DNA from: an uncultured Thermodesulfobacteriota bacterium
GTDB lineage: Bacteria > Desulfobacterota > B13-G15
Reading direction: 5' to 3'
Length of the DNA stretch: 64,000 nucleotides
NCBI GenBank assembly: GCA_964543765.1
Contig: CAZIZI010000001.1
Span: forward strand, 170,475-234,474
In this document: piece by piece, positions 1-64,000 of the stretch
How the letters are laid out: each line of letters starts with the position of its first letter
Position numbering within the stretch: position 1 is the stretch's first letter
Translations under genes and position numbers: made by a program
Notes under the pieces: generated by a model
Database searches by the model: none
What the model saw: the letters and a program-made list of their open reading frames with translations, nothing else
What the model was told of the DNA's origin: nothing

Positions 1-168
1 AAAAGAGCCGGTTTTTCCGTAGCACCAGCGGATGCTTCTCAGGAGGCTCGTGAGATAGCCGATTACGTGACCTCAGTGGGAGGAGGGATGGGTGTGGTGA
101 GGGAGGTGGCGGAGTTTATCCTCAAGGTCCAGGGCAAATGGGAAGAGATAATCGATAAGGTTTTTTGA
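1..168 (+). CDS. KdsC-like HAD phosphatase (3-deoxy-D-manno-octulosonate-8-phosphate phosphatase family), C-terminal fragment; gene begins upstream of window
   Basis: Frame 1 translates to ...SVAPADASQEAREIADYVTSVGGGMGVVREVAEFILKVQGKWEEIIDKVF*, matching the conserved C-terminal GG-G-VRE motif region of KdsC-type HAD phosphatases; stop TGA at 166-168 overlaps next ATG. Confidence 0.45.
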   Translation, partial: KRAGFSVAPADASQEAREIADYVTSVGGGMGVVREVAEFILKVQGKWEEIIDKVF

Positions 169-1379
169 TGCCTAAAAGGCGTACCATCCTATTAGGCGCT
201 TGTTTAGATACAAAAGGGGAAGAGGCGGAGTATCTTTATGAGGTGCTGAAAGATCTTGGTAATGAGGTTCTCGTGATAGATGGTGGCATTAAAGGAGTTC
301 CTTTTTTTGAACCTCATATTAGACGAGAAGAAGTAGCTCGAGCCGCGGGGATTTCTCTTCAGGAGATACAAGGGATACCTCATGAAGGTGAAGTCCTTAT
401 GTTAATGGCTCAAGGAATTCAGAGGATAACAGAAGAGCTAATAAAAGAGAAGAAAATAGAGGGGATGATCGGTTTCGGGGGAAGCATGGGGACTTTGCTC
501 TGGGGAACTGTTATGCAAGGCCTTCCCCTTGGTTTCCCTAAGGTTCTAGTAAGTACCCAAGCTTCAAACCCTGAAGTTATAAAAAGGGTCGTCAGAGGGA
601 AGGACCTTTGTCTCTTTAATAGTCCTGTGGATCTTGCGGGTTTAAACCCTCTTACCAAATCGATCCTTTTGAGGGCGGCTTGGGCCATAAGTGGGATGGT
701 CCAGTGCGAATTTGAGGCGATGGAGGAAAAGACAGTAGCCCTTTGCGCCAAAGGAAACGTAGAAGGCCTTACGGCTTTAGTGAGAAAAAAACTTCTGGAG
801 AGTGGTTTTACACCCATAACCTTCCACGGATGGGGGTACGGTCCTCTGAGCCTTGAAGAGGCAATAAAAGAAGGACTTATTACCGCTGGGGTGATTGAGC
901 TTTCAAATGATTATCTGGAATACCTTTGTGGGGGAACTTCTTATCCTCCGGAAGATAGGTATGAAAATGCCATAAAAAAAGGACTTCCTTTAATTTATGT
1001 CCCAGGTTCTTGCGACATAATTGCAACTTTACCTGAAGACGAAAGATTTAAAGAAAGAAAATATGTAAAACATAATCCTTCTGTTTGGAGTTATAGAACA
1101 ACAAAGGAAGAATTATACGATTTTGCTATCAAAATTGGAGAAAAATTAAAGAATGGAGGGAAAAAAATAACGGTTCTTATACCAGAAAAAGGGTTTTCAA
1201 TATATGATGGTGAGGGAAAGATTTTAGATGATGAAGAAGCACGAAAAGAGTTTATCAAAGGTATAAAAAATTTTGATAAACTAATAACGGTAAAGGTATT
1301 GCCATATCATATTTTAGATGCTAAATTTGCTGAAGAAGTAGTGAATGAATTTTTAAGGCTTTACAAAAGTATGCAATAA
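168..1379 (+). CDS. UPF0261 / Tm-1-like ATP-binding domain protein
   Basis: N-terminus RRTILLGACLDTKGEEAEYLYEVLKDLG matches the UPF0261 consensus (I-G-LDTKGEE); ~400 aa as typical; ATG at 168 (ORF track begins 3 nt earlier at TTG). Confidence 0.65.
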   Translation: MPKRRTILLGACLDTKGEEAEYLYEVLKDLGNEVLVIDGGIKGVPFFEPHIRREEVARAAGISLQEIQGIPHEGEVLMLMAQGIQRITEELIKEKKIEGMIGFGGSMGTLLWGTVMQGLPLGFPKVLVSTQASNPEVIKRVVRGKDLCLFNSPVDLAGLNPLTKSILLRAAWAISGMVQCEFEAMEEKTVALCAKGNVEGLTALVRKKLLESGFTPITFHGWGYGPLSLEEAIKEGLITAGVIELSNDYLEYLCGGTSYPPEDRYENAIKKGLPLIYVPGSCDIIATLPEDERFKERKYVKHNPSVWSYRTTKEELYDFAIKIGEKLKNGGKKITVLIPEKGFSIYDGEGKILDDEEARKEFIKGIKNFDKLITVKVLPYHILDAKFAEEVVNEFLRLYKSMQ

Positions 1380-1383
1380 GGAG

Positions 1384-2838
1384 GTGGAAGAAGTGGCTTA
1401 TAAGTATTTTATCGACAATAGAGAGTATATTAAGGCATTGAGAAAAAGTGGTGATCTTGTTGACATTATGCAAGAAGTTGATTGGGATTTGGAATTGGGT
1501 GCAATTGTAAGAAGAGTATGTGAAAAGAAGGGGCCCGCTCCGTTCTTTCACAAAATAAAGGATTATCCAGAGTTTAGGGCTTTGGGAGCTCCCATAGCTA
1601 CTTGGAGAAGGCTCGCGGTGGTTTTGGGATTGAGTCCTGAGGCTTCTATTCCTGATATTGTTGAAGAGTGGAGGAGAAGGACGAGTGGGCCAGTTTATAA
1701 ACCTGAAATAGTGGATAAGAAGGATGCTCCCTGTAAGGAAATGGTCATTATGGGGGATGAGGTGGATGTGTTTGAGCTTCCTGCTCCTATGGTTCATGAT
1801 GGTGATGGGGGCAGGTATGTTGGGACATGGCATTTTGTGGTGGCCAAAGATGAAGAGACGGGTTTTGTAAACTGGGGGATGTATAGACTTGCCATATTTG
1901 ATGAGAAGACGCTGGTTGGTCCGGTTCTGCCATTTTCCGATATGGGGCGGATCTTTTATCAAAAGTACGAGCCTTTTAACAAACCTATGCCCGTAGCCAT
2001 TGTCATAGGGCCTGACCCATTGAGCGCCTTAGCCAGTTTAGCACCTACCCCTTTACCTGAACCCGAATTTGCCGGTCAGCTTATGGGAGAGCCGGTTAAG
2101 CTTGTTAAGTGCGAGACCTGTGATTTGTATGTTCCAGCTACAGCGGAGATCATTTTAGAAGGAGAACTGCTGCCAAACGTTCGCTTAGAAGAGGCTCCGT
2201 TTGGGGAATATACGGGTTATAGGACAAGCCCCAGGGATAAGAGGAACGTCTATAGGATAAAGGCCATTACCATGAGAAAAGGCGCTATATTGACCGTTTC
2301 TAATATGGGGGTTCCAGTTGATGAAGGGCAGCTGTTAAGGTCCTTTACCTTGGCGATGGATATGGAGCAGCTGCTTAAAAGTCAAGGTTTGCCCGTTACT
2401 GGGGTTTACATGTGGCCAGAGTCCACGCATCACCTTTTGGTAATAGGAGTAAAACCGGTTTATTCCAACATCGCCCAGCAGGTTGGTTCCTTGGTTTTAG
2501 GAAGCAAAGCTGCTCCCTGGTTTCACATAGTGGTAGTTGTGGATGACCAAACGGATGTCTACAGTTTAGATGACGTTATTCATGCCATTTGCACCAAATG
2601 GCATCCTGTAAGGGGTACCATTTTGATGCGCGAAGGGGTAGGGACCCCTCTTAATCCCTTTGCTAGCCCTGAGGAGCGGTTTTCTCAAAGGGCTCCAAAG
2701 GTGATTTTGGATTGTACATTTCCTCTTGATTGGCCTAAACCCCTTGTACCCATAAAGGTAAGTTTTAACAACGTTTATCCCGAAGAAATTAGGAAGAAAG
2801 TTCTTGAAAACTGGAGAGCTTATGGTTTTAAGGATTAA
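1384..2838 (+). CDS. ubiD: UbiD-family (prFMN-dependent) decarboxylase, paralog 1 (full length, 484 aa)
   Basis: GTG start after AAGGAGG RBS; conserved UbiD core GGRYVGTWHFVVAKDEETGFVNWGMYR and EYTGYR; length typical of UbiD/PpcA-type. Confidence 0.85.
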   Translation: MEEVAYKYFIDNREYIKALRKSGDLVDIMQEVDWDLELGAIVRRVCEKKGPAPFFHKIKDYPEFRALGAPIATWRRLAVVLGLSPEASIPDIVEEWRRRTSGPVYKPEIVDKKDAPCKEMVIMGDEVDVFELPAPMVHDGDGGRYVGTWHFVVAKDEETGFVNWGMYRLAIFDEKTLVGPVLPFSDMGRIFYQKYEPFNKPMPVAIVIGPDPLSALASLAPTPLPEPEFAGQLMGEPVKLVKCETCDLYVPATAEIILEGELLPNVRLEEAPFGEYTGYRTSPRDKRNVYRIKAITMRKGAILTVSNMGVPVDEGQLLRSFTLAMDMEQLLKSQGLPVTGVYMWPESTHHLLVIGVKPVYSNIAQQVGSLVLGSKAAPWFHIVVVVDDQTDVYSLDDVIHAICTKWHPVRGTILMREGVGTPLNPFASPEERFSQRAPKVILDCTFPLDWPKPLVPIKVSFNNVYPEEIRKKVLENWRAYGFKD

Positions 2839-2859
2839 CTCAAACAAAGGGGGTTAAAA

Positions 2860-3105
2860 ATGGCTGAATATGATATCTTTATCAATAAGAACTTTGAGGA
2901 CTTAAAGGACGAAGAGGAAATAGTAGGAGTTATAAGGGATCTTAGTCCTGGAAAAAAGAAGTACAAGTGTCTATGCGCCAAATTGATCATCTCGAAGGAT
3001 CCTGATAAATACCCGGATAGACTCTGGGTAAGGCTCGGAAGAGGACAACTCGTTAAGGATCATCCTTGTTCGGTAAAGATAGTGGAGATATTGAAACCTT
3101 ATTGA
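2860..3105 (+). CDS. small (81 aa) hypothetical protein embedded between UbiD paralogs
   Basis: ORF with RBS GGGGG upstream, tightly spaced between ubiD-1 stop and ubiD-2 start (2-nt gap); no recognisable motif. Confidence 0.4.
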   Translation: MAEYDIFINKNFEDLKDEEEIVGVIRDLSPGKKKYKCLCAKLIISKDPDKYPDRLWVRLGRGQLVKDHPCSVKIVEILKPY

Positions 3106-3106
3106 G

Positions 3107-4393
3107 ATGAGGCTTCGGGAATTTTTGAAAACCGCTGAAGAAAAAGCTTTTTTAAAGGAAGTGAAAGAAGAAGTAGAAAGAGAGGAGCTTCCTCAGTTAA
3201 TAGAAGATTTATCGAAGGAAAATAAAATTTTGATTTTCCAAAACGTAAAAGGTTATAAGGCAAAAGTGGTGGCTAATCTTTTACCTACAGAAGAGGTATG
3301 GGAAATCTTTTGGGGCGAAAAGCCTTCAGAGGAGTTTTTGAAAAGAATTGAAAAACGTGGAGAGAAAATAAGTTCGCCACAAAAGATGGATGAATATGAG
3401 GAGATTGAGGTAAAAGAGTTTCTTGAGATTCTTCCGATCCTTCATCATTACGAAGAGGATTCAGCACCTTACATAACTACTGGTGTCGCTTCTTCTTGGG
3501 ATCCTCAAAAAAAGACGGTGGGACGTGGGGTCTATAGGATGGAATATCGAGGCGGGAACGAACTAGGTATAGCTCTTCTGAATCCACCCTTAAAGGACAC
3601 ATTGGAGCTTTATCGGGAAAAGGGAGAAAGTATGCCCATAGTGATCACCATTGGACATCATCCCCTGGTTTTTTTAGCCATGGCCATGAGGATCCATGAA
3701 GGGATCGATAAACTGGAAGTGGCCTCTTCCCTGTTGGGAAAGGGAATAGAAGTGATGCCTTCTTTTTCCTTTCCCCAAATAGACATTCCTTCCGGCTGTG
3801 AGGTAATCCTCGAAGGGCACATTGATCCTAAAGACGAGAGAAAAGATGGCCCCCTTGGAGAGGTAAGTGGGTTCTATCACACGGTCGAAAAAAGTCCTAC
3901 CGTGAGGATAAAGAAGGCTTTTTTGAAAAAACCCTTTTATTACTATCACGCCCTTTTACCCACTGGTTGGGAAGCGGATACCTATCTTACTTTTGTAAGT
4001 AAGGCTTTTTTAGAAAAAAAGCTTAAAGAGAATTTCCCTTTTGTGATTAACATAAGGTTTATAAAAAAGACTTTTGGTTCATCGGTGCTTATTCAGGTTA
4101 AAGAAGTAAAAGAAAGACCGTTAATTACTAATTTAATACTTTTTGTTCTGTCAAATCCAATGATAAAAAAATGTGTAGTAGTGGATGATGATGTTAACTT
4201 ATCGGAATTAGAAGATGTTGAATGGGCTATCATTACACGATGTTGGGCAGATGAGGATGTAATAATTATTTCTTATTCTAAGGCTCAACAAATAGATCCT
4301 GAAGCAAAAAGAGGATACTCTTCAAAAATTGGTATAAATGCAGTTAAGCGAGAGGATATAAAAAGAGCAATTATAAAAAGAAAAAGGAGTTAA
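3107..4393 (+). CDS. UbiD-family decarboxylase, short paralog 2 (428 aa)
   Basis: UbiD N-terminal LREFLKTAEEKAFLKEV, core APYITTGVASSWDP...GRGVYRMEY, EVSGFYH; ends KIGINAVK like paralog 3. Confidence 0.75.
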   Translation: MRLREFLKTAEEKAFLKEVKEEVEREELPQLIEDLSKENKILIFQNVKGYKAKVVANLLPTEEVWEIFWGEKPSEEFLKRIEKRGEKISSPQKMDEYEEIEVKEFLEILPILHHYEEDSAPYITTGVASSWDPQKKTVGRGVYRMEYRGGNELGIALLNPPLKDTLELYREKGESMPIVITIGHHPLVFLAMAMRIHEGIDKLEVASSLLGKGIEVMPSFSFPQIDIPSGCEVILEGHIDPKDERKDGPLGEVSGFYHTVEKSPTVRIKKAFLKKPFYYYHALLPTGWEADTYLTFVSKAFLEKKLKENFPFVINIRFIKKTFGSSVLIQVKEVKERPLITNLILFVLSNPMIKKCVVVDDDVNLSELEDVEWAIITRCWADEDVIIISYSKAQQIDPEAKRGYSSKIGINAVKREDIKRAIIKRKRS

Positions 4394-4395
4394 AT

Positions 4396-5061
4396 ATGAA
4401 ACTTCCAGTTAATAGATTAATCATCGGTATTTCAGGAGCAACAGGTGCAATTTATGGTATTAAACTATTGGAAGTGTTAAAGCGCTTAGGTATTGAAAGT
4501 CACGTTGTAATTACCGATCCTGCAAAAAGAACTATCCTTTATGAAACTGATTATAGTTTAGATCAAGTTAAGTCTTTAGCTACTTATTATTATGATATAA
4601 ATAATATTGGTGCTGCCATTGCAAGTGGTACATTTAAAGTGGATGGAATGGTAGTTATTCCGTGTTCGATAAAAACGCTTTCAGCTATTGTTAACTCTTA
4701 TAATGTTAATTTGTTAATCAGAGCAGCAGATGTAACTTTAAAAGAGAAAAGAAAGTTAATTTTAGTAGTAAGGGAAGCTCCTCTTCACAAAGGGCATTTG
4801 GAGTTGATGATGAAGGCGTGTGATCTGGGGGCGATTATATTACCTCCTATGATGGCTTTTTATTTTAGACCTAAGACGTTGGAGGAAATGATCGATCATT
4901 TGATAGCCAAGGTGTTAGGACTTTTGGGAATTGAGTATTCGAAGTTTCAAGGTTGGGGGATAAAGGAAGGAGAAGAGATAGAGAGGTTGGAGATAAATGA
5001 CGTTGAGAGAGTGGGTAGAGTTCCTCAGAGAAAAAGGGAGGCTTATATCCCTAAAAGATGA
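4396..5061 (+). CDS. ubiX: flavin prenyltransferase UbiX (prFMN synthase)
   Basis: N-terminus RLIIGISGATGAIYGIKLLEVLK is the classic UbiX/Pad1 flavoprotein signature; the last ~20 codons overlap the true N-terminus of the next UbiD gene in another frame. Confidence 0.9.
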   Translation: MKLPVNRLIIGISGATGAIYGIKLLEVLKRLGIESHVVITDPAKRTILYETDYSLDQVKSLATYYYDINNIGAAIASGTFKVDGMVVIPCSIKTLSAIVNSYNVNLLIRAADVTLKEKRKLILVVREAPLHKGHLELMMKACDLGAIILPPMMAFYFRPKTLEEMIDHLIAKVLGLLGIEYSKFQGWGIKEGEEIERLEINDVERVGRVPQRKREAYIPKR

Positions 5062-6378
5062 AATTTCTCCTCAGTGGGAGATTTCGGCAGTCTTAAAGAT
5101 TTTTCAAAAAGGCAGATAAAAAAGGGGGTTCTTTTCGAAAGAATCAAAGGTTATGAGGCTTATCGAATAGTTGGGCACTTATTTTTGGAAGAAGATTATT
5201 TTTTGAGTCCGGAAAGCGGCATTGAAGATATAAGTGATTGGTATGAAAAAAGAAGGGGTAAGCCTATTCCCCCTGTTTTAGTTAAATGGGGACCGGTGAA
5301 AGAGGTGAGAATAAATGGTAAAGGGCTCGAGCTTAAGAAGGAGATTCCGGCTTTAGTTCATCATGAAGAAGATGCAGGCCCTTATCTTACTGCAAGTGTA
5401 GTAATCGCTAAAGATCCAGAAACAGGCCGAAGGGGAATGGGAATACATCGAATCCAGATCGTGGAAGAGAACCGAATAAGGATCTTTATCGCTAACCCTC
5501 CCCTCTCATTGTTCGTAAAAAAAGCTGAAGAACTAAAAAAGCCTTTAGAAATAGCTATCATTAACGGACTTGATCCAATAACGATTTTTTCGGCCATCCT
5601 TCCTTTACCAGAAGAGGATAAACTGGCAATCGCGGATGCCCTCAGAAACAAAACCATTCCATTGGTCGAAGCAGAAATAATAGAGTTACAAATCCCTGCC
5701 GAAGGAGAAATAGCCTTAGAAGGGCTTCTTTATCCTGATAAAAAGGAAATAGACGGTCCCTTTGGTGAAAATACTGGTTATTACTTCACTAATGAAAGCT
5801 ATGTGAGTATTATCAAAACATTAACCCGTAGAAAAGATCCAATTTACCACGTAATACTTCCATTTTCTTCTGAAGTCGAAAACCTTATCAATTTGGCTTG
5901 GGAGGTTGAAGAATTTAAAAAACTTAAAAACAAATTTAATTTTGTGAAAAAAGTAAAATTTTATCAAACCAGAATGTTAGCCGTAATTCAAATACAAAAG
6001 GAAAGTGAGGAACAAGTGTCTTTAATAATTGATTATTTTTTAAATCAACCAATAATCAAAGGAGTTATAGTTGTTGATGAGGATGTGAATGTGAATGATT
6101 TAAACGAAATATTTTGGGCTTTAATGACGAGAGTTAATTTTGAAAAGAGTATCTTTTTAAGAAGAGAAAAACCCGGTTGTCCTATTGATCCTACGGCAAA
6201 GATTTATTATAGAGAAGAATCGCAATTTTACGGACTTTATCCTAAGACTACTAAAATTGGAATTAATGCTACAAAACCCCTCGATGGAAAGGAACGTTTT
6301 AAAAAGGTGGAGGTGCCTCTATCTGTAGCGAAAAGATTAAAAGGAGTGTTAGGAATTGATAGGGGAAATAACTTTTAA
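4997..6378 (+). CDS. UbiD-family decarboxylase, short paralog 3; N-terminus (from ATG 4997) and body (ORF 5074-6378) are in different frames: frameshift or sequencing indel near 5100-5115
   Basis: Frame from 4997 encodes MTLREWVEFLREKGRLISLKDEISPQWEISAVLKIFQKGR*, the canonical UbiD N-terminus; body frame continues KKGVLFERIKGYEAY...DAGPYLTASVVIAKDPETGRRGMGIHR...ENTGYY; switch lies in a tttttcaaaaagg run. Confidence 0.6.
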
Positions 6379-7342
6379 AGCTAACTTTTTGAGCGGCGTT
6401 GGGAAAGGTGCTTTTTTTGTGAATATCGATTGGGTTAAAGAGGGCATTCGTAAAAAATTTGGCTTTTTGCCTTTTCCTGGAACGTTGAATTTAAAGGTTA
6501 AGAAGGAGGATTTTGAAAAATTGCAAAAAATAATCCCGAAAGGCTATGTTTTGATTCCTCCTGCCTCCTCTTTTTGTGTAGCGCGTTTCCTGAAGGGTAA
6601 GGTGGGTGAGGTGGAGGGAGTTTTTGTCTTTCCAGAAGAAAGGGTTTGGCTTCACAGGAACGTATTAGAATTTATTGCTCCTTATAAGGTTAAAGAGAGG
6701 ATGGAATTGAAAGAAGGAGACCAGGTTGAATGCGCTGTGTTTTTTAAATTCACGCCTGACGCAGTAATATTCGACCTTGATGGGGCATTGGTTGATCCAT
6801 CGGAGGCTTATGAGGAGATCTTAAAAATAATAAGCCAAAAGTTTAAATTATTGCCTCCTTCTAAAGAAGAAATAAAAAACCTCATCAAAGGGAGAAAAGA
6901 TCCATGGAGTTTCATTTTTTCAACCTTGGATAAAGAAAAACTCGAAGAAGCAAAAAATTTGGATAAAATGCTTTTACCTCAAATATATCCTAAAAAGACA
7001 AAACTACTGCCTTATGCAGTTGAGCTTATAAAAGAATTAAAGAAGAAAGGAATAAAACTCGCAATATGTACCAATCAATTAGAGTTGAGCAATGAGATAC
7101 ATGAATTGCTTGAAGAAAAGGGAATAAAGGATTTTTTTGATTTGATAATTGTGCGTAGATTGGGTGAATATTTTGATAAAAAAGAAGCAATAAAAATTTG
7201 CTGCGAAAAATTTGGAGTCGATATTTTATTTTCGGTATATGTAACTGATGACAAAAAAGAAGCAGAATTATGTAAAGAAATTGGAATACAATGTATAATT
7301 GTGGAAAATCTGGAAGAAATTGCTCAGATACTTTGGAATTAA
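6356..7342 (+). CDS. CTP-dependent (archaeal-type) riboflavin kinase domain fused to a C-terminal HAD-superfamily phosphatase domain
   Basis: N-terminal SGVGKGAFFVNIDWVKEGIRKKFGFLPFPGTLNLKV matches the MJ0056-type RibK motif (G-G-G...GF-P-GTLN); C-terminal half has HAD motif I FDLDGALVD, motif II Thr (ICTNQ), motif IV VTDD; TTG start with AAAGGAG RBS. Confidence 0.7.
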   Translation: MIGEITFKANFLSGVGKGAFFVNIDWVKEGIRKKFGFLPFPGTLNLKVKKEDFEKLQKIIPKGYVLIPPASSFCVARFLKGKVGEVEGVFVFPEERVWLHRNVLEFIAPYKVKERMELKEGDQVECAVFFKFTPDAVIFDLDGALVDPSEAYEEILKIISQKFKLLPPSKEEIKNLIKGRKDPWSFIFSTLDKEKLEEAKNLDKMLLPQIYPKKTKLLPYAVELIKELKKKGIKLAICTNQLELSNEIHELLEEKGIKDFFDLIIVRRLGEYFDKKEAIKICCEKFGVDILFSVYVTDDKKEAELCKEIGIQCIIVENLEEIAQILWN

Positions 7343-7344
7343 AA

Positions 7345-8343
7345 ATGGACGAAAGGAGTTTAAAGGACAAGCAAATAGAGATTTGTCTCAAAGAAAAAGT
7401 TGAGGATGAAGGTGATAATGGTTTTGATTTTTTTAAATTAGAGTATCAAATTCCAGATTTTTCTTTTGAGGAAATAGATATTTCTTTAGAATTGTTAGGG
7501 AAAAAATTAAGTTTTCCCTTGATTATTGCTCCTTTAACTGGGGGAGGACATAAGTCATTAGAGATCAATAAACGATTAGCTGAAGCTGCCGAGATTATGG
7601 GCATAGGGATGGCTCTTGGTTCTCAGAAGTTAATGGTTAAGTATCCGGAGTTGAAGGTTACGTATTATGTAAGGGATGTGGCTCCTTCCATATTGTTATT
7701 CAGTAACTTGGGCTTAGTGCATCTTAATTATGGAATAGGGTATGATGAGTGTATGTATGTGGTTGAGGAAGTGGGGGCAGATGGTCTTATGTTGTATGTA
7801 AATCCGTTGCAGGAGGTATTTCAAGAGAATGGAATGGTGAATTTTAGTGGAATTTTGAGGAAGTTAGAGGATCTTTGTAAGCGTTTTCCTTATCCTATTG
7901 TGATAAAAGAAATAGGGTATGGGATATCGCGTGATTTCATGTTGAAGTTAAAGGGGGTCGGAATATGGGGTATTGATGTGGCGGGACGAGGGGGTACAAA
8001 TTGGGTAAAGATTGAGTGTTTGCTTAGATCAAAAGAGGTACCCGCAGGTTTTGAAGAAATGGGCGTTTCTACTGCTTTGGCCCTTAAGGAGGCTTCTGAG
8101 ATTATAAAAGATAAAGCGATTTTTGCCTCTGGAGGCATAAGAAAGGGCAGCGAGATAGCTAAAGCCATTGCTTTAGGAGCAAAGGCGGTGAGTATAGGGC
8201 TTCCTTTTCTCAGATGGGCTTCTCAAGGCGTTGAAGCGATACTTAAAGGAGTGGAGACCCTAAAGGAAGAACTGCGATTTTGGATGTGGTATACTGGATC
8301 TAAGGATCTTAAGTCTCTTCAAGGAAAGATAAGGGAAAAATGA
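7345..8343 (+). CDS. fni: type 2 (FMN-dependent) isopentenyl-diphosphate delta-isomerase
   Basis: MDERSLKDKQIEICLK...FPLIIAPLTGGGHKSLEINKRLAEAAEIMGIGMALGSQ aligns with IDI-2 (Fni) N-terminus including the GGG loop; start placed at ATG 7345 right after the previous stop (ORF-track start 7291 overlaps the upstream gene). Confidence 0.85.
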   Translation: MDERSLKDKQIEICLKEKVEDEGDNGFDFFKLEYQIPDFSFEEIDISLELLGKKLSFPLIIAPLTGGGHKSLEINKRLAEAAEIMGIGMALGSQKLMVKYPELKVTYYVRDVAPSILLFSNLGLVHLNYGIGYDECMYVVEEVGADGLMLYVNPLQEVFQENGMVNFSGILRKLEDLCKRFPYPIVIKEIGYGISRDFMLKLKGVGIWGIDVAGRGGTNWVKIECLLRSKEVPAGFEEMGVSTALALKEASEIIKDKAIFASGGIRKGSEIAKAIALGAKAVSIGLPFLRWASQGVEAILKGVETLKEELRFWMWYTGSKDLKSLQGKIREK

Positions 8344-8888
8344 CAATTTACTTCTCCAAAAGAGTATCAGGCGAAGGTTGGATAAGTTTCGAAAGTGATC
8401 CTTATTTGTCTAAAACCAAAAGAAGAATTTATGAAAAATGTTTGCCTTGTCTCGAAGAATTCCTCCAACAGTTAGAAGAAGGAAAACGAGAAATAGATCT
8501 TGGGCCTGCTTATGATTGTTGGAAATTGACTGTTGTCCTTAATGACTTTGAAGAATGTTTGAAATTATTAAATGCCTTTAGCGAATTATATCCTAATGAA
8601 TATGTAATAGGAAAATTTGGAACAGGAACTCTCGAGAAGCCTACTAAAGCCGTGGTTTTTCATGTAGATGAGAAAAAGGCATTAAAAGGATTAGTAAAAA
8701 AAGTACGGGAAACATTACGGAAACTAAATTTGTCTTCTAGCATAAAGATTACGCGAGGTTGTTCTAATCCTTATGAATATCTTTTTGGTCCTTCCAAAAA
8801 ATGGAGAAGGACAATTAATCCTCTTTATCCTGAGAGAATTCCTGAAGTGATAAGAAGAGTAAGGAGGATGATCTATTTTTCGAGCTAA
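8340..8888 (+). CDS. hypothetical protein (182 aa), translationally coupled to fni
   Basis: ATGA overlap with fni stop; no recognisable family motif. Confidence 0.4.
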   Translation: MTIYFSKRVSGEGWISFESDPYLSKTKRRIYEKCLPCLEEFLQQLEEGKREIDLGPAYDCWKLTVVLNDFEECLKLLNAFSELYPNEYVIGKFGTGTLEKPTKAVVFHVDEKKALKGLVKKVRETLRKLNLSSSIKITRGCSNPYEYLFGPSKKWRRTINPLYPERIPEVIRRVRRMIYFSS

Positions 8889-9466
8889 AAAATCCTCGGT
8901 TCTTGTCCAACGATTAGGCGTTTAATGTTTGAAAAGTGGCGGATAATTATAAAAGAGGAAAGGAGGAGGGTCAAAGAAAAAAGAGATGGCGGTTCTACTT
9001 TTAATAGATAAAGAAAACAAGGTATACTTAAAGCTCCCGAGATGGAACCCAAAGAAACCTTTCTAGTGATAAGAAGGACAATCATAAAAATCCCCAAGCT
9101 TAAAACCAAAGGAAGTGGGGTAATTACCAAGTATAACCCGGTAGCAGTGGCTACGCCTTTTCCCCCTTTAAATTTAAGAAAAAGCGGAAAAAGATGACCG
9201 AAAAAGGCAGAAAGCCCAAACAAAAACCCCCATTCAGGTCCGTAAAGGCTTTTACCCACAAAGGCTGGTACACCCCCCTTGAGGAGGTCGCTTATTAAAG
9301 TCAAAAGGCCCATAGTTTTACCGGCGGTTCTCATCACATTTGTAGCTCCTATATTTCCGCTTCCCCCTTTTCGGGGATCTACGCCTTTCATTTTGGCGAA
9401 TAAGAGACCGAAAGGGATTGATCCCAAAAGGTAAAAGGAAAAAAGGAAAAATACCCGCCACCCCAT
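8885..9466 (-). CDS. plsY: glycerol-3-phosphate acyltransferase PlsY
   Basis: MGWRVFFLFSFYLLGSIPFGLLFAKMKGVDPRKGGSGNIGATNVMRTAGK is the PlsY signature. Confidence 0.9.
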   Translation of the reverse strand: MGWRVFFLFSFYLLGSIPFGLLFAKMKGVDPRKGGSGNIGATNVMRTAGKTMGLLTLISDLLKGGVPAFVGKSLYGPEWGFLFGLSAFFGHLFPLFLKFKGGKGVATATGLYLVITPLPLVLSLGIFMIVLLITRKVSLGSISGALSIPCFLYLLKVEPPSLFSLTLLLSSFIIIRHFSNIKRLIVGQEPRIF

Positions 9467-9479
9467 TTTTACCTATTAA

Positions 9480-9556
9480 TGGTCGGGATGACTGGATTTG
9501 AACCAGCGACCCCCGCGTCCCGAACGCGGTGCTCTACCAGGCTGAGCCACATCCCG
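9480..9556 (-). tRNA. tRNA-Pro (anticodon CGG), CCA encoded
   Basis: Reverse complement reads CGGGATGTGGCTCAGCCTGGTAGAGCACCGCGTTCGGGACGCGGGGGTCGCTGGTTCAAATCCAGTCATCCCGACCA; 7-bp acceptor stem CGGGATG/CATCCCG, D-arm GCTC...GAGC, anticodon loop TTCGGGA (CGG), T-arm GGTTCAAATCC; very similar to E. coli tRNA-Pro. Confidence 0.85.
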
Positions 9557-9608
9557 ACCTTTGTTAAAATTAACCAAAAATCGGTTATATGTCCAGAGGG
9601 AGGGGGGT

Positions 9609-10154
9609 TTGGAGGAAGAAAAGTACATTTACCTGTTTTTCTCAGAAGGAATAAAGGAGGTGGATTTCGAAAAAGTGAGATTTCAAATACAAAAAGAGTT
9701 CTTTCTGAAAACAATAGCTCAAATAAAAAAACTGGATCTTCGTCCTTATTATGAGAAGGGAAGAAAGCAATTTTATTCCACCTTGATCCTCAAAGAACTT
9801 CTCAAAAAACTCCCAAAAGATGCGGAAAAAGCCCTGCTCATCGTGGACGTTGATCTTTTTATACCTATTCTCACTTTTGTCTTTGGAGAGGCTCAACTAG
9901 GAGGTAAAGTTGGGATAGTATCATTAACCCGTTTAAGGCAAGAGTTTTATGGGCTTCCTTCAAACGAAGAGATTCTTCAGCGCAGGTTGATAAAGGAAAT
10001 AAAACACGAACTAGGACACACCTTTGGGCTTCTACATTGTTCATCCAGGGAATGTGTCATGTCCTTTGCTCCTAATATTTTAGCAGTCGACCAAAAGGGC
10101 ATGACCTTTTGCGCCTCTTGTAAGGATTTTCTTCTTAAGAATTTGATGCGTTGA
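9609..10154 (+). CDS. archaemetzincin-like zinc metallopeptidase (Amz family)
   Basis: C-terminal HELGHTFGLLHCSSRECVMSF...(16 aa)...CASC fits the archaemetzincin signature HExxHxxGx3Cx4CxM...CxxC; start set at TTG 9609 after GAGGGAGGGGGG RBS (ORF-track start 9561 is a TTG directly abutting the tRNA). Confidence 0.65.
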   Translation: MEEEKYIYLFFSEGIKEVDFEKVRFQIQKEFFLKTIAQIKKLDLRPYYEKGRKQFYSTLILKELLKKLPKDAEKALLIVDVDLFIPILTFVFGEAQLGGKVGIVSLTRLRQEFYGLPSNEEILQRRLIKEIKHELGHTFGLLHCSSRECVMSFAPNILAVDQKGMTFCASCKDFLLKNLMR

Positions 10155-10253
10155 AAAATTCAACAGAAGCGTTGAAAAAGCCAACGCATCTTTGACCCCC
10201 GGTTTTGACCCACTTCCCAAAAGGCTCCATATTTATTCACCTTTTTCTTTCTC

Positions 10254-10273
10254 GCTTCGGCATGCAAGTTGCT
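10254..10273 (+). promoter_or_regulatory. candidate sigma54 (-24/-12) promoter upstream of the GcvH-like / HybA-NrfD-c3 / two-component operon
   Basis: cGGCATgcaagTTGCTt matches TGGCAC-N5-TTGCW at GG (10259-60), CA, and TTGC with exact 12-nt GG-to-GC spacing; lies ~40 nt upstream of the first ORF start; an NtrC-type sigma54 activator is encoded in the same gene string. Confidence 0.3.
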
Positions 10274-10311
10274 TTTAAATAAGTGGACTTTATAAAAAGG
10301 AGGTGAAAGAG

Positions 10312-10521
10312 ATGGCAGCAGTAAAGATAGCGATACTTATAGCGGTGGGAGTTTTGGCCATAGGTTTTGTAGGGCTTGTGATCTTTTATCCTTTGCTGAA
10401 GACGCTTCAGGGTTGGCTTGAGGGCTTTAAGGTTTGGGCTTTTGGAAAAGAGGTGCCTGTTGAAGTGGGTTTAACCATAGCTGATGGAGGTGAAGAGGCT
10501 AAAGAGAATAAGGAAGAATAA
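10312..10521 (+). CDS. small single-pass membrane protein (hypothetical)
   Basis: ATG 10312 follows GGAGGTG RBS; AAVKIAILIAVGVLAIGFVGLVIFYPLL hydrophobic helix then acidic tail. Confidence 0.45.
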   Translation: MAAVKIAILIAVGVLAIGFVGLVIFYPLLKTLQGWLEGFKVWAFGKEVPVEVGLTIADGGEEAKENKEE

Positions 10522-10537
10522 GTAAGGAGTTAAAAAG

Positions 10538-11464
10538 ATGGAGAGGTTTCTGAACAAAAAGTGTCCATTCCTTGGGGAGGAGAAAGTGCTTATTTGTAGG
10601 GCATTTCCTCTTAAAAAGCCCATTCCCCTGGATAAAGTTTATGCCCAGGAGAACTTTTGCCTAAAAGGCAATTACCAGAAATGTCCCGTATATCAAGAGG
10701 TGGCAAAAGAAAAGGAGAAAAGCCCTCATGGAGTATGTCCCTTTGTGGAAGTTGAAAACGTGAGTTTTTGTAAGCTGTTTCCGGCTAAGAAACTCTCTGT
10801 TTCGGGTGTTTATGAGCTCGGAAACCCTTGTACTACTGAGAGGCATCAAGAGTGCATTCTGTTTCTTACAGTTAGTAAAGGTGATCTAAGTTTATCAACG
10901 GAAGGAAGGCCTTATGTGGATTCTAACCGTCAATATCTAAAGGGACATTTTTGGATCAAAGAGGAAAGTGAAGGATTTAAAGTAGGCCTTGATGATTTCG
11001 CCCAGTTTTTGCTCGGTTCCATAAAAAGAATCACTTTACCTCCGGAAGGAACCATCCTGAAAATAGGAGAAGAGTTTTTAACGCTTGAAACCGAAAAAGG
11101 CACTTTTCAATTGCTTTCCCCTTTGGAGGGCGAAGTACGAAGACTCAACCTTGAACTTCTCGAGCATCCTGGCCTTTTAAATGAAGAACCCTATGGGAAG
11201 GGTTGGATTTTGATCATGAAAATTTCTGGTATTCCACTTACTTTAATGTCCCCTGAAGAAGCGAAGCAAGAGCTTTCCCATAAGTTACAATGGCTTTCGA
11301 GGTTCTTGGGTTCGGAAGACACAATGGCAGATGGAGGGGAGATAACATTCGAAAGCCTTAAAACATTAGATCGTGAAAAACAGAGGGTTTTGATCGAGGA
11401 ATTGCTTTTAAAAGAAATTAGGAAGGAGGTAAAGGATGGAGCTTTATCAGTATCAATGGGTTGA
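10538..11464 (+). CDS. GcvH-like (lipoyl-carrier-type) domain protein with N-terminal duplicated 4-Cys motif
   Basis: C-terminal GHFWIKEESEGFKVGLDDFAQFLLG...LETEKGTFQLLSPLEGEV mirrors GcvH (GITDFAQ..LG; ESVKA...SPVSGEV) with the Lys retained; N-terminal has two ~45-aa repeats CPF..(9-10)..C..(19)..C..(7)..C. Confidence 0.6.
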   Translation: MERFLNKKCPFLGEEKVLICRAFPLKKPIPLDKVYAQENFCLKGNYQKCPVYQEVAKEKEKSPHGVCPFVEVENVSFCKLFPAKKLSVSGVYELGNPCTTERHQECILFLTVSKGDLSLSTEGRPYVDSNRQYLKGHFWIKEESEGFKVGLDDFAQFLLGSIKRITLPPEGTILKIGEEFLTLETEKGTFQLLSPLEGEVRRLNLELLEHPGLLNEEPYGKGWILIMKISGIPLTLMSPEEAKQELSHKLQWLSRFLGSEDTMADGGEITFESLKTLDREKQRVLIEELLLKEIRKEVKDGALSVSMG

Positions 11465-12134
11465 TTTCTTCGCCACCAAGGGTCTCAAGTATCTGTTGAT
11501 CTTGGGCTTTTGGCTTGCCCTTTTCCCCTTCTGGAGGCTCCTTATGGGACCAGTTGGCAGAGTTTCCCTTCTTGTTTCCAGGGCCATAGAGGCGCTTTAT
11601 GGATGGTTCAACTTCCCCCAGACTCTTTACTACCATCAGGGTCACACTTGGGCAAAGGTGGAGGATGGTTTGGTAAAGGTGGGGCTTGATGACTTCGCTC
11701 AGAAGCTTTTGGGAAGGCCCGATGCCATAGAACTTCCCCTTATCGGAGGAAAGGTCAGACAAGGCGATATAGGTTGGAGGATAAGGATAGAGGAGAAGAT
11801 CTTAGAGATGCTTTCTCCGGTAAGTGGAGAGGTTTTGGCCATAAACAAGAAGGTCCTTGAGGATCCAAGTCTAATCCTTAAGGATCCCTATGGAGAGGGA
11901 TGGCTTTTGAAGATTAAGCCCGATAACCCTAAGGTTGACCTTCGGAACCTCCTTAAGGGTGAGGCCTTGAAGGGATGGATCCAAGGGACCCTTGATAGGT
12001 TAAGGGAGAGGCTTGGGGGAGAGCTTGGGCTTATGTATCAAGACGGTGGTCTTCCGGTGAACGGATTTGTCCGAATGATAGATCCCCAAAACTGGGACCA
12101 AATAGCAAGGGAATTCTTAATACCTGAGGGATAA
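11436..12134 (+). CDS. membrane-anchored GcvH-like (lipoyl-carrier-type) domain protein
   Basis: N-terminal TM helix LKYLLILGFWLALFPFW; then HQGHTWAKVEDGLVKVGLDDFAQKLLG...IEEKILEMLSPVSGEV (GcvH fold signature, Lys retained). Confidence 0.6.
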   Translation: MELYQYQWVDFFATKGLKYLLILGFWLALFPFWRLLMGPVGRVSLLVSRAIEALYGWFNFPQTLYYHQGHTWAKVEDGLVKVGLDDFAQKLLGRPDAIELPLIGGKVRQGDIGWRIRIEEKILEMLSPVSGEVLAINKKVLEDPSLILKDPYGEGWLLKIKPDNPKVDLRNLLKGEALKGWIQGTLDRLRERLGGELGLMYQDGGLPVNGFVRMIDPQNWDQIAREFLIPEG

Positions 12135-12283
12135 AGGCAAAAACGAGATGTCTCCTCGTTATTACCAAAGGGAAGGTTTCGGTTTTAAACTAAGTGTTTT
12201 CTTAAGTTATCAAGAAACTTGTGCAAATTTTCACTTATGCTAAATTCTCTATATGGAAGGCTATTAAGGCATGGGAGGGGGTT

Positions 12284-13126
12284 ATGAACAGAAGGGACTT
12301 TTTAAAAGCTTTAGGGATAGGGTTAATAAGCATTGGTGTTCGGCCTATTTTGGGTAGAGCGGAGAACGAAGAGTTTACGGAGTTTATGGGAATCCTGGTG
12401 GATACAACTCGGTGTATAGGATGTAGGGCTTGTGAAGCGGCTTGTGCCGAGAGTCACGGCCTTCCCGTTCTTGATATAAATGATACCAGCGTGTTTAAAA
12501 CCCCAAGAAAACCTTCTACCCAGCAACTGACAGTGGTCAATCGTTTTGAAACGGAAAAGGGAGAGGTATTTGTCAAAACCCAATGCATGCATTGTAATCA
12601 ACCCGCTTGTGTGGCAGCTTGTTTGGTTAAGGCTTTTAAAAAACAACCGAGTGGCCCTGTTACCTGGGATAAAAACTGCATAGGTTGTAGGTTTTGCATG
12701 TACAGTTGTCCATTTGACGTTCCAAAATTTGAATATGAAAAGGCCATTCCAGAAATAAAGAAATGTGACCTCTGTTGGGATCGTTTAAAGAAGGGTATGA
12801 TTCCCGCTTGTGTAGAAGCCTGTCCCCAGGAGGCTTTGATATTTGGTAAAAGAAGGGATCTTATCCATGAAGCAAAAACAAGAATTTATAAGGATCCCGA
12901 CAGATATTATCACCATATTTACGGTGAAAATGAAGTGGGGGGCACATCTTATTTATATCTTTCTAAAGTGCCTTTTGAACAAATTGGATTCCGTACCGAT
13001 TTGGGTTATACCCCTTACCCTGAATATGCAAAGATATTCATAGAAAGTGACGATCTCGTGTACATATTATGGCCCGTTGGCATGTGGTTGGTATATGAAC
13101 TCACTAAAAAAGGAGGTAGCCAATGA
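12284..13126 (+). CDS. Tat-exported 4x[4Fe-4S] ferredoxin-type subunit (HybA/HmcB/DsrO/PsrB-like)
   Basis: Twin-arginine signal MNRRDFLKALGIGLISIGVRPILGRA; four Cys clusters (CIGCRACEAAC, CMHCNQPACVAAC, CIGCRFCMYSCP, CDLCWDR...CVEACP); start ATG 12284 after GGGGG. Confidence 0.8.
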   Translation: MNRRDFLKALGIGLISIGVRPILGRAENEEFTEFMGILVDTTRCIGCRACEAACAESHGLPVLDINDTSVFKTPRKPSTQQLTVVNRFETEKGEVFVKTQCMHCNQPACVAACLVKAFKKQPSGPVTWDKNCIGCRFCMYSCPFDVPKFEYEKAIPEIKKCDLCWDRLKKGMIPACVEACPQEALIFGKRRDLIHEAKTRIYKDPDRYYHHIYGENEVGGTSYLYLSKVPFEQIGFRTDLGYTPYPEYAKIFIESDDLVYILWPVGMWLVYELTKKGGSQ

Positions 13127-13204
13127 GCCAGAGAAGGAAAGAAGTAATAAGCTTTATATTTATCCGAACTTAAACCCAAAGGCCCGATCTTTACCCCATT
13201 TAAT

Positions 13205-14320
13205 ATGATAACAGCTCCTATCATTCTTATAGGATTAATCATAATTGCCATTAGGTTTTTTAAAGGACTAGGAGCAGTAACAAACCTTTCCCAAGAATTC
13301 CCATGGGGTTTGTGGATAGCTTTCGATGTAATGACAGGGGTTCCTTGGGCCGGTGGGGCTTTCTGTTTATGCTTTGTAGTGTACGTGGCACACTTTGAAA
13401 AATACAAGCCCATCTTGAGGGCTGCTATCCTTTCAGGGCTTTTAGGATATTCTTTTTACGCTGGAGCGTTAGTGCTTGATTTAGGTAGATGGTGGAATGC
13501 TTTTAATCCATTTATAGGAAATAAATTCGGATTTCAATCAGCTCTATGGTTGGTGGCCATCCATTTCTTACTATATACGATCTGTGAATTTATTGAGTTT
13601 TTACCTGTAGTAGCAGAGTGGTTAAACTTCCAGAGATTTAAACAATTTTTGCATTCAATTGCCTTGCCGGTTGTTATCTTGGGCATTACTTTGTCAACTC
13701 TTCACCAAGCTGGATTAGGAGCATTAGCGTTAATGGCGAAAGGTAAAATTCATCCTTTGTGGTGGTCAGAATTTACACCGGTTTTATTTTTCCTCCAAAG
13801 TATATTCGGAGGAATTGCTATGGTTATATTTGAGGGTTCTATAACACATAGAGTATTTAGTTATCGCATTCCCGAAGAAATACATGAAAAGCATTATTCT
13901 ATATTAATTGGATTGGCAAGAGGATGTGCGGGAGCCTTGTTTGCATATTTGGTTTTGAAAATTTTAATGTTCATTCATGTATACGGATGGAATTATGTCA
14001 TCTCAAAAATGGGAATATGGTATCTTATTGAGGTTATTGGTTTTGGTTTTTTACCTCTTTTTATGCTCGTTTCGGGAGTAAGGAATGAAGCTATAAATTT
14101 GATAAAAATTGCAGCATTAATGGCCATGATAGGTGTGGCAATATCTCGATTTAATTACGTGTTTATAGCTTATAAATGGTATTTACCTTTGAGCGAAAGG
14201 TATTTCCCCAGCTGGATGGAGATTTGGGTGACAGCTACCGTCGTTTTGGCTGAGATATGGGTTCTCAGATGGATAATAAACCGTATGCCTGTATATGCGG
14301 TTGAGAAGGAAGAGGAATGA
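13205..14320 (+). CDS. NrfD/PsrC-family integral membrane quinone-interacting subunit (HybB/HmcC/DsrP-like)
   Basis: 371 aa, ~10 predicted TM helices, typical NrfD-family length and hydrophobicity; immediately follows the HybA-like gene. Confidence 0.7.
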   Translation: MITAPIILIGLIIIAIRFFKGLGAVTNLSQEFPWGLWIAFDVMTGVPWAGGAFCLCFVVYVAHFEKYKPILRAAILSGLLGYSFYAGALVLDLGRWWNAFNPFIGNKFGFQSALWLVAIHFLLYTICEFIEFLPVVAEWLNFQRFKQFLHSIALPVVILGITLSTLHQAGLGALALMAKGKIHPLWWSEFTPVLFFLQSIFGGIAMVIFEGSITHRVFSYRIPEEIHEKHYSILIGLARGCAGALFAYLVLKILMFIHVYGWNYVISKMGIWYLIEVIGFGFLPLFMLVSGVRNEAINLIKIAALMAMIGVAISRFNYVFIAYKWYLPLSERYFPSWMEIWVTATVVLAEIWVLRWIINRMPVYAVEKEEE

Positions 14321-14333
14321 AGGGGGTGTGGAA

Positions 14334-14697
14334 ATGGGGCGTACGTCTGTTATTATTTTTGCAGTTATAATGGTAGCGACAGGGGGTTTTGGGTTTAGAT
14401 GTTATAAAAATTGACATCTTGAAAAACCGTTATGAAGGTGTTGAGTTTACCCATGGGGCGCACGTCGATTATGTGGGTGATTGTTCGCGATGTCATCATT
14501 TCAGCCAGGAACAAGTTAGATGCACAACTTGCCATGAGATTATCAAAGTTTATACTTACAAAGGAAGCAAAAGAGGTGCAGGTATTGGCCTCAAGGGCGC
14601 TTATCATGGTCTTTGTCTTGGGTGCCATAGGGAAATGGGAGGGCCCATTGGGTGTGAAGATTGCCATGTGCGAAAGAGGGTGAATCAGACGAGATGA
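14334..14697 (+). CDS. tetraheme cytochrome c3-type protein; signal peptide (ATG 14334) and heme domain (ORF 14389-14697) in different frames: frameshift/indel in a G5T4G3T3 run
   Basis: Frame of 14334: MGRTSVIIFAVIMVATGGFGF then stop at 14412; other frame: four CxxCH (CSRCH, CTTCH, CLGCH, CEDCH) plus His ligands; removing one base near 14385-14395 joins a Sec signal peptide to the heme domain. Confidence 0.6.
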
Positions 14698-16283
14698 GAT
14701 TTAAGTGGAAAGAGAGCTTAAGCTTTAAATTAATCATATGGGTTAGCACGGTAACCACTATTGCAATAGGGGGATTAACTTACGTTAATCTTCAAACAAA
14801 AAAGAAATATCTTATGGAAGAAGTAACCTCGCGTACTGAGCAATTAAGTGATGTGATAGTGCGAGGTCTTTGGTATGATATGTTGCACAATTACCGCGAT
14901 GCTTTATATCACTCGATAAAAGTAATAGGTGAACAAGAAGGTATAGTAAGAGTAAGAATTTTTAACAAAGAGGGCATTATCACCTATTCTTCGGATCGCA
15001 CTGAAATAGGCCATCAAGTAGATATGAAAGCTGAAGCGTGCTATGTTTGCCATGCGAGGGATAAACCTCTGGAGAGGTTAGATCTTCCAAAACGTACCCG
15101 CATTTTTAAGACTCCTCAGGGGCGAGTTCATGGGATGATAACGCCAATTTATAATGAGCCAGCTTGTTGGCAAGCTCCTTGTCACGCGCATCCGCCGGAA
15201 AAAACAGTTTTGGGAGTTCTTGACGTGGTGCTTTCCTTGAACAAGACCGACGAACGGATAAAACGCTTATTTTACAGGACTGTCCCATGGGCTGGGGTTA
15301 CCGTGGTTTTAATCTCGGTGATAATAAGCCTTTTCTTACGCGAATACGTTTATAAACCCACAAAAAGACTTTTAGAAGGGACAAAAAGGATTGCCGAGGG
15401 AGATTTTGATTATCGCATTCCTGTAACGTCGAAGGACGAATTAGGTGAGTTAACATTGGCTTTTAATGCGATGGCTAAAAGATTAAAGGAGGCAAATTTA
15501 GAGATAAAGGAACTGGTGGAGACATTGGAGACAAAAGTACAAGAAAGGACAAGGGAACTCGAGGAGATTCATAAGCAACTGTTACAAACAGAAAAACTCG
15601 CTGCCTTAGGAAAACTTGCTGCAAGTGTAGCTCACGAGATAAATAATCCATTAAGTGGAGTACTTACTTACATAAGATTAATGCAGAAAAAGCTTAATCA
15701 AACTGATGATCATGTATATTCTAAATTCAATCAATACCTTTCAACAATGGAAAGGGAAATTGAACGTTGTAGTACTATTGTGAAAAATCTTCTTGATTTT
15801 GCTCGAAAGAGGGAACCAAGTTTAAAAGAAGGCGTGGATATTAATGAGGTAATTGAGGAAACTGTAAAGCTAATTTCTAATAGGTTAAGTTTGCAAAACA
15901 TATATCTTGAAAAAGATTTGGGAGAACTTCCTCCTATTGTTGGTGATCCTGCGCAATTGCGTCAAGCTTTTTTAAATCTTATAATAAATGCTGCTGAAGC
16001 GATTCAAGACTCAACAGGTAAGATTACCGTAAGGACACGATATTTGCCCGATGAGAAAATGGTGATGGTGGAGATTTCTGATACTGGCGTAGGTATAAAA
16101 GAAGAGAATCTCAACAAGATTTTCGATCCGTTTTTTACCACAAAGGAAAAGGGCACGGGATTGGGGTTATCGGTGGTTTACGGTATAATAAGTGCTCATA
16201 AAGGACATATTTCAGTGAAGAGCAAAGTGGGTGAAGGGACGACTTTTACTATAAAACTACCGCTTGGGTTTAATGAGGCATGA
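14694..16283 (+). CDS. sensor histidine kinase with periplasmic heme-c-motif sensor domain, HAMP, HisKA, HATPase
   Basis: TM1 LIIWVSTVTTIAIGGL, periplasmic region with CYVCH and CWQAPCH (CxxCH and Cx4CH), TM2 VPWAGVTVVLISVIISLFL, HAMP, H-box AHEINNPL, N/G boxes (LIINAAEA, DTGVGI, GTGLGL); ATGA overlap with the c3 gene. Confidence 0.8.
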   Translation: MRFKWKESLSFKLIIWVSTVTTIAIGGLTYVNLQTKKKYLMEEVTSRTEQLSDVIVRGLWYDMLHNYRDALYHSIKVIGEQEGIVRVRIFNKEGIITYSSDRTEIGHQVDMKAEACYVCHARDKPLERLDLPKRTRIFKTPQGRVHGMITPIYNEPACWQAPCHAHPPEKTVLGVLDVVLSLNKTDERIKRLFYRTVPWAGVTVVLISVIISLFLREYVYKPTKRLLEGTKRIAEGDFDYRIPVTSKDELGELTLAFNAMAKRLKEANLEIKELVETLETKVQERTRELEEIHKQLLQTEKLAALGKLAASVAHEINNPLSGVLTYIRLMQKKLNQTDDHVYSKFNQYLSTMEREIERCSTIVKNLLDFARKREPSLKEGVDINEVIEETVKLISNRLSLQNIYLEKDLGELPPIVGDPAQLRQAFLNLIINAAEAIQDSTGKITVRTRYLPDEKMVMVEISDTGVGIKEENLNKIFDPFFTTKEKGTGLGLSVVYGIISAHKGHISVKSKVGEGTTFTIKLPLGFNEA

Positions 16284-17635
16284 AAGAAAAGGTTAACATA
16301 CTGGTTGTAGACGATGAGGAGATCGTCAGGGAGTCGCTTGTAGAATGGTTAAGGGAAGAGGGATATAATGCGGAGGCTGCGGAAGACGCTTTTAAGGCCC
16401 TTGAAAAAATCAAGGAACGGAATTGGGACATAGCTCTTGTGGACCTCAAGATGCCCAAAATGGATGGTTTGGAGCTTTTGGAAAGAATCAAAAAGGAGAG
16501 TCCAGATACACAGGTCATTATATTTACCGCTTATGCCACGGTTCATACGGCCGTTCAAGCTATAAAAAAGGGGGCTTACGATTACTTGGTTAAGCCATTG
16601 GATCCGGAGGAGGTTTCGCTTTTAATAGAGCGACTTTTAAAGAGTCAAGAGCTTTTAAAAGAGGTTTCCTTTTTAAGGAAAGAGCTTACCAAACAATATC
16701 GATTTCACGATCTGGTGAGCAAAAGTCCCAAAATGCAGAAGATTTTTGAGCTTGCTCGTACGGTTGCAAAAAGCAACTCCAATATCCTCATCCTTGGAGA
16801 GAGTGGGACGGGGAAAGAACTTTTGGCCAGAGCCATTCACAACGAAAGCCCTCGGGCGAATGGTCCTTTTGTGGCTGTTTCATGTGTGGCCATACCGGAT
16901 ACGCTTTTAGAAAGTGAGCTCTTTGGCCATGAGAAAGGCGCCTTTACCGATGCCATATCTCAGAAGAAGGGGAAGTTTGAGCTTGCTCACGGAGGTACCC
17001 TCTTTTTAGATGAGATAGGTGATATAAGCCCGAAGATGCAGCTTACCCTTTTGAGGGTATTGGAAGAGAAAGAATTTACCCGGGTTGGAGGCACAAAGCC
17101 CATAAAGGTGGATGTGAGGATCATCGCGGCTACTAATCGCGATTTACAAAAGGCAGTCCAAGAAGGACGCTTCCGCGATGACCTTTACTATAGGCTTAAT
17201 GTAATTACCATTCATTTACCGCCTTTAAGGGAACGTAAAGAGGATATCCCTCTTTTGGTTCAACATTTCATAGAGAAGTTTAACCTTCAGATGGGGAAGA
17301 AAGTAGAACGTATAAGTGACGAGGCTTTGAGAATGCTCATGCAATATGATTGGCCCGGTAACGTGAGGGAACTTGAAAATACCATCGAAAGGGCTATGGT
17401 AATTACTAAGGGAAAGGCGATAACGCCTGAAGATATTGAAATTCCAAGCCTTCAGAAGAACTTCCCTACGGAGGAAAGCGGAAAGACGCTTGAAGCTGTT
17501 GAAAGGGCGCACATTTTGAGGGTCCTAAACGAAACCGACTGGAATATCCAACGATCGGCCCAGATTCTGGGTATCGATAGGACTACTCTTTACAACAAGA
17601 TCAAGAAATACAACTTAAAAAAGCCCGAAGATTAA
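16280..17635 (+). CDS. sigma54-dependent response regulator (NtrC family: REC + AAA+ + Fis-type HTH)
   Basis: ILVVDDEE...DLKMP receiver; GESGTGKE Walker A; GAFTGA sigma54-interaction motif; C-terminal HTH ...RSAQILGIDRTTLYNKIKK; ATGA overlap with the kinase gene. Confidence 0.9.
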   Translation: MKEKVNILVVDDEEIVRESLVEWLREEGYNAEAAEDAFKALEKIKERNWDIALVDLKMPKMDGLELLERIKKESPDTQVIIFTAYATVHTAVQAIKKGAYDYLVKPLDPEEVSLLIERLLKSQELLKEVSFLRKELTKQYRFHDLVSKSPKMQKIFELARTVAKSNSNILILGESGTGKELLARAIHNESPRANGPFVAVSCVAIPDTLLESELFGHEKGAFTDAISQKKGKFELAHGGTLFLDEIGDISPKMQLTLLRVLEEKEFTRVGGTKPIKVDVRIIAATNRDLQKAVQEGRFRDDLYYRLNVITIHLPPLRERKEDIPLLVQHFIEKFNLQMGKKVERISDEALRMLMQYDWPGNVRELENTIERAMVITKGKAITPEDIEIPSLQKNFPTEESGKTLEAVERAHILRVLNETDWNIQRSAQILGIDRTTLYNKIKKYNLKKPED

Positions 17636-18240
17636 TCTTCATATCCCAAAATCATTGCCTTGAAGTGTGAGAAGAAAGTATGCCCGAGTGTGGCTAAGTA
17701 TATGTGGGCGATAACAAAGGCGAAGAAAGTATAGGCCAACAAGAGATGAACGGCCGCTATGACTTTGATTCCCCCGAGGAAGTTTATTACTTCCTTAAAA
17801 GTAAGGGGATCCCACAGGAATAAACCCGTGAGAATTTGGAGGGGCAACAGGAGGAACATAAGCATGAAGTAAATGATTTTTTGCAAAGAGTTAAACTTAT
17901 CGTCAGGTTTGGGCGTGAAAGGATGGGGTTCCCCAAAAAAATAACGAATAAAATAGTAATTGGCATAAATGGGAACCTTCTTAAGATCCTCCGAACGCGG
18001 TAAATAGACCTTCTGGAATTTCCCGGTGAGTACGTAATAGGCTCCAAGGATGAAGAAAGTAAAAAGTACTAAAAAACCACAAAAATTATGAACTTTAACG
18101 GATCCTTCAAATGAAAACATCTTAAGGGCTTCGGTAAAACGCATTTGAAAACCTGTAAAAATCAAAACCACAATACACACCGCATGTACCCAATGGCAAA
18201 TTCTTACCACTAAAGGATGCAATATTTCCCTCTTTCCCAT
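17632..18240 (-). CDS. membrane di-heme cytochrome b (Ni/Fe-hydrogenase b-type / cytochrome b561 PF01292-like)
   Basis: HPLVVRICHWVHAVCIVVLIFTGF and later His-containing TM helices typical of the PF01292 family; 4 TM; directly downstream of the multiheme cytochrome c gene. Confidence 0.65.
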   Translation of the reverse strand: MGKREILHPLVVRICHWVHAVCIVVLIFTGFQMRFTEALKMFSFEGSVKVHNFCGFLVLFTFFILGAYYVLTGKFQKVYLPRSEDLKKVPIYANYYFIRYFFGEPHPFTPKPDDKFNSLQKIIYFMLMFLLLPLQILTGLFLWDPLTFKEVINFLGGIKVIAAVHLLLAYTFFAFVIAHIYLATLGHTFFSHFKAMILGYED

Positions 18241-18241
18241 A

Positions 18242-19315
18242 TTACTCCTCCTCGTGTTTCTTACGCCATTTGATAGTTAAAATCCTCAATATCCCATGGA
18301 GGCCGACAAAAAGTATGGCTCCAATCAAGAATATGTATCCCAGTATATCAAGCCACCGCCATCCTATCTTAAATAGAACGCTTTCAAACTTTTCTGGTTC
18401 TTTTTCATTTATTAAGTCCTTCAAGTTTAGTAAAGTAAAACGATCGGAACCGATGGGATAAAAATTGAAGAGCCTCGTTAAGATGGAAGGATCCGCTTCC
18501 AAAGGACTTTCTTCATCTGAAAGGAGTAAAATGGGCCTTTTAGTTAATAATCTTGGCGAATGACAAGTGAGACAATCTTTTGCTTCTTCTTTGACTGCAT
18601 AATTATGAGAAACATTCAGCGGTAAAAGTTCTGCTTCAATTTTAACCTTCGCTCCTTCCTTTTTAAGTTTAGAAAGGTATGATTTAAATTCCTCATAACT
18701 CACAAATCCGTCGCCGTTAATGTCGACTTTTTTCCCTTTAGCGGTTTGCCCTTTTACAAATAAAAAAATCCTACTCTCACCTTCCGCATTATGACAAGCG
18801 GTGCAGGAAACTTTTTCTCCTAAGATATGTTTACAGTGGGGGTAACCTTTAGAAAGAAGCTCCTTTTTTTCGTGACAATTTAGACAGGGCAGGTTTCTAT
18901 CTTTAACCTGAACTTGGAGCGTAGGTTTAACGTAGTGAGGGTCATGACATTGATAACATAAGGCCGGATGGCCGCTTGATTCGTATGCTTCTGCTACCTC
19001 CTTGTGGCATAAACTACAGTCAACTCTTCCAAGCTTTTGAGGATGGGGAACATCTGATATGTCATTGTGACAATCCAAGCAATTAAATCCTCCGTGAGAA
19101 GAGGAGGCAAACCGCTTCGGATCTATGTAGAGGGAAGAAAGCCCTCGAGGCAATTCCTCTTTTTTTTCCGATGGGATTACCATTTGATTTCTTTCTTCTG
19201 GTGACATGGATAAGATTTCCGGTTTACCATGACACTCGAAGCAGGCCTCTTTTTCTAAGGCCGATGAAAAAAAGGGGAAACATAACAAAAATAAGAAAAT
19301 TACAAAGCTTCGCAT
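18242..19315 (-). CDS. membrane-anchored multiheme (7x CxxCH) cytochrome c with internal EF-hand-like motif
   Basis: Signal peptide MRSFVIFLFLLCFPFFSSA (ATG 19315 after GGGAG RBS); CFECH, CLDCH, CSLCH, CYQCH, CLNCH, CTACH, CLTCH; DINGDGFVSYEEF matches the EF-hand loop DxNxDGxxxxxE; C-terminal TM helix FLIGAILFVGLHGIL. Confidence 0.75.
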   Translation of the reverse strand: MRSFVIFLFLLCFPFFSSALEKEACFECHGKPEILSMSPEERNQMVIPSEKKEELPRGLSSLYIDPKRFASSSHGGFNCLDCHNDISDVPHPQKLGRVDCSLCHKEVAEAYESSGHPALCYQCHDPHYVKPTLQVQVKDRNLPCLNCHEKKELLSKGYPHCKHILGEKVSCTACHNAEGESRIFLFVKGQTAKGKKVDINGDGFVSYEEFKSYLSKLKKEGAKVKIEAELLPLNVSHNYAVKEEAKDCLTCHSPRLLTKRPILLLSDEESPLEADPSILTRLFNFYPIGSDRFTLLNLKDLINEKEPEKFESVLFKIGWRWLDILGYIFLIGAILFVGLHGILRILTIKWRKKHEEE

Positions 19316-19382
19316 ACCCTTACTCCCGCTAAGGATTAGATTAGCGATGAATTTTGAAACACAAAAATTACCCCTTGTCAAG

Positions 19383-19625
19383 CTACAAGGTGATAACTAT
19401 CGCTCCAAAAGGACATTCCGTCACACAAGTGTAACAACCATGACAACGGCTTGAATCTAGGGAGGGGATTTCGCCTGGATCCAGTTGGATCAAGGCCTTA
19501 CTCTTACAAGCTTTAAGGGCGAGACATTTCTTACAAGCTTTACATAAAGCTGGATCTACCCGAGGCGGCTTATGGGCTTGAAGGTTAATGCTTCCCATCG
19601 ATTTATAGGGCATAAATACCCACAA
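19383..19625 (-). CDS. 2x[4Fe-4S] ferredoxin
   Basis: CKACKKC...C and CHGCYTCVTECP cluster motifs; 80 aa. Confidence 0.7.
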   Translation of the reverse strand: MWVFMPYKSMGSINLQAHKPPRVDPALCKACKKCLALKACKSKALIQLDPGEIPSLDSSRCHGCYTCVTECPFGAIVITL

Positions 19626-19684
19626 GCCCCCTTCTAACGCAAGGGGGCTTGGGGGACCCTTGGTTGAACTTAGCCCTAATCCAC

Positions 19685-19900
19685 TTATTTGCTCTCGGGA
19701 GCCTTTTGGGTTGCGGGTGCTTGAGTCTGGTTCTCGGCAGGGGCAGGCTGTGTTTGATTTTCAGAAGGAGCCGGAGCAGGTGCCGTGACGTTTTCAGAAG
19801 GAGCCGGAGCAGGTGCTTCCTCTTTTTTCTTACACCCATATCCAAAACCTATTGCACCAGCCAGGATAAGACTCAATACAATGCCCCCTACTTTTTTCAT
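19685..19900 (-). CDS. small lipoprotein with Pro/Ala-rich repeat linker
   Basis: Signal peptide plus lipobox GFGYGC, then APAPAPSEN(V/Q)T repeats encoded by a ~33-bp tandem DNA repeat. Confidence 0.55.
   Translation of the reverse strand: MKKVGGIVLSLILAGAIGFGYGCKKKEEAPAPAPSENVTAPAPAPSENQTQPAPAENQTQAPATQKAPESK
19757..19816. repeat. tandem direct repeat (2 copies, ~33 bp: ttttcagaaggagccggagcaggtgc) inside the lipoprotein gene
   Basis: Exact 26-nt core repeated at ~19757 and ~19791; encodes the PAPAPSEN repeat. Confidence 0.7.
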
Positions 19901-19938
19901 CGTTCCACCTCCTAAGGTTAAATATTTTTAAGATGACA

Positions 19939-19979
19939 ATCATATGTCCTATTTAAGATAAGTGTCAAGAGGGTTGACT
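19939..19979. promoter_or_regulatory. divergent sigma70-like promoter region (minus-strand TTGACA-18-TATGAT for the lipoprotein/cytochrome operon; plus-strand TTGACT for mltD)
   Basis: Minus strand: TTGACA (19968-19963) and TATGAT (19944-19939); plus strand TTGACT at 19974-19979 followed by TAAAT ~17 nt downstream. Confidence 0.3.
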
Positions 19980-19992
19980 TCTTTAAAAAGGT

Positions 19993-21384
19993 TTGATAAA
20001 TGATCCCATCATGATATGGAGAACGTTGGGGATAGTTCTCCCACTGATTTTCTTTTTTTCTTGTTCTTTATACGATAGAAAGACAAGCCAAGTGACAAAA
20101 CCTCCCGAAGAAGTGGCGAATGTTTTTCTAAAAGAAGCGGAAACTGCTTCTGACAAAAATATCTATGCAAATGAATTTGTAGCAGAAGGAATAAAGGAAG
20201 AAGCTCCTATGGAAATGGAGGGAGCAAACTTTGATATTCCCATTGTGATAAACGATCGGGTTCAATATTTTATCAAGTTTTTCCAAACTGTTGTGAGGGA
20301 TAGGTTTGCTCAATGGCTTAAGCGATCTGGGCGTTATATCCCCATAATGAGGGATGTTTTAAGAGAACACGGTCTTCCAGAGGACTTGGTGTATTTAGCG
20401 ATGATAGAAAGTGGTTTTAACCCCACTGCCCGGTCATACCGACAGGCGGTTGGACCATGGCAATTTATAGAGGGCACAGCCCTTAAGTACGGCTTGAGGG
20501 TGGATTGGTGGGTAGATGAGAGGAGGGATCCGATTAAGTCAACAATTGCGGCAGCAAGGTATCTTAAAGACCTTTATGATCAGTTCCGATGTTGGTACTT
20601 AGCCGCCGCTTCTTACAACGCAGGTGAAGGGGCGGTAAGTAGGGCAATGAGGAGATATCAAGTTGAAGATTATTGGCAACTTATAGAATATCCCGGTTTA
20701 AAGCAGGAGACCAAAGAATACGTGCCTAAAATGATCGCCGCGGCGCTAATCGCCAAAAATCCTGAGAAGTATGGCTTTAAGGATATAGAATACGATCCTC
20801 CTTTGGAATGGGATGAGGTGGTCCTTCCTCCGGGGACAAGCCTTGAAGCGGTAGCCATGTGTGCTAACACAAGCCTTGAAGAGGTAAAGAATCTCAATCC
20901 CCATTTGCTTAGACAGTCTACCCCTCCGGATACCTCCTATCCTGTTAGGATTCCGAAAGGTAGGGAAGCCATCTTTTGGGAATGTTTTTTGGCTCTTCCG
21001 CTTCCTAAGAAACAGCTCATGTTCGTGAAAGTGAAAAGTAATCATTTGAGGAAATATAAAGTTCAAAAAGGTGACACTCTCTTCAAAATCTCTAAACGAT
21101 TTGGGGTGAGCCTACAAGAATTGAAGGTAGTAAACCACATAAAAGATTCTTCTAACCTTAAGATCGGACAAGAGCTTCTTATACCCGAAAAAGAGCGAAA
21201 TGGGGTCAAAACCGTATCGAAAGGTCGAACTAACAAAAAAGTGGTTCACGTGGTAAGGGAGGGCGAGACTCTTTGGCGCATTGCTAAAAGTTATGGGGTT
21301 TCGGTTGAAGACTTAAAAAGGTGGAATAAACTGGAAGGTAAGACCATCCGTCCCCACGAGAGACTTCTGATTTATACAGATTAA
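19993..21384 (+). CDS. mltD: membrane-bound lytic murein transglycosylase D-like (SLT domain + 2 LysM)
   Basis: SLT motif YLAMIESGFNPTARSYRQAVGPWQF; two C-terminal LysM repeats (YKVQKGDTLFKISKRFGVSLQELKVVN; HVVREGETLWRIAKSYGVSVEDLKRWN); lipoprotein-like signal. Confidence 0.85.
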   Translation: MINDPIMIWRTLGIVLPLIFFFSCSLYDRKTSQVTKPPEEVANVFLKEAETASDKNIYANEFVAEGIKEEAPMEMEGANFDIPIVINDRVQYFIKFFQTVVRDRFAQWLKRSGRYIPIMRDVLREHGLPEDLVYLAMIESGFNPTARSYRQAVGPWQFIEGTALKYGLRVDWWVDERRDPIKSTIAAARYLKDLYDQFRCWYLAAASYNAGEGAVSRAMRRYQVEDYWQLIEYPGLKQETKEYVPKMIAAALIAKNPEKYGFKDIEYDPPLEWDEVVLPPGTSLEAVAMCANTSLEEVKNLNPHLLRQSTPPDTSYPVRIPKGREAIFWECFLALPLPKKQLMFVKVKSNHLRKYKVQKGDTLFKISKRFGVSLQELKVVNHIKDSSNLKIGQELLIPEKERNGVKTVSKGRTNKKVVHVVREGETLWRIAKSYGVSVEDLKRWNKLEGKTIRPHERLLIYTD

Positions 21385-23138
21385 AGGTCAAGTTTGATAT
21401 GTAACTCCTTAAGCTGGGTTAGGTCCACAAAAGAGGGGGCTCCGGTAAGAGGACATACGCCCTTTTGAGTTTTAGGGAATGCTATTACCTCGCGTATAGT
21501 CTCTTTTCCGCAAATTATCATGACCAAGCGGTCGAAACCTAAGGCTATTCCTCCGTGGGGAGGGGCTCCATATTGAAGGGCTTCGAGTAAAAATCCAAAC
21601 CTTCTCTGAGCTTCATCAGGAGGAAGCCCTATTACTTGAAAGATCTTCTTTTGAATCTCAAAGCGGTGATTCCTTATACTTCCTCCCCCTATTTCATGGC
21701 CGTTAAGAACTATATCGTAGGCCCTAGCCTTCACCTTAAGCGGATCAGTTTCCAGGAAGCTAATGTGCTCTTCCTTAGGAGAGGTGAAAGGATGGTGAAC
21801 TGCCACATAACGGCTTTCGGTTTCATCCCATTCGAACATGGGAAAGTCAACGATCCACACGAATTTGTATTTTCCTTCCCTTATAAGTCCTAAGGACCTT
21901 CCTAATCGAAGCCGAAGTTCCCCCATGATTTGGGAGGCCTTTTCCTTTTGATCGGCCAAAAATAGGAGAAGATCACCGGGTTTAAGACCGGTTCTTTCCC
22001 TCAATTTTTCCTTTAAGCCCTCTGGAAGGTATTTTACGGGGGGACCCTGCCAGCCGGTCTCACCGAGTTTTATCCACCCAAGTCCCTTTGCCCCAAGGTT
22101 TATGGCTTGTGAGGTAAGATCGTCCAGCTCCTTCCGAGAGAATTGCGCTCCTCCTTCGATCACAAGCCCTTTTACCTTTCCTCCTTTTTCGAGTTCTCTC
22201 TTTAAAACTTCCAAGGAGGATTCTTGGAAAAGGTCGCTCAGGTCCTTGAGCTCCATTCCAAATCGAAGATCTGGCTTGTCAGTGCCAAATCTCTCTATGG
22301 TTTCATCATAAGGGATTCGGGGAAAAGGAGTCTCCAGTTGGATACCTAAGAGTTCTTTAAAAAGCTTCACAAGGAGCCCTTCTATTAGTTCTTGAACATC
22401 CTCTTCTTGGACAAAGGACATCTCTATATCCACTTGGGTGAACTCCGGTTGCCTATCGGCTCTCAAATCCTCGTCTCTGAAACACCTGGCTATCTGGAAA
22501 TAGCGGTCAATGCCGCTTATCATGAGGATTTGTTTAAAAAGCTGGGGTGATTGGGGAAGGGCATAAAAATTTCCCGGATTCAGCCTTGAGGGAACCAAAA
22601 AATCCCTTGCCCCCTCGGGGGTAGATTTGGTTAAAAAAGGTGTTTCCACCTCAATGAAATTTCTGGAAGAGAGATAGTTTCTTATCAATTGAGCAGCTTT
22701 ATGTCTCAACAAAAGGTTTCGGAACATGGAGGGTCGGCGGAGGTCAAGATAACGATATTTTAACCTCACCGCTTCCCCAATCTCCACTTTATCTTCGATG
22801 GGGAAAACGGGAGGCTTTGAGGTATTGAGTATTTCTAAATAAGTTCCAATGACCTCTATTTGGCCCGTTTTAATTTTTGGATTTTCCGTACCTGGAGGCC
22901 TTTTTTGGACGGATCCCTTTACCACGATGACGTATTCGTCGCTTAACTGTTGAGCGAGCTGGTGAGCTTCTCTAGATACTTCGGGGTTAAAAACCACCTG
23001 AACGATGCCTTCTCTATCCCTCAGGTCAATAAATGTTACTCCTCCGTGGTCCCTTATACTCTGGACCCATCCCATAAGGATTACTTCCCGTCCCACATCT
23101 TTGAGGTCGAGTTCTCCACAGTAACAAGTCCTTTTCAT
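21381..23138 (-). CDS. aspS: aspartate--tRNA ligase
   Basis: Class II aaRS; FIDLRDREGIVQVV anticodon-binding OB region, QSPQLFKQILM, GGGSIRNH, GAPPHGGIALGFDRL motifs. Confidence 0.95.
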   Translation of the reverse strand: MKRTCYCGELDLKDVGREVILMGWVQSIRDHGGVTFIDLRDREGIVQVVFNPEVSREAHQLAQQLSDEYVIVVKGSVQKRPPGTENPKIKTGQIEVIGTYLEILNTSKPPVFPIEDKVEIGEAVRLKYRYLDLRRPSMFRNLLLRHKAAQLIRNYLSSRNFIEVETPFLTKSTPEGARDFLVPSRLNPGNFYALPQSPQLFKQILMISGIDRYFQIARCFRDEDLRADRQPEFTQVDIEMSFVQEEDVQELIEGLLVKLFKELLGIQLETPFPRIPYDETIERFGTDKPDLRFGMELKDLSDLFQESSLEVLKRELEKGGKVKGLVIEGGAQFSRKELDDLTSQAINLGAKGLGWIKLGETGWQGPPVKYLPEGLKEKLRERTGLKPGDLLLFLADQKEKASQIMGELRLRLGRSLGLIREGKYKFVWIVDFPMFEWDETESRYVAVHHPFTSPKEEHISFLETDPLKVKARAYDIVLNGHEIGGGSIRNHRFEIQKKIFQVIGLPPDEAQRRFGFLLEALQYGAPPHGGIALGFDRLVMIICGKETIREVIAFPKTQKGVCPLTGAPSFVDLTQLKELHIKLDL

Positions 23139-23149
23139 CCAACTTCTCC

Positions 23150-23542
23150 TTAGTAAAGGTTTTTTACTTCAAATCCTTCTTGTTTGAGTTTCTTAGCTAT
23201 AAACCATCTATGGCACCTCCAGGGAAATCTCTCACAACAAAAAAAGGCGCTAAGTTCCTTTTGGGCAATTTCCTTAAGCTTTTCGAATCCGTTCTTAAAG
23301 TCCGAGCTTTCCATATAAGCCTCATATCCTCCTTTTCTGAATCCTCCAAGGGAGTCACCCAAGTAGTGATAGGATAACCCCGCGTCTTCAAGGGCTTTCT
23401 TTAGAGCCTCTTGACAAAAATGGGGCAAACGGCTTTTAGGGAATCGACGTATATCAATACCGTTCTTCACCCCATTTTTCTTCAAAAGGTCGATGAACTC
23501 TTCAATTGACCGGGTACTTGTCCCTAAACTATAGATTTTCAT
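23150..23542 (-). CDS. DUF488 family protein
   Basis: MKIYSLGTSTRSIEEFIDLLKKNGV... matches the DUF488 N-terminus (IYTIGHS-SIEEFI-LL). Confidence 0.7.
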   Translation of the reverse strand: MKIYSLGTSTRSIEEFIDLLKKNGVKNGIDIRRFPKSRLPHFCQEALKKALEDAGLSYHYLGDSLGGFRKGGYEAYMESSDFKNGFEKLKEIAQKELSAFFCCERFPWRCHRWFIAKKLKQEGFEVKNLY

Positions 23543-25266
23543 CTTTCGAGACTTTTTAATTCTCTTTCAATTAGCTCTTTTGCCCTTTCTAAGGCCTCGC
23601 TAAGGTTCACCAAGATGACCTCTTTGGTCTTACGGATCCGGATTTCTACCTTCCCTTCTTTGAGGCCTTTTTCCCCTATGGTCATCCTCAGGGGTATTCC
23701 CAAAAGATCGGCGTCTTTAAATTTTACACCGGGTCTTTCTTCTCGATCATCATAAAGGACTTCTATGCCGTTTTCAGAAAAAGCACGATAAAGTTTTTCG
23801 CTTGTTTCTCTTATTTTGGGGTCATCTACATTGATTGGTAAAAGATAAATTTGGAAGGGGGCCATACTCATGGGGAAGATCATGCCGTCTTGATCGTGAT
23901 GTTGTTCGATACAGGCAGCTACAGTCCTTCCGACTCCTATTCCGTAACATCCCATTTCGAAAGGCCTTTCTTTCCCTTCTCGATCCAGAAAGGTGGCCTT
24001 CATGGCCTTACTGTATTTGGTCCCAAGTTTAAAGATGTGTCCTACCTCTATTCCTCGGTAAAGCTCGAGCTTCCCCTTCTCACATTTGGGACAAGGGTCT
24101 CCGGGAACTACCTTTCTTATGTCCGCAAAAAGGTCAACCTCAAAATCCCTTCCCACATTTATTCCCACAATATGAAGGCCTTCCTGATTACCTCCTACCA
24201 CCATTCCTTCGGCTCCTTCCAAATCCCAATCGGCTATTTTCATCAATGGGAGTCCTATAGGTCCTGAAAACCCCCGAGGTCCGCCGGTTAAAGAAAGTAT
24301 GCTCTCTTCATCGCAGAGTTCCGCCATTTTTAAGTTAAGGATCCTTTTTAACTTGGTCTCACTCAATTCGTGATCACCCCGAATTAAGGCAGCAATGGGA
24401 CCTTTGTCGGTTTGAAGGATTAAGGTCTTTATTAATTTTGAGGGTTCCACCCCGAGGAAGTTTGATACCTCTTCGACGGATTTCATCCCAGGTGTTTTTA
24501 CGGGTTTGGGGGTTTGGAAAGTTATTTCTTTTTTACTGAGATTTGCCCTCCGCCTTTGGGCTAATTCAATATTAGCCGCATAAGAACAGGTGTTACAGGT
24601 GACAATGATATCCTCCCCTGTTGAAGCCAAAACCATAAACTCATGAGAAGACTCTCCTCCGATTAAGCCCGTATCCGCTTCCACGACCCTGAAGTTTAAA
24701 CCAAGACGGCGGAAGATCCTCTCATAAGCCTCGTACATTTTGGAATAACTTTCGTCCAGCCCCTTCTGGTCCGCATCAAAACTATAAGCGTCTTTCATGA
24801 CAAATTCCCTTGCTCTCATCACACCAAAGCGAGGTCTTATCTCATCCCTGAACTTCACTTGAATTTGGAAAAGACAAAGGGGCAGTTGCCGGTAAGAGCG
24901 AACTTCTCTTCTCACCAAGTCGGTTACTACTTCCTCATGAGTTGGACCAAGGCAGTAATCCCTTTCGTGTCTGTCTTTAAGCCTCAAAAGTTCCTTACCA
25001 TATTCATCCCATCTTCCGCTTTCCTTCCATAATTCCGCGGGGATAACCACCGGTAATAACACCTCTTGAGCCCCGATCCGTTCCATCTCTTCCCTTATCA
25101 CCTTTTCCGCTTTTCTCATGGTTCTAAGGCCGAAGGGCAAAAGTTCATAAATACCAGAGGCCACTTTTCTGATCATTCCGCTTCGAATCATCAACTTATG
25201 GCTTATTACTTCGGCTTCTTGGGGATCCTCTCTCAAAGTGGGCAATAGATATTTCGAATATTTCAT
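23539..25266 (-). CDS. proS: proline--tRNA ligase (bacterial type with editing domain)
   Basis: MKYSKYLLPTLREDPQEAEVISHKLMIRSGMIRKVASGIYELLPFGLRTMRKAE is the ProRS N-terminus; class II motifs; 575 aa. Confidence 0.95.
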   Translation of the reverse strand: MKYSKYLLPTLREDPQEAEVISHKLMIRSGMIRKVASGIYELLPFGLRTMRKAEKVIREEMERIGAQEVLLPVVIPAELWKESGRWDEYGKELLRLKDRHERDYCLGPTHEEVVTDLVRREVRSYRQLPLCLFQIQVKFRDEIRPRFGVMRAREFVMKDAYSFDADQKGLDESYSKMYEAYERIFRRLGLNFRVVEADTGLIGGESSHEFMVLASTGEDIIVTCNTCSYAANIELAQRRRANLSKKEITFQTPKPVKTPGMKSVEEVSNFLGVEPSKLIKTLILQTDKGPIAALIRGDHELSETKLKRILNLKMAELCDEESILSLTGGPRGFSGPIGLPLMKIADWDLEGAEGMVVGGNQEGLHIVGINVGRDFEVDLFADIRKVVPGDPCPKCEKGKLELYRGIEVGHIFKLGTKYSKAMKATFLDREGKERPFEMGCYGIGVGRTVAACIEQHHDQDGMIFPMSMAPFQIYLLPINVDDPKIRETSEKLYRAFSENGIEVLYDDREERPGVKFKDADLLGIPLRMTIGEKGLKEGKVEIRIRKTKEVILVNLSEALERAKELIERELKSLER

Positions 25267-25318
25267 TTAACCTCCTCCCGGTGGAAGATGGTAAGAGAGG
25301 CATTGAAGGGTGTCAAGG

Positions 25319-26293
25319 CTAAGGAAGAGTTATCTCCTTAACCCAAGATCGATTTTCCAGGTACCATTCTAGTGTCTTCAGAAGCCCCTCCCTAAAGGTC
25401 GTTTTGGGAGTCCATCCCAAGAGCGTTTTAGCCCTATTTATGTCGGCCCAAGTTTCCCTCATATCTGCAGGATGAGGAGGTAAGAACTTTATTCGAGCCT
25501 TTTTCCCCGTAAGTTTTTCAAGTAAATGAACGAGATCCAAAAGGGTTTGGGGATTATCATTTCCGAGGTTTATCACCTGGTACCCCAAGCTTTTAAGACC
25601 CAAGACTGTTCCTTCTGCGATATCTCTTACATAAGTGAAATCCCTTTTTTGAGAACCATCACCGTAAAGCAGAATAGGTTCTCCTTCGACTATCCACTTG
25701 ATGAATTTAAAGTAGGCCATATCTGGTCTTCCCGCAGGTCCGTAAACGGTAAAATACCTGAATATAGTTATATCAATTCCGTAAAGGTGATGATAAGAAT
25801 AACAAAGCGTCTCAGCGGCTTTTTTTGAAGCTGCGTAAGGAGAAAGGGGTTTTGAAGTTGGCATCTCCTCATGGAAGGGCACATTGGCTCCTTCGCCATA
25901 CACACTTGAAGTTGAAGCGAGGACGAATTTTTTCACCCCATGTTTTTGGGCAAGCTCCAAAAGGTTTAAGGTCCCGATGAGATTCGTTTCATAATAGGAC
26001 CAAGGATCAATGATACTATTTCTTACCCCAGCTTTTGCCGCCAGGTTTATTATGGCTGTAAAGGGACCGAAACGCGCAAATATCTCTTCAAGCCTTTTCC
26101 GATTCCGAATGTCGGCCTTGATGAAGGTAAAACCGGGATAGCCATCTAAAGTTTTAAGGCGCCATTTCTTTAGATTAACCTCATAAGCTTCGTCAAGGTT
26201 ATCTATTCCTAACACCTCGTGCCCTTGGTGGAGTAAAAACCTTGAGACTTCAGCTCCGATAAACCCCGCACATCCGCTCAGAAGATACCGCAT
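25319..26293 (-). CDS. NAD-dependent epimerase/dehydratase (SDR family; UDP-sugar 4-epimerase-like)
   Basis: N-terminal GCAGFIGAEV Rossmann motif, YxxxK catalytic pair (YAASKKAAE), 324 aa. Confidence 0.8.
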   Translation of the reverse strand: MRYLLSGCAGFIGAEVSRFLLHQGHEVLGIDNLDEAYEVNLKKWRLKTLDGYPGFTFIKADIRNRKRLEEIFARFGPFTAIINLAAKAGVRNSIIDPWSYYETNLIGTLNLLELAQKHGVKKFVLASTSSVYGEGANVPFHEEMPTSKPLSPYAASKKAAETLCYSYHHLYGIDITIFRYFTVYGPAGRPDMAYFKFIKWIVEGEPILLYGDGSQKRDFTYVRDIAEGTVLGLKSLGYQVINLGNDNPQTLLDLVHLLEKLTGKKARIKFLPPHPADMRETWADINRAKTLLGWTPKTTFREGLLKTLEWYLENRSWVKEITLP

Positions 26294-26373
26294 CGTTCCT
26301 CCAAATTAGGTATTGTCAATGGGCAAAGTAGTACTTATTAATAATACTTTGAATGCCTTAAAGGAGGAAAGGG

Positions 26374-28203
26374 ATGGTTGAACTTCGAGGCAGGAAAAAA
26401 AGTGGTTTTTTGACTCACGTGGTAAAGAAGCAGAGGTTTCAACTTGAGGACGTGGATAAACCCGAGTTGTTTAAAGACATATTTCCCTATGAAGAGATCT
26501 GTAGAACCGTATTCGATCATCGGGTTGAGCTTATTGATCCTCCCGACGAGATTTTCATCACGGATACCACCTTTAGAGATGGTCAACAATCAAGGCCTCC
26601 TTACACGGTAGAACAGATGGTAGACCTTTACAAGTTCCTATACCGCCTTGGAGGAGCAGCTGGAGTGATCCGTCAGACCGAGTTTTTCATCTATACCAAA
26701 AGGGACCGGGAGGCGGTAGAGAGATGTCTTGAGCTTGGTTACAAGTATCCGGAGATAACGGGATGGATAAGGGCTAACAAGGAAGACCTGAAGCTGGTAA
26801 AGGAAATGGGCTTAAAGGAGACGGGGATTCTCACTTCCGTTTCGGATTATCACATCTTTCTTAAGCTTGGCAAAAACCGCCGTACGGCTTTGATTGATTA
26901 CTTAAGGGTTGTAGAGGCGGCTCTTGAACATGGAATAAGGCCAAGATGCCATTTTGAGGATGTCACTAGGGCTGATATTTACGGATTTGTGATCCCCTTT
27001 GCTCAAGAGTTAATGAGGCTTTCTGAGGAGAGCGGTATTCCAATAAAGATTCGCCTTTGTGATACCTTAGGCGTAGGGGTTCCTTATCCTGGGACGGTTC
27101 TACCTCGAAGTGTTCCTAAACTGGTCAGGGCCATGGTGGATGAAGCAGGGGTTCCTTCTGAACAGCTTGAGTGGCATGGTCATAACGATTTTTATAAAGC
27201 TTTGATCAATGGAGTTACCGCTTGGCTTTACGGCTGTTCGGCCGTAAACGGAACCCTTTTGGGTATTGGTGAGAGGACGGGCAATACCCCTATTGAGGCC
27301 TTGATAATAGAATACATAAGCCTCACCGGTAACCATCACGGCATTGATACCACCGTAATTACCGATATAAAGAATTATTATGAATACGTAATAGGAGAAA
27401 GAATCCCTAAAAACCAGCCCTTTGTAGGTGCCGAGTTTAACCTTACAAGTGCGGGTATCCATATAGACGGTCTCATAAAGAATGAGGAGATTTATAATAG
27501 CTTTGACACCGAAAAGATCCTTAAGAGGCCTATTGCTATAGCCATTAACGATAAATCGGGAACCGCTGGTATTGCTTATTGGATAAACTCTTACTTCGCT
27601 TTGCCGCCCGAAAAGCGGGTCGATAAACGACATCCCGGAGTTGTAAAGGTTTATAAATGGGTTAAAGAGCAATATGAAAAGGGACGTACCACCAACATTT
27701 CATCTGAAGAATTGGAACGAAAGGTCAGAAAGTATCTGCCTGAGCTTTTCGTTTCCGATTTCGATCGGATAAAACGAAGAGCTTACGAAATGGCTGCCCA
27801 TTTGGCGGAAAAACTTGTGGAGCATCCCGAGATACGCTCAATGGATCCGAAGCGTCAAGAACTCTTGTTGGCCAAAGTGCTTGAGGAGTATCCATTTATA
27901 CAATTCCTTTACGTGGTGAATTTAGAGGGCAAAAAGGTCACTCGCAATATTTGCCATCCGGAAGATAGGGCCAAATACGAAGTGATAGGGCTTGATGAGG
28001 ACTTCTCAAATAGGGATTGGTTCATCGAACCCCTTAAGTCAGGAAAGGTTTATATCTCAAACTTCTATACCTCCAGAATAACCGGTGCCCTATGTATAAC
28101 GGTTTCGGCTCCTATAAGGAACGAGGAGGAGGAGATCGTGGGTATTTTAGGGATGGATTTGAGGTTTGAAGAACTCGTCAAGGTGGAAGAAGAGGAAGTA
28201 TGA
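26374..28203 (+). CDS. DRE-TIM metallolyase (HMGL/LeuA-like, isopropylmalate/citramalate/Re-citrate-synthase family) fused to a C-terminal Cache-like sensory domain
   Basis: FITDTTFRDGQQS; CDTLG; HGHNDFYKALINGV; GIGERTGNTPIEALI (LeuA/HMGL catalytic motifs); C-terminal KVYISNFYTSRITGALCITVSAPIRNEEEEIVGILGMDLRFEEL resembles a Cache/PAS-like ligand-binding module. Confidence 0.6.
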   Translation: MVELRGRKKSGFLTHVVKKQRFQLEDVDKPELFKDIFPYEEICRTVFDHRVELIDPPDEIFITDTTFRDGQQSRPPYTVEQMVDLYKFLYRLGGAAGVIRQTEFFIYTKRDREAVERCLELGYKYPEITGWIRANKEDLKLVKEMGLKETGILTSVSDYHIFLKLGKNRRTALIDYLRVVEAALEHGIRPRCHFEDVTRADIYGFVIPFAQELMRLSEESGIPIKIRLCDTLGVGVPYPGTVLPRSVPKLVRAMVDEAGVPSEQLEWHGHNDFYKALINGVTAWLYGCSAVNGTLLGIGERTGNTPIEALIIEYISLTGNHHGIDTTVITDIKNYYEYVIGERIPKNQPFVGAEFNLTSAGIHIDGLIKNEEIYNSFDTEKILKRPIAIAINDKSGTAGIAYWINSYFALPPEKRVDKRHPGVVKVYKWVKEQYEKGRTTNISSEELERKVRKYLPELFVSDFDRIKRRAYEMAAHLAEKLVEHPEIRSMDPKRQELLLAKVLEEYPFIQFLYVVNLEGKKVTRNICHPEDRAKYEVIGLDEDFSNRDWFIEPLKSGKVYISNFYTSRITGALCITVSAPIRNEEEEIVGILGMDLRFEELVKVEEEEV

Positions 28204-29216
28204 GGGTGGAAGATTTCGATTACGAACTTCCAAAGTCAGCTATTGCTCAAAAACCTGCTCCCGTAAGGGATGCTTCTCGGTTGATGGTCCTCTATAAGGA
28301 GAATGGTAAAATCGAGGAGGCCCTTTTTCGGGATTTGCCGCGCTTTTTAAAGGAGGGGGATGTATTAGCTTTAAATGATACAAAGGTCATAAAGGCGAGG
28401 CTTTTTGGAAAAAAAACGACAGGAGGAAAATGTGAGGTATTTCTCCTGAAAGACCTCGGCGAAGGAAGATGGGAGGCCCTTCTTAAGCCTTCCAGACGTT
28501 TAAAACCAGGTACGGAGATCCTTGTTGGAGAGGCTAAACTTAAGGTTCTCGAAAGGAAAAAGGACGGTACAAAGATCATAGCCTTTCCCGAGGGAAGCGA
28601 TCCTTACGAGATTATGGAGAAATACGGTGAACTTCCTCTTCCTCCTTACATTAAAGAAAAACCCGAGGACCCCGAACGTTATCAGACCATCTTCTCACAG
28701 ACTTTGGGCTCCACGGCTGCTTCAACCGCAGCACTTCACTTTACCGAAAGACTCCTTCAAGAGCTTAAAGAGAAGGGGGTGAAGATCGTCTATTTCACCC
28801 TTCACATGGGACTTGGGAGTTTTAGACCTATAAGAAGTGAGAACGTGGAAGATCATAATGTGCCCCCCGAATTTTACATCATGCCTGAAGAGACCGCAAA
28901 GGAGATAAACTTGGCCAAAAGGGAAGGGAGAAGAGTTATAGCTTGTGGAACAGGAGCCGTGAGAACCATCGAAGGGTGTTCTGATAAAGAGGGGGTTGTA
29001 AAGCCAGGCTGTGGATGGATGGATCTTTTTATCACGCCTGGGTATAGGTTCAAGGTAATAGATGGGATGATCACCAATTTTCATATGCCTCGTTCGAGTC
29101 ATCTTGTTTTGGTCTGTGCTTTTGCGGGGAGGGGGAAAATACTTGATGCCTATAAGGAGGCTTTGAAGAGGGGGTTCAGGTTTTTAAGTTTTGGCGATGC
29201 CATGTTGATAATTTAA
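28200..29216 (+). CDS. queA: S-adenosylmethionine:tRNA ribosyltransferase-isomerase
   Basis: MRVEDFDYELPKSAIAQKPAPVRDASRLMVL is the QueA N-terminus; 338 aa; ATGA overlap with upstream gene. Confidence 0.9.
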   Translation: MRVEDFDYELPKSAIAQKPAPVRDASRLMVLYKENGKIEEALFRDLPRFLKEGDVLALNDTKVIKARLFGKKTTGGKCEVFLLKDLGEGRWEALLKPSRRLKPGTEILVGEAKLKVLERKKDGTKIIAFPEGSDPYEIMEKYGELPLPPYIKEKPEDPERYQTIFSQTLGSTAASTAALHFTERLLQELKEKGVKIVYFTLHMGLGSFRPIRSENVEDHNVPPEFYIMPEETAKEINLAKREGRRVIACGTGAVRTIEGCSDKEGVVKPGCGWMDLFITPGYRFKVIDGMITNFHMPRSSHLVLVCAFAGRGKILDAYKEALKRGFRFLSFGDAMLII

Positions 29217-29231
29217 GAAACGGAGGGGATA

Positions 29232-30263
29232 ATGGTGAGGCTTTTAAAGGCTGGAAGCGTTAAAAGGGTTTATGTGATAAAAAACCCGGATGAGGAAGTA
29301 GGGGAGGGCAGGTTTATATTTACGGACAGCTACTCGGTATTTGATTGGGGTGAGATGCCTCAAGTGATTCCTCATAGGGGAGCGGCCCTTTCGGTTATTG
29401 GGGCCTTCTTTTTCGAAAAACTCCAATCCTTGGGCATAAGGACCCATTATTTGGGTCTTGAAGAGGAGGGGAAAATAAAGAAACTCCATGAATTAAAAGC
29501 CCCTTCTGCGGTTATGGCGGTGAAGCTTGTGAGGATAATAGAGCCCACCTTAAAGGATGGCCAGTATGATTATTCCGTTTTCAAGGGCTTGAAAGGCAAT
29601 TTCCTCATTCCCCTTGAATTTATTTATCGAAATTCCCTGCCCGAGGGATCAAGTGTGTTTCGCCGTTTGAAGGAGGGGAGTCTAAACCTTAGTGACCTTG
29701 GTTTAGAAAGGATGCCTGAAGTAGGAGAGAAGTTAAAAAAGCCTATCCTGGATTTTTCCACAAAGCTTGAAAAGATTGATAGATACTTGACCGGCCGAGA
29801 GGCCAAAGAGCTTGCCTTTTTAAATGACCAGGAATTCGAGGAAATAAAAAGGACAGTATTAAGGATCAACGACCTCATAAACGAGACCCTTAGCCCCTAT
29901 AACTTGGAAAATGAAGATGGAAAAGTGGAGTTTGCTTTTGACGAAAACAGAAACCCTATGGTGGTTGATGTGGTCGGGACACCCGATGAATGCCGATTTA
30001 CTTTCGAAGGGATTCCCTTGAGTAAGGAGATTCTAAGGATCCTTTATAGGAAGACCAAGTGGTATGAAGAGATTGAAAAGGCCAAAAAAGAGGATTCCAT
30101 AAACTGGAAGGAAAAGGTTTCATCCCCTCCACTTCTTCCCGAAAGGGCGATTGAGGCCGTTTCTTATATTTATCAGGCTTTGGCCAATACCATTTGCGGG
30201 AAAAAATGGTTTGATGCCCCTTCGCTTGAAGAGTCGATCCGGATGGTCAAGGAGCTTCTTTAA
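29232..30263 (+). CDS. purC: phosphoribosylaminoimidazole-succinocarboxamide (SAICAR) synthase, long form
   Basis: GSVKRVYVIKNPDEEVGEGRFIFTDSYSVFDWGEMPQVIPHRGAAL matches the PurC N-terminal pattern (GKVR-Y...ATDR-SAFD..MP..IP.KG). Confidence 0.6.
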   Translation: MVRLLKAGSVKRVYVIKNPDEEVGEGRFIFTDSYSVFDWGEMPQVIPHRGAALSVIGAFFFEKLQSLGIRTHYLGLEEEGKIKKLHELKAPSAVMAVKLVRIIEPTLKDGQYDYSVFKGLKGNFLIPLEFIYRNSLPEGSSVFRRLKEGSLNLSDLGLERMPEVGEKLKKPILDFSTKLEKIDRYLTGREAKELAFLNDQEFEEIKRTVLRINDLINETLSPYNLENEDGKVEFAFDENRNPMVVDVVGTPDECRFTFEGIPLSKEILRILYRKTKWYEEIEKAKKEDSINWKEKVSSPPLLPERAIEAVSYIYQALANTICGKKWFDAPSLEESIRMVKELL

Positions 30264-30264
30264 A

Positions 30265-31227
30265 ATGAGGCTTCTTAAAGGTGAAGATCCCTTGGCCATA
30301 AAGGAGGCGGGACGCATAATAAGGGAAGGTGGGATTGTGGTATTTCCCACCGAGACCGTTTATGGCCTTGGAGCAGATGCCTTTAATCCTCATGCAGTGG
30401 CCCGGGTTTTTGAGGTTAAAAAAAGGCCCTATTTTGATCCTTTAATTGTTCACGTAAAGGACCCGAAGGACTTGGAGGAACTATGTGAAGGACTCGATGA
30501 GAGGGCAAAAAAACTAACCAATCGTTTCTGGCCAGGACCTCTTACCTTGGTCCTTCCTAAGAAGGATAAGGTGCCGGATATCGTTACTTCGGGCTTAAAC
30601 ACCGTAGCCGTGAGAATGCCTTCCCATCCGGTAGCCCTTTCTCTTATAAGGGAATCTCGAACTTTTATCGCTGCTCCAAGTGCCAATTCCTTCGGCAAAC
30701 TCAGCCCTACAAGGGTTGAACACGTCTTAAGGGACATTGGGGAGAAGGTCGATCTGATCCTCGACGGAGGCCCCTGTGAAGTAGGTCTGGAATCCACGAT
30801 TTTAGCCTTATATCCAAAACTGACTCTTTTGAGACCTGGGGGGATTCCCTTGGAAGAGATAGAGAAACTAATAGGAAAAGTTGAAATCGCTTCCTCCGGA
30901 AGAAGGCCTCTTGCCCCGGGAGGGCTTTCTAAACATTACAGCCCTCGTACTCCTTTAAGGATAATCCGAGAAGAAGACGAGATCCCTGAAGGGTTAAAGG
31001 TAGGGCTTTTGGCCTTTAGAAGGCCAAGGGAGGGACCTTTTTGGGCGATTGAAGTGCTTTCTGAAAGGGGAGATTTGAGAGAAGCCGCTTCAAGGTTCTT
31101 TGAGGCTTTACACAGGCTTGACAGCCTGGGGCTTGACCTCATTTTGGCCGAGCCCTTTCCTGAGGAAGGTTTAGGGCTTGCCATAATGGACCGTTTGAGG
31201 AAGGCTGAAGGTGATAGAAAGGCTTAA
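30265..31227 (+). CDS. tsaC: L-threonylcarbamoyladenylate synthase (Sua5/YrdC family, long form)
   Basis: MRLLKGEDPLAIKEAGRIIREGGIVVFPTETVYGLGADAFNPHAVARVFEVKKRPYFDPLIVHV is the YrdC-domain signature; start set at ATG 30265 directly after purC stop. Confidence 0.85.
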   Translation: MRLLKGEDPLAIKEAGRIIREGGIVVFPTETVYGLGADAFNPHAVARVFEVKKRPYFDPLIVHVKDPKDLEELCEGLDERAKKLTNRFWPGPLTLVLPKKDKVPDIVTSGLNTVAVRMPSHPVALSLIRESRTFIAAPSANSFGKLSPTRVEHVLRDIGEKVDLILDGGPCEVGLESTILALYPKLTLLRPGGIPLEEIEKLIGKVEIASSGRRPLAPGGLSKHYSPRTPLRIIREEDEIPEGLKVGLLAFRRPREGPFWAIEVLSERGDLREAASRFFEALHRLDSLGLDLILAEPFPEEGLGLAIMDRLRKAEGDRKA

Positions 31228-31954
31228 GGAACTCCTCCTAAATTATAAGGAAGGGAAGGTAACCCTTGAGGAGGTACTGGAAAAACTAAAGATATTGCCC
31301 TTTGAGGACCTTGGGGATCTTAAAATTGACCACCATCGTACTTTAAGAAAGGGGTTTCCTGAAGTCATATATGGTCCAGGGAAGACTTGGGAGCAGATAG
31401 CCAAAGCCATAGAGAGCATTTTAAAAACGGGGGAAAACGTCCTAGTTACAAGGCTTTCTCCTCGCAAAGCCGAAAAGATCCTTTCGCTTTTCCCTCAAGC
31501 CCAATACCATTCTATACCGAGGCTTTTAACACTGAAACAAAAGGAGATTCCTATCCTTGGAAAAGGGGAGATCTTGGTAATAAGTGCTGGGACAAGTGAC
31601 CTTCCGGTTGCCGAAGAAGCTGCTTTATGCGCCGAAATGATGGGGAATCGGGTCGAACGGCTTTACGATGTTGGAGTAAGTGGGGTTCACCGTCTTTTTA
31701 GTCACCTTGAACTTTTGAGAAGAGCCAATGTTTTGATCGTTGTCGCGGGAATGGAAGGTGCCCTTCCAAGCGTTGTGGCAGGTCTTGTGGAAAGACCGGT
31801 TATAGCAGTTCCCACCAGTATAGGATATGGGGTTTCCTTCAGAGGAGTGGCTGCTTTACTGGGGATGTTAACAAGCTGTGCTTCCAATGTGGCAGTAGTG
31901 AATATTGAGAATGGCTTCGGTGCTGCTTATGTAGCAAGCCTTATAAACAGATAA
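31211..31954 (+). CDS. larB: nickel-pincer cofactor biosynthesis protein LarB (PurE-like nicotinic acid adenine dinucleotide carboxylase/hydrolase)
   Basis: LPFEDLGDLKIDHHRTLRKGFPEVIYGPGKTWEQIAKAIE...VLVTRL closely parallels the LarB N-terminal domain (IDLGFAKLD-HR-LRQG-EVVY--GKT); C-terminal PurE-like fold; GTG start. Confidence 0.8.
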   Translation: MIERLKELLLNYKEGKVTLEEVLEKLKILPFEDLGDLKIDHHRTLRKGFPEVIYGPGKTWEQIAKAIESILKTGENVLVTRLSPRKAEKILSLFPQAQYHSIPRLLTLKQKEIPILGKGEILVISAGTSDLPVAEEAALCAEMMGNRVERLYDVGVSGVHRLFSHLELLRRANVLIVVAGMEGALPSVVAGLVERPVIAVPTSIGYGVSFRGVAALLGMLTSCASNVAVVNIENGFGAAYVASLINR

Positions 31955-31957
31955 AAG

Positions 31958-31981
31958 GGAGCCCCAAAGGGGCCCCCTTGG
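31958..31981. terminator. GC-rich hairpin between convergent larB and molybdopterin-oxidoreductase genes (probable bidirectional terminator)
   Basis: GGGAGCCCC-AAA-GGGGCCCCC forms a ~9-bp stem (1 mismatch) with a 3-nt loop, located between two convergent stop codons. Confidence 0.4.
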
Positions 31982-31987
31982 AAATGT

Positions 31988-34036
31988 TTAAGCTTTCCTC
32001 AGGTTACACCTTAGCGCTTTATAATGAGGATACCCAGTTACTGGATCCTTCGGATCAAGACCTGTAAGTAAATTTACGTTAGCTTCTTCCCATCCATGAG
32101 AGATAAGGACCACATTTGGTGATACTTCCGGTACATATTTGGCCTTAATCTTGAGTTCTCCCTTCGGAGTCTCCACAATTACCATCTCTCCGTCATTTAT
32201 CCCATAAGATTTGGCCGTTTCGGGATTTATCTCCGCTACCGGTTCAGGAAAGCCTTTTCTTAAACTTGGGATGGTGCGGAATTGAGTATGAGTGTAATAA
32301 ATGCTTCTCATTCCGGTACTTAGCCACAATGGATATTTCTTCTCCTCCTCTTGAGTTGAGAAGAGGACCTTCGGAGGATCCACCGGTTCAGGAAGTGGAG
32401 AGTAGCCATGCTCAGCCAAAGTATCCGAATAGATCTCGATCTTTCCGGAAGGGGTTCTTACTTTCCCCTTTATCACCATGTCGTAAGTCTTTTGAGCGTA
32501 GAAAAATCCATGAGGATATTCGTCAAGTTTCGAGTAACTCAACCCCATGGGTTCGAGGAAGAAATCAATGATTTCTTCGTCTGTCTTCCATGGAAAGAGC
32601 TCACCATATCCCAATTTCTTTCCTAATTCACTCCAAAACTTCCAATCAGGCCAAGCCTCTCCTACTGGCTCTATAACCTTTCTCCTCAACATGATATAGG
32701 GTATTCCAGATGTAACCGCATAAACATACCCGAGTCCAGGCCTTTCCAGGAACGAACAAGCGGGAAGCACTATGTGAGCCTTTTTGGCTGTGGCGGTCAT
32801 GAACATGTCCATTACCACTAAAAGGTCAAGCTTCTCAAAAGCCTTTTCCCAGGTTTTCGATTCGGGCATGCTCAAAGCAGGGTTACCAGCTACTACAATA
32901 AATGCCTTAACCGGATAAGGCTTCTCTTCAAGGATAGCCTTAGGTAAATAGAGGGTCTGTCCATAAGGAGAAGACCTGCCCCAAAAGCTATAGAAAATCG
33001 GATGTTCTTCCGCTCCAAGGGGTTTTTCCTCTACAGGAAGTCTAAGGTCACCCAAGCGCGGGAACATAACCGAAGCCCAACTGCCTTTAATATCCACATT
33101 ACCCGTAATGGTTTGAAGGATAGCAAAAGCCCTCATAGTCTGAAGGCCATCAACCCTCTGGTCAAAACATGTCCCGGGTATTATGCAAGCGGGCTTATTT
33201 GTGGCAAAGGTCCTCGCGAGTTCCCTGATCTCGGAAGCGGAAAGCCCCGTAACTTCACTGACTTTCTCAGGTGTATATTTTTGAACATGCTCCTTAAACT
33301 GATCAAATCCCTTGGTATACTTCTCTACGAAGTCCTTATCATAAAGGCCTTCACTTATGATCACATTGGCTATACTCAACGCCAAAAAACAATCACTTCC
33401 GGGACGCACCGGGTAATGTTGACCAAGCTCAGCCAAAGGAATCCTCTTTGGATTTATCACGATGATGTTTTTGCCTCCCCCTTGAGCCCTTAAATAATTG
33501 GCCAAATGGGGTCTGGAGTTGTCAGGGTTTGTGGCCCAAAGGACAATGCACTTGGCGTCTTCGGGTTCTTCAAGCAAAAAGGTTCCAAAGGTAAGCTGAT
33601 GGGCTATGATCCTTGAACGATAACACACGCTTTCAACCGAGAGAAGGTTTGGTGTTCCATAAGCGCCTTTAAAACGCTGAGCAAATGCCGCTATTTCTAA
33701 GTTCTCAACCCCTATAGAACCACAAAAGAGAGCAAGAGAATGCGCACCGTACTTATCCTTTATCTCCGCCAGTTTGGAAGAGATGAAATCAAGCGCCTCG
33801 TCCCAACTTATCCTTTTCCACGAGCCATTTTCCCTCTTCATCGGATAAAGAATCCGGTCAGGAGCATAAACCCATTCGGGTAAAGCCTCTCCCCTCGGAC
33901 ATAAATAACCCCTGCTTAAGGGATGCTCAGGTAATCCCTCAACTTTAACAAGCTTCCCCCCTTCCACATGGGCCACCATACCACAAGACCATACACACCC
34001 TATACACACACTCGGTATCTTCTTTACTTCCGCCAT
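31988..34036 (-). CDS. cytoplasmic molybdopterin (bis-MGD) oxidoreductase, formate-dehydrogenase/DMSO-reductase superfamily
   Basis: N-terminal 4Fe-4S motif CIGCVWSCGMV...CPRG; ~680 aa with the MGD-binding domain architecture; no Tat signal; start ATG 34036 after GGAGGTG RBS. Confidence 0.75.
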   Translation of the reverse strand: MAEVKKIPSVCIGCVWSCGMVAHVEGGKLVKVEGLPEHPLSRGYLCPRGEALPEWVYAPDRILYPMKRENGSWKRISWDEALDFISSKLAEIKDKYGAHSLALFCGSIGVENLEIAAFAQRFKGAYGTPNLLSVESVCYRSRIIAHQLTFGTFLLEEPEDAKCIVLWATNPDNSRPHLANYLRAQGGGKNIIVINPKRIPLAELGQHYPVRPGSDCFLALSIANVIISEGLYDKDFVEKYTKGFDQFKEHVQKYTPEKVSEVTGLSASEIRELARTFATNKPACIIPGTCFDQRVDGLQTMRAFAILQTITGNVDIKGSWASVMFPRLGDLRLPVEEKPLGAEEHPIFYSFWGRSSPYGQTLYLPKAILEEKPYPVKAFIVVAGNPALSMPESKTWEKAFEKLDLLVVMDMFMTATAKKAHIVLPACSFLERPGLGYVYAVTSGIPYIMLRRKVIEPVGEAWPDWKFWSELGKKLGYGELFPWKTDEEIIDFFLEPMGLSYSKLDEYPHGFFYAQKTYDMVIKGKVRTPSGKIEIYSDTLAEHGYSPLPEPVDPPKVLFSTQEEEKKYPLWLSTGMRSIYYTHTQFRTIPSLRKGFPEPVAEINPETAKSYGINDGEMVIVETPKGELKIKAKYVPEVSPNVVLISHGWEEANVNLLTGLDPKDPVTGYPHYKALRCNLRKA

Positions 34037-34158
34037 TAATTCACCTCCTTCAAAATTGCTTCTACAAAATAACATACTATTTCAAGTTTTGCAAGATATA
34101 CCGCTGTTCTCCATAAGATAACTTTTTACGACTGCTTTTTGGGTTATAATGTTTACTT

Positions 34159-35019
34159 ATGAGGAGGGTAGAGGTTATAGGGCTTTTGAGTCTGGGGATT
34201 GGTTTGGTTTTGGCAGTTTTGGCCTTTTTGGAGAAATTGAGGGTAGAGGAAGTGGGTTTTGATGTTTGTAGAAGTGAATCTTGTGAGGTTGTTCAGTATT
34301 CCGGGTTTTCGGACCTTTTTGGTTTTCCCATAACGCTATTTGCGATCTTAGCCTTAGGTGGGGTTATCCTTCTTTGGTTTTTGCGGAGAAAAGAAAAGGC
34401 TCTTTTTATTCTGGCCTTTTTGGTTGGGTGTGAAGCTTATTTGACCTTTATTGAGTTTTATTATTTAGAAGGGAAGTGCCCTCTGTGTATAGCTTTTTTA
34501 AGCAGTTTAGTGATAGGGTTTGTTTTTTCGGTTCTTCAAAGGTTTAGACCATCCCTTTTTTGGTTTATGGCCTTAGGGTTTTTGGGATTGCATTTTCTCT
34601 TCTTCTTTCCGAGATTTGATCTCGCTTATACCCCCTATTTTGACCCCAAGGGAAAGGTTATTGAAGTTTTTCTTTCGCCAAGAGAGTCTCGGATCCTCAA
34701 AGAACTTCAAGGCTTTTTAAGCCAGAGAGGTTTTCAATTGTGTCCGAGGTTTGTCCCTCAAGATCCTTCGTCAAGAAGGGAGGCCCTTTTAGAGATGGCC
34801 AAAATGCTGTTTTCTGAACCGAGTGAAGAAGCTTTGAGGGTCTCAGAAAGGACGTTAAGGAGGAATGAAGAGGAGCTTAAAAATTTTAACGGTTCCCTTC
34901 CCCTGTTGGTAGTGAAGGAAAAGGGAGAAGTGAAAAAGGTGATAAGTGGTCCCAATTGGAGAGAGGAACTTGAGGAATACTTCTCTTTGCCCCCTTTGTT
35001 TTTCTTCAGTTCGCCTTAA
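34159..35019 (+). CDS. VKOR (vitamin K epoxide reductase) family membrane protein with C-terminal soluble extension
   Basis: Loop Cys pair CRSESC and membrane-embedded CxxC (GKCPLCIAF) within 4-5 TM helices as in VKOR homologues. Confidence 0.6.
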   Translation: MRRVEVIGLLSLGIGLVLAVLAFLEKLRVEEVGFDVCRSESCEVVQYSGFSDLFGFPITLFAILALGGVILLWFLRRKEKALFILAFLVGCEAYLTFIEFYYLEGKCPLCIAFLSSLVIGFVFSVLQRFRPSLFWFMALGFLGLHFLFFFPRFDLAYTPYFDPKGKVIEVFLSPRESRILKELQGFLSQRGFQLCPRFVPQDPSSRREALLEMAKMLFSEPSEEALRVSERTLRRNEEELKNFNGSLPLLVVKEKGEVKKVISGPNWREELEEYFSLPPLFFFSSP

Positions 35020-37345
35020 GGGATAGCAAAGCCCTTTTGAGTATCACCCTTGTTATTTCGATCTTATAAGCGTTTTTGTTAAGAGGAAGGGTTTCTTTTA
35101 CGGCCATTTTGGCTGCTTCTTCTATTACTAGGTCTTCTAGCTTTTTGTCCTCAAGCCAACTTTCAACTTCCCTTACCCTTAGAGGTACCGGAGCTACCCC
35201 TCCAAGAGCGATGCTAATTTTTTTGACCACTTTTTCGTTTATTTCTGCGACAATTCCTACACTTACGATCGGAAAATCGATAGAATTTCTGAGCCTGAAC
35301 TTCATGAATACTTGAGGGAGATTTGCCATTTCCTTGGGTATTAAAATCTCCGTTAAGATCTCATCGGAAGCCAAATTGCCTCGGACGGAAGTAAAAAATT
35401 CCTCTACTGGAATTACCCTTGTCCCATTGGAAGTGATTATTTTCAATTTTGCCCCTAAGGCCATTAGCGCCACCGCCATATCTGAAGGATTTACCGCCAC
35501 ACAGCCGCAGTTGAAACATCGGTCTGCTTCCTTTTGAATTTCTTCGAACTCAAAGGGCTTTTTTTCTTTGAAACTAGTGAGCCTTTCGATCTTTTTGAAA
35601 GCCTTAATATTAACTTTGTGAAGGGTCTTTTTGGAAGAGGAAGGGCTTTCTTGGGCAAATTCTCCCAGAAGGAACCGATTTATTGAAACTACTGCCTTTT
35701 TCGCAGAAGCTATTGATTCAACTACCGTTGAGGGACCACTTACGAAATCTCCTCCTGCGAATAGGTTTTTCCCCAAAAAGTAAGAGGAATCAATCTTTAA
35801 ATTCCCCTTTTCATCAATGAAGTCCGAGGGCAAAAAGGAAAGATCCGCTCTTTCCCCCACTGCCTTTATCACCGCATCGTACTCTTCCTCGAATTCCGAT
35901 CCGTAAATGGGAAGGGGTGTAGGTCTACCTGATTCATCCTTAGGCCCAAGGCGCATTCTAACGGAGCGAAGGATCAATTTTTCTCCTTTTTTCTCAAGAC
36001 CTATAGGCTGAGTCAAAAATTCAAATTCTACGCCTTCCTCTTTGGCTAATTCCCTTTCTTCCTTCAAAGCCGGCATTTCGTTCTCCGTTCGACGGTAGAG
36101 GATTTTGGGTTTTGCCTTAAGTCTTAAAAGACTTCTTGCTACATCTATAGCCACGTTCCCACCGCCTATTACCGCTACCTTCTTCCACTTAAACTCTTTT
36201 TGATCCAAATTAATGCTTCTCAAAAAATTCAAACCGCTTAATGCCAACTCTTCACCTGGAATGCCCATTTCCCTTTCCTTCCAAGCCCCTATGGCCAAAA
36301 GCACAGCATCATATTGAGCACATAGATCCTCTAAAGTCATGTCCTTGCCCAAATGGACGTTGAATTTAAACCCGATTCCCAAAGCCTTCTTAAAGGCTTC
36401 AACCACTTTGTTTACGATCCTCTTATTGAGCCTAAATGGAGGTATCCCATATCTTAAAAGTCCACCTGCTTCGCTTTCCCTTTCAAAAATTACTACATCG
36501 TGTCCGCTTTTTCTCAAGTAATAAGCGGCGGTAAGTCCCGCCGGCCCGGATCCAACTATTGCCACTTTTTTCCCCGTTTTCTTATCGGGTAAAGAGAGAA
36601 GCTTGGGCAGGTTCTCAAGAATATAATCTCCCAAAAACCTTTCCACTTCCCTTATCGCCACAGGTTCATCGAATTCTTTTCTGGAGCATCTATCCTCACA
36701 AAAACGAGGGCAAATGCGGCCGGTTATAGAAGAAAGGGGATTAATCTCAAGAAGCATCCTAGCTGCTTCGTCGTTTTTCCCTTCTCTTAAGTTTTCCAAA
36801 ATGGAAGATATGTCAGTGTGAACTGGACAGGCATCCCAACAAGAGGTAGGACGATTCGTATGTTTATAGCATCCAAAAATCGAATGGTAATGGTTTTCTC
36901 CAGTTAGAGCGTAACAAGTATCCCCACCCTTTAGATAACAAGTCAAACGACCCCCTATCTGATGGGGATACCAAAAATACCAACATCGTACCTCCTGACA
37001 CAGATTACCCCCGATTGTGCCCATATTCCTTATTTGAGGCGTTCCTACTGAAGAGGCCGCTTCTTTAAGCAGAGGATATTTTTCAAGCTTCCCAGATCTT
37101 ACGATTTCCTCCAATTTCGTTAAGGCCCCTATCTTGATCGCCTCTTCATCTTCTTCGATTAAGGATAATCCCGGTATCTCCTTAAGGTTTATCAAAGCCT
37201 TTGGGTATTCCGGATAAATGTCCTTTTTTAAGGCAGGGATTAAAACTGTGCCGCCTGCTATAAGTTTCGCCTTTCCATTATACTTTTTTAACAAACTAAT
37301 TGCTTCTTCCAATGTATGAGGGGTGAAATGCTCAAATGGCTTCAT
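35006..37345 (-). CDS. xanthine-dehydrogenase-family medium (FAD) subunit with an inserted GltD-like NAD(P)H-dependent FeS flavoprotein module
   Basis: N-terminal CoxM/XdhB FAD-binding domain (KLIAGGTVLIPAL); then GltD/NfnB-like segment (ITGRICPRFCEDRCSR; KKVAIVGSGPAGLTAAYYL; second Rossmann VAVIGGGNVAIDVAR); then CO-dehydrogenase-flavoprotein C-terminal domain; 779 aa versus ~290 aa for a plain CoxM. Confidence 0.7.
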   Translation of the reverse strand: MKPFEHFTPHTLEEAISLLKKYNGKAKLIAGGTVLIPALKKDIYPEYPKALINLKEIPGLSLIEEDEEAIKIGALTKLEEIVRSGKLEKYPLLKEAASSVGTPQIRNMGTIGGNLCQEVRCWYFWYPHQIGGRLTCYLKGGDTCYALTGENHYHSIFGCYKHTNRPTSCWDACPVHTDISSILENLREGKNDEAARMLLEINPLSSITGRICPRFCEDRCSRKEFDEPVAIREVERFLGDYILENLPKLLSLPDKKTGKKVAIVGSGPAGLTAAYYLRKSGHDVVIFERESEAGGLLRYGIPPFRLNKRIVNKVVEAFKKALGIGFKFNVHLGKDMTLEDLCAQYDAVLLAIGAWKEREMGIPGEELALSGLNFLRSINLDQKEFKWKKVAVIGGGNVAIDVARSLLRLKAKPKILYRRTENEMPALKEERELAKEEGVEFEFLTQPIGLEKKGEKLILRSVRMRLGPKDESGRPTPLPIYGSEFEEEYDAVIKAVGERADLSFLPSDFIDEKGNLKIDSSYFLGKNLFAGGDFVSGPSTVVESIASAKKAVVSINRFLLGEFAQESPSSSKKTLHKVNIKAFKKIERLTSFKEKKPFEFEEIQKEADRCFNCGCVAVNPSDMAVALMALGAKLKIITSNGTRVIPVEEFFTSVRGNLASDEILTEILIPKEMANLPQVFMKFRLRNSIDFPIVSVGIVAEINEKVVKKISIALGGVAPVPLRVREVESWLEDKKLEDLVIEEAAKMAVKETLPLNKNAYKIEITRVILKRALLSLKAN

Positions 37346-37349
37346 CCTT

Positions 37350-39635
37350 CTAAGCCTCCTTCCGTTTTCCTAAAGCCTCAAGAATTACCCACGGAGAAGC
37401 GGGATAGGCATTGATCCATTTGCCTATAGCATTTGATATCGCCATAAGAACCGCTGGTGGACCAGGAGAGGTGGCTATCTCGCCCACTCCAACGGCTCCA
37501 AAGCGATGGCTAGAGAAGGGCGTCTCCAAGATGACGTTTTTAATCTCGGGTAAGTCCAAAAAGGAACGCCATTTATAATCAATGAGATTGGTCGTTAAAA
37601 TTCGCCCTATCTTGGGATCAAGAACCGTTTCCTCGAATATGGCTGTATCTATTCCGGCGGATCCCAAACAACCGTTGAGTTGGTTTTCCAAACACAAGGG
37701 GTCTATTATCTGTCCCGCATCGGTGGCATTGACGACCCTTATAAGGTCGACCTTCCCCGTTTCGGTATCCACCTCCACTTCTACGAAACTTATCATGAAG
37801 TTGCAAAGACTATAATCGGGTTCATAATGCCCGTATCCCCATATGGTGTAAGTTGGGCCCATGGCCCTTCTCCAGGTGATTTGCCTTTTGGGGTCGTCTT
37901 TTACGTAAATTATCCCATCCGAGGTCTCAAGCCTTTCAGGAAGTACACCTAATTTTTTGGAAGCCCGTTCGAATAACTTCCTCTTTGCGTCTTCAGCGGC
38001 CTCTATAACCGCACTTCCTATGGCATAAGTACCTCGGGATCCCACCAGTCCGAATTCATAAGGGTTTGTATCGGAATCAGGTGGAGATAAGAACACGTTT
38101 TCCAAGGGTATCTGAAGGACCTCAGCTACGAATTTACAAAGGTTACTCCTCTGTCCCCCTCCTTGTTCGGGAACTGCCACATAAAGGGTGACCCTATGAT
38201 CGGGGTCTATACGGACAAAGGCTTCGGCATCATCCTCCCCAATATCAGCATTGCTGTGAACCCCGACCCCTACGCCTCTCCTTTTCGGTCCATTTACCAC
38301 GGTTGGTTTAAGCCAGCCCTTCCATTTCTCCTTCCACCCAAAGACTTCGGCTCCTTTGTCGATTGTCTTGGTGAAATCCACCACCCTGGAGATCCACCAA
38401 CGTCCGTCTCTCCAATAATAACCTTGGCCATTCTTGATGACGTTTTTCTTGAAGAACTCAACGGGATCAATGTCAAGTTTCGCCATAGCCATATATAAAA
38501 GGGGCAAAAGCACCGACTTGAGCTCCTGTCCTCCAAACCCTCTTATCCAGCTGGAATTATCCCTATTAGTGCAAATCACCTTGGGTCTCAAATCCCAATT
38601 CTCGCATCTTATGACAAGCTGTACTTCTCCTAAACCTACAGCCACTTGTCCCTGGGTTACTGCTGAATAATACCCGGTATTCACCAGCCAATTACCCGAT
38701 ATGGCCGTGACAGTCCCATCCTTTTTCATACCCACTTTTCCTTTGAGGCGCGTTCCCAAACGGATGGTAAAGCTTGTAAGGTGTTCTTCTTTCGTGTAAC
38801 ACAATTTAACGGGTTGCCCAGCGGCTTTAGCCAACACAATGGCATAAATTGCGATAGGGAGAATAGTCCCTTTTGATCCGTAACTTCCACCGCATTGGCA
38901 GGCATGAACTATCACGTTGTATTTTCTCTGCATTATGTAATAAAGGCTTATTTTGTCCATATAAAACCCTTGAGAAGAAAGCCATACGTGAACCGTCTCT
39001 GGGTCTTCCCAATAGGCTATGGCGCCTGGGGGTTCAGGAGGTAAGGGGTTAGCGATGTTTTCATAATAAAATGTCCCCTCCACCACCACATCCGCTTCTG
39101 AAAAGCCCTTTTCCACATCGCCAAGTCGGAGTTCCTTTAATCCTTCTGGAGCCTCAGGGCTTCCAAACCAGGGGTTCCCTAAGGGTAAGATGTTATTGGG
39201 AAATTCGTCGTAAAGCTGAGGAGCTCCCTCCTTTATGGCCTCTTCTGCGTCAAAAACGGCTGGAAGTATCTCATACTCCACTTCGATTAAGTCCAAAGCC
39301 TCTTGGGCGATTTCTTCCGTTTCAGCGGCTACAAGACTCACCGCATCACCCACAAAGCGTACCTTCTGGTCAAGGACGCGAAGGTGAGGCGGTAAGCCCA
39401 TCTTCCAATCTGGAACGTCCTTATAAGTTAAGACTGCTTTAACACCGGGTAAGCTTTTGGCCTTTTCTACCTTTATCTCCTTTATAATCGCATGGGGATA
39501 AGGGCTTCTTAAAACCTTTCCTATGAGCATATTCGGTAACTTCACATCGTTAATGTAAATGGCCTTCCCCGTGACAATAGATAGGGCGTCCTTCCTCGGG
39601 GTTGGTTGACCTATAAACCTATATTTTTTGGCCAT
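37350..39635 (-). CDS. xanthine-dehydrogenase/aldehyde-oxidase-family molybdopterin-binding large subunit
   Basis: 761 aa, a/b-hammerhead plus MoCo-binding domain architecture typical of CoxL/XdhA/HcrA; sits between the 2Fe-2S and FAD subunits. Confidence 0.8.
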   Translation of the reverse strand: MAKKYRFIGQPTPRKDALSIVTGKAIYINDVKLPNMLIGKVLRSPYPHAIIKEIKVEKAKSLPGVKAVLTYKDVPDWKMGLPPHLRVLDQKVRFVGDAVSLVAAETEEIAQEALDLIEVEYEILPAVFDAEEAIKEGAPQLYDEFPNNILPLGNPWFGSPEAPEGLKELRLGDVEKGFSEADVVVEGTFYYENIANPLPPEPPGAIAYWEDPETVHVWLSSQGFYMDKISLYYIMQRKYNVIVHACQCGGSYGSKGTILPIAIYAIVLAKAAGQPVKLCYTKEEHLTSFTIRLGTRLKGKVGMKKDGTVTAISGNWLVNTGYYSAVTQGQVAVGLGEVQLVIRCENWDLRPKVICTNRDNSSWIRGFGGQELKSVLLPLLYMAMAKLDIDPVEFFKKNVIKNGQGYYWRDGRWWISRVVDFTKTIDKGAEVFGWKEKWKGWLKPTVVNGPKRRGVGVGVHSNADIGEDDAEAFVRIDPDHRVTLYVAVPEQGGGQRSNLCKFVAEVLQIPLENVFLSPPDSDTNPYEFGLVGSRGTYAIGSAVIEAAEDAKRKLFERASKKLGVLPERLETSDGIIYVKDDPKRQITWRRAMGPTYTIWGYGHYEPDYSLCNFMISFVEVEVDTETGKVDLIRVVNATDAGQIIDPLCLENQLNGCLGSAGIDTAIFEETVLDPKIGRILTTNLIDYKWRSFLDLPEIKNVILETPFSSHRFGAVGVGEIATSPGPPAVLMAISNAIGKWINAYPASPWVILEALGKRKEA

Positions 39636-39636
39636 T

Positions 39637-40131
39637 TTAAGTTACCCTCCTTTTTATTACGTCACTTACAGCGTGGAGGACATGATAATGGCTTATACAA
39701 CGACAGAAATGTCCGGAAAGGGCTTCCTTTATCTCTTCCTCCGTTGGTGCTTCCTTTCTATCCAGAAGAGCCTTAAGGCTCATGATTATCCCTGGGGTGC
39801 AAAAACCGCATTGAAAAGCCGTATGGTTTATAAAGCTTTCCTGGAGAGGGTGAAGTTCACCTTTTTCGGGATTACCCAGCCCTTCGATGGTCGTTATGGT
39901 TTTTCCATCGCATTCAATCGTGAGGGTTAAACACGATAAAATCGGTTCTCCATCTATCAATACGGTACAAGCACCACAAGCCCCATGATCGCATCCGACC
40001 TTTGTACCTGTGAGGTTTAGGGTTTCTCTTAACGTGTAAGCCAATGTGTGATGGGGAAATACGTCCTTGTTGAGGAGAAGTTCATAGGACTTTCCATTCA
40101 CATTCAAATTGATGACCTTTCGTTCCTTCAT
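39637..40131 (-). CDS. [2Fe-2S]-binding small subunit of the xanthine-dehydrogenase-family enzyme
   Basis: GCDHGACGACTVLIDG...SC (plant-type ferredoxin cluster) and QCGFCTPG (second cluster) motifs; 164 aa. Confidence 0.9.
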   Translation of the reverse strand: MKERKVINLNVNGKSYELLLNKDVFPHHTLAYTLRETLNLTGTKVGCDHGACGACTVLIDGEPILSCLTLTIECDGKTITTIEGLGNPEKGELHPLQESFINHTAFQCGFCTPGIIMSLKALLDRKEAPTEEEIKEALSGHFCRCISHYHVLHAVSDVIKRRVT

Positions 40132-40224
40132 ATATTGACTCTCCTCAATTTTTCAACCACGATTAAGTTATAGCACAAGAAATAATTTATTGAAATTACG
40201 GTACAGGTATATAATTTATACCTA

Positions 40225-42853
40225 ATGGGGTTGAACGAGGCTGATACAAGGGCTATTCTCGTTGAACACAAGCTCAAAGCTGCTGGTTGGACAGATCAAC
40301 AAGTTAGAAGGGAGTTTTTCTATCACCGTGATCATCAGTATACTCCAGGGCGCATAATATTAGTAGGTGATAGAGTCAAACGAGGAAAACCCCGAAAGGT
40401 GGATTATCTTCTACACCTGACTGATGGTTTTGAGATAGCTGTAATAGAAGCGGAACCCGAGGATAGTCCGGCAGAAGCCGGCTTAGAGCAAGCAAAGACT
40501 TATGCCAAAGATTTAGGATTAGCCTTTGCCTATGCTACAAATGGACACAAGATCTTGGAATATGACTTTTTCACTCATACGACAAGAGAACTTGCGAACT
40601 TTCCTCGTCCCGAGAAGCTTTGGTATCGGTGGAAAATAAACACAGGGTTGAGCTCCTTAGAGTTTACCAAGGAGGAACGTTCAGCCTACCTTTCTAAGTT
40701 AGGAGCGGAACGATACCAAAATCCTCTTCTTTATAGCTATTGTTCGGAAAGCCTTTGTGGGAAAAGACCGTTCTATTTTCAGGAAGTGGCGATTCCTGAG
40801 ATTATAAAGCGTATCATGCGCGGACAACGCCGAATTCTTTTAACCATGGCTAAAGGTACTGGAAAGACATTTGTGGCTTTCCAAGTTGTGTGGAAGCTTA
40901 TAAAATCCGGATGGCTTCAAAGGGGGCATCCTAATAAGCCCACACGTGTTTTATTTTTGGCCGATCGGATTGCCCTTCGTGATCAAGCCTATAACACTTT
41001 TGCACCCTTTGCAGACGGAGTAAACGAACCTCGCTTCAAAATTGAAGGACACCCTCCGAGTTTCACGCGTGACCTTTATTTTGCAATTTATCAGACATTA
41101 TGGAGTCCTAATGAAGAAGGAAAGCGCCTTTTTGAGCTTTACCCACCGGACTTTTTTGACCTGGTGATCATCGATGAATGTCACCGTTCAGGTTGGGGGA
41201 CTTGGCGGGAGATACTCGACCACTTCAAGGATGCCATTCACTTGGGAATGACCGCCACCCCAAAGCAGGATGAAAATATCGATACATACGAATACTTCTG
41301 TCAGGAAGAGCCTGAGGTATTTATTGATCCTGAGCATCCCGAAAAAGGAAAGCGCCTTACTGCTGCTTATGAGTACATCTTGGGGCGAGGCATCGAGGAT
41401 GGATTCCTTGCTACGTATAAGGTGCATCGTGTTCGAACCACGGTGGATAAAGAAGGATTGCGTCTTGAGGATGCCATCGAACAATGAGCTGAGGTTTTCA
41501 TCCCTGAGGATGTAGAACCAAGGGGATATTACACCACTCCTCAATTTGAGCGAGAGATTACCCTTCCAGATCGTACAAAAGCCATGGTCAATCACTTAGC
41601 TAAGCTTTTGCGCAAGTTCGGGTTTTGGGAAAAGACCATGGTTTTCTGGGTGGAAATAGAGCATGCTCGACTCGTGGCTAAATTACTGCAGGATGAATTT
41701 GGTCCGGAAACAGGTTTTGATAACTACGCCGTCCTCATCGTTTCTGAAGAGGGTGCGGAACGCCAGGCGATGGCTTGAAGATTTTGTAAATTCAGAGAAA
41801 GGCGCCATTAGTAGCTACCACGGCGGAGCTTCTCACTACCGGTGTAGATGCTCCGCCTTGTGGAAACATCGTGTTCATGAAGACCTTTTCTTCGCCACTT
41901 CTTTTTAAGCAGATCATAGGCCGGGGAAGTTGCATTGACCCGGCTACAAATAAATACTGGTTTCGCATCATAGATTTTACCAGGGTAACAAAACTTTTCG
42001 ATGAGTGGGATCGTTCCGGGCAAAGAATTATCTAGCGGCCTCAAGGCCCCTTTACTGCTTCTATTTCTGGTCGCGTGTTCCATGCGCAAACGGGTGATCT
42101 CATTGTGGGAGCTCAGGTAAGCGTTCGCACAGGACCCAACACCCAGCAAGGTTCCATTCGTACAGACCAAAATGGCTCTTTATTTTTGAGGAGCTACCAG
42201 CCGAAACCGTTACCCTGATTGTCAGTGTTCCGGGTTTTGTGCGACGTGAATTCAAGGTGGGAACCCTTGCAGATCAAACTGTGGAGATCAATGGTTTCCT
42301 AAAACGTGAGAGCAAAAGAAAATCTAAGATAGAAGTTGAAGGGTTAACCGTAGAAATCGCGGATGAAGCGATTTTTATAATGGAGTCAACTGGGCAACAA
42401 CTCACTTTGGAGCAGTACCGAGATTATACTCCTCGAAAGATCATTCAAGTTGCTCCCACAAGAAAAACTTTGCGCCAGATCTGGATAAACCCAGAAAAGC
42501 GCCAGCATTTCTTAGAAGAGCTTCGTCGGTCTGACATTCATCCTGAGGTTTTTAGGGAAATTCTTAACCAAAATGAGGCGGATACGTATGATCTTTTGCC
42601 CCATCTTGCCTTCGGGGCCCCCATTCGTACAAGAAGCGAACGAACCCTAGCGTTCCGAAATCGCGAGCAAGCATTCTTACAGCGCCACAGCGAGAACGCA
42701 CCTCAAGTCGTCCTCGCGCCTTTGGAAAAATACCGCGTGGGGTTGAGGAATTGCAACCGAAGGTGTTCGGCCTTTCCCCATTCCGGGAGTGGGATGAAGC
42801 TTTTTGCATTCAAAATTGGTTTGGTGGTGCGGAAGGGCTCGCCCGAACCTTGA
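40225..42853 (+). pseudogene. hsdR: type I restriction enzyme R subunit (HsdR), disrupted into >=4 fragments
   Basis: N-terminal MGLNEADTRAILVEHKLKAAGW (HsdR N-domain), DEAD-box IIDECHRS, then stop at 41487; continuation in shifted frames (41584-41908) and EcoEI-R-C-like C-terminal domain ORF 42239-42853. Confidence 0.75.
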
Positions 42854-42926
42854 AGAAATCCAGAAGCGCATTTACCCTGAAGAGGAGGTGGTAGTAAGAT
42901 GAACCGGCCACAGACGAAGGGAAACA

Positions 42927-43907
42927 TTGGCCAATGAAATCTGGAGGGCTTGTAACATCCTTCGCCAAGACAACAACTGCACTGGTATTATGGAATACGT
43001 AAAGCATTTATCCTGGCTTCTCTTTCTTCGTTTTCTGGACGCCCAGGAAGAGGAGTGGGAAACTCAGGCCAAGCTTGAACGCAAAGAGTATCAGCCGATC
43101 ATCGAGCCGCCCTACCGTTGGCGGGATTGGGCTACCAGAGACTGGTCTGCGGAGGAGCTCCTTTCTTTTGTTCATGGCCGCCTTATTCCTTACCTCCAAA
43201 ATCTTGGAGATGATCCCGTTCGCGCGATCATCCGCGGAATTTTCGCTGAAAGAAACGTTATCGTCTGTGCCTCCGGCTACAACCTAAAGGACGTTCTTCA
43301 AATCATCAACGGCATCGATTTCTACTCCCAGGATGACATATTCACCGTATTCCAGGTTTACGAGGAGTTACTTCGTCGCTTAGGCAGTGAAAACTGCCTG
43401 GCCGGAGAATTCTATACTCCAAGACCAGTTGTTCGTTTTATTGTGGAAGTTGTGGACCCCAAAATTGGGGAAACCATCTATGACCCAGCCTGCGGAACCT
43501 GCGGCTTTTTGGCCCAAGCTTATTTACACATGCGCAAATACGAGCAAACCATTGAGGATCACAGGATTCTTCAGGAGCAAACATTTTATGGCCAGGAAAA
43601 GAAACTCATTCCAGTCCTTCTTGGTCTCATGAATATGGTCCTTCACAGCGTGACTATACCCCGCATCGCCCGCCGAAATACCTTGGGAGAAAACATCCGC
43701 CATGTTACCGAACATTATGATGTGATTATGACAAATCCCACTTTCGGCGGGACAGAAGGTATACATATTCAGCATCATTTCCCCATCCGGTCTCAGGCTA
43801 CGGAGCTTCTTTTTCTACAGCACATCATGGAAAAGCTAAAACCCAGAGACGGTGCCCGCTGCGGTATGGTCGTGCCCGAAGGAACCCTTCCATTGTGGAG
43901 GAGCTGA
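42927..43907 (+). pseudogene. hsdM: type I R-M DNA methyltransferase subunit (HsdM), truncated (~326 aa of ~500)
   Basis: HsdM N-domain ANEIWRACNILRQD...HLSWLLFLRFLD, AdoMet motif DPACGTCGFL, catalytic NPTFGG (NPPF-type); ends prematurely after MVVPEGTL; upstream start region also out of frame. Confidence 0.65.
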
Positions 43908-43934
43908 ATGAACTCCTCAGCTCCAATGAGAAGG

Positions 43935-44261
43935 AAAAAAACAATGGATGACATTCGGAGCTTAGCAGAGAAAATACGAACGGACCTAAAGGAACGCTAT
44001 GACTCAAAAGTTCTACAGATCATCCTTTATGGCTCGTAAGCGCGCGGTGAGGCCACTTCTGAATCCGACATGGACCTTTTAGTGGTGGTAGACGATTCTT
44101 TGGATCCATGGGAAGTCCGTCGGAATCTGGACGATTTGCTTTTGGACATACTTCTTAGGGATGGCCGTTTGGTTTCCGTTTTAGTGGTGCCAAAAAGCTT
44201 CTATGAAAGCTACCACTCGCCCTTTTTGAAGCAAGTCCACAAGGAGGGAATTCCCCTGTGA
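43935..44261 (+). pseudogene. MNT-type nucleotidyltransferase (antitoxin of HEPN/MNT pair) with in-frame TAA
   Basis: ILYGS*ARGEATSESDMDLLVVVD: the GSxARGx9SDxD NTase motif is interrupted by TAA exactly where a conserved Tyr (TAY) is expected. Confidence 0.7.
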
Positions 44262-44266
44262 AGTAA

Positions 44267-44619
44267 GTGCAAGATTTTGTCGCCAAAGCTGGGCGTTTTC
44301 TCAAAAGTGCGGAACACCTTTTGGCCCTCGGTGACTACGATTCCTGTGCCTCGAGATGTGATTACGCCATGTTTTTATGGCTGAGACAGCCTTAATGGTA
44401 AAGGAGGTTAGCGCATCCTCTCACCGGGGTGTCATAAGCCTTTTTGGTCAGCACTTTATCCGCACGGGAATTTTCTCGGCAGAATTAGGGCGTGCGTTAA
44501 GTCGGGCTTACGATGTGCGCCTTACAGGTGATTATGCGGTTGGTTTAAGCGTGAGCCGTGAGAAGGCGGAAAACCTTCTGGAAGCTGCCCGGCGGTTTGT
44601 CGCCGAAGTGCGGGCCTAG
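44267..44619 (+). pseudogene. HEPN domain protein (toxin partner), frameshifted
   Basis: N-terminal frame AKAGRFLKSAEHLLALGDYDSCASRCDYAMF and C-terminal frame ...SHRGVISLFGQHFIRTGIFSAELGRAL...RLTGDY together form a HEPN domain; frames switch in a ttttta run near 44375. Confidence 0.6.
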
Positions 44620-44642
44620 CTGGAAAGGGAGGCGGAGAACCG

Positions 44643-45703
44643 ATGACCAAGGGACCCTACAAACTTCCTGAAGGCTGGCGGTGGGTGCGGTTGGGGGAGG
44701 TGTGCAATGTTGAGCACCGAACAATAATTTCTCGTTTACAGCCTCCCTGCCTATGATAAAAACCGGTCCCCTGAGCTACTTAAAAGGGGCTGAGACAGGT
44801 AGTTCAAAGTTAGTCATCAAACCTGGGGTTTGCTTATTTTCAAAACTTAATCCAAGGATTCCCCATGCATGGGCTGTAAAAGGAAATCCGTCCGTTCTCA
44901 ATATACCGTTACTTGCCTCCACCGAGTTCATGTCGTTGCGGCTACATTTCCAAAAGCTCAATTTGGACTATCTACGTCCACTTTTGTTATCCGATATTTT
45001 CCTTAACCAAATTCGTACAAACGTTACAGGATGATCAACTGATAGCAGGCAAAAACTAAGACCCGATAGAGTGCTTGATGCTCTTGTTCCCTCCCATCCC
45101 TTGAAGAATAAAAACGCATTGTGGCGCGGATTGAGGAGCTGATGAGAAGAGTGCTGGAGGCGCGGCGCTTAAGGAAAGAAACAACAAAAAAGAAGCCGAC
45201 CACCTCTGGCAAGCCGTCCTCGCCCAAATCTTCCCCCGCCCCGGCTCGAAACTTCCAGAAGGCTGGTGTTGGGTATGGTTGGGAGAAGTTTTTTCGGTTA
45301 AAAAATGGCAAATTCATCCCGGCAAGTGATCTTGCATCCCAAGGCAAAATTCCTGTTTATGGGTCTAATGGATTACTGGGCTTCACAATTGTACACTTGT
45401 TCACGGAAGGAAAGACAATAGTGATGGGCGTGTGGGCGCTTGTGGTGCAATCAATGTAGTTGATGCACCATTTTGGATATCCGATAACGCCATGTTTGGT
45501 GCTAAATGGCTCACTGAGTGTGAGATAGAGTACATTGCCCTGGTGTTGCGCAGTATAGATTTATCCTCATTTGCTAAAAAGGGACACGACCTTCCATTTC
45601 GTAAGAGATGGTTTACAACGCTCTCGTCCCCCTTCCACCCCTTGAAGAGCAGTGCCGGATTGTGGCACACCTTTACGAGGTGCAGAAAAAAACAAGGCCT
45701 TAA
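44643..45703 (+). pseudogene. hsdS: type I R-M specificity subunit (HsdS), multiple frameshifts/stops
   Basis: MTKGPYKLPEGWRWVRLGEVCNV (HsdS start), TRD-like LFSKLNPRIPHAWAV...LNLDYLRPLLLSDIFLNQIR, central RIEELMRRVLEARRLRKE, second LPEGWCWVWLGEV, C-terminal VPLPPLEEQCRIVAHLYEV, all in different frames. Confidence 0.7.
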
Positions 45704-45749
45704 AAGAAGCCCAAGCCCAAACGGAAGCAGAACTTAAAAGAGCTCTCCG

Positions 45750-46385
45750 AGTTTAAAAGGCTAAGTGAAAAGCTCATGGAACGGGGACCAGAGGCCCTCT
45801 CGGAGGCTGAGCTTTTGGTCATTTTCCTCCGCACAGGGGTGGAAGGAAAAGCGCCCTGGACTTGGCTCACTCCATTTTGGAGAAGGCCAGGCCTGAGCTT
45901 CCTCGCTGGTCCGTAAAGGAACTCGCCCAAATTCCCAGTGTAGGTGTGGCCAAAGCTTGCGAAATCGTGGCTGCCTTTGAGCTTGCCCGCTCTCTTATTC
46001 AAGGAAAACGCCCAGCCATTAACCAAAAGATGTTTTCCCTTTAGCGCAAGATCTTTTGGATAGGAAACAAGAGTATCTCTTCATCCTCTTTCTTATGGGT
46101 GCTAACGAAGTTATCGCAAAGAAGGTCATAAACTGTAGGCTTCCTGGATTCCGCACAAGTGCATCCACGGGAGATATTTGCTGAGGCTATTGCAGATCGG
46201 GCTGCGGCTATTATCCTTGTTCACAACCACCCATCAGGTAAACTTGAACCAAACCCCCAAGACCTTTTCGTTACTCGTCGTTTAGTTGAGGCCGAAAAGC
46301 TTTTTGGAATAGACGGTTTGGCCGTGTGATCGTCGCCAAAACCGGTTGGTTTTCCTTCGTTAAGGAAGAACTTCTCGGGTTAGGA
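45750..46385 (+). pseudogene. radC: RadC-like JAB-domain protein, frameshifted
   Basis: [18 protein letters not shown] / [13 protein letters not shown]...[29 protein letters not shown] and later VHPREIFAEAIADRAAAIILVHNHPSGKLEPNPQDLFVTRRL (JAMM motif HNHPSG) lie in three different frames. Confidence 0.65.
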
Positions 46386-46387
46386 GT

Positions 46388-47542
46388 TTATCCATCTTTT
46401 AGTGATTCCCAAATGACCTTCGTGATATAGGTGACCTTTTTGCCCATCTGGCCAATTTTATTCGTGTAGTTCAGGTTAAAAGTGCAGAAGGGACAAGGGC
46501 TTATTAACTCTTCGGTTTCCGTTTGCTTTAGTAAGGTACTAGCAATATCAAAAGAAAGGTTTTTGAAAGCTGATCTTATCCCTCCGCCCGATCCACAACA
46601 TAATGTTTCTTCCCGTGAACGGGAAAGTTCATAAACATCGATCCCACACAACTTTAACAGCTCTCACGGTTCCTTGGTGTATCTTTCGCCTCGGCCTAAA
46701 CGGCAACTGTCATGATAAGTGACTTTTCTTTCCACTTTTCTTAAAAGGGAAGGGTCCTTCTTTAATTCCTTGTAAATGACCTGAAGCACATGAAAGACTT
46801 CAAAATCGACTGACCCCAAAACTTCCCGATAAAAATACTTGAAACACTTCAACAACCGTTACAAGCCACAATAAGCCTTGTTATACCGAGTTTCTTAAAA
46901 CGATCTGCGTTTTCTCGGAAAAGCCTTTCAGCTATCTGGACTTCGCCGGCTTCATATATATAAGTGCCACAGCATCCTTCATCCTCAAGGATCATGAAAT
47001 CTATCCCCAGTTTTTTAAGCACAAGATAGGAATATACAGCCGCATCTTTAACCAGATAAGAGGGCAAGCACCCCACAAAAAACAAAGTCCGAGACCTTCG
47101 AGGCTCAAAGGGCTCAGGAACCCATCGCAGTCTTTCCGAGGGATCTCCGTTTACGCTGTTTCCCTTTTCTAATATGCCTTGAATAATCTTTTTATGAACG
47201 GGAAGAGGTCCTTTTCCATTTTTCACAATCTTGTTCCTAATGAGAGCAACGATTTTGCTTACTTCAATGTCCTGAGGACAAACCACTTTCACAAGCCGCA
47301 CATTTGGGACAGTTATAAAAAGTGGTGACCATTTCTTCCGTGATTTCACCGCTTTTCATGAGGTTTTTAACGCTTTTTAAACGCCCTTTGGGGGAGAAAA
47401 AGGGATTTTTTGTGGCTATGTAAGTTGGGCAGACCTCCAAACAAGCATCGCAATCATTACATCTTTCAATTCGACTTAGAATCCAATTGTCCTGCATTGT
47501 ATTGTTTAAAGTTATATAACCTAATTCTTTTAGAAGTTGCAA
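46388..47542 (-). pseudogene. HdrD/GlpC/LutA-like FeS oxidoreductase (2x[4Fe-4S] + two CCG domains), split into 4 ORFs
   Basis: Fragment 1: CNDCDACLEVCP + CPKCAAC; fragment 2: first CCG domain (GCCG...ACNGC); fragment 3: YHDSCRLGR; in-frame TGA; fragment 4: second CCG domain (CCGSGGG...CPFC). The TGA sits where homologues have PRELLK (Arg CGA to TGA). Confidence 0.65.
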
Positions 47543-47570
47543 ATTTTTTGTGCTTTCTGGATAATAAAAA

Positions 47571-49028
47571 ATGATGGGAGGAATAAAAGCGAAGTTTTGG
47601 GAAGGAGTTCTTGGAACAGGACTTTTGTTTTTGGATATCGCCCCTTTTCGAGGGTTTTTGCTCCGAAAAATAGAAGGTTACTTATGGCAGAGGATCGTCG
47701 AAGGGGAAAAGGATACTATAAGACCTGCTCAGGAGCTGAAGTTTTATTTTGTAAGGAACCTTTTACGGACAACCGATCACCATCTGAGAAAGGGTTGGCT
47801 TCATAAGGATATTTTCCACCGGATGGTGAAGGTCTTTGTCAGAGGTGTTCTCACCGAGGACATCGAGTATAGGGAGAGGAAAAAGCAAAAAGGAGAGGAT
47901 TATCCTACTCCTTCCTTTATCGTAATAAGCCCCACTCAGGCCTGTAACCTTCAATGTCCGGGTTGTTATGCCTTAAGCGGACCCTCCAGTAAAGTCTCTC
48001 TTCCTTGGAGCGTGGCAAGTAGGATCATCGATGAGAAAGCTAGGCTCTGGCATTCCCATTTTACGGTGGTTTCAGGTGGAGAGCCCTTCATGTGGAAAAG
48101 TGAGGGGAAGGACTTGCTTGATCTTGCCGAAAGGCACAATGACAACTTCTTCATGGTATACACCAATGGGACTCTGATAGACGAAAGGGTTGCCGAAAGG
48201 CTTAGGAAACTCGGGAATTTCACTCCCGTCATCTCCGTTGAGGGGTTTGAAGAAAATACCGATCGCCGCCGAGGCAAGGGCACTTTTAAGAAGATCCTTC
48301 GAACCTTTAAAATCCTTCGCGAATACGGGGTTCCCTTTGGTATTTCGGTTGTGGCGGAAAAGCACAATTGGGACGAGGTCACAAGTTGGGATTTTCTGCG
48401 ATTCTTCTTCGATGAGCAGGGTGCATTTTATGGTTGGCTTTTCCAATACATGCCCATTGGACGGGGTTACACGCTTGAAAACATGGTTGGTCCTGAGGAA
48501 AGGCTTGAGATGTTCCGAAGGAACGTGGAGGCTATTAAGGCCGGATATAACTATATCGATTTTTGGAATGAGGGTCCGATGACCGACGGTTGCTTGGCAG
48601 CGGGTAGGTCAGGGGGTTATCTCTATATAGATTGGAAGGGCGATGTTATGCCCTGTGTGTTTGTACCTTATAAGGTTGACAATATCCTTGAGATTTACGA
48701 AAGGGGTGGAACCATCGATGAAGTGCTGAGTTCGGATTTCTTCAGAAGGATAAGGAATTGGCAAGATCAATATGCCTTAAAGAGACCCCCCAAGGAAAAG
48801 GGCAACCTCATTATGCCTTGCCCGATAAGGGATCATCATGAGTTCATGTGGAGTATTTTGAAGGAGACAGGGGCAAAACCCACGGATGATGCAGCCGAGG
48901 AGGCTCTTTTCGATGAGGCTTACCATCAAGGTTTAATAAAATATGACCAAGCCCTGTCCCTTCTTTTGGACCCAATTTGGGAAGAGGAGTTTTTGAAGGA
49001 CCGTTTTCCCTTAAGAAAACTCCCGTGA
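47571..49028 (+). CDS. radical SAM enzyme with ~120-aa N-terminal extension (family unresolved)
   Basis: CNLQCPGCYA (Cx3Cx2C) at aa ~125-134 with glycine-rich SAM motif region VVSGGEPF; 485 aa; C-terminal region lacks a full 7-Cys SPASM motif. Confidence 0.7.
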   Translation: MMGGIKAKFWEGVLGTGLLFLDIAPFRGFLLRKIEGYLWQRIVEGEKDTIRPAQELKFYFVRNLLRTTDHHLRKGWLHKDIFHRMVKVFVRGVLTEDIEYRERKKQKGEDYPTPSFIVISPTQACNLQCPGCYALSGPSSKVSLPWSVASRIIDEKARLWHSHFTVVSGGEPFMWKSEGKDLLDLAERHNDNFFMVYTNGTLIDERVAERLRKLGNFTPVISVEGFEENTDRRRGKGTFKKILRTFKILREYGVPFGISVVAEKHNWDEVTSWDFLRFFFDEQGAFYGWLFQYMPIGRGYTLENMVGPEERLEMFRRNVEAIKAGYNYIDFWNEGPMTDGCLAAGRSGGYLYIDWKGDVMPCVFVPYKVDNILEIYERGGTIDEVLSSDFFRRIRNWQDQYALKRPPKEKGNLIMPCPIRDHHEFMWSILKETGAKPTDDAAEEALFDEAYHQGLIKYDQALSLLLDPIWEEEFLKDRFPLRKLP

Positions 49029-49591
49029 AAAAAGCCCTAATCCTTCTGTTGATCTTATTGATGGCTTGCTTCCCCAAAAGACCTACGCCTCTTTTTGAGG
49101 CGTGTTTTTCTTTTGAAGAATTACCCAAAATTATGAGAGAAATCTTAGAAAATCCAAAAAGCCTTAAGGGGAATTTTTCCCTTAGAATCTCGGCCAAAGA
49201 AGGGGGTTTTGTGATCCGAGGAAAGTTCGTGTACCGAGAAAAAGAAGGGCTTTGGGCTTTGGGCCTTGATCCTTGGGGAAGTGAACTCTTCAGACTGTGG
49301 ATAAAGGATGATGATCTTTCCCTTTTTTATTCCAAGAGAAACGTGCTTTTTATCAGTAAGTTTAAAGGAGGCAAAATTTGCCTCTCCTTTGAGGAGGGTG
49401 TTGGGGGGCCTTCTAAAATTTTGTCTGGCAAAGTGAGGGGGCTTGATTTCCGTCTCATTTTGACTGAACTCGAAGAGAGTCAAGAGATCCCTCCGCAGAT
49501 GGACGTTTATTCTTATCCTTCTTTTTTCATAAGTGACCTATGGAGTTTATTTTTTGGGCCTTCAGTTGAAGGGAAAGAGGAAGTAGAATAA
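49025..49591 (+). CDS. lipoprotein (LolB/LppX-like fold possible), hypothetical
   Basis: GTG start overlapping upstream stop; signal peptide KKALILLLILLMAC with lipobox LMAC; no catalytic motif. Confidence 0.45.
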   Translation: MKKALILLLILLMACFPKRPTPLFEACFSFEELPKIMREILENPKSLKGNFSLRISAKEGGFVIRGKFVYREKEGLWALGLDPWGSELFRLWIKDDDLSLFYSKRNVLFISKFKGGKICLSFEEGVGGPSKILSGKVRGLDFRLILTELEESQEIPPQMDVYSYPSFFISDLWSLFFGPSVEGKEEVE

Positions 49592-49627
49592 AGTATTAAG
49601 GATTTCCTTTTTCAACGGGAGGTAAGA

Positions 49628-51724
49628 ATGAAGCGGATCGAAAGGGATAAGGTAAGGGTAGTGGGCCTTTTTGGACATTCAAGCGAAGGAAAGACTTCCT
49701 TAGGTGAGGCCATACTTTTTAGAGCAGGGGTGACTCCGAAGTTAGGTAGTGTTGATGAGGGGTCTTCAGTGTTTGATTTCGAGCCCGAGGAGATAAACCG
49801 AAAGATATCCATAAGTACAAGCGTAGCCAGTTATAGATGGGGGGATTGTTTGGTCACTCTGGTGGATACGCCGGGTGATGTCCATTTTGCCTTTGAGGCA
49901 AGAAGTGCCATGGCAGTTGTGGAAGGAGCTATTCTGGTGCTTGGGGCTAACTCGGGTGTTAAGGTTCAGACGGAGAACATGTGGCGGGAAGCTCAAGAAA
50001 GGGGAGTGGTAAGGGTCCTTTTTATCACCAAGTTGGATGCGGAAAACACCCGCTTTTGGGAGGCATTAAAGGACGCGCAAGAGAACCTGGAGGGAAGTAA
50101 AATTCTTCCCCTTCAGTTGCCGATAGGGGAGGAGGTTTCGTTTAGAGGGGTTGTAGACTTATTGAAGAACGAGGCCTATTACTACGAGGATTCGAGCGGT
50201 AAAGCCAAAAAAGGACCCGTCCCCGAGGAGCTTCAAACGAAGGTTCAGGAAGAAAGGCTTAAGCTTATGGAATCCCTTATTGAGGTGAAAGAAGAGCTTA
50301 TGGAAAGGTACCTGGAAGGGGAGGAGATCTCTCAAGAGGAGCTTTATTCCTGTCTTAAGGAGGGTATGCGGAAGGGAGAAGTGGTTCCGGTTCTTTGTGG
50401 TTCGGCCTCTAAGCTCATAGGGATTGACCTTCTCATGGATTTCATAAACCTTTGTCTGCCTTCTCCTCTTGAGAGAAGACCCGCCAAAGGCCTGAACCTC
50501 CTTGGTCAAGAGGAGGAGAGGAAGCCTTCTTTAGAAGAGCCTTTTTCGGCCTATGTCTTTAAGACCCTTGTAGATCCCTTTGCAGGAAGGATCTCGTACG
50601 TGAAGGTACTTTCCGGAAGCATCGGACCCGATGTTACGGTTTTGAATTCCACTAAGAAGACCAAGGAAAAGGTGGGACAGATATTCGGTCTTCAAGGTAA
50701 AAAGCAGGAGGTTGCGGGGATCGCTGAGGTGGGCGACATTGTGGCCTTGATAAAGCTCAAAGATACCCAGACGGGTGATACCCTCTGTGACGAGAAGGCC
50801 CCTATTGTTTATCCACCTGTCATCCCCCCAACGCCCGTTTTATCCTATGCCATAAGGCCGAAAGCCAGAGGGGACGAGGAGAAGATTTCTTCGGCCTTGT
50901 CCAGGATAAAGGAAGAGGATCCGACGATCGTATTGAGTCGGGATGAGCAGACGAAGGAGCTCATAATTTCTTGTTTAGGGCAATTGCACCTTGACGTGAT
51001 AATCGAAAGGATGAAGAGGAAATTCGGGGTTGAGGTTGAGTTGAGTCCTCCCAAGATTCCTTACAAGGAGACCATAAGGAAGGTGGTAAAAGGGGTGATT
51101 TATCGGCATAAGAAACAAACCGGTGGAAGGGGACAATTCGCGGAGGTTCATTTCGACATCTATCCTCTGGAAAGAGGAAAGGGCTTTGAGTTTGAGGAGG
51201 CCCTAACGGGGATGAACGTTCCGAGAAACTTCGTCCCAGCTGTTGAAAAGGGGATAAGAGAAGGGATGGAATCAGGGGTTCTGGCGGGATTCCCGGTGGT
51301 TGACGTGAAGGTAAGGTTTTACGATGGAAAAAGCCATGAGGTTGACTCTTCGGATCTCGCTTTTAAGATCGCCTCTTTTATGTGCTTCAAAAAGGGGCTG
51401 CAACAGGCGGAACCGGTACTTCTTGAGCCCATAATGAAGCTTGAGGTGACGGTTCCTGAAGATGCCCTGGGTGATGTGATGGGAGATTTAAACGGTCGAA
51501 GGGGGAAGATACTGGGGATGGACCGAAGGGGCAAAAATCATGTCATAAGGGCCCTTGTTCCCATGGCAGAGGTATTGCAGTATGGGCCAATTTTGAACTC
51601 ATTGACCGGAGGCCGTGGGAGTTTCACCATGGAGTTTTCCCATTACGAAGAGGTGCCTCCTCATCTGGCCCAAAGGATAATAGAAGAGGCCCGAAAGGAA
51701 AGGGAGAAGGATAAAGAGGATTAA
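49628..51724 (+). CDS. elongation factor G-like GTPase (EF-G paralog, EF-G2 type)
   Basis: G1 GHSSEGKTS, G3 DTPGDVHF, G4 TKLD, and EF-G domains II-V (698 aa); G motifs diverge from canonical fusA (AHIDAGKTT). Confidence 0.8.
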   Translation: MKRIERDKVRVVGLFGHSSEGKTSLGEAILFRAGVTPKLGSVDEGSSVFDFEPEEINRKISISTSVASYRWGDCLVTLVDTPGDVHFAFEARSAMAVVEGAILVLGANSGVKVQTENMWREAQERGVVRVLFITKLDAENTRFWEALKDAQENLEGSKILPLQLPIGEEVSFRGVVDLLKNEAYYYEDSSGKAKKGPVPEELQTKVQEERLKLMESLIEVKEELMERYLEGEEISQEELYSCLKEGMRKGEVVPVLCGSASKLIGIDLLMDFINLCLPSPLERRPAKGLNLLGQEEERKPSLEEPFSAYVFKTLVDPFAGRISYVKVLSGSIGPDVTVLNSTKKTKEKVGQIFGLQGKKQEVAGIAEVGDIVALIKLKDTQTGDTLCDEKAPIVYPPVIPPTPVLSYAIRPKARGDEEKISSALSRIKEEDPTIVLSRDEQTKELIISCLGQLHLDVIIERMKRKFGVEVELSPPKIPYKETIRKVVKGVIYRHKKQTGGRGQFAEVHFDIYPLERGKGFEFEEALTGMNVPRNFVPAVEKGIREGMESGVLAGFPVVDVKVRFYDGKSHEVDSSDLAFKIASFMCFKKGLQQAEPVLLEPIMKLEVTVPEDALGDVMGDLNGRRGKILGMDRRGKNHVIRALVPMAEVLQYGPILNSLTGGRGSFTMEFSHYEEVPPHLAQRIIEEARKEREKDKED

Positions 51725-51725
51725 C

Positions 51726-52175
51726 TTGAGGGCTGTAGTAGAAAGGGTAAAAGAAGCGTGGGTAAAGGTTGAAGGGGAGGAAATAGCACGGATAGGCAAA
51801 GGGTTAATGGTGCTTTTGGGGATCGCCAAGGGGGATGACCATAGAGATTTGGCTTATATGGTCTCAAAGATCCCCAATTTGAGGATTTTTGAGGATGAAA
51901 ATGGTTACTTTAATTTATCCCTTAAAGATGTAGGAGGGGAACTACTTGTTGTTTCGGAATTTACCCTTCTTGGCGATGCCCGAAAAGGACGAAGGCCTTC
52001 CTTTAGCGAAGCGGCTCCCTCAGAAGAGGCCTTAAAGCTTTATCTTCAACTTGTGGAGGCCTTTAAAAAAGAAGGGCTCCAGGTCAAGACCGGAAAATTC
52101 CAAGCTAAGATGGAGGTGGGTCATATAAACGACGGTCCGGTTACGATTCTTCTCGATAGCCGTAGGGCCTTTTGA
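51726..52175 (+). CDS. dtd: D-aminoacyl-tRNA deacylase
   Basis: MRAVVERVKEAWVKV...GLMVLLGIAKGD and SEFTLLGD...NDGPVT motifs of Dtd; TTG start. Confidence 0.85.
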   Translation: MRAVVERVKEAWVKVEGEEIARIGKGLMVLLGIAKGDDHRDLAYMVSKIPNLRIFEDENGYFNLSLKDVGGELLVVSEFTLLGDARKGRRPSFSEAAPSEEALKLYLQLVEAFKKEGLQVKTGKFQAKMEVGHINDGPVTILLDSRRAF

Positions 52176-52201
52176 AGGGATAGCCAGAAGGGGGGTGCCA
52201 A

Positions 52202-53617
52202 ATGCCCAAGGAACCCATCAGGGAATCGGCCATAGCGGGCACCTGGTATCCTGGTGACCCGCGGGTTTTAAGGCAATGGGTTGAGGAATTTTTAAAAAAA
52301 GCCACCGTTCCCCCCTTAGAAGGAAGTATAATCGGGATCATCGCTCCCCATGCGGGTTATATGTACTCGGGACAAGTGGCGGGTTATGCCTATCGCGTCT
52401 TACAAGGAAGGAAGTTCTCCAGGGTGGTGGTAGTTGCCCCGAGTCATTACGCTTACTTTAACGGGGTTTCGATTTATCCGAAAGGCAGTTTCCGGACTCC
52501 CTTGGGGCTTGTTGAGGTGGATGAGGAGATGTGCGAAAGGTTCCTTAAGGCCTCTCCCATAATAAGGGATCTTCCCCAAGCCCATGTGAGGGAACATTCC
52601 CTTGAGATTCAGTTGCCCTTTCTGCAGGTGGTTTTGGGGGATTTCAAGCTCATACCCTTAGTTGTAGGCGAACAGGATGAACTCACCATAAAGGAACTTG
52701 CCCGTGTTCTTTCAGAAGTTATAAGGCTTCGAAGGGATGAGGTGCTTCTTGTGGGAAGTACGGATCTTTCCCACTTTTATCCCTATAATCGGGCTCGAGA
52801 ACTTGATGGGATCATCATAGATTACGTACGCAGTTTTGACCCTGAGGGGCTTTTAAGAGAACTTCGAAGCGGAAGATGTGAAGCCTGTGGTGGAGGGCCT
52901 ATGGTCTCGGTTATGATGGCCTCAAAGGAACTGGGGGCCAATAGGTCTTTGGTACTAAAGTACGCCAACTCGGGGGATGTGACCGGGGATAAAACGAGCG
53001 TTGTGGGTTACCTGGCGGCTGTTTTTTATGAGGAGGGAGGGGACCCTTTGGAAAAGGAGTACCTTAACCTAAATGAAGAAGAAAAACGGACACTCCGTGA
53101 GATAGCCAAGGAGACCATATGGAGAAGGGTTTTGGGTAAACCACTCCCCGCTTTTTCTATTAAATCCCCTAAGCTTCAAGTTCCTCGGGGGGTCTTTGTG
53201 ACGATAAAAAAACACGGTCAACTTCGGGGATGCATAGGCTATGTTCGTCCGGTAAAGCCCCTTTGGGAAGCGGTAATTGACATGGCTCAAGCCGCAGCCT
53301 TTGAGGATCCTCGGTTCCCACCTGTAAGAAAAGAAGAGCTTGAGGACCTTGAGATAGAGATTTCGGTTTTAACTCCCTTAAAGCAGATAAAGGGCAGCCC
53401 TGAGGAGATCCTTAAGAGCATAAAAATAGGAAGACATGGCATCATGATCGAAAAGCCCCTTTACTATTCGGGTTTGCTTTTGCCTCAAGTGGCTACCGAA
53501 TACGGTTGGGATGCCGAAACCTTCTTGGAGGAAACTTGTCTTAAAGCAGGCCTGCCTCCCCGGGCTTGGAGAGATCAAGATTTGAGGATCTATATCTTCG
53601 GGGCGGAGGTCTTTTAA
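52202..53617 (+). CDS. fusion of Memo-like (AmmeMemoRadiSam system protein B) and AMMECR1 (protein A) domains
   Basis: N-terminal AIAGTWYPGDP...IIAPHAGYMYSGQVAGYAY (Memo); C-terminal RGVFVTIKKHGQLRGCIGYVRPVKPLWEAVIDMAQAAAFEDPRFPPV (AMMECR1 signature). Confidence 0.8.
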   Translation: MPKEPIRESAIAGTWYPGDPRVLRQWVEEFLKKATVPPLEGSIIGIIAPHAGYMYSGQVAGYAYRVLQGRKFSRVVVVAPSHYAYFNGVSIYPKGSFRTPLGLVEVDEEMCERFLKASPIIRDLPQAHVREHSLEIQLPFLQVVLGDFKLIPLVVGEQDELTIKELARVLSEVIRLRRDEVLLVGSTDLSHFYPYNRARELDGIIIDYVRSFDPEGLLRELRSGRCEACGGGPMVSVMMASKELGANRSLVLKYANSGDVTGDKTSVVGYLAAVFYEEGGDPLEKEYLNLNEEEKRTLREIAKETIWRRVLGKPLPAFSIKSPKLQVPRGVFVTIKKHGQLRGCIGYVRPVKPLWEAVIDMAQAAAFEDPRFPPVRKEELEDLEIEISVLTPLKQIKGSPEEILKSIKIGRHGIMIEKPLYYSGLLLPQVATEYGWDAETFLEETCLKAGLPPRAWRDQDLRIYIFGAEVF

Positions 53618-54639
53618 TGCTCAAAAGGGTAAAGGCCGAAGAAGCCGTGGGGATGATCTTGGGGTACGATGTGACCCAAGTTATTCCCGGGCTAAAAAAA
53701 GGACCCGTTTTTAAGAAGGGGCATAGGATAAGGGAAGAAGATATAAAGGTCTTTTTGGACACCGGAAACGAGTATATTTGGGTTATAGACCTCAAGGAAG
53801 GAGAGCTTCATGAGGATGAGGCAGCCATGGAGTTGGCCAAATCCATAAGCGGGGAGAACTTAAGGTTTGAAAGCGGAGGAGAGGGAAGGGTTTTGATTAA
53901 GGCCGAACGAGATGGCCTTTTGAAGGTCGAAAGGGACCTTTTGGAAGAGCTGAACCTCAAAGGGGATTTTGTCCTTTCCACTTTGAAAAACAACACTCCC
54001 TGTAAAGAAGGGGATCTGATTGGAGTGGCCAAGGTAATTCCCCTTATAATCCAGGAAGAGGAGCTTAAATGGGTAAAGGAGCGGTTTTCAGAAAGGAGAG
54101 TGATATACCTTAAACCCTATAAGGAAAGAAAGGTAGGAGTTATTGTCACAGGGGATGAGGTTTATTTTGGAAGGATCAAGGACGGGTTTGATCAGCAGGT
54201 GTTACCGAAGCTCAAAGAATACGGCGTTACGGTCTTTAAAAAGCTCGTTTTACCGGATGACCCTCAGAAGATCGCTCAAGCTATAAGGGAACTCGTACAA
54301 GAAGGTTGTGATCTTTTGATCTTAACAGGTGGACTTTCTGTTGATCCGGGAGATGTTACTCGTGAAGGCGTTAAGTTAGCAGGTGCTTCTATTCTAAATT
54401 ATGGAGCTCCAGTTATTCCCGGGACCAATTTCTTATACGCCCTTCTGGATAAGGTGGATATCCTGGGACTTCCGGCTTGTGTTTATTACAATCGAAGGAC
54501 TGTTTTTGATGTAGTATTGCCTCGGATATTGGCTTCGGAAAGGCTTTCCCGGGAGGAGATAAGACGTCTTGGATATGGAGGACTTTGTTTAGGATGTGAA
54601 AGTTGTCATTTTCCCCGTTGTCACTTTGGGATGCCCTAA
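53617..54639 (+). CDS. MoeA/MogA-like molybdopterin-binding (MoCF_biosynth) domain protein with Cys-rich C-terminus
   Basis: N-terminal EAVGMILGYDVTQVIPG resembles MoeA N-domain; central GVIVTGDEV...CDLLILTGGLSVDPGDVTREG is the MogA/MoaB/MoeA cofactor-binding fold; tail CLGCESCHFPRCHF. Confidence 0.55.
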   Translation: MLKRVKAEEAVGMILGYDVTQVIPGLKKGPVFKKGHRIREEDIKVFLDTGNEYIWVIDLKEGELHEDEAAMELAKSISGENLRFESGGEGRVLIKAERDGLLKVERDLLEELNLKGDFVLSTLKNNTPCKEGDLIGVAKVIPLIIQEEELKWVKERFSERRVIYLKPYKERKVGVIVTGDEVYFGRIKDGFDQQVLPKLKEYGVTVFKKLVLPDDPQKIAQAIRELVQEGCDLLILTGGLSVDPGDVTREGVKLAGASILNYGAPVIPGTNFLYALLDKVDILGLPACVYYNRRTVFDVVLPRILASERLSREEIRRLGYGGLCLGCESCHFPRCHFGMP

Positions 54640-55433
54640 TGCCTTTGAGGCTTAAGGTCGTAATAAAAGGAGCGGGTGAGCTCGGAAGTGCTGTCGGTTG
54701 GACCTTGAGAAGGTGTGGCTTTTATGTCCTCTTTACCGAGATCCCTCAACCTCTGGCGGTAAGAAGGAGAGTCTGTTTTAGCGAGGCTGTTTACGAGGGC
54801 GAGCAGGTGGTAGAAGGGGTAAAAGGGGTTTTGATTAAGGATCTTCAAGAGGTGGAGGATGTTTGGAAAAGGGGTGAGGTGGCCGTTATAGTGGACCCTG
54901 AGGGAAATTCGGTTTCTCTCATTAAGCCTGATGTTTTGGTGGATGCCATTATGGCTAAAAGGAACACCGGTACTTCTATGGATCAAGCTACTTTTACCAT
55001 AGGGCTTGGACCGGGGTTTTACGCGGGAAGGGATGTTCATGTGGTTATCGAGACCCAAAGGGGACATAACCTTGGAAGGGTCATTTATGAGGGGGAGGCC
55101 GAACCTAATACCGGTATTCCTGGAGAGATAAGAGGTTTCACCTGGCAAAGGGTATTAAGGGCTCCGAAGGAGGGGCTTTTTAAGCCATTAAAGGATATAG
55201 GAGATTCGGTGAAAAAGGGAGAAACGGTCGCCTTAGTGGATTCGGAACCTGTAACGGCTGCAATAGAGGGGGTTATAAGGGGACTTTTAAGAGAAGGTAT
55301 AAGGGTTCCAAAGGGTGAGAAGGTAGGGGACATTGATCCAAGGGGGATAAGGGATTATTGCTTCACTATTTCGGATAAGGCAAGAAGCGTAGCCGGAGGA
55401 GTCCTAAGAGCTATTCTTGAACGTTTCAATTGA
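54639..55433 (+). CDS. XdhC/CoxI-type Rossmann protein, YqeB/EF2563-like (selenium-dependent molybdenum hydroxylase maturation family)
   Basis: VVIKGAGELGSAVGWTLRRCGFYVLFTEIPQPLAVRRRVCFSEAVYEG matches my recollection of the YqeB-family core (VIRGGGDLASGVA-RL-RAGF-VVITE--QPLAVRR-V-F-EAVY); TAATG overlap with upstream gene. Confidence 0.55.
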   Translation: MPLRLKVVIKGAGELGSAVGWTLRRCGFYVLFTEIPQPLAVRRRVCFSEAVYEGEQVVEGVKGVLIKDLQEVEDVWKRGEVAVIVDPEGNSVSLIKPDVLVDAIMAKRNTGTSMDQATFTIGLGPGFYAGRDVHVVIETQRGHNLGRVIYEGEAEPNTGIPGEIRGFTWQRVLRAPKEGLFKPLKDIGDSVKKGETVALVDSEPVTAAIEGVIRGLLREGIRVPKGEKVGDIDPRGIRDYCFTISDKARSVAGGVLRAILERFN

Positions 55434-56176
55434 TGGTAGAAAAGCTTATAGAGGTACTTGGTTTAAAAAAAGGAGAAGTTATAAGTTTAGTCGGGGGAGG
55501 AGGAAAAACCACCTTAATGTTTCGCTTAGCTCAAGGCCTTACCAAAAAGGGATTCAAGGTAATAAGCACAACCACAACCAAGATAAAGGAACCCTCAAAT
55601 GAAGAGGTTCCCCTTTTACTTCTGGGAGAAGAAGAAAGGCTTTTATCGGCATTAAAAGCCCATCAGGATATTCCCCATATTACTTTAGCCCGAGAAAAAA
55701 CCAAAGAAGGAAAGCTAAAGGGGCTTTCGCCCGAATTCATCGGGGAGCTTTCCCGATGGGCCGATTTAGTCCTAGTTGAGGCCGATGGCTCTAAGGGAAG
55801 GCCCATTAAGGTTCATGGGCCAAATGAACCCGTTGTTCCAGAATGTACAACTTTATTTATAGCCCTTTTGGGAGCGGATGGTTTAGGTAAGCCCTTTTTG
55901 GAACAGTGGGTTTTTAGATTTGAAGAGGCCTTAAAGTTTTTTGACCTTAAGCCAGGCGATTTGATAGGGCCTGAGGTGCTAAGAAGGCTTGTTCTTTATG
56001 AGGAAGGCTTGATGAAGGGAAAACCCGAAGGAGTGAGAAGTTTAGTCTTCATTAACAAAGTGGAAGGAGAGGAACGGTTGGAATTAGCCCTTAGTTTGGC
56101 CTGTGAGCTCAAAAAGGAGGGAATTCGGGTCCTTTTGGGGAGTTTACTGGAAGGAAGCCTTATGGAGGGATTTTGA
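55430..56176 (+). CDS. yqeC: putative selenium-dependent hydroxylase accessory protein YqeC family
   Basis: ISLVGGGGKTTLMFRLAQGL...VISTTTTKI matches the YqeC P-loop pattern (VGAGGKTTL-F-LA...TTTTKM); 248 aa; ATGA overlap. Confidence 0.6.
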   Translation: MMVEKLIEVLGLKKGEVISLVGGGGKTTLMFRLAQGLTKKGFKVISTTTTKIKEPSNEEVPLLLLGEEERLLSALKAHQDIPHITLAREKTKEGKLKGLSPEFIGELSRWADLVLVEADGSKGRPIKVHGPNEPVVPECTTLFIALLGADGLGKPFLEQWVFRFEEALKFFDLKPGDLIGPEVLRRLVLYEEGLMKGKPEGVRSLVFINKVEGEERLELALSLACELKKEGIRVLLGSLLEGSLMEGF

Positions 56177-56601
56177 TGGATAAGGTTTTCTTATATGCGC
56201 TTTTAACGGCCATGTTATGGGGATTTGCCCCATTGTTTGGAAAAGTGGGTCTTAAAATGATGGATCCGCTTTTGGCTTTGGCTATAAGAACTTTTTTCGT
56301 ATTTTTAACAGTAAACTTTTTGATAATCTTTACTGGAAAAATAAAGGAGCTTTTTGCGCTTTTACCTTCACGAGGGGCCTTTTACGTGAGTTGTGAGGCC
56401 ATTTTTGGAGCCATTTTGGGGCAGCTCTTTTATTTTTATGCTTTAAAAGAAGGAGAGGCTTCAAGGGTTGTTCCCATTGCTTCCGCTTTTCCGCTTTTTA
56501 CAGCCTTATTTGCCTTTTTGTTTCTTGGGGAAAAATTTCAGTGGCAAAAGGTTTTGGGAGCCATTTTGATAGTGGGTGGAATGACTCTTTTGAGGAGGTA
56601 G
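56173..56601 (+). CDS. small EamA/DMT-family membrane transporter (4-TM half-size)
   Basis: 142 aa, four hydrophobic helices, [12 protein letters not shown] pattern of the EamA domain. Confidence 0.55.
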
Positions 56602-56603
56602 AA

Positions 56604-57389
56604 ATGGGAAAGGCCTTTAAACTTGCCACTTATAATGTGAATTCCATAAGGTCGCGACTTGAATTGGTCTTGGATTGGTTGAAAAAGGAGAGACCTGATG
56701 TACTTTGCATGCAGGAGACCAAGGTTCCTGATTCGGAATTTCCCAAAGAGGCCTTTGAGGAGATTGGGTATAAGGTTTTTTTCCGAGGCACAAAAGGAGG
56801 GAGTGGTGTGGCGATCGCTACTTCCTCCGAACCTAAGGCCTTGCTCGCGGGCCTTGACGATGAACCAAGGGATGAGGATAGGCTTTTGGGGTGTAAAGTT
56901 CAAGGAATTTGGATTGTGAACACCTATGTACCTCAGGGTCAGAGCCCTGATTCGCCCATGTTCTCTTATAAACTTCAATGGTACGATAGGCTTTTGAAGT
57001 TCTTTCAGAATCATTTTAAACCCGAGGACCCCTTAATCTGGTGTGGGGATTTAAATGTGGCTCCTGAAGAAATAGACGTTCATAACCCAAAAAAGTTACT
57101 TGGACATGTCTGTTTCAGGCCCGAGGTTTGGGAGAAGTTTGAAAGGATAAAAAAATGGGGCTTTGTTGATCTTTTCAGGCTCCATCACCCGGGAGAAGGG
57201 GGGCACTATACCTTTTTTGATTACCGGGTGCCCAAGGCTTTAGAAAGAGGACTGGGATGGAGGGTTGATCACATTTTGGCAACCTCACCCTTAGCTTCTA
57301 AGTGTCGTAATTGTTGGATAGATCTTGAACCAAGAAAGGCCCCAAAACCTTCGGATCATACACCGCTTGTTGCGGAATTTGAGCTTTAG
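56604..57389 (+). CDS. xth: exodeoxyribonuclease III (AP endonuclease)
   Basis: [35 protein letters not shown] and later [25 protein letters not shown] motifs of the Xth/EEP family. Confidence 0.9.
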
Positions 57390-57400
57390 GGAGGAGGAAA

Positions 57401-58801
57401 ATGAGTAAGAAAATCTTTAAAGAACTGGAAAAGGAACTCAAACTTCAACCCAAATCCGTGTGGGATAAATACGATGATACCTTAAGAGAAGAGGCCTTTA
57501 AGTTCTGTGAGGGGTACAAGAAATTCCTCTTTCTGGCCAAAACCGAAAGGGAAAGCGTAGAAGAGATCCGCTCTCAGGCCAAGGAAAGGGGGTTTTCGGA
57601 AGAAGGGCCCAAGAAGTTTTACCTGGTCAACCGGGAAAAGGCTGTAGCTTTAGCCGTAATAGGTAAAAGGCCCATCGAGGAGGGTTTAAGGATCATAGTC
57701 TCTCACATAGACACGCCAAGGCTTGACCTCAAGCAGAATCCCCTTTTTGAGGACTTGGAGCTTGGTTTCTTTAGGACCCACTATTATGGGGGGATAAAGA
57801 AATATCACTGGGTAGGAATGCCCCTTGCGCTTCATGGGGTAATTGTAAAGGAAGACGGAACAAAGGTGAAAATAAGGATAGGCGAAGAGGAAGGCGATCC
57901 GATTTTTACCTGTTGTGATCTTTTGCCACATCTTTCGCGAAAGGTTCAGGAGGAGAAAAAACTAAAAGAGGCGATTGAAGGAGAGAAATTAATAGCTCTC
58001 GTAGGCCATATACCCTTGAAAGGGGATGAAGAGGCAAAAGAAAGGGTGAAAATGGGGATTCTTAAAATCCTCAAGGACAAATATGGGATCAAGGAGGAGG
58101 ACCTTATAAGCAGTGAGCTTCAGCTTGTTCCCGCGGGAAAGGCCGTTGACTTAGGGTTTGACAGATCTTTTGTAGGCGGTTATGGACAGGACGATAGGGT
58201 GTGCGCTTATTGTGCCCTTCAAGCCATCCTTGAGCTTGAGGAGCCTGAGTATACGGTTCTTGTCCTCTTCTTTGACAGGGAAGAGATAGGTTCCGAGGGG
58301 GCCACTGGGGCAAAGTCGAGGTTTTTAGAGGTGTTTTTAGGAAGGATCTTGCGGACTTTGGGCCAAGAAGCTTCGGAGATGGGTTTACGGGAGATCCTTT
58401 ACAAATCGAAGGCCATAAGTGCCGATGTGACAGCGGGGGTTGATCCAAATTGGAAGGAGGTCCATGAGCTTCAAAATAATGCCCGGATAGGTTATGGCGT
58501 TGCCCTTTCCAAGTTTACAGGTGCTGGAGGGAAATACGCTACAAGTGAGGCCTCGGCCGAGTATGTGGCAGAGATAAGGAGGCTTTTGAACCGAAGGAGG
58601 ATAAGTTGGCAGATGGCCGAATTGGGGAAGGTGGACGAAGGAGGGGGAGGAACAGTGGCCAAGTATCTAGCCATTTACGGAATGGACATAATAGATTGTG
58701 GGACACCCCTTTTGGGGATGCATTCGCCCTTTGAGGTGGCCTCGAAGGCCGATATCTATGAGACTTACCGGGCCTATAAGGCATTTTTGGAATGGCAATG
58801 A
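57401..58801 (+). CDS. M18-family aminopeptidase (aspartyl aminopeptidase-like)
   Basis: [19 protein letters not shown] and [11 protein letters not shown]... match the M18 signature (SHTDSP-L-LKP); 466 aa. Confidence 0.8.
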
Positions 58802-59271
58802 GGGTTTCTTCTTCGAAGATAAAGGATCGGGAGGAACTAAAAAGGATCGTTCAAGAGCTAAAACAAGAAGGGAAAAAGATAGTCTTCACCAATGGGTGTT
58901 TTGACCTTCTTCATCCGGGTCATATCAAGTGTTTGGAGGAGGCCAAAAGGCTCGGGGATGTACTTATTGTGGGAGTCAATTCCGATCAGTCGGTAAGAAG
59001 GCTCAAAGGCCCTGAACGCCCCATTATGCCCCTTTGGGGGAGGATGACCCTTTTATGTGCTTTAGAAGCGGTAGATTACGTGGTTTCGTTTGATGAGGAC
59101 ACCCCGTTGGAACTGATAAAAGAACTCCAACCCGACGTTTTAGTCAAAGGAGGAGATTGGAAAGAAGAAGAGGTAGTGGGAAGGGAACTGGTTTCGGAGG
59201 TGAGGATAATAAAATATGAAGAAGGTTTTTCTACGACTTCTCTTATTGAGAAAATCAGGAAGGGCGCCTGA
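58792..59271 (+). CDS. D-glycero-beta-D-manno-heptose-1-phosphate adenylyltransferase (RfaE domain II / cytidylyltransferase-like)
   Basis: [43 protein letters not shown] (HxGH nucleotidyltransferase motif); 159 aa. Confidence 0.8.
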
Positions 59272-60835
59272 AGTATTTTAGAAGCTCCTTTTCGCTTATC
59301 TCCCACAAAAGGGGCCTTCCATGAGGGCAGGTTTTTGGACGGCCAAGTGCATCCCATTCTTTAAGTAAAGCCAAAATTTCTTCCTGAGGAAGGGACTCAT
59401 TGAATTTCCGAGCCCCCTTACAGGCGAAAAGCTTAAGGATTTCTTCAAGTTTCATTTCCAAAATCCCTTCTTGGAGGGAACCGATCTCTTGAAGGACTTC
59501 CTTTACCTCCTCCACCTTCAAAAAACTCGGTATTGACTTTACCCAGAGGCTCTTCGGGCCAAAGGATTCGAACTGAAATCCCAATTCCTCAAGAAACTCT
59601 TTTAAAGCGGATATCTCCTTTATCTCCTCCTCTTCCAACTCCACAATCAGAGGAAAGAGAAGGGGGTTTGAATCGAAACGCTTCTTTTTGCCCCTTTCGT
59701 AAAGGATCCTTTCGTTTAAGGCGTGTTGATCGAAGATCAAAAGCCCGTTTGCGTTCTCCACTAAAAGAAAGCCTTCTTTCAATTGTCCTATTACTTTAAA
59801 GTTATCCTCCAAAGGAAAAGAAAGTGGCTCAAACTTTTCCGATTCGAAAGAGCTTACCCCTTTTCTGAGAAGGCCCTTTAGGGTGTCCTTTATGAAACTG
59901 TAAATCTTCTCCGGCTCAAGAAACCTTACCTCTATTTTTGTAGGGTGCACATTCACATCCACTTCTTCAGGAGGAACTTTAAGGTTCAAAATGACAAAAG
60001 GGTAAGTTCCCCGGGGAATCAGATCCGAGTAAATTTCGTTCAAGATCTGAAGGCCCCCCTTTTCCCTCACAAAACGGTTGTTAACAAAAAAGTAAATCCC
60101 CCGTGTATTTCCCCGATAAAGTTCCTTTCCGATCCAGCCCTCAAGTTTAAGATATCCCTTCTCGGCTTGAACCTCTAAAAGCTTACCCTCCAAGTCCTTC
60201 CCAAAAAGAAGGAGGATCCTCTCCTTTGGAGAAGTGGGAGGAAGAAGTAAGAGCTCTTTTCCTTCGTGACTTAACTCAAAAAACACCTCCGGTTTAGGGA
60301 TGGCTAACCTCACGAGGGCTTCTATACACGCATCAAGTTCGGTTTTTGTGCTTTTTAAAAACTTTCTTCGTACCGGAAGGTTAAAGAAAAGTTCTTGAAC
60401 AAAAACGCTTGTCCCCCTTGGAGCTCCCACAGTCCTTTTCGAGAGAAGTTTCCCGCCTTCCACGTAAAGGCTTACTCCCTCATAACCTTCGGCTTTGGTG
60501 ATCAACGTAAGCTTTGAGACACTTGCTATAGAAGGAAGGGCCTCTCCTCGGAAGCCATAGGTAAGGATTTTTTCAAGATCCTCTTCGCTTCGGATTTTGG
60601 AGGTGGCATGATGCAATAAGGCAAGTTCAGCATCCTCTGGGCTCATGCCCTCCCCGTCGTCCCTCACAATTATGGAACGTTTTCCCCCTTCCTCAAGCTG
60701 AACCACGATCTTTTTGGCACTTGCATCAAGGGCGTTTTCCACAAGTTCCTTTACAACCGAAAAAGGCCTCTCGATCACTTCTCCAGCAGCGATTTTGGCC
60801 ACAAGCTCCAAGGGAAGGATCCTTACTTTTCCCAA
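59255..60835 (-). CDS. mutL: DNA mismatch repair protein MutL
   Basis: [33 protein letters not shown] (GHKL ATPase N-box) and C-terminal dimerisation domain. Confidence 0.9.
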
Positions 60836-62154
60836 CTTTCGATCTCCTCTCTCTCCTTTTCAAAACCCTTTCTGCCGAGTATTCCCCAAGTTAGCCTTTT
60901 ACCTCTTTCAACAGCTGGTTGTGTAAGCGGATCGATTCCGTAAAACTCCCCAAGTAAAAGCACTTCAAACTCCCACAGGAAAAACAGGGCTCCCAAGGCC
61001 TTAATTGAATTTTGGAGGTTTATCCTATAAAAAGGACACCCCCTTTCCTCAAGGACGAATTCGGTAGCCTTCTTTTCACTAAGCAGAATTTCCCCCATCT
61101 CCTTGCCCCAAAGACAATAGGTCTCATCCCTCGGGAACTCCTCAGGAAGTTTAAGGGAGGGGTATTCCTTAAGGCCTAAAACCGTAAAGACCTTATCCTT
61201 GGGGCCTTCAAGCCAGAGCTGAAGCTGGGAATGTTGATCGGTTGTGCCCCTTGAGACCATAGGAGTAGGAGCTAAATCTTCCCGTTTTCCTAAACTTTCT
61301 CCCACAAGCTGATTCCTCCAAAAGCCAAGCGGGAAGAGTCCATCTCCATAAATTAAAGTTATCCATATGGGCTTTCCATAATTTTTATGAAGGAGAAAAA
61401 GGCTCATGGCCACTTCTAAAGCCACTCCTCCCTCTTCTTCCCTTATCCACCGATCTGCCTCTATGGCCCCAAGGAGCAGTTCCTCCCCGTTTATCCCCAA
61501 AGTTACCGAAGGAACAAGTCCCACTGCTGAAAGGGCCGAATACCTTCCCACTACTCCTTCTTCGATGGGGAAGCTCCTTAAGCCCTCTTGTTCGGCCAGT
61601 TCCCTTAGAGGCCCCTTTTTAGGGTCGGTTATTATGACCATGCGCTCCTTCCAGTCTGGGAAACAGTCCTTTAAGGCCTTGAGGAAAAGAAGAAGCTGAG
61701 AAAGGGTCTCAAGGGTTGATCCTGACTTACTTATAGCCAAAACAAGAGGATTTCCCTCTCTTGCCTCCTCAAGGGCCTTTTGGCAAGTTGAGGGGTCCAC
61801 GTTGTCAAGGAAAAAGACCTTAGGCCCATTAGGTCCTGCCTTGCTTTCAAGAAGCATCCATGGGTGAAAGGTGAAATGGGCTATGGCCTGAGGAGCAAGA
61901 CAGGAACCTCCGATACCCAGAACCACAACCGGATCAAACCTCAATGAAAGCTCTTTTGACTTTTCCAAAATCTCTTCAGTGTCCTTTCGATAGGAAAGGT
62001 CCAAAAAAGGTAGCTCCCCTCGGTTTCTTTTAGTTTGTACGTTCCAAAGGGCCCTTTGTCCCTTTGGCCAAAATGAATCAACTTCCTTCCGCTCGATCCC
62101 TCCGGGGTTTAAGTCTTTAAAAAGATGTCTTGTATCAACCTCTATTGCTCTCAA
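60823..62154 (-). CDS. pgi: glucose-6-phosphate isomerase (short bacterial/archaeal type)
   Basis: VVVLGIGGSCLAPQAI (SIS-domain GIGGS-LG motif) and conserved C-terminal catalytic region; 443 aa. Confidence 0.8.
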   Translation of the reverse strand: MRAIEVDTRHLFKDLNPGGIERKEVDSFWPKGQRALWNVQTKRNRGELPFLDLSYRKDTEEILEKSKELSLRFDPVVVLGIGGSCLAPQAIAHFTFHPWMLLESKAGPNGPKVFFLDNVDPSTCQKALEEAREGNPLVLAISKSGSTLETLSQLLLFLKALKDCFPDWKERMVIITDPKKGPLRELAEQEGLRSFPIEEGVVGRYSALSAVGLVPSVTLGINGEELLLGAIEADRWIREEEGGVALEVAMSLFLLHKNYGKPIWITLIYGDGLFPLGFWRNQLVGESLGKREDLAPTPMVSRGTTDQHSQLQLWLEGPKDKVFTVLGLKEYPSLKLPEEFPRDETYCLWGKEMGEILLSEKKATEFVLEERGCPFYRINLQNSIKALGALFFLWEFEVLLLGEFYGIDPLTQPAVERGKRLTWGILGRKGFEKEREEIESWEK

Positions 62155-63103
62155 GGAAAACCCCCATTTTTTTATATTTTTGATAACGCCTTTCTAAAAG
62201 CTCTTCCTCTTTCAATTTTAAAAGCTCCCCTAAATGTCTCGAGATCGCCTCTTTAACGGAGGAGAAACAAACTATCCAATTCCGCTGGGCCCCTCCTAAG
62301 GGTTCGGGTATGATCTCGTCGATTATTCCGAGCTCCTTCAGGTCTTGGGCCGTGAGCTTGAGCTGGGAAGCGGCTTCGGGGGCCTTATCCCGGGTTCGCC
62401 ACAAAATGGCAGCGCACCCCTCTGGTGATATAACCGAGAAGGTGGCATTCTCAAGCATTAAAAGTCTATCGGCCAGACATATGGCCAATGCCCCTCCCGA
62501 TCCTCCTTCGCCTATTATGACTGAAACGATGGGAATTGGAAGAAGGGACATCTCAAGCAGATTAGTGGCTATGGCCTCGGCCTGTCCCCTTTCCTCCGCC
62601 CCTACGCCAGGATAAGCCCCTGGGGTATCCACAAAGGTGATTATGGGCTTTTTAAAACGAGCCCCAAGTTTCATCACCCTAAGGGCCTTTCGATAGCCCT
62701 CGGGGTGGGGCATCCCGAAATTACGGGCCTTAAGTTCGTAGATATTACTGCCTTTTTGTTGCCCAATTACGACGCAAGTTCTTCCCTCAAATTTTCCAAA
62801 GCCCGCAACAATCGCCGGGTCATCCCCAAAACGGCGGTCACCATGTAGTTCGATGAAGTCTTCAAAAAGGGCCTTTATGAAATCCAAAGCATGGGGTCTG
62901 TCTATATGACGAGAAAGCTGAGTTTTTTGCCAAGGAGTGAGGTTCGAATAGACTTCCCGAAGGGCCTTTTGTAATTTCTTCTCAAGCTCTTCAAGCCTCT
63001 TTCTTGCCTTAGGATCATCCGGAAGGGAAAACTGCTTAAGTTCCTCATACTCCCTCTCAAGCTCCATCAAAGGCCTTTCAAAATCAAGGTAATGTCTGAG
63101 CAT
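62135..63103 (-). CDS. accA: acetyl-CoA carboxylase carboxyltransferase alpha subunit
   Basis: MLRHYLDFERPLMELEREYEEL N-terminus and crotonase-fold CT domain (GGALAI, PEGCAAILW); start at ATG 63103 overlapping the dnaE stop. Confidence 0.9.
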   Translation of the reverse strand: MLRHYLDFERPLMELEREYEELKQFSLPDDPKARKRLEELEKKLQKALREVYSNLTPWQKTQLSRHIDRPHALDFIKALFEDFIELHGDRRFGDDPAIVAGFGKFEGRTCVVIGQQKGSNIYELKARNFGMPHPEGYRKALRVMKLGARFKKPIITFVDTPGAYPGVGAEERGQAEAIATNLLEMSLLPIPIVSVIIGEGGSGGALAICLADRLLMLENATFSVISPEGCAAILWRTRDKAPEAASQLKLTAQDLKELGIIDEIIPEPLGGAQRNWIVCFSSVKEAISRHLGELLKLKEEELLERRYQKYKKMGVFLESNRG

Positions 63104-64000
63104 CACTCTACCTCCATCCAAAAGGAATGAGGTCCTAAAAGGCGCTCAAGGTCAGCCCTCAGGTTTTCACTCGCTTTTACCCTTAAAGGATCAGGAAGCC
63201 TCACGACAACTTCCCTTTCCCCATCGATCAAGTGCAGGAGGACCTCGCAGGGGCCTTGGTGTCTTAAAAAGGTCGATTTCAAAGCCTCAAGGTCCTTTAC
63301 CGATAGGGCCTTAAGCTTTATTTTGAGCCGTATTCTCTTAGGCTCCTGCTCGGAAAGGTCTTCATTTATAGCTTTAATCGATTGGACCCTTATCCTCGGT
63401 CTTCCCTCCTCATCCTTCTCCAAGATCCCTTCCACTTTGAGGGGAATTTCTTGAAAGAGTAAATTCGATACTTCTCTAAATAAATCGGGAAAGACCACCC
63501 CTTCGATCCTCCCCGTTAAGTCCTCCAATTCTATTACGGCCATCCGATCGCCCTTACGGGTTCGGATCTCCCTAACTTCACTTATGAGGCCCACAAGCGA
63601 GACTTCTTCTCCTCCCTCCAGGTCTTCAAGGGATCTTATTTGTTTTTTTGAGTGCCTGGTGAGGAGTTCCTCATAGTCCTTTAATGGGTGTCCGCTGAGA
63701 TAAAACCCCAGAACCTCCTTTTCCGCTCGGAGAAGTTCAGAGGTGCTCCAATTGGGTAATGGAGGGAGCTCTTCCGAGGTGTTTTTGAAAAGTGTGACCT
63801 GATTGAGGCTTTTCTTCGCCGATCTTTCCAGTACCCGACCCAAAAGGGCTAAAAGTTTTGATCTTTCGCCAAACTGATCGAAGGCCCCCGCTTTAATAAG
63901 GCTCTCTATGGCTCTTCGGTTTACCTTTCTTCCATCAACCCGAAGGCAAAAGTTGGTAAAGTTCCGGAAGGGCCCCTCTTTTCTCGCCTCCAGAATGGCT
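63103..64000 (-). CDS. dnaE: DNA polymerase III alpha subunit, C-terminal part (gene continues beyond window end)
   Basis: C-terminal OB-fold region ...VSLVGLISEVREIRTRKGDRMAVIELEDLTGRIEGVVFPDLF and the frame stays open to position 64000. Confidence 0.8.
   Translation of the reverse strand, partial: AILEARKEGPFRNFTNFCLRVDGRKVNRRAIESLIKAGAFDQFGERSKLLALLGRVLERSAKKSLNQVTLFKNTSEELPPLPNWSTSELLRAEKEVLGFYLSGHPLKDYEELLTRHSKKQIRSLEDLEGGEEVSLVGLISEVREIRTRKGDRMAVIELEDLTGRIEGVVFPDLFREVSNLLFQEIPLKVEGILEKDEEGRPRIRVQSIKAINEDLSEQEPKRIRLKIKLKALSVKDLEALKSTFLRHQGPCEVLLHLIDGEREVVVRLPDPLRVKASENLRADLERLLGPHSFWMEVE

What the first reader, a model, noticed from the sequence alone, without database searches (positions are those of the whole stretch)
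17632..19900. Convergent operon: lipoprotein, ferredoxin, membrane-anchored 7-heme cytochrome c with an EF-hand motif, and cytochrome b
The multiheme cytochrome has seven CxxCH, an N-terminal signal peptide, a C-terminal TM anchor and an internal DINGDGFVSYEEF sequence. That sequence matches the canonical EF-hand Ca-binding loop (DxNxDGxxxxxE), which is rare in multiheme cytochromes. It is followed by a PF01292-type di-heme cytochrome b, a pairing reminiscent of hydrogenase or formate-dehydrogenase cyt b partners, but with no catalytic subunit here. This may be a quinol:periplasmic-acceptor or extracellular electron-transfer module, and it is a likely target of the adjacent two-component system.
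Basis: partly seen in the sequence, partly recalled or inferred. Interest (0 to 1): 0.5.

Follow-up and report, generated by a model that had tools for sequence, protein, structure and literature searches.

The report
CbcBA-like cytochrome pair with EF-hand loop
This is an uncultured Thermodesulfobacteriota bacterium's version of the Geobacter CbcBA membrane complex, which passes electrons between the quinone pool and periplasmic cytochromes; its calcium-type "EF-hand" loop is real but is an old trait of the whole protein family, not a peculiarity of this gene.

Summary
On the minus strand lie a 7-CxxCH cytochrome c (18242-19315), with a signal peptide and a C-terminal membrane helix, and a PF01292 dihaem cytochrome b (17632-18240).

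They are homologues of Geobacter sulfurreducens CbcA and CbcB: 26% identity (E 3e-34) and 41% (E 5e-51). The adjacent histidine kinase and sigma-54 regulator match the kinase/BccR pair beside Geobacter cbcBA (42% and 46% identity over the full length).

DINGDGFVSYEEF is a full PROSITE EF-hand match, found in 7e-4 of shuffles. It is conserved:
- in all close relatives;
- once per module in duplicated 13-haem proteins;
- in 115 of 120 Geobacter-type CbcA proteins, including the crystallised one (PDB 28pb);
- in 50 of 84 diverse family modules, where the four ligand positions are kept or lost together.

The AlphaFold model shows strand-loop-helix. There is no entering helix and no partner hand.

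The lipoprotein and ferredoxin occur only in this species-level clade. The lipoprotein gene has its own promoter and terminator.

No sigma-54 promoter precedes the cytochrome genes. One precedes the opposite HmcBC-c3-kinase-regulator operon.

Verdict: a new member of a known kind. The family-wide EF-hand loop is mentioned in no paper I could read.

The parts
18242..19315 (-). CbcA-like heptahaem cytochrome c, 357 aa from the ATG at 19315. The mechanical ORF extends to the TTG at 19381.
   Evidence: Seven CxxCH. It is 26% identical (E 3e-34) to G. sulfurreducens PCA CbcA, P0405, and hits PDB 28pb_A at E 7.6e-23.
19259..19315 (-). Sec-type signal peptide, MRSFVIFLFLLCFPFFSSA.
   Evidence: Read from the sequence. 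The N-terminal helix is residues 2-16 in the model. The cleavage site is inferred.
18686..18724 (-). EF-hand-like loop DINGDGFVSYEEF, residues 198-210. It lies between haem motif 6 (C171) and haem motif 7 (C248).
   Evidence: Conservation. Strand-loop-helix-strand at pLDDT 82-92.
18272..18352 (-). C-terminal membrane anchor helix of the cytochrome c. It carries a nearly invariant His (H340, codon 18298..18296) and a basic cytoplasmic tail.
   Evidence: H362 is invariant in A1 (the same residue, numbered on the 379-aa ORF) and H340 is nearly invariant in A2. Helix 307-356 in the model. A conserved His in the CbcA anchor is also noted by Joshi et al..
17632..18240 (-). CbcB-like dihaem cytochrome b, 202 aa with four TM helices.
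   Evidence: PF01292, E 3.6e-29. It is 41% identical (E 5e-51) to the Geobacter CbcB homologue. H16, H51, H165 and H179 are invariant across nine CbcB-like proteins.
19383..19598 (-). Small 2x[4Fe-4S] ferredoxin, about 71 aa. An accessory, lineage-specific gene with no signal peptide.
   Evidence: Fer4, E 1e-10. Found only in the window species and L013. The Cys residues are kept and changes are mostly synonymous. Not called by the public gene callers.
19685..19900 (-). 71-aa Pro/Ala/Gln-rich putative lipoprotein with an atypical GYGC lipobox. Accessory, and probably its own transcription unit.
   Evidence: Promoter and hairpin.
19939..19968 (-). Sigma-70-type promoter-like site: TTGACA, 18 nt, TATGAT.
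   Evidence: Matches 11 of 12 consensus positions. This is a consensus match only.
19624..19650 (-). GC-rich hairpin after the lipoprotein stop: AAGCCCCCTT-gcgttag-AAGGGGGCTT. Terminator-like.
   Evidence: Read from the sequence. The stem is conserved in L013 and is followed there by a T-rich run.
16280..17635 (+). BccR-like sigma-54-dependent response regulator. Its stop overlaps the cytochrome b stop within the palindrome GATTAATC.
   Evidence: Pfam Response_reg, Sigma54_activat and HTH_8. It is 46% identical over the full length to the Geobacter BccR homologue. The overlap is shown and recurs in relatives.
14694..16283 (+). Sensor histidine kinase. Its periplasmic domain carries CxxCH and Cx4CH haem-c motifs.
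   Evidence: It is 42% identical (E 6e-142) over the full length to the kinase beside Geobacter bccR, with both motifs conserved.
14389..14697 (+). Tetrahaem cytochrome c3-like protein, a candidate periplasmic partner.
   Evidence: PF02085, E 1.5e-10. Syntenic in all close relatives and in L017.
12284..14320 (+). HmcB-like periplasmic FeS protein (12284-13126, Tat-type MNRRDFLK) and HmcC/NrfD-like membrane protein (13205-14320). Together they form a second quinone-interacting module.
   Evidence: NCBIfam HmcB scores 329 bits (cut-off 420) and HmcC 341 bits (cut-off 550), both below cut-off. Synteny.
10258..10273 (+). Sigma-54-type -24/-12 element CGGCATGCAAGTTGCT, 39 nt upstream of the first gene (10312-10521) of the plus-strand operon that ends with the kinase and regulator.
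   Evidence: One of only two sites in 64 kb that score 10 or more of 12 with GG-N10-GC. The Geobacter cbcBA promoter reads TGGCATGCCGGGTGCA.

Best explanation
The two conserved genes encode a CbcBA-type inner-membrane complex that connects the menaquinone pool with periplasmic multihaem cytochromes.

Shown by homology:
- The cytochrome b (CbcB-like) has four membrane helices and four invariant histidines, enough for two b haems.
- The cytochrome c (CbcA-like) is exported. It carries seven c haems in the periplasm and is held at the membrane by a C-terminal helix with a conserved histidine, next to the cytochrome b.

Inferred:
- Electrons pass between menaquinol/menaquinone, the b haems, the seven c haems and soluble periplasmic cytochromes.
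- The partner here is plausibly the tetrahaem c3 encoded across the two-component genes.
- The direction of flow in this organism is not known.

The EF-hand-like loop:
- The 12-residue loop plus its exiting helix sit in a small strand-loop-helix-strand insert between haems 6 and 7.
- Most likely it binds one Ca2+ as a structural ion that fixes this insert. It is ancestral to the CbcA module and was secondarily lost in some branches.

Other genes:
- The kinase (with a periplasmic haem-c sensor domain) and the sigma-54 regulator are counterparts of the Geobacter kinase/BccR pair. They probably tie expression of this respiratory locus to periplasmic redox state.
- The lipoprotein and ferredoxin are later additions in a variable slot upstream.
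For: Homology to characterised CbcBA:
- PDB 28pb_A hits the window protein at E 7.6e-23.
- Its sequence falls in the 90% cluster that holds G. sulfurreducens PCA AAR33925.1.
- The surrounding Geobacter locus L077 reproduces the published cbc5/bccR gene order.
- A 2026 review lists a CbcA crystal structure.
- Pairwise matches: CbcA 26% (E 3e-34), CbcB 41% (E 5e-51), kinase 42% (E 6e-142), regulator 46% (E 1e-146).

Pairing: a PF01292 gene follows the cytochrome c in every homologous locus examined, and c-b fusions exist.

Haem ligands: four invariant His in the cytochrome b and a conserved His in the anchor.

EF loop:
- Full PS00018 match, seen in 7e-4 of shuffles.
- Ligand positions D198, G203 and E209 are invariant in close relatives; one search lists them as D220, G225 and E231 in 379-aa ORF numbering.
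- One loop per module in the 13-haem duplicates.
- 115 of 120 Geobacter-type homologues match PS00018.
- Among modules from 50%-identity cluster representatives, 37 of 84 match PS00018 in full and 50 of 84 keep all four core ligand positions.
- The ligand positions are kept or lost together: 50 modules have 4 of 4, 2 have 3 of 4 and 32 have 2 or fewer. Independence would predict 20, 35 and 29.
- The model is confident across this insert (pLDDT 82-92).
Against: - No biochemical data exist for this protein. Neither haem occupancy nor Ca2+ binding can be computed here.
- The loop has no entering helix in the model and no partner hand.
- Pfam EF-hand scores are below the gathering cut-off here (24.3 against 25.4) and well below it in Geobacter CbcA (16.7).
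- About 40% of diverse family modules have lost the ligand pattern, so the site is dispensable for the fold.
- No sigma-54 promoter lies upstream of the cytochrome genes, unlike Geobacter.
- The Geobacter downstream genes cbcCDE are absent.
- I could not read the paper describing the CbcA crystal structure, so I do not know whether a metal is seen at the loop.
Confidence: 0.75

Rival explanations
1. The complex is the same but runs in reverse. It takes electrons from reduced periplasmic cytochrome c3 (fed by periplasmic hydrogenase or formate dehydrogenase) and reduces menaquinone. It would then be an electron-input module like Qrc of sulfate reducers, not a quinol oxidase for extracellular acceptors.
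For: - The organism is an uncultured Thermodesulfobacteriota.
- The locus also encodes a c3-type tetrahaem cytochrome and an HmcBC-like module.
- Geobacter CbcA has a very low midpoint potential: -279 mV, with a window of -389 to -104 mV (review). From general knowledge, menaquinone lies near -75 mV, so electron flow from CbcA to menaquinone is downhill.
Against: - The only genetic evidence for the family comes from Geobacter, where it supports reduction of low-potential extracellular acceptors.
- No hydrogenase or formate dehydrogenase genes lie in the 64-kb window.
Confidence: 0.3
2. The EF-hand-like sequence binds no metal. It is a conserved tight turn plus amphipathic helix whose acidic residues serve folding or partner docking, and the PROSITE match only mimics a calcium site.
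For: - The hand is unpaired, lacks an entering helix and scores below the Pfam cut-offs.
- PS00018 is a short pattern with known false positives (general knowledge).
- Many family members have lost the pattern.
Against: - Positions 1, 3, 5 and 12, the Gly at position 6 and the hydrophobic residue at position 8 all follow the Ca2+-loop consensus in more than 100 divergent sequences.
- The four ligand positions decay together rather than independently, as expected for one binding site.
- The protein is periplasmic, where Ca2+ is available.
Confidence: 0.2
3. The loop is a regulatory calcium switch. Ca2+ occupancy changes the geometry or potentials of haems 6 and 7, or the contact with the cytochrome b, and so gates electron flow.
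For: - The loop lies between the sixth and seventh haem motifs, in the part of the chain nearest the membrane anchor.
- Ca2+-dependent activation is known in dihaem cytochrome c peroxidases (general knowledge).
Against: - No evidence here of conformational alternatives.
- Single EF-hand-like loops in bacterial exported proteins are usually structural (general knowledge).
- Several lineages have lost the loop and kept the module.
Confidence: 0.08
4. The cytochrome b is the orphaned membrane anchor of a thiosulfate/polysulfide reductase, hydrogenase or formate dehydrogenase whose catalytic genes lie elsewhere.
For: The best NCBIfam hits are PhsC, hydrogenase cytochrome b and FDH gamma.
Against: - All three scores are far below the family cut-offs: 109 against 204, 77 against 121.5, and 53 against 116.
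- The gene is invariably paired, and sometimes fused, with the heptahaem cytochrome across phyla.
- It is 41% identical to CbcB.
Confidence: 0.03

Closest known systems
Geobacter sulfurreducens CbcBA (Cbc5; GSU0593/GSU0594). Genetics: Joshi, Chan and Bond 2021. CbcA soluble-domain structure: PDB 28pb, Antunes et al. 2026.
   Same: - A seven-haem periplasmic cytochrome c with a C-terminal anchor helix carrying a conserved His.
- It is followed directly by a four-helix PF01292 dihaem cytochrome b.
- The EF-hand-type loop sits at the same position (DTNNDNYISLAEL against DINGDGFVSYEEF).
- A homologous haem-sensor kinase and sigma-54 regulator lie next door.
   Different: - Only 26% (c) and 41% (b) identity.
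- The roughly 25-residue segment that precedes the loop in Geobacter, and could form the entering helix, is missing here.
- The regulator is convergent and tail-overlapping rather than divergent.
- There is no sigma-54 promoter, no small response-regulator gene and no cbcCDE downstream.
- The kinase and regulator are co-transcribed with an HmcBC-c3 module.
Duplicated 12/13-haem CbcA-like proteins (P0011-P0017, P0025, P0026; Syntrophorhabdaceae locus L017)
   Same: The same module, the same C-terminal anchor and the same downstream cytochrome b. Each module carries its own EF-hand loop.
   Different: - Two modules in tandem (about 660 aa).
- The loop is preceded by a helix-like segment (for example DPDLVKMLDSDGNGFLEDREV).
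- The genomic neighbourhoods differ.
PF01292 anchors of respiratory enzymes (PhsC, HydC/HyaC, FdnI)
   Same: Four-helix dihaem cytochrome b fold family. The histidine pattern in helices 1, 2 and 4, spaced 14 residues apart in helix 4, matches.
   Different: Scores are below every equivalog cut-off, and there is no catalytic partner. The partner is a multihaem cytochrome c.
Canonical EF-hand calcium-binding proteins (PF00036, PS00018; for example Entamoeba CaBP1, calmodulin)
   Same: The 12-residue loop has the canonical ligand positions and is followed by an exiting helix. phmmer aligns it to the EhCaBP1 EF-hands.
   Different: It is single rather than paired, has no entering helix (a beta-strand instead), lies inside a periplasmic multihaem cytochrome, and scores just below the Pfam cut-off.

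Membership tests
CbcBA-type quinol:cytochrome c oxidoreductase (Geobacter Cbc5) | Periplasmic seven-CxxCH cytochrome c with a C-terminal transmembrane anchor | tested here: met
   Seven motifs, a signal peptide and a terminal helix at 307-356.
CbcBA-type quinol:cytochrome c oxidoreductase (Geobacter Cbc5) | Sequence homology of the cytochrome c to G. sulfurreducens CbcA over its whole length | tested here: met
   BLASTP gives 26% identity over 344 columns (E 3e-34) against P0405 (AAR33925.1). phmmer gives E 7.6e-23 against PDB 28pb_A.
CbcBA-type quinol:cytochrome c oxidoreductase (Geobacter Cbc5) | A four-helix PF01292 dihaem cytochrome b immediately downstream, homologous to CbcB | tested here: met
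   PF01292 at E 3.6e-29. It is 41% identical (E 5e-51) to the CbcB of Geobacter locus L077, with four invariant His.
CbcBA-type quinol:cytochrome c oxidoreductase (Geobacter Cbc5) | BccR-like sigma-54 response regulator (and its kinase) adjacent | tested here: met
   Regulator 46% and kinase 42% identical over the full length to the Geobacter neighbours. The linkage is conserved in relatives, but the orientation differs (convergent).
CbcBA-type quinol:cytochrome c oxidoreductase (Geobacter Cbc5) | Sigma-54 (-24/-12) promoter in front of the cbcBA operon | tested here: not met
   No GG-N10-GC lies within 700 nt upstream in the window. The same scan recovers TGGCATGCCGGGTGCA in the Geobacter locus.
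CbcBA-type quinol:cytochrome c oxidoreductase (Geobacter Cbc5) | Downstream cbcC (12-haem), cbcD and cbcE genes of the Cbc5 cluster | tested here: not met
   The cytochrome b gene abuts the convergent regulator gene. The Geobacter locus has all three. Complementation in Geobacter needed only cbcBA, so this is not a core feature.
CbcBA-type quinol:cytochrome c oxidoreductase (Geobacter Cbc5) | Required for respiration of acceptors below about -0.21 V | not testable with these tools
   This is a physiological phenotype known only from Geobacter mutants.
EF-hand (PF00036 / PROSITE PS00018) | 12-residue loop with oxygen ligands at positions 1, 3, 5 and 12, Gly at 6 and a hydrophobic residue at 8 | tested here: met
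   D-I-N-G-D-G-F-V-S-Y-E-E matches PS00018 in full. The same consensus appears across the family.
EF-hand (PF00036 / PROSITE PS00018) | Score at or above the Pfam gathering threshold | tested here: not met
   EF-hand_1 scores 24.3 bits against 25.4. EF-hand_5 scores 20.6 against 25.9.
EF-hand (PF00036 / PROSITE PS00018) | Helix-loop-helix, usually paired with a second hand | tested here: not met
   The model gives strand 181-189, the loop, then helix 207-219. There is no entering helix and only one loop in the protein.
EF-hand (PF00036 / PROSITE PS00018) | Binds Ca2+ | not testable with these tools
   No coordinates or ligands were available. PDB 28pb could not be inspected, and its paper is not in the library.
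Thiosulfate reductase PhsC, hydrogenase cytochrome b, or FDH gamma subunit | Score above the NCBIfam equivalog cut-off, with an adjacent catalytic subunit | tested here: not met
   Scores are 109 against 204, 77 against 121.5, and 53 against 116. No catalytic genes are adjacent.

The most novel reading that the evidence does not exclude
The EF-hand-type loop would be a functional Ca2+ site of CbcA-type quinol oxidoreductases in many phyla: duplicated with the module, and kept or lost as a unit. No paper I could read mentions it. Its occupancy would control the geometry between haems 6 and 7, or the contact with the cytochrome b. Electron flow through this very-low-potential respiratory branch would then depend on, or be tuned by, periplasmic calcium.
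Probability: 0.1. Interest if true: 0.65.

Novelty: new member of a known kind. Interest (0 to 1): 0.35.

Why it matters
CbcBA is used as a marker for extracellular electron transfer and for respiration near the thermodynamic limit. Three points follow from this locus.
- The complete module (haem-sensor kinase, BccR-like regulator, CbcA and CbcB) occurs in uncultured, probably hydrothermal Thermodesulfobacteriota, welded to an HmcBC-c3 module. This extends the module's range and suggests that the two quinone-linked systems work together.
- A calcium-type loop is ancestral to the CbcA module, and its ligand positions are kept or lost as a unit. This gives a concrete, cheap test: look for a metal in PDB 28pb, then mutate D1 and E12 of the loop.
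- The sigma-54 promoter sits in front of the regulator's own operon and not in front of cbcBA. The regulatory wiring therefore differs from Geobacter.

None of this changes the view of what the complex is.

Tried and rejected
- First AlphaFold run on a 19-sequence alignment gave a poor model (pLDDT 57.8). A 54-sequence alignment gave pLDDT 83.5.
- Model coordinates are not exposed, so I could not measure surface exposure or ligand geometry of the loop.
- The profile search of the word-indexed database with A2 did not reach Geobacter. I bridged the gap through the PDB hit and a search with the 28pb sequence.
- Sigma-54 promoter scans upstream of the cytochrome genes found nothing conserved, either in the window or in six relatives.
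- Two literature searches on 'CbcA' with EF-hand or calcium were swamped by the NMR term CBCA. Targeted searches found no paper linking EF-hands to multihaem cytochromes or to CbcA.
- The 2026 CbcA structure paper is not in the library.
- I considered and rejected the reading that the lipoprotein and ferredoxin are subunits of the complex. They are absent from all relatives beyond 91% identity, where an MFS transporter or nothing occupies the slot.

Full report
**What is in the sequence**

Four ORFs lie on the minus strand between 19900 and 17632:
- a 71-aa Pro/Ala/Gln-rich protein with a signal-like N-terminus and a GYGC box (19685-19900);
- a small ferredoxin (19383-19598, or up to 19625);
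- a cytochrome c with exactly seven CxxCH motifs (18242-19381 as a mechanical ORF);
- a 202-aa PF01292 cytochrome b (17632-18240; Pfam E 3.6e-29).

The cytochrome c most likely starts at the ATG at 19315, giving 357 aa. That start is preceded by a GGGAG/AAGGG ribosome-binding site, and the product equals database protein P0001. It then begins with a Sec-type signal peptide. It ends in a hydrophobic helix followed by KWRKKHEEE.

DINGDGFVSYEEF is encoded at 18724..18686.
- It satisfies every position of PROSITE PS00018.
- Pfam EF-hand_1 scores 24.3 bits against a 25.4-bit cut-off.
- phmmer against PDB sequences aligns it with EF-hands of Entamoeba CaBP1 (E 6.8e-6).
- Only 147 of 200,000 shuffles of the protein contain a PS00018 match.

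**What the gene pair is**

The best PDB sequence hit of the cytochrome c is 28pb_A, 'Cytochrome c', 278 aa (E 7.6e-23).
- The same chain matches a Desulfuromonadales homologue at E 2.4e-88.
- A search with its sequence lands in a 90%-identity cluster that contains G. sulfurreducens PCA AAR33925.1.
- A Geobacter contig carrying this protein (L077) has the published cbc5 neighbourhood (Joshi et al.). That neighbourhood is a kinase, a divergent sigma-54 regulator (BccR), two small ORFs, a receiver-only protein, CbcA, CbcB, the 12-haem CbcC, CbcD and CbcE.
- A 2026 review lists a crystal structure of CbcA from Antunes et al. 2026. It prints the code as '2BPB', which I take to be 28PB.

Pairwise comparisons of window against Geobacter:

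| Protein | Identity | E-value |
|---|---|---|
| CbcA | 26% over 344 columns | 3e-34 |
| CbcB | 41% | 5e-51 |
| Kinase | 42% over 523 residues | 6e-142 |
| Regulator vs BccR homologue | 46% | 1e-146 |

The kinase match covers the whole protein, including a periplasmic domain with conserved CxxCH and Cx4CH motifs.

In every homologous locus I fetched, a PF01292 gene directly follows the cytochrome c. Fused c-b proteins also exist, as Joshi et al. noted for Chloroflexi.

The cytochrome b keeps four invariant histidines: H16, H51, H165 and H179, the last two 14 residues apart. The anchor helix of the cytochrome c keeps one: H362 in A1, numbered on the 379-aa ORF, which is H340 in 357-aa numbering.

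NCBIfam hits to PhsC, hydrogenase cytochrome b and FDH gamma are all far below their cut-offs. The pair is therefore a member of the CbcBA family. 'No catalytic subunit' is the normal state of that family.

**Where it comes from**

The nearest species representative is an uncultured Thermodesulfobacteriota MAG, 91% identical. Other relatives at 42-52% identity come from Thermodesulfobacteriota MAGs, including a Guaymas 'Deltaproteobacteria' bin.

The window's own subfamily is small. A word-indexed search of 5.8 billion proteins found only 24 proteins at E <= 1e-3. The wider family is large:
- 885 proteins at E <= 1e-20 for Geobacter CbcA;
- 115 cluster representatives at E <= 1e-30 for the profile.

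**The EF-hand loop**

It fails to refute.
- In ten relatives at 36-83% identity, D198, G203 and E209 are invariant (listed as D220, G225 and E231 in 379-aa ORF numbering). The pattern D-x-[ND]-x-[DN]-G-x-[ILV]-x-x-x-E-[LFV] is kept.
- The duplicated 12/13-haem proteins carry one such loop in each module, always between the sixth and seventh haem motif of that module.
- Delta-proteobacterial and Desulfuromonadales CbcA proteins have DRNEDNYISLAEL and DGNEDNYISLTEL. The crystallised Geobacter protein has DTNNDNYISLAEL, aligned to the window's loop.
- 115 of 120 Geobacter-type homologues match PS00018 strictly.
- I took the modules from 50%-identity cluster representatives that cover these columns. 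Of 84, 37 match PS00018 in full and 50 keep all four core ligand positions. The column consensus is the textbook EF-hand loop.
- The four ligand positions are kept or lost together. Fifty modules have 4 of 4, two have 3 of 4 and 32 have two or fewer. Independence would predict 20, 35 and 29. This is as expected for one binding site. The sequences are related, so it is not a formal test.

Structure:
- With a 54-sequence alignment the AlphaFold model reaches pLDDT 83.5 and pTM 0.73.
- The segment folds as strand 181-189, loop, helix 207-219, strand 224-232, at pLDDT 82-92.
- There is no entering helix and no second hand.
- Relatives such as P0019 and the Geobacter protein have about 20-25 extra residues before the loop. 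In P0019 these read like an entering helix (DPDLVKML-DSDGNG...). The window's subfamily has deleted them.
- This is therefore a truncated, unpaired, EF-hand-like site in a periplasmic protein. The most economical reading is a structural Ca2+ site.
- I could not test metal binding or measure exposure, because no coordinates are exposed.
- Pfam scores for the loop are sub-threshold, and in Geobacter CbcA only 16.7 bits. That may explain why databases do not annotate it.
- Neither Joshi et al., the 2026 review, nor any full text I could search mentions calcium or an EF-hand in CbcA or in multihaem cytochromes. The structure paper itself is not held.

**The other two genes and the 'operon'**

The lipoprotein and ferredoxin are found only in the window's species and in the 91%-identical L013. 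In other relatives the slot between the SLT-LysM transglycosylase gene and the cytochrome holds an MFS transporter or nothing.

The ferredoxin is probably a real gene. All eight Cys are kept in L013, and I counted about 11 synonymous against 6 non-synonymous changes by hand from the alignment, while the region upstream of it has indels. It has no export signal and no evident ribosome-binding site, and public gene callers skipped it.

The lipoprotein gene has a near-consensus sigma-70-type promoter (11 of 12) and a conserved GC-rich hairpin after its stop. It is therefore likely to be a separate transcription unit.

**Regulation**

The regulator and cytochrome b genes converge, and their stop codons overlap in the palindrome GATTAATC. 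This tail-to-tail arrangement recurs in all close relatives.

Homology to the Geobacter kinase/BccR pair makes a functional link likely. However, no GG-N10-GC element lies within 700 nt upstream of the cytochrome c gene. The same scan recovers TGGCATGCCGGGTGCA 63 nt upstream of the first gene of the Geobacter operon.

The window's only nearby sigma-54-type site, CGGCATGCAAGTTGCT (10258-10273), lies 39 nt upstream of a 69-aa ORF. That ORF heads the plus-strand operon: two GcvH-like proteins, HmcB-like, HmcC-like, tetrahaem c3, kinase and regulator. The regulator therefore probably drives its own operon. Direct control of the cbcBA-like genes is not shown.

**Mechanism and direction**

By homology the complex links the menaquinone pool through two b haems and seven c haems to periplasmic carriers. 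The syntenic c3 is an obvious candidate partner.

Geobacter CbcA is very low-potential (-279 mV). In a Thermodesulfobacteriota bacterium that also has an HmcBC-c3 module, the complex could equally run from periplasmic cytochromes to menaquinone. I cannot decide the direction. The rest of the window is housekeeping and gives no physiological clue.

**Verdict**

This is a correct observation of an ordinary member of a known family (CbcBA), together with its conserved kinase/regulator pair. The EF-hand-like loop is genuine, ancient and family-wide, and probably binds Ca2+. It is not a peculiarity of this gene, and the existing crystal structure may already show it. Interest is modest.

Noticed in passing
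window 14694-16283 (+): The histidine kinase has a periplasmic domain with a CxxCH and a Cx4CH motif. Both are invariant in four relatives and conserved in the kinase beside Geobacter bccR (42% identity over the full length). This looks like a haem-c redox sensor paired with BccR-type regulators. The Geobacter paper I read does not discuss the kinase.
   Followed up: partly
window 10258-12134 (+): A sigma-54-type promoter (CGGCATGCAAGTTGCT) is followed by a 69-aa membrane protein and two GcvH-like proteins: 308 aa with Cys-rich N-terminal repeats, and 232 aa with an N-terminal hydrophobic segment. These head the HmcB/HmcC/c3/kinase/regulator operon. The arrangement is syntenic in all close relatives. 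The role of GcvH-like proteins next to an Hmc-like module is unexplained.
   Followed up: partly
L017:261-8111 (Syntrophorhabdaceae MAG): An HmcB/HmcC/c3 set (56-60% identical to the window's) again lies next to a CbcA-like (12-haem, duplicated) plus CbcB-like pair, in a different lineage and without the kinase/regulator between them. This suggests the two quinone-linked modules are functionally associated.
   Followed up: no
window 17632-17635: The convergent regulator and cytochrome b genes share overlapping stop codons in the palindrome GATTAATC. Both proteins end in -ED. The 4-nt overlap recurs in relatives whose cytochrome c is only 42-52% identical.
   Followed up: partly
window 1384-8343 (+): A cluster of three UbiD-family decarboxylase paralogues, a UbiX-like flavoprotein, a CTP-dependent riboflavin kinase fused to a HAD hydrolase, and an FMN-dependent dehydrogenase. 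It looks like a prenylated-FMN decarboxylase locus with its own flavin supply.
   Followed up: no
window 40225-47571: The type I restriction-modification genes look fragmented: an HsdR-like protein of 420 aa plus a separate 204-aa EcoEI_R_C piece, and an HsdM of only 326 aa. About 3.6 kb (43907-47571) then follows with no ORF of 180 aa or more.
   Followed up: no
window 26374-28203 (+): An unusual fusion: an HMGL-like (pyruvate carboxyltransferase-type) domain followed by a dCache/MCP-like PDC sensor domain in one 609-aa protein.
   Followed up: no
P0048, P0061, P0067, P0080: Natural fusions of a seven-haem CbcA-like domain to a CbcB-like cytochrome b (545-597 aa) keep a strict EF-hand loop. 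The site is therefore retained even when the two subunits are one polypeptide.
   Followed up: no

What the first reader, a model, noticed from the sequence alone, without database searches (positions are those of the whole stretch)
26374..28203. LeuA/HMGL-like DRE-TIM metallolyase fused to a Cache-like sensory domain
The N-terminal ~380 aa carry the catalytic motifs of the isopropylmalate/citramalate/Re-citrate-synthase family (DTTFRDGQQS; HGHND; GIGERTGN). The C-terminal ~220 aa lack the LeuA regulatory domain and instead look like an extracytoplasmic-type Cache/PAS ligand-binding fold (YISNFYTS..TGALCITVSAPI...IVGILGMDL). This enzyme-sensor fusion may be an allosterically regulated acyl-CoA:2-oxoacid condensing enzyme. 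One candidate is a Re-citrate synthase, which is known in anaerobes as a LeuA homologue. The alternative is a signalling protein built on an enzyme fold.
Basis: partly seen in the sequence, partly recalled or inferred. Interest (0 to 1): 0.55.

Follow-up and report, generated by a model that had tools for sequence, protein, structure and literature searches.

The report
Re-citrate synthase with cytoplasmic Cache domain
This gene encodes the anaerobe-type (Re-face) citrate synthase already characterised in Syntrophus, and its unusual C-terminal sensor-like domain is a normal but unstudied part of that enzyme, most likely a small-molecule regulatory switch.

Summary
ORF 26374-28203 (+) encodes a 609-aa soluble protein with an HMGL-like DRE-TIM catalytic domain (aa 61-334) and a C-terminal Cache/PDC domain (aa ~481-601, above Pfam gathering scores). 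It has no LeuA_dimer domain and no TM segment.

It is not an orphan fusion. It is 62% identical, end to end and including the Cache part, to the biochemically characterised Syntrophus aciditrophicus Re-citrate synthase SYN_02536. It is 50% identical over aa 17-458 to the Cache-less Clostridium kluyveri Re-citrate synthase. All catalytic residues are invariant in 74 orthologues. At least 75 GTDB species in several phyla carry the same architecture, and in 11-13 loci aconitase and isocitrate dehydrogenase follow the gene.

The Cache module is a single, cytoplasmic PDC domain; its best structural matches are KinD-pyruvate and Tlp3. Its pocket (R547, W549, Y565, D595) matches four of the five positions of the dCache_1 amino-acid-binding motif and is almost invariant. 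The same module and pocket end a family of mostly soluble chemoreceptors.

Verdict: a new member of a known enzyme family. The regulatory role of the Cache domain is inferred, untested, and not described in any paper I could search.

The parts
26361..26367 (+). Shine-Dalgarno (AAGGAGG) 6 nt upstream of the ATG
   Evidence: Sequence read directly.
26374..28203 (+). Re-citrate synthase gene, 609 aa plus stop
   Evidence: ORF. 62% identical to characterised SYN_02536 over aa 21-606. The exact protein is found on JGI metagenome contig Ga0212122_1000230.
26374..26544 (+). N-terminal extension (aa 1-57) containing the FPYEE...FDHR stretch shared with both characterised Re-citrate synthases
   Evidence: Aligned with SYN_02536 and CKL_0973. 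F37, P38, F47 and D48 are invariant in alignment A1. Low pLDDT in the model.
26554..27375 (+). DRE-TIM (HMGL-like) catalytic barrel, aa 61-334
   Evidence: Pfam PF00682, E 1.1e-31. Best PDB sequence match is CimA 3ble, E 2.9e-27.
26563..26589 (+). DTTFRDGQQ motif (aa 64-72): Arg68 for the 2-oxoacid, Asp69 as metal ligand
   Evidence: Position. R68 and D69 are 74/74 conserved. Aligns with the LRDGEQ motif of CimA and homocitrate synthase.
27175..27189 (+). HGHND motif (aa 268-272): His268 and His270 as metal ligands
   Evidence: Position. Both His are 74/74 conserved. Aligns with the HxH motif of CimA and homocitrate synthase.
27262..27285 (+). GIGERTGN motif (aa 297-304)
   Evidence: Position. 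E300, R301 and N304 are 74/74 conserved.
27376..27747 (+). Helical subdomains after the barrel (aa 335-458), including AGIHIDG (H363, D365). The C. kluyveri enzyme ends at the end of this region.
   Evidence: Alignment to CKL_0973 stops at aa 458. H363 and D365 are 74/74 conserved.
27748..27813 (+). Long connecting helix (aa ~456-482) that doubles as the N-terminal helix of the Cache fold
   Evidence: AF2 models: helix 456-482 in the full-length model, helix 2-28 in the domain model.
27814..28185 (+). Single cytoplasmic Cache/PDC domain (aa 481-604)
   Evidence: Pfam PF22673 and PF02743 above gathering scores. Domain model pLDDT 89.3. Foldseek to KinD, Tlp3, DctB and CitA with probability 1.0. 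No TM segment.
28012..28023 (+). Pocket motif R547-D548-W549-F550, equivalent to PctA R126-x-W128-Y129 and KinD R131
   Evidence: HMM alignments to PDB chains. Conservation: R 70/74, W 74/74, F 74/74. The MCP relatives keep it.
28066..28074 (+). Pocket residues Y565 (equivalent to PctA Y144) and S567
   Evidence: Y 61/74 plus F in 6; S 74/74.
28156..28158 (+). Pocket residue D595 (equivalent to PctA D173, the ligand amino-group contact)
   Evidence: 74/74 conserved. Role of D173 from PMC8915833.
28200..29216 (+). queA, whose start overlaps the Re-CS stop by 4 nt (ATGA). Probably co-transcribed here, but this is not a conserved partner.
   Evidence: Pfam Queuosine_synth on the JGI gene call. 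queA is not among the recurrent neighbours in 80 related loci.

Best explanation
The gene encodes a Syntrophus-type Re-citrate synthase (EC 2.3.3.3). This is a cytoplasmic DRE-TIM metalloenzyme that condenses acetyl-CoA with oxaloacetate to give citrate. In anaerobes that lack the usual Si-citrate synthase, it feeds the oxidative branch of an incomplete TCA cycle towards 2-oxoglutarate and glutamate.

The catalytic core (aa ~58-458) uses Arg68/Asp69, His268/His270, Glu195, Thr231 and His363/Asp365, as in its isopropylmalate, citramalate and homocitrate synthase relatives. Where those relatives carry the LeuA-type regulatory domain, this clade carries a single cytoplasmic Cache/PDC domain (aa ~481-604), joined to the core by one long helix.

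I infer that the Cache domain binds a small cytoplasmic metabolite in a pocket formed by R547, W549, F550, Y565, S567 and D595. I further infer that it passes occupancy through the connecting helix, or the dimer interface, to tune enzyme activity. That would be feedback control analogous to Leu on LeuA or Ile on CimA.

The pocket matches four of the five positions of the amino-acid-binding motif of dCache_1 sensors. My preferred ligand class is therefore an amino acid or a related amino-carboxylate, such as glutamate (the pathway's end product) or aspartate (the transamination partner of oxaloacetate).

Shown here: domain composition, orthology to a characterised enzyme, intact active site, conserved pocket, cytoplasmic location. 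Inferred: ligand binding, ligand identity, allosteric coupling. My sub-confidences: Re-citrate synthase ~0.9; Cache as a ligand-binding regulator ~0.6; amino-acid-type ligand ~0.35.
For: Enzyme identity:
- 62% identity over aa 21-606 to SYN_02536 and 50% over aa 17-458 to CKL_0973. Both are listed as characterised Re-citrate synthases in PMC12016533, Table S1 and text.
- In an NJ tree of the catalytic region the window lies inside the clade bracketed by these two enzymes.
- NCBIfam models for LeuA, NifV and CimA score 60-153 bits against cut-offs of 413-950. There is no LeuA_dimer.
- R68, D69, E195, D196, T231, H268, H270, H363 and D365 are 74/74 conserved.
- Aconitase-family and Iso_dh genes follow the orthologue in 11 and 13 of 80 loci, for example L001.

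Cache domain:
- Pfam hits are above the gathering scores. The domain model has pLDDT 89.3.
- Foldseek top hits are KinD-pyruvate, Tlp3-amino acid, DctB and CitA.
- HMM alignment gives R547=PctA R126=KinD R131, W549=W128, Y565=Y144, D595=D173. The roles of these residues are taken from PMC8915833.
- The pocket residues are 70-74 of 74 conserved (Y565 61 plus 6 Phe), while the domain as a whole averages 59% column identity.
- 63 non-enzyme relatives, 60 of them MCPs carrying the module after the signalling domain, keep the same pocket. In those proteins the module is also cytoplasmic.
- All Cache-bearing enzymes form one clade, which fits a single acquisition retained across phyla.
Against: - No experiment or paper available to me shows that any ligand binds this domain or that it changes activity. 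Kim et al. 2013 could not be read.
- The C. kluyveri enzyme works without the domain, and the Planctomycetota homologues also lack it, so it is dispensable for catalysis.
- The fifth motif position (PctA Y121) has no clear equivalent: position -5 from R547 is variable, and only an aromatic at -3 recurs.
- The domain is a single module, not a dCache, so it fails membership of the amino-acid sensor family as that family is defined.
- KinD, the best structural match, binds pyruvate rather than an amino acid.
- The full-length model has pTM 0.54 and low-confidence segments around the active-site loops, so no structural route from the pocket to the active site is shown.
- The window holds no aconitase, IDH or other TCA gene. 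The immediate neighbours (queA, purC, tsaC, proS) are unrelated housekeeping genes.
- The SYN_02536 and CKL_0973 sequences were taken from PDF-extracted text with some dropped letters, so the identities are slight underestimates.
Confidence: 0.65

Rival explanations
1. It is a Re-citrate synthase, but the Cache domain senses a carboxylate of central metabolism (pyruvate, oxaloacetate, citrate, 2-oxoglutarate or succinate) rather than an amino acid.
For: The best structural matches include pyruvate-bound KinD, succinate- or malonate-bound DctB and the citrate sensor CitA. KinD R131 aligns with R547. The Y121 position of the amino-acid motif is not conserved. A TCA intermediate is a natural effector of a citrate synthase (general biochemical knowledge).
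Against: D595 is invariant in 74/74 enzymes and 60/63 MCP relatives. [quoted passage not shown] KinD has Ala at this position in the HMM alignment.
Confidence: 0.25
2. It is a Re-citrate synthase, and the Cache domain is only a structural or oligomerisation module with no ligand-dependent regulation. It would take over the dimer-forming role of the LeuA C-terminal domain.
For: PAS and Cache domains commonly dimerise (general knowledge). Cache-less Re-citrate synthases exist. No ligand effect on this enzyme is reported in the searchable literature.
Against: The residues most conserved in the domain are the canonical ligand-contact positions, not surface positions. The same positions are kept in MCPs, where the module is the only candidate sensor. 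A purely structural role would not preserve that pocket across enzymes and receptors at 30-37% identity.
Confidence: 0.2
3. It is a condensing enzyme of the same clade with a different 2-oxoacid specificity (citramalate, homocitrate, 2-isopropylmalate or another), not a citrate synthase.
For: Specificity in the LeuA/CimA/HCS superfamily can shift with few substitutions (general knowledge). No Re-citrate synthase structure is in the PDB to define specificity residues; the best hit is CimA at E 2.9e-27. The window has no TCA genes.
Against: The window protein is bracketed phylogenetically by two characterised Re-citrate synthases. Its active-site residues are identical across the clade. Orthologues sit next to aconitase and IDH. 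NCBIfam LeuA, CimA and NifV scores are far below their cut-offs.
Confidence: 0.07
4. It is a signalling protein built on a dead enzyme fold.
For: The protein carries a sensor-type domain. NCBI gives the family unrelated names.
Against: Every catalytic and metal-binding residue is invariant in 74 orthologues. The 62%-identical Syntrophus protein is an active enzyme. There is no output domain such as a kinase, GGDEF, MCP or HTH.
Confidence: 0.03

Closest known systems
Syntrophus aciditrophicus Re-citrate synthase SYN_02536 (Kim et al. 2013, J Bacteriol 195:1689; sequence from PMC12016533 Table S1)
   Same: Same full-length architecture: N-terminal extension, DRE-TIM barrel, helical subdomains and C-terminal Cache. 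62% identical over aa 21-606, including the pocket sequence ...SDREWF...FYISKMTGALCFTVSEPI...VGIFGVDIR. Same clade in the tree.
   Different: The Syntrophus protein has about 20 extra C-terminal residues after the Cache domain. Gene context differs. The window organism is an uncultured metagenome lineage. Whether the Syntrophus paper discussed the extension could not be checked.
Clostridium kluyveri Re-citrate synthase CKL_0973 (Li et al. 2007, J Bacteriol 189:4299)
   Same: 50% identical over aa 17-458. It shares the FPYEE N-terminal extension and the catalytic motifs. The RDGQQ variant of the LeuA RDGEQ motif is read directly in the window and is 74/74 conserved in the clade; in the PDF-extracted CKL_0973 text this motif is garbled.
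   Different: It ends at the position equivalent to aa ~458, with no Cache domain. It branches basally, together with the Planctomycetota and Firestonebacteria copies.
LeuA / CimA / homocitrate synthase (DRE-TIM Claisen-condensing enzymes with end-product feedback)
   Same: Homologous catalytic barrel and subdomains, with PDB hits 3ble, 6ktq, 3rmj and 3ivs. Same domain logic: a catalytic core followed by a C-terminal module. In LeuA and CimA that module is the allosteric site for the end-product amino acid (established knowledge of those families).
   Different: About 29% identity or less to these enzymes. No LeuA_dimer domain. NCBIfam scores far below their cut-offs. A Cache fold occupies the regulatory position. 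The substrate is oxaloacetate.
Heliomicrobium / Dehalococcoides / Clostridioides-type Re-citrate synthases (HM1_2993, CAI83711)
   Same: Same reaction and the same superfamily.
   Different: A separate clade: 29% identity to HM1_2993, about 376 aa, with neither the N-terminal extension nor a Cache domain.
dCache_1 amino-acid sensors (PctA, Tlp3, Mlp37; AA_motif of Gumerov et al. 2022, PMC8915833) and the KinD pyruvate sensor
   Same: Same PDC fold. R547, W549, Y565 and D595 align with PctA R126, W128, Y144 and D173, and with KinD R131. There are 15 residues between the two halves of the motif, inside the reported 13-17 range.
   Different: A single module rather than a double one. Cytoplasmic rather than extracytoplasmic. 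No flanking TM helices. The Y121 position is not conserved, and Y129 is Phe. It is attached to an enzyme rather than a transducer.
Chemoreceptors with a C-terminal Cache after the MCP signalling domain, and B. subtilis YkuI (EAL plus C-terminal PAS/Cache-like YkuI_C domain)
   Same: They are the nearest sequence relatives of the module (30-37% identity) and have the same pocket. All sit at the extreme C-terminus of a cytoplasmic region. YkuI is a structural hit (2bas), and YkuI_C is a weak Pfam hit.
   Different: The partner domain is a signalling output rather than a metabolic enzyme. As far as I could find, none of these modules has a known ligand.

Membership tests
Re-citrate synthase, C. 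kluyveri/Syntrophus type (EC 2.3.3.3, KEGG K05942) | Full-length homology to a biochemically characterised member | tested here: met
   62% identity over aa 21-606 to SYN_02536 and 50% over aa 17-458 to CKL_0973. The window is bracketed by both in the tree.
Re-citrate synthase, C. kluyveri/Syntrophus type (EC 2.3.3.3, KEGG K05942) | Intact DRE-TIM active site (Arg/Asp of DTTxRDG, HxH metal ligands, catalytic Glu, Thr, and His/Asp of the AGxHxDG loop) | tested here: met
   R68, D69, E195, T231, H268, H270, H363 and D365 are present and 74/74 conserved. They align with CimA and homocitrate synthase.
Re-citrate synthase, C. kluyveri/Syntrophus type (EC 2.3.3.3, KEGG K05942) | Clade-specific N-terminal extension (FPYEE...FDHR) | tested here: met
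   Shared with both characterised enzymes in the pairwise alignments. F37, P38, F47 and D48 are invariant in A1.
Re-citrate synthase, C. kluyveri/Syntrophus type (EC 2.3.3.3, KEGG K05942) | Catalyses acetyl-CoA + oxaloacetate -> citrate with Re-face stereochemistry | not testable with these tools
   Needs an enzyme assay and stereochemical analysis.
Re-citrate synthase, C. kluyveri/Syntrophus type (EC 2.3.3.3, KEGG K05942) | Genomic setting: aconitase and IDH present, Si-citrate synthase absent | tested here: inconclusive
   None of these genes is in the 64-kb window, and the rest of the genome is not available. Orthologues are followed by aconitase-family and Iso_dh genes in 11 and 13 of 80 loci.
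2-isopropylmalate synthase (LeuA) / citramalate synthase (CimA) | C-terminal LeuA_dimer (PF08502) regulatory domain | tested here: not met
   No hit at E<=1 with the whole protein or the C-terminal 229 aa.
2-isopropylmalate synthase (LeuA) / citramalate synthase (CimA) | Score above the NCBIfam equivalog cut-offs | tested here: not met
   Best LeuA model 136 bits against 517; CimA models 89 against 950 and 60 against 450; NifV 153 against 463.
Cache superfamily (PDC fold sensors) | Profile match above the curated threshold | tested here: met
   PF22673 59.8 bits against 27; PF02743 46.1 against 45.
Cache superfamily (PDC fold sensors) | PDC fold: long N-terminal helix followed by an antiparallel sheet flanked by helices | tested here: met
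   Domain model pLDDT 89.3 with that element order. Foldseek probability 1.0 to KinD, Tlp3, DctB and CitA, with TMq 0.51-0.69.
Cache superfamily (PDC fold sensors) | Extracytoplasmic location between TM helices (the usual setting) | tested here: not met
   No hydrophobic segment (maximum KD-19 1.31). The domain is fused to an acetyl-CoA-using enzyme. The MCP relatives carry it after the cytoplasmic signalling domain.
dCache_1AA amino-acid sensors (Gumerov et al. 2022) | AA_motif positions R126, W128, Y144 and D173 | tested here: met
   R547 (70/74), W549 (74/74), Y565 (61/74, with Phe in 6) and D595 (74/74), aligned through the PDB HMM alignment to PctA. Motif definition.
dCache_1AA amino-acid sensors (Gumerov et al. 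2022) | AA_motif position Y121 | tested here: not met
   The residue five positions before R547 is variable (Glu in 34/74). Only an aromatic or Leu at -3 recurs: F/Y/L in the enzymes, Trp in 55/63 MCP relatives. Structural equivalence could not be checked without model coordinates.
dCache_1AA amino-acid sensors (Gumerov et al. 2022) | Double (membrane-distal plus membrane-proximal) Cache architecture | tested here: not met
   Only dCache_1 profile positions 36-155 of 240 are matched, and the protein ends about 8 residues later. The model shows a single module.
dCache_1AA amino-acid sensors (Gumerov et al. 2022) | Binds L-amino acids | not testable with these tools
   Needs ITC or thermal shift on the isolated domain.

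The most novel reading that the evidence does not exclude
The C-terminal module would define an unrecognised family of cytoplasmic single-Cache metabolite sensors with an amino-acid-like binding pocket. That family would have been recruited once onto the first enzyme of the anaerobic oxidative TCA branch as its allosteric feedback domain, replacing the LeuA-type regulatory domain. It would also have been recruited many times onto the C-terminus of mostly soluble chemoreceptors. If so, the same intracellular metabolite, for example glutamate or aspartate, would control both carbon entry into the TCA branch and metabolism-dependent taxis. It would also be the first case of a Cache domain directly gating a central metabolic enzyme.
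Probability: 0.35. Interest if true: 0.62.

Novelty: new member of a known kind. Interest (0 to 1): 0.4.

Why it matters
For annotation, this family is badly named in public databases. NCBI calls members 'histone-lysine N-methyltransferase' or 'triose-phosphate isomerase', JGI mostly uses a generic 'isopropylmalate/homocitrate/citramalate synthase', and no NCBIfam model reaches its cut-off. Recognising these proteins as Re-citrate synthases closes an apparent gap (no citrate synthase) in metabolic reconstructions of Thermodesulfobacteriota, Nitrospirota, Omnitrophota and others.

For biology, Cache domains are regarded as extracytoplasmic sensors. Here one with a near-invariant ligand pocket sits inside the cell on a central metabolic enzyme, in the position where related enzymes carry their feedback domain. 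That gives a concrete, cheap experiment: a ligand screen of a 150-aa domain plus two point mutants. The result could reveal how anaerobes with a branched TCA cycle control carbon entry, and what a family of soluble chemoreceptors senses. No structure of any Re-citrate synthase of this clade is in the PDB.

Tried and rejected
- LeuA regulatory domain: searched the whole protein and the C-terminal 229 aa against Pfam and NCBIfam at E<=1 and found none.
- Membrane or secreted Cache: rejected on hydropathy.
- Primary papers: Kim et al. 2013 and Li et al. 2007 are not held, by DOI or by PMC id. I used the sequences reprinted in the PMC12016533 supplement instead.
- Prior description of the Cache domain on this enzyme, or of cytoplasmic Cache domains: searches returned nothing relevant.
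- Functional partners in the window: Pfam scans of 40 ORFs found no leuA, Si-citrate synthase, aconitase or IDH.
- Operon signals: promoter and terminator scans were at or below chance.
- Organism identity: Rfam found only one tRNA and no rRNA. The exact protein maps only to an unnamed JGI metagenome contig. The best GTDB species match is 68% identical.
- AFDB fold search: not available, so no named organisms were obtained for the MCP relatives.
- AspS and HisS as recurrent upstream neighbours (37 and 27 of 80 loci): judged to be housekeeping synteny, not a functional link.
Full report
**Observation**

A GGAGG ribosome-binding site lies 6 nt upstream, and all six quoted motifs are at the stated places.

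Pfam finds three domain matches:
- HMGL-like, aa 61-334, E 1.1e-31.
- MCP-like_PDC_1, aa 499-601, 59.8 bits against a cut-off of 27.
- dCache_1, aa 481-601, 46.1 bits against 45, matching only profile positions 36-155 of 240.

No LeuA_dimer match appears even at E<=1, whether the whole protein or only the C-terminal 229 aa is searched. The protein has no hydrophobic segment (maximum 19-residue hydropathy 1.31).

**What it is**

NCBIfam models for NifV, LeuA and CimA all match, but at 60-153 bits against cut-offs of 413-950. The protein belongs to that superfamily and to none of those families.

The homologue search returned hundreds of ~605-aa proteins with the identical three-Pfam architecture, mostly from 'Deltaproteobacteria' MAGs. 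Their names are inconsistent: NCBI gives 'histone-lysine N-methyltransferase' or 'triose-phosphate isomerase', JGI mostly gives 'isopropylmalate/homocitrate/citramalate synthase', and one JGI entry says 'citrate (Re)-synthase'.

The decisive evidence came from the supplement of PMC12016533, which reprints the sequences of characterised Re-citrate synthases.
- The window protein is 62% identical over aa 21-606 to Syntrophus aciditrophicus SYN_02536, and the alignment runs through the Cache region.
- It is 50% identical over aa 17-458 to Clostridium kluyveri CKL_0973, which simply ends there.
- It is only 29% identical to the Heliomicrobium/Dehalococcoides type, a separate clade.

These reprinted sequences have a few letters lost in PDF extraction, so the identities are if anything underestimates.

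**Distribution, evolution and context**

A scan of one genome per GTDB species found at least 596 relatives. Of the best 80, 75 match to within a few residues of the C-terminus. They come from:
- Syntrophorhabdaceae, Syntrophales, Desulfovibrio, Bilophila, Mailhella, Thermodesulfatator and other Thermodesulfobacteriota;
- Nitrospirota, Omnitrophota, Armatimonadota, Lentisphaerota, Elusimicrobiota, Spirochaetota and Termititenax.

The Planctomycetota and Firestonebacteria copies are about 465 aa and lack the Cache domain.

In a neighbour-joining tree of the shared catalytic region, the Cache-less sequences (C. kluyveri, Planctomycetota, Firestonebacteria) are basal. All Cache-bearing sequences, including the window and the Syntrophus enzyme, form one clade. 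The tree has no bootstrap and is indicative only. It fits one acquisition of the domain followed by retention.

Neighbour clustering in the 80 loci shows mostly housekeeping synteny: AspS directly upstream in 37 loci and HisS in 27. In 11 and 13 loci an aconitase-family gene and an isocitrate dehydrogenase gene follow the orthologue, for example in L001. That matches the enzyme's accepted role at the head of the oxidative TCA branch to 2-oxoglutarate in anaerobes (PMC8027424; PMC12016533).

In the window itself the neighbours are proS and an epimerase (divergent), then queA (start overlapping the stop by 4 nt), purC and tsaC. Pfam scans of 40 other ORFs found no leuA, Si-citrate synthase, aconitase or IDH. 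The window gives no pathway context of its own.

**Active site**

The residues that align with the metal ligands and catalytic residues of citramalate and homocitrate synthase are R68, D69, E195, D196, T231, H268, H270, H363 and D365. All are present, and all are conserved in 74 of 74 full-length orthologues down to ~51% identity. The pseudoenzyme reading can be set aside.

**The Cache domain**

A model of aa 455-609 is confident (pLDDT 89.3, pTM 0.84). It has the PDC order of elements: a long N-terminal helix, then a sheet flanked by helices. In the full-length model the same region has pLDDT ~87-94, but the overall pTM is 0.54, so the domain arrangement is not reliable.

Foldseek against the PDB gives, in order: KinD (pyruvate-bound and R131A forms; E 4e-9 to 4e-8, TMq ~0.65), Tlp3 with amino acids, YkuI, DctB with succinate or malonate, PscC, Mlp37/Mlp24, CitA and PctB/PctC.

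A profile of the domain aligned to PDB sequences gives these correspondences:

| Window residue | PctA residue | Note |
|---|---|---|
| R547 | R126 | also aligns with KinD R131 |
| W549 | W128 | |
| F550 | Y129 | |
| Y565 | Y144 | |
| D595 | D173 | |

According to PMC8915833, the amino-acid-binding motif of dCache_1 sensors is Y121, R126 and W128 (ligand carboxyl) plus Y144 and D173 (ligand amino group), with 13-17 residues between the two halves. In that study R126A weakened binding 61-fold, and D173A and D173N abolished it.

The window protein therefore has four of the five positions, with 15 residues between W549 and Y565. The Y121 position is not matched: the residue at -5 is variable, and only an aromatic or Leu at -3 recurs.

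Conservation is telling:
- W549, F550, S567 and D595: 74/74.
- T570 and T576: 72/74.
- R547: 70/74.
- Y565: 61/74, with Phe in 6 more.
- The domain as a whole averages only 59% column identity.

**Relatives of the module**

A full HMMER search of 1.84 billion representatives with the 155-aa C-terminal region found 585 proteins at E<=1e-3. Many are fragments or full copies of the enzyme. However, 63 proteins of 300 aa or more have no similarity to the enzyme part.

Sixty of these 63 are methyl-accepting chemotaxis proteins in which the module follows the MCP signalling domain at the extreme C-terminus. Forty-four have no TM segment at all. About 15 have only N-terminal TM segments, and none has a convincing one after the signalling domain. 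In these proteins too the module is cytoplasmic.

They keep the same pocket: R 59/63, W 61/63, F 56/63, Y 62/63, S 63/63, D 60/63. The module is thus a coherent family of intracellular single-Cache domains with one conserved binding site, attached either to a receptor output or to this enzyme.

**Mechanism proposed**

Shown: the protein is a cytoplasmic member of the Syntrophus/C. kluyveri Re-citrate synthase clade. It has an intact active site and a C-terminal single Cache domain whose canonical ligand pocket is under strong constraint.

Inferred:
- The Cache domain binds a cytoplasmic metabolite and modulates activity through the long connecting helix (aa ~456-482) or the dimer interface. 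It would fill the position and role that the LeuA_dimer domain has in LeuA and CimA.
- The ligand carries a carboxylate (R547/W549) and probably an amino group (Y565/D595). That makes glutamate, the end product of the branch, or aspartate the most economical guesses.

My confidences are about 0.9 for the enzyme identity, 0.6 for a ligand-dependent regulatory role and 0.35 for an amino-acid-type ligand.

Against the inferred parts:
- Cache-less homologues work without the domain.
- KinD, the best structural match, binds pyruvate.
- The Y121 position is missing and the domain is a single module, so it fails the amino-acid sensor family as defined.
- No experiment bears on regulation.

**Comparison with what is known, and novelty**

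The protein is a new member of a known, characterised enzyme family, and the architecture is visible in precomputed Pfam annotations. The finding is not a new kind of system.

What I could not find anywhere in the searchable literature is any mention of the Cache domain on Re-citrate synthase, any effector of the enzyme, or cytoplasmic Cache domains of this type. The 2013 Syntrophus paper could not be read, so I cannot exclude that it notes the extension. No structure of this clade is in the PDB; the best sequence hit is CimA at E 2.9e-27.

**Verdict**

The gene is ordinary in identity, being an orthologue of a known enzyme. It carries an unexplored and readily testable regulatory hypothesis. 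Interest 0.40.

Noticed in passing
window 1384-8343: Three UbiD-family paralogues (1384-2838, 3107-4393, 5074-6378) cluster with a UbiX-like flavoprotein (4396-5061), a CTP-dependent riboflavin kinase/HAD fusion (6356-7342) and an FMN_dh protein (7291-8343). This looks like a prenyl-FMN-dependent (de)carboxylase cluster with its own flavin supply, as seen in anaerobic aromatic metabolism.
   Followed up: no
window 10538-12134: Two adjacent GCV_H-like (lipoyl-carrier) proteins with long N-terminal extensions (308 and 232 aa, against about 125 aa for a normal H protein). They are followed by a 4Fe-4S protein and a 371-aa ORF with no Pfam hit.
   Followed up: no
window 35006-40131 (- strand): A xanthine-dehydrogenase-family molybdoenzyme. 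Its 779-aa flavoprotein subunit has FAD_binding_5 and CO_deh_flav_C split by inserted Fer4_20 and Pyr_redox_2 domains, an unusual fusion. It sits next to a separate molybdopterin oxidoreductase at 31988-34075.
   Followed up: no
window 40225-46849: An apparently decayed type I restriction-modification system. hsdR is split into ResIII (420 aa) and EcoEI_R_C (204 aa) ORFs, and hsdM is truncated (326 aa, N6_Mtase profile 8-188 of 311). About 3 kb with only short ORFs follows.
   Followed up: partly
window 47571-49028 and 52202-53617: A fused Memo+AMMECR1 protein (471 aa), with a radical SAM enzyme about 3 kb upstream. These are the three components usually described as the AmmeMemoRadiSam system; here two are fused and EF-G lies between.
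   Followed up: no
window 21381-23138 (- strand); loci L001-L080: AspS lies directly upstream of the Re-citrate synthase on the same strand in 37 of 80 related loci, with HisS before it in 27. In the window AspS is nearby but inverted, and separated from the gene by proS and an epimerase, which suggests a local rearrangement.
   Followed up: partly
proteins P0003, P0017, P0023, P0101, P0108 and others: Public names for this enzyme family are wrong or generic: 'histone-lysine N-methyltransferase' and 'triose-phosphate isomerase' at NCBI. No NCBIfam model reaches its cut-off. Re-citrate synthase will therefore be missed in automated metabolic reconstructions.
   Followed up: partly
proteins P0148-P0270: A family of mostly soluble chemoreceptors carries a single Cache domain after the MCP signalling domain, at the extreme C-terminus. 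Its pocket is conserved (W-x-x-R-x-W-F ... Y-x-S ... D) and identical to that of the enzyme's module. I found no known ligand and no description.
   Followed up: partly
locus L077 5962-7632: One Lentisphaeria orthologue nested inside the Cache-bearing clade is only 556 aa and matches the query only to aa 509. This could be a truncation, a frameshift or secondary loss of the Cache domain.
   Followed up: no

What the first reader, a model, noticed from the sequence alone, without database searches (positions are those of the whole stretch)
35006..40131. XDH-family molybdoenzyme whose FAD subunit has a GltD-like NAD(P)H oxidoreductase inserted
The gene order is small [2Fe-2S] subunit, large MoCo subunit, then a 779-aa medium subunit. 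A normal CoxM/XdhB-type FAD subunit is ~290 aa. Here the N-terminal FAD-binding domain and the C-terminal CO-dehydrogenase-flavoprotein domain are separated by ~430 aa resembling glutamate-synthase small subunit / NfnB / SudA, with the CPxxCEDRC FeS motif and two GxGxxG dinucleotide folds. That gives a built-in pyridine-nucleotide:FeS:FAD electron wire into the Mo centre, which looks suited to reductive chemistry, as in 4-hydroxybenzoyl-CoA reductase (which has an FeS insertion in this same subunit), or to NAD(P)+-linked hydroxylation. With UbiD-type (de)carboxylases and YqeB/YqeC selenium-maturation genes in the same window, this may be a reductive aromatic or heterocycle-transforming enzyme, possibly selenium-dependent.
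Basis: partly seen in the sequence, partly recalled or inferred. Interest (0 to 1): 0.7.

Follow-up and report, generated by a model that had tools for sequence, protein, structure and literature searches.

The report
Molybdoenzyme with built-in NADPH electron module
This is a real three-gene xanthine-dehydrogenase-family molybdenum enzyme whose flavin subunit carries a complete NADPH-flavin-iron-sulfur module; the design is widespread in anaerobes and was first noted in 2025 in a gut-bacterial urolithin dehydroxylase, so this is a new member rather than a new kind.

Summary
Three tightly packed minus-strand genes encode S (164 aa, two [2Fe-2S]), L (761 aa, Mo cofactor) and M (779 aa).

M is not an assembly fusion:
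- The same ORF is on independently assembled contigs.
- At least 117 protein clusters share its architecture.
- 59 of the 80 retrieved genome loci carry a full-length long M.

The inserted module (residues ~162-614) lies inside the FAD_binding_5 domain. It is nested between the third and fourth Cys of an HcrB/PaoB-type [4Fe-4S] loop. It is also a circular permutation of GltD: GltD's N-terminal "ADRCxxCG" segment follows the module. All 12 FeS Cys, the Glu ligand, both dinucleotide motifs and the NADPH-type YRR motif are conserved.

The implied wire is NADPH > FAD > three [4Fe-4S] > FAD > two [2Fe-2S] > Mo.

The architecture is already published for UxdC. Its operon uxdFOC has the same gene order and confers reductive 10-dehydroxylation of urolithins (PMC12658268).

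L is closest to 4-hydroxybenzoyl-CoA reductase. Its nearest relatives often sit next to aryl-acid CoA ligases, so a reductive aryl dehydroxylase is the best guess. The substrate, the direction and any selenium dependence remain untested.

Sister strains have deleted the NADPH domain but kept the FeS part.

Verdict: new member of a known but barely characterised kind.

The parts
39637..40131 (-). S subunit, 164 aa, two [2Fe-2S] clusters (Cys 47/52/55/67 and 108/111/143/145). No Tat or signal peptide is apparent by inspection of the N-terminus; no prediction tool was run.
   Evidence: Pfam Fer2 and Fer2_2. NCBIfam glyceraldehyde-DH gamma, XdhC, PaoA and HcrC models all match below their cutoffs. 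Cys positions.
37350..39635 (-). L subunit, 761 aa, molybdopterin-binding catalytic subunit. It has the hammerhead, MoCoBD_1 and MoCoBD_2 domains and the conserved Glu (E719) in GVGE at 716-719.
   Evidence: Pfam. The best solved relative is HcrA 1rm6_A, E 3.7e-65. It falls below every NCBIfam equivalog cutoff: XdhA 373 of 780 bits, HcrA 344 of 994 bits. Motif positions.
35006..37345 (-). M subunit, 779 aa: an HcrB/PaoB-type FAD subunit with a nested, circularly permuted GltD/NfnB-like module.
36863..37345 (-). M residues 1-161: the N-terminal part of FAD_binding_5 plus the first three Cys (C121, C136, C144) of the HcrB/PaoB-type [4Fe-4S] loop.
   Evidence: Alignments to 5y6q_B, 1rm6_B and 5g5g_B. 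Alignment to short M homologues. The Cys are invariant.
35504..36862 (-). M residues 162-614: the inserted GltD/NfnB-like cassette. It comprises Fer4_20, a FAD domain, an NADPH domain and the trailing permuted segment.
36614..36847 (-). M residues 167-244: Fer4_20 domain holding C169, C173, C212, C216, C220 and E235, the proposed ligands of the distal and proximal [4Fe-4S] clusters.
   Evidence: Pfam. GltD C55/C59 align with C169/C173. StnC K170, which is the NfnB Glu ligand, maps to E235 using the alignment and PMC10482914. The residues are invariant.
35789..36292 (-). M residues 352-519: NAD(P)H-binding Rossmann domain, with GGGNVA at 394-399 and the YRRTENEMPA NADPH-type motif at 417-426. 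This stretch is replaced by about 90 nt in the orthologous genes of sister strains.
35504..35593 (-). M residues 585-614 (KIERLTSFKEKKPFEFEEIQKEADRCFNCG): the counterpart of the N-terminal segment of canonical GltD (E. coli GltD 22-51), here placed after the module. It carries C610 and C613.
   Evidence: Pairwise BLAST E 0.004. Smith-Waterman score 57 against shuffles of 22.9 +/- 4.5, with 0 of 2000 shuffles reaching it. The same trailing RCxxCGC follows the module in 9n5u_A, 9bov_A and 8oh5_C.
35009..35503 (-). M residues 615-779: C615 (the fourth Cys of the HcrB-type cluster), the rest of FAD_binding_5, and CO_deh_flav_C.
   Evidence: 5y6q_B 157-325 aligns with M 614-775. Pfam CO_deh_flav_C at 686-775.

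Best explanation
The three genes encode a cytoplasmic XDH-family molybdoenzyme. S carries two [2Fe-2S] clusters and L carries the Mo-pterin active site.

M is an HcrB/PaoB-type FAD subunit. Its [4Fe-4S]-binding loop has been opened between its third and fourth cysteines, and a circularly permuted GltD/NfnB-like cassette sits in the gap. The cassette holds an NADPH site, a second FAD and two more [4Fe-4S] clusters.

Proposed electron path, inferred from ligand conservation and homology and not measured:
1. NADPH.
2. Cassette FAD.
3. Proximal [4Fe-4S] (C173, C212, C216, E235).
4. Distal [4Fe-4S] (C169, C220, C610, C613).
5. HcrB-type [4Fe-4S] (C121, C136, C144, C615).
6. XDH-type FAD.
7. Two [2Fe-2S] clusters in S.
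8. Mo in L.

C613-G-C615 would ligate two neighbouring clusters, which ties the cassette's exit directly to the host subunit's cluster.

Most likely direction: reductive. That would make it an NADPH-driven dehydroxylase of a phenolic or aryl-CoA substrate, working like 4-hydroxybenzoyl-CoA reductase or UxdFOC with the external ferredoxin replaced by a built-in NADPH module.

What is shown: the gene structure, domain topology, conservation and folds. What is inferred: cofactor content, direction, donor and substrate.
For: Topology:
- The M construct with the insert removed aligns end to end with the FeS-bearing medium subunit 5y6q_B. The loop Cys fall on C121, C136, C144 and C615.
- Natural short homologues read ...HSIFGGYK-GC(615)VAVN, which defines the insertion point.
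- E. coli GltD 55-470 matches M 169-559, and GltD 22-51 matches M 585-614.

Folds (pLDDT 88.9, pTM 0.84):

Ligands: all 12 Cys, E235, R305 and both glycine motifs are invariant in 60 long homologues that are 38-50% identical and in 117 closer ones.

Nucleotide: the YRRTxxEMPA motif matches NADPH-binding NfnB and StnC.

Operon: the S-L-M order is conserved in nearly all 80 loci, and nothing else is conserved around it.

Direction:
- uxdFOC has the same order and the same extra domains in UxdC. It confers 10-dehydroxylation of urolithins, and its authors propose an FAD-4Fe4S-FAD relay.
- The best solved relative of L is HcrA.
- Among the 16 loci whose L is at least 54% identical to this one, 7 have an adjacent aryl-acid-type AMP ligase, against 4 of 64 others (p = 7e-4). 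One of them also has an IclR/PcaR regulator and an MFS transporter.
- Hosts are anaerobes.
Against: - No biochemical data exist for this protein or for any close relative.
- The UxdC sequence could not be obtained, so its homology rests on the paper's domain description.
- L is only about 30% identical to HcrA and lies below all equivalog cutoffs.
- The window has no CoA ligase, and no substrate clue sits next to the operon.
- Most XDH-family enzymes are hydroxylases, and the catalytic Glu is kept in both oxidative and reductive members. The sequence therefore cannot fix the direction.
- In the orthologous locus of sister strains the NADPH domain is deleted, yet the remnant is under purifying selection (dN/dS 0.05-0.07). 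Two unrelated lineages have done the same. NADPH input is therefore dispensable in some members, and another donor such as ferredoxin may serve the FeS chain.
Confidence: 0.55

Rival explanations
1. Same wire, opposite direction. The enzyme would be a hydroxylase or dehydrogenase acting on an N-heterocycle, an aldehyde or an aryl-CoA. It would pass electrons from Mo through the FeS/FAD chain to NADP+, with the cassette serving as an NADP+-reducing exit.
For: - Most characterised XDH-family members are oxidative.
- PaoB, an oxidative enzyme's subunit, has the same [4Fe-4S] loop and matches M as well as HcrB does.
- The catalytic Glu is present.
- L scores about as well on XdhA models as on the HcrA model.
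- GltD-type modules are reversible electron conduits (established knowledge).
Against: - The only tested enzyme with this architecture is reductive.
- The nearest L relatives have an aryl-CoA-ligase context typical of 4-HBCR pathways.
- Ordinary XDH FAD subunits reduce NAD+ directly, so a 450-aa add-on seems unnecessary for that purpose.
Confidence: 0.25
2. The NfnB-like FAD is an electron-bifurcating or confurcating site. NADPH and a second carrier, ferredoxin, would be coupled so that low-potential electrons reach Mo for a Birch-like dehydroxylation. Alternatively, an exergonic substrate reduction would drive ferredoxin reduction.
For: - The cassette is 43-45% identical to bifurcating NfnB.
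- It keeps the Arg (R305) and the Glu ligand (E235) discussed as features of NfnB's bifurcating site.
- 4-HBCR needs low-potential ferredoxin (established knowledge).
- Variants that lose the NADPH domain keep the FeS chain, which suggests a second entry point.
Against: - The same Arg and Glu are present in non-bifurcating E. coli GltD, and the Arg is also present in StnC, whose FAD does not bifurcate.
- No NfnA-like or HydBC-like partner is encoded in or near the operon.
- The sequence topology implies a single linear chain.
Confidence: 0.08
3. The cassette is a decaying relic in this lineage. It would be structurally retained but not used, and the enzyme would run on ferredoxin like 4-HBCR.
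For: - The closest relatives have deleted the NADPH domain.
- Other lineages have in addition degraded the FAD motifs.
- Short M forms nest inside the long-M clade.
Against: - The window copy keeps every family-invariant residue of the NADPH and FAD sites.
- The long form is by far the commonest state.
Confidence: 0.07
4. The 779-aa ORF is an assembly or annotation fusion of two genes.
For: None found.
Against: - Identical ORF in two independent assemblies.
- Hundreds of homologues with the same continuous architecture across phyla, including complete genomes of cultured strains.
- The host domain is split around the insert, which a head-to-tail gene fusion cannot produce.
Confidence: 0.01

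Closest known systems
[quoted passage not shown]
   Same: - XDH-family three-gene operon in the same order (2Fe-2S subunit, Mo subunit, FAD subunit).
[quoted passage not shown]
- Its authors propose a 4Fe-4S relay between the two flavins.
- E. asparagiformis and E. lavalensis genomes encode full-length M homologues, 39% identical to the window M.
   Different: - The window enzyme comes from an uncultured Desulfobacterota-like bacterium.
- Its L is only about 39-44% identical to the Enterocloster paralogues I could read.
- It has the NADPH-type YRR motif, whereas those paralogues have CLE.
- A urolithin substrate is unlikely.
- The UxdC sequence itself was not available, so direct identity is untested.
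4-hydroxybenzoyl-CoA reductase HcrABC of Thauera aromatica (PDB 1RM6)
   Same: - HcrA is the best solved relative of L.
- HcrB is matched over 306 of 323 residues, including the [4Fe-4S] loop with four Cys.
- The electron flow would be inverted, that is reductive.
- Close L relatives sit next to aryl-acid CoA ligases.
   Different: - All three subunits score far below the HcrABC equivalog cutoffs.
- HcrB has no GltD cassette and takes electrons from external ferredoxin.
GltD-like cassette of StnC / NfnABC NfnA (Bfu-type transhydrogenases; PDB 8OH5, 9N5U, 9BOV)
   Same: - These are the best sequence matches to the insert (E 1.8e-111).
- They carry the same trailing RCxxCGC segment.
- The cassette is likewise inserted into another FeS protein.
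- It passes NADPH electrons through two [4Fe-4S] clusters in a linear path.
   Different: - The host protein is NuoG-like, not an XDH FAD subunit.
- The proximal cluster has a Lys ligand, where the window protein has Glu.
- The partners are HydBC-like subunits.
Classical GltD / NfnB / DPD N-terminal modules
   Same: - FAD and NADPH motifs.
- A Cys7 plus Glu ligand set for two [4Fe-4S] clusters.
   Different: - The window module is circularly permuted. The segment holding the first CxxC lies after the module rather than before it.
- There is no GltB or NfnA partner.
UcdCFO / Ucdh urolithin C dehydroxylase, and XdhD-YgfM urate reductase
   Same: They are reductive XDH-family enzymes of anaerobes or facultative anaerobes that use NAD(P)H-derived electrons.
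   Different: - Their FAD subunits are of ordinary size; the ucd operon is about 3.7 kb.
- E. coli YgfK is a separate DPD-like yanthine reductase, not an electron donor for XdhD.

Membership tests
Xanthine oxidase/dehydrogenase family, three-subunit bacterial type | [quoted passage not shown] | tested here: met
   Fer2 and Fer2_2. Cys 47/52/55/67 and 108/111/143/145.
Xanthine oxidase/dehydrogenase family, three-subunit bacterial type | Large subunit with hammerhead and two MoCo-binding domains, plus the conserved catalytic Glu | tested here: met
   Pfam E 2e-28 to 3e-48. GVGE at 716-719 aligns with the Glu of HcrA and CoxL.
Xanthine oxidase/dehydrogenase family, three-subunit bacterial type | Medium subunit with the FAD_binding_5 and CO_deh_flav_C fold | tested here: met
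   [not shown]
4-hydroxybenzoyl-CoA reductase (HcrABC) | Four-Cys [4Fe-4S] loop in the FAD subunit | tested here: met
   C121, C136, C144 and C615 align with the loop Cys of 5y6q_B and of the short homologues. They are invariant.
4-hydroxybenzoyl-CoA reductase (HcrABC) | Equivalog-level similarity of the three subunits | tested here: not met
   TIGR03194: 344 bits against a cutoff of 994. TIGR03195: 146 against 405. TIGR03193: 158 against 258.
4-hydroxybenzoyl-CoA reductase (HcrABC) | Pathway context (4-hydroxybenzoate-CoA ligase, benzoyl-CoA reductase) | tested here: inconclusive
   No AMP ligase in the 64-kb window. A ligase is adjacent in 7 of the 16 loci with the closest L. PpcA-like UbiD genes lie 32 kb away.
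4-hydroxybenzoyl-CoA reductase (HcrABC) | Ferredoxin-dependent dehydroxylation of 4-hydroxybenzoyl-CoA | not testable with these tools
   Needs an enzyme assay.
UxdFOC-type XDH-family dehydroxylase with extended FAD subunit | Gene order 2Fe-2S subunit, Mo subunit, FAD subunit | tested here: met
   compared with the paper's uxdFOC.
UxdFOC-type XDH-family dehydroxylase with extended FAD subunit | FAD subunit with an added 4Fe-4S domain and FAD/NAD(P) domain, giving two FAD sites | tested here: met
   Pfam and folds, compared with the description in PMC12658268.
UxdFOC-type XDH-family dehydroxylase with extended FAD subunit | Sequence homology to UxdC and UxdO themselves | not tested
   The sequences and accessions are only in a supplement that is not held. 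Enterocloster paralogues in L033, L041 and L045 are 39% (M) and 39-44% (L) identical to the window proteins.
UxdFOC-type XDH-family dehydroxylase with extended FAD subunit | Urolithin 10-dehydroxylase activity | not testable with these tools
   Needs an assay. It is unlikely in this organism.
GltD / NfnB family | FAD and NAD(P)H dinucleotide motifs, plus the Cys7-Glu ligand set for two [4Fe-4S] clusters | tested here: met
   G265/G267/G270, G394/G396/A399, R418/R419, C169/173/212/216/220/610/613 and E235.
GltD / NfnB family | Canonical N-to-C order, and a GltB or NfnA partner | tested here: not met
   The module is circularly permuted. No such partner lies in the operon or the flanks.
Bfu-type StnC / NfnA(ABC) cassette | Permuted GltD cassette with a trailing RCxxCGC, inserted in a host FeS protein | tested here: met
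   alignments. Insertion at StnC residues 102-565.
Bfu-type StnC / NfnA(ABC) cassette | Lys ligand at the proximal cluster, a NuoG-like host, and HydBC-like partners | tested here: not met
   E235 sits at the K170 position. The host is an XDH FAD subunit. No HydBC-like genes are present.
Selenium-dependent molybdenum hydroxylase | YqeB and YqeC maturation genes in the genome | tested here: met
   TIGR03309: 366 bits against a cutoff of 220. TIGR03172: 191 against 73.
Selenium-dependent molybdenum hydroxylase | Maturation genes adjacent to the enzyme genes, and SelD present | tested here: inconclusive
   YqeB and YqeC lie 15 kb from the operon. YqeB is next to a long-M operon only in L065, and MoCF-domain homologues are nearby in 5 loci. 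SelD was not searched for.
Selenium-dependent molybdenum hydroxylase | Labile Se at the Mo centre | not testable with these tools
   Needs metal analysis.

The most novel reading that the evidence does not exclude
The NfnB-like flavin in the M subunit would act as an electron-bifurcating or confurcating centre inside a molybdoenzyme. It would couple NADPH and ferredoxin so that a thermodynamically or kinetically demanding aromatic dehydroxylation at a possibly selenium-modified Mo site is driven, or is used to conserve energy, without ATP. The recurrent NADPH-domain-less variants would be the ferredoxin-only form of the same machine.
Probability: 0.08. Interest if true: 0.8.

Novelty: new member of a known kind. 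Interest (0 to 1): 0.45.

Why it matters
Reductive members of the xanthine oxidase family are only now being recognised: 4-HBCR, Ucd, Uxd and XdhD.

This family of self-contained NAD(P)H-to-Mo enzymes is large and spread across phyla. About 50 clusters at 50% identity span the junction. Hosts include Dehalococcoidia, Actinomycetota, Desulfobacterota, Lachnospiraceae and Bathyarchaeia.

No member has been purified or solved. Its L subunits fall into at least three distant groups, so many substrates are probably involved, in both gut and subsurface aromatic metabolism.

The precise topology worked out here gives concrete targets for mutagenesis and structure work:
- a permuted GltD cassette spliced into the HcrB cluster loop;
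- three [4Fe-4S] clusters in series;
- a C613-G-C615 bridge between two clusters;
- NADPH-type versus NADH-type sub-families;
- natural variants that have lost the NADPH domain.

It also offers a plausible account of how ferredoxin-dependent 4-HBCR-like enzymes and pyridine-nucleotide-dependent ones interconvert.

Tried and rejected
1. E. coli YgfK/YgfM/XdhD as an unfused analogue. Rejected: YgfK is a separate DPD-like yanthine reductase.
2. Ucd as the same architecture. Rejected: the ucdCFO operon is about 3.7 kb and UcdC is of ordinary size.
3. L041 ([Clostridium] asparagiforme) as the uxd operon itself. Not supported: no ucd operon lies within 7 kb upstream, and an ortholog is present in E. 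lavalensis, a species the Uxd paper reports as lacking uxd. It is treated as a paralogue.
4. Getting the UxdC sequence. No supplement is held and there are no accessions in the text.
5. Reading Cys-Cys distances from the AF2 model. Coordinates are not exposed. The afdb50 library is unavailable.
6. Riboswitch or RNA elements. Only one tRNA was found in the window. The promoter and terminator scan was not above the shuffle expectation.
7. Using the catalytic Glu of L to decide direction. It is kept in reductive UcdO and HcrA too.
8. A complementary pattern of NADPH domain intact with the upstream CCG gene broken, and the reverse. It is not consistent: L087 has the short M together with the same restriction-modification DNA upstream of S.
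9. A short-peptide PDB search for the permuted segment. It found only the StnC/NfnABC-type chains. The permutation was instead shown against E. coli GltD.
10. Literature searches for HcrB/GltD fusions and for an ergothioneine desulfurase. Nothing relevant was found. A 2018 survey lists GltD fusions only for the DMSO-reductase family.

Full report
**Observation**

The region holds three tightly packed minus-strand ORFs:
- S, 39637-40131, 164 aa.
- L, 37350-39635, 761 aa.
- M, 35006-37345, 779 aa.

Pfam gives the classic XDH-family set. S has Fer2 and Fer2_2. L has Ald_Xan_dh_C, MoCoBD_1 and MoCoBD_2. M has four matches:
- FAD_binding_5 at residues 3-118, covering only profile positions 2-114 of 170, with a second stretch later.
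- Fer4_20 at 167-244.
- Pyr_redox_2 at 259-547.
- CO_deh_flav_C at 686-775.

NCBIfam shows the same split. The HcrB model covers residues 2-157, a GltD-like model (PRK12771) covers 159-621, and XdhB covers 615-773. One refinement is needed: the insert lies inside the FAD_binding_5 domain, not between the two Pfam domains.

**Not an artefact**

- The identical 779-aa ORF occurs on contigs from two independent assemblies, one from ENA and one from JGI.
- A search of 5.8 billion proteins returned at least 117 clusters of 780-800 aa with the same domain set at 48-62% identity.
- A scan of one genome per species matched several hundred genomes. Of the best 80 loci, 59 carry an intact long M. These include cultured Acetobacterium tundrae, Enterocloster lavalensis (two copies) and [Clostridium] asparagiforme.
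- A query spanning the junction (residues 100-260) found 47 representatives at E <= 1e-30 among 1.84 billion 50%-identity clusters; about 50 of the listed hits match across the junction.
- The S-L-M order is kept almost everywhere. No other neighbour is conserved.

**Anatomy of M**

I removed residues 165-604 and searched the remaining 339 aa against solved structures. It aligns end to end with the FeS-containing aldehyde-oxidase medium subunit 5y6q_B, and also with HcrB and PaoB. The four loop cysteines of 5y6q_B fall on C121, C136, C144 and C615.

Natural short homologues of 325-355 aa read ...YHSIFGGYK-GC(615)VAVN. The module is therefore inserted between K161 and G614/C615, that is between the third and fourth ligand of the HcrB/PaoB-type [4Fe-4S] cluster.

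The insert is closest to the GltD-like cassette of Bfu-type NfnA and StnC, and next to NfnB:
- 9n5u_A, E 1.8e-111.
- 9bov_A, E 6.6e-100.
- 4ylf_B (NfnB), E 8e-88, 43-45% identity.

Those Bfu-type chains, like M, have an "EAxRCxxCGC" segment about 40 residues after the module.

I compared M with E. coli GltD, fetched as L088:
- GltD 55-470 aligns with M 169-559 (E 1e-69).
- GltD 22-51 (KIRKIEFVEIYEPFSEGQAKAQADRCLSCG) aligns with M 585-614 (KIERLTSFKEKKPFEFEEIQKEADRCFNCG).
- For the second match the pairwise E is 0.004. The Smith-Waterman score is 57 against shuffles of 22.9 +/- 4.5, and 0 of 2000 shuffles reach it.

The module is thus a circular permutation of canonical GltD. GltD's C47-x2-C50...C55-x3-C59-P motif is split into C610-x2-C613 after the module and C169-x3-C173-P before it.

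I mapped the StnC structure paper onto the alignment. StnC's unusual Lys170 ligand, which is Glu in NfnB, corresponds to E235. StnC R239 corresponds to R305.

The ligand assignment follows by homology to DPD, GltD and NfnB. This step is inference:
- Proximal cluster: C173, C212, C216, E235.
- Distal cluster: C169, C220, C610, C613.
- Host cluster: C121, C136, C144, C615.

C613-G-C615 then ligates two adjacent clusters.

**Conservation and fold**

In 60 long M proteins from named genomes (38-50% identical), all 12 Cys, E235, R305 and both glycine motifs are invariant. The same holds in the 117 closer homologues, except that C144 is at 90% or more rather than fully invariant.

No solved chain matches the whole protein.

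**Nucleotide preference**

The window protein has ILYRRTENEMPA, the motif of the NADPH-binding NfnB, GltD and StnC. In the wider family only 16 of 60 have YRR. The other 44 have CLE, where a Glu at the end of the second strand is the classic NADH signature. All Enterocloster copies are of the CLE type. The assignment of specificity is inference from Rossmann-fold rules.

**What is known**

The architecture is not new. PMC12658268 (November 2025) describes the Enterocloster uxdFOC operon, which has the same order as S-L-M:
- It is predicted to bind two FAD.
- Its authors propose that it relays electrons through 4Fe-4S clusters.
- Expressed in Clostridium sporogenes, the operon confers 10-dehydroxylation of urolithins.

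No enzyme of this type has been purified. The insertion topology, the permutation and the ligand assignment are not described there.

I could not obtain the UxdC sequence. The Enterocloster loci I retrieved appear to be paralogues. Homology to UxdC therefore rests on the published domain description.

Related reductive XDH-family enzymes have ordinary FAD subunits: Ucd/Ucdh and XdhD-YgfM. E. coli YgfK is a separate DPD-like reductase, not an electron donor for XdhD. A 2018 survey of molybdoenzyme fusions lists GltD only with the DMSO-reductase family.

**Function**

L is below every equivalog cutoff. Its best solved relative is HcrA, at E 3.7e-65.

L subunits paired with long M range from 26% to 63% identity to the window L, so the long M serves several catalytic clades.

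In the clade closest to the window L (at least 54% identity, 16 loci), 7 loci have an adjacent AMP-forming ligase whose best model is an aryl-acid (DHB-AMP) ligase. Only 4 of the 64 other loci do (Fisher p = 7e-4). The Syntrophorhabdaceae locus L005 reads ligase, IclR/PcaR regulator, S, L, M, ligase, MFS transporter. L060 has UbiD genes upstream.

This context, the retained HcrB loop and the Uxd precedent make a reductive aryl or aryl-CoA dehydroxylase the best guess.

The window itself gives no substrate clue. It has no CoA ligase. The flanks are restriction-modification remnants, a convergent VKOR gene and an acetylene-hydratase-like MopB gene. Direction cannot be read from L, because the catalytic Glu is kept in both oxidative and reductive members.

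**A caveat from close relatives**

In the orthologous, syntenic locus of sister strains, M is 628-640 aa. Residues 352-519, the NADPH domain, are replaced by about 30 codons. At 90% identity, the short form's cluster has 19 members against 3 in the window M's cluster. At least seven of the contigs carrying the short form also appear among those listed for the window L's 90% cluster.

The remaining Fer4_20 and FAD parts are under purifying selection between two short-form genes, with dN/dS of 0.05-0.07. Two unrelated clusters, P0286 and P0288, have lost the same domain. They have also degraded the FAD motifs, yet they keep every FeS ligand.

Fully short HcrB-like M subunits nest within the long-M clade in a neighbour-joining tree of the core. 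That tree has no support values and the sampling is biased, so the result is tentative.

NADPH input is therefore dispensable in some members, and the FeS chain probably accepts electrons from another donor. The window copy keeps all invariant residues of both nucleotide sites.

**Selenium**

YqeB and YqeC are genuine: 366 and 191 bits, both above their cutoffs. They lie 15 kb from the operon, next to a MoCF-domain gene. Homologues of that MoCF gene sit near five other long-M operons, and YqeB sits near one. This is suggestive at most. SelD was not looked for.

**Organism**

EF-G is 64-75% identical to proteins from "Deltaproteobacteria bacterium" MAGs. Related contigs of about 1.6 Mb suggest a small genome.

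**Verdict**

It is a new, distant member of a recently recognised and biochemically uncharacterised kind. It is neither a new kind nor an artefact.

Noticed in passing
window 35789-36292 (M residues 352-519); loci L085, L086, L087; proteins P0002, P0003, P0005, P0286, P0288: Sister strains carry the orthologous, syntenic operon with the NADPH-binding domain of M replaced by about 30 codons. The remnant FeS and FAD parts are under purifying selection (dN/dS 0.05-0.07). Two unrelated clusters (627 and 629 aa) have lost the same domain independently. They have also degraded the FAD motifs, but they keep all FeS ligands.
   Followed up: yes
window 46394-47497 (-), compared with L085 1977-3086: A 369-aa Fer4+CCG (HdrD/GlpC-like) gene sits intact 129 nt upstream of S, on the same strand, in a sister strain. 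In the window it is broken into three reading frames. It may once have been an electron-transfer partner of the operon.
   Followed up: partly
window 40225-43907 (+): Remnants of a type I restriction-modification system lie between the broken CCG gene and S: hsdR split into 420-aa and 204-aa ORFs, and a 326-aa hsdM fragment. They are absent from the sister locus L085.
   Followed up: partly
window 31988-34075 (-): A cytoplasmic bis-MGD molybdoenzyme gene has acetylene hydratase as its closest solved relative (2e7z_A, E 3e-93). It falls below all NCBIfam cutoffs. It is syntenic with the XDH operon in the sister strains, and a 33% homologue lies near the long-M operon in L019.
   Followed up: partly
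window 52202-56176 (+) and 47571-49028 (+): A run of overlapping genes: an AmmeMemoRadiSam B/A fusion, a 357-aa MoCF_biosynth-domain protein, YqeB and YqeC. A radical SAM/SPASM gene lies upstream. Homologues of the MoCF-domain protein lie near long-M operons in five other genomes, and YqeB does in one (L065).
   Followed up: partly
window 1384-6378 (+): A cluster of three UbiD-family genes and a UbiX gene. The first scores above the phenylphosphate carboxylase alpha equivalog cutoff (624 bits against 565). They are followed by a CTP-dependent riboflavin kinase/HAD gene and an FMN-dehydrogenase-like gene. They lie 32 kb from the XDH operon, so any pathway link is unproven.
   Followed up: partly
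long-M homologues in L003-L069 (alignment at M residues 412-426): The family splits into a YRR(T/S)xxEMPA type (16 of 60, including the window) and a CLExxxxMPA type (44 of 60, including all Enterocloster copies). This probably reflects NADPH versus NADH specificity.
   Followed up: partly
protein P0303 (1730 aa): In a high-GC organism the L subunit and the long M subunit are fused into one polypeptide, with L at the N-terminus. This subunit order differs from that of eukaryotic XDH.
   Followed up: no
locus L074 (Bathyarchaeia) 3120-6958: Among the 80 retrieved species-representative genome loci, the L closest to the window L (77% identity; S 74%) is archaeal and is paired with a short, insert-free M of 326 aa. 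This suggests inter-domain transfer and a clean loss or gain of the whole cassette.
   Followed up: partly
window 10538-12134 (+): Two adjacent ORFs of 308 and 232 aa both carry a GCV_H (lipoyl/H-protein) domain. Both are much longer than an ordinary GcvH. A multi-Fer4 protein follows them.
   Followed up: no
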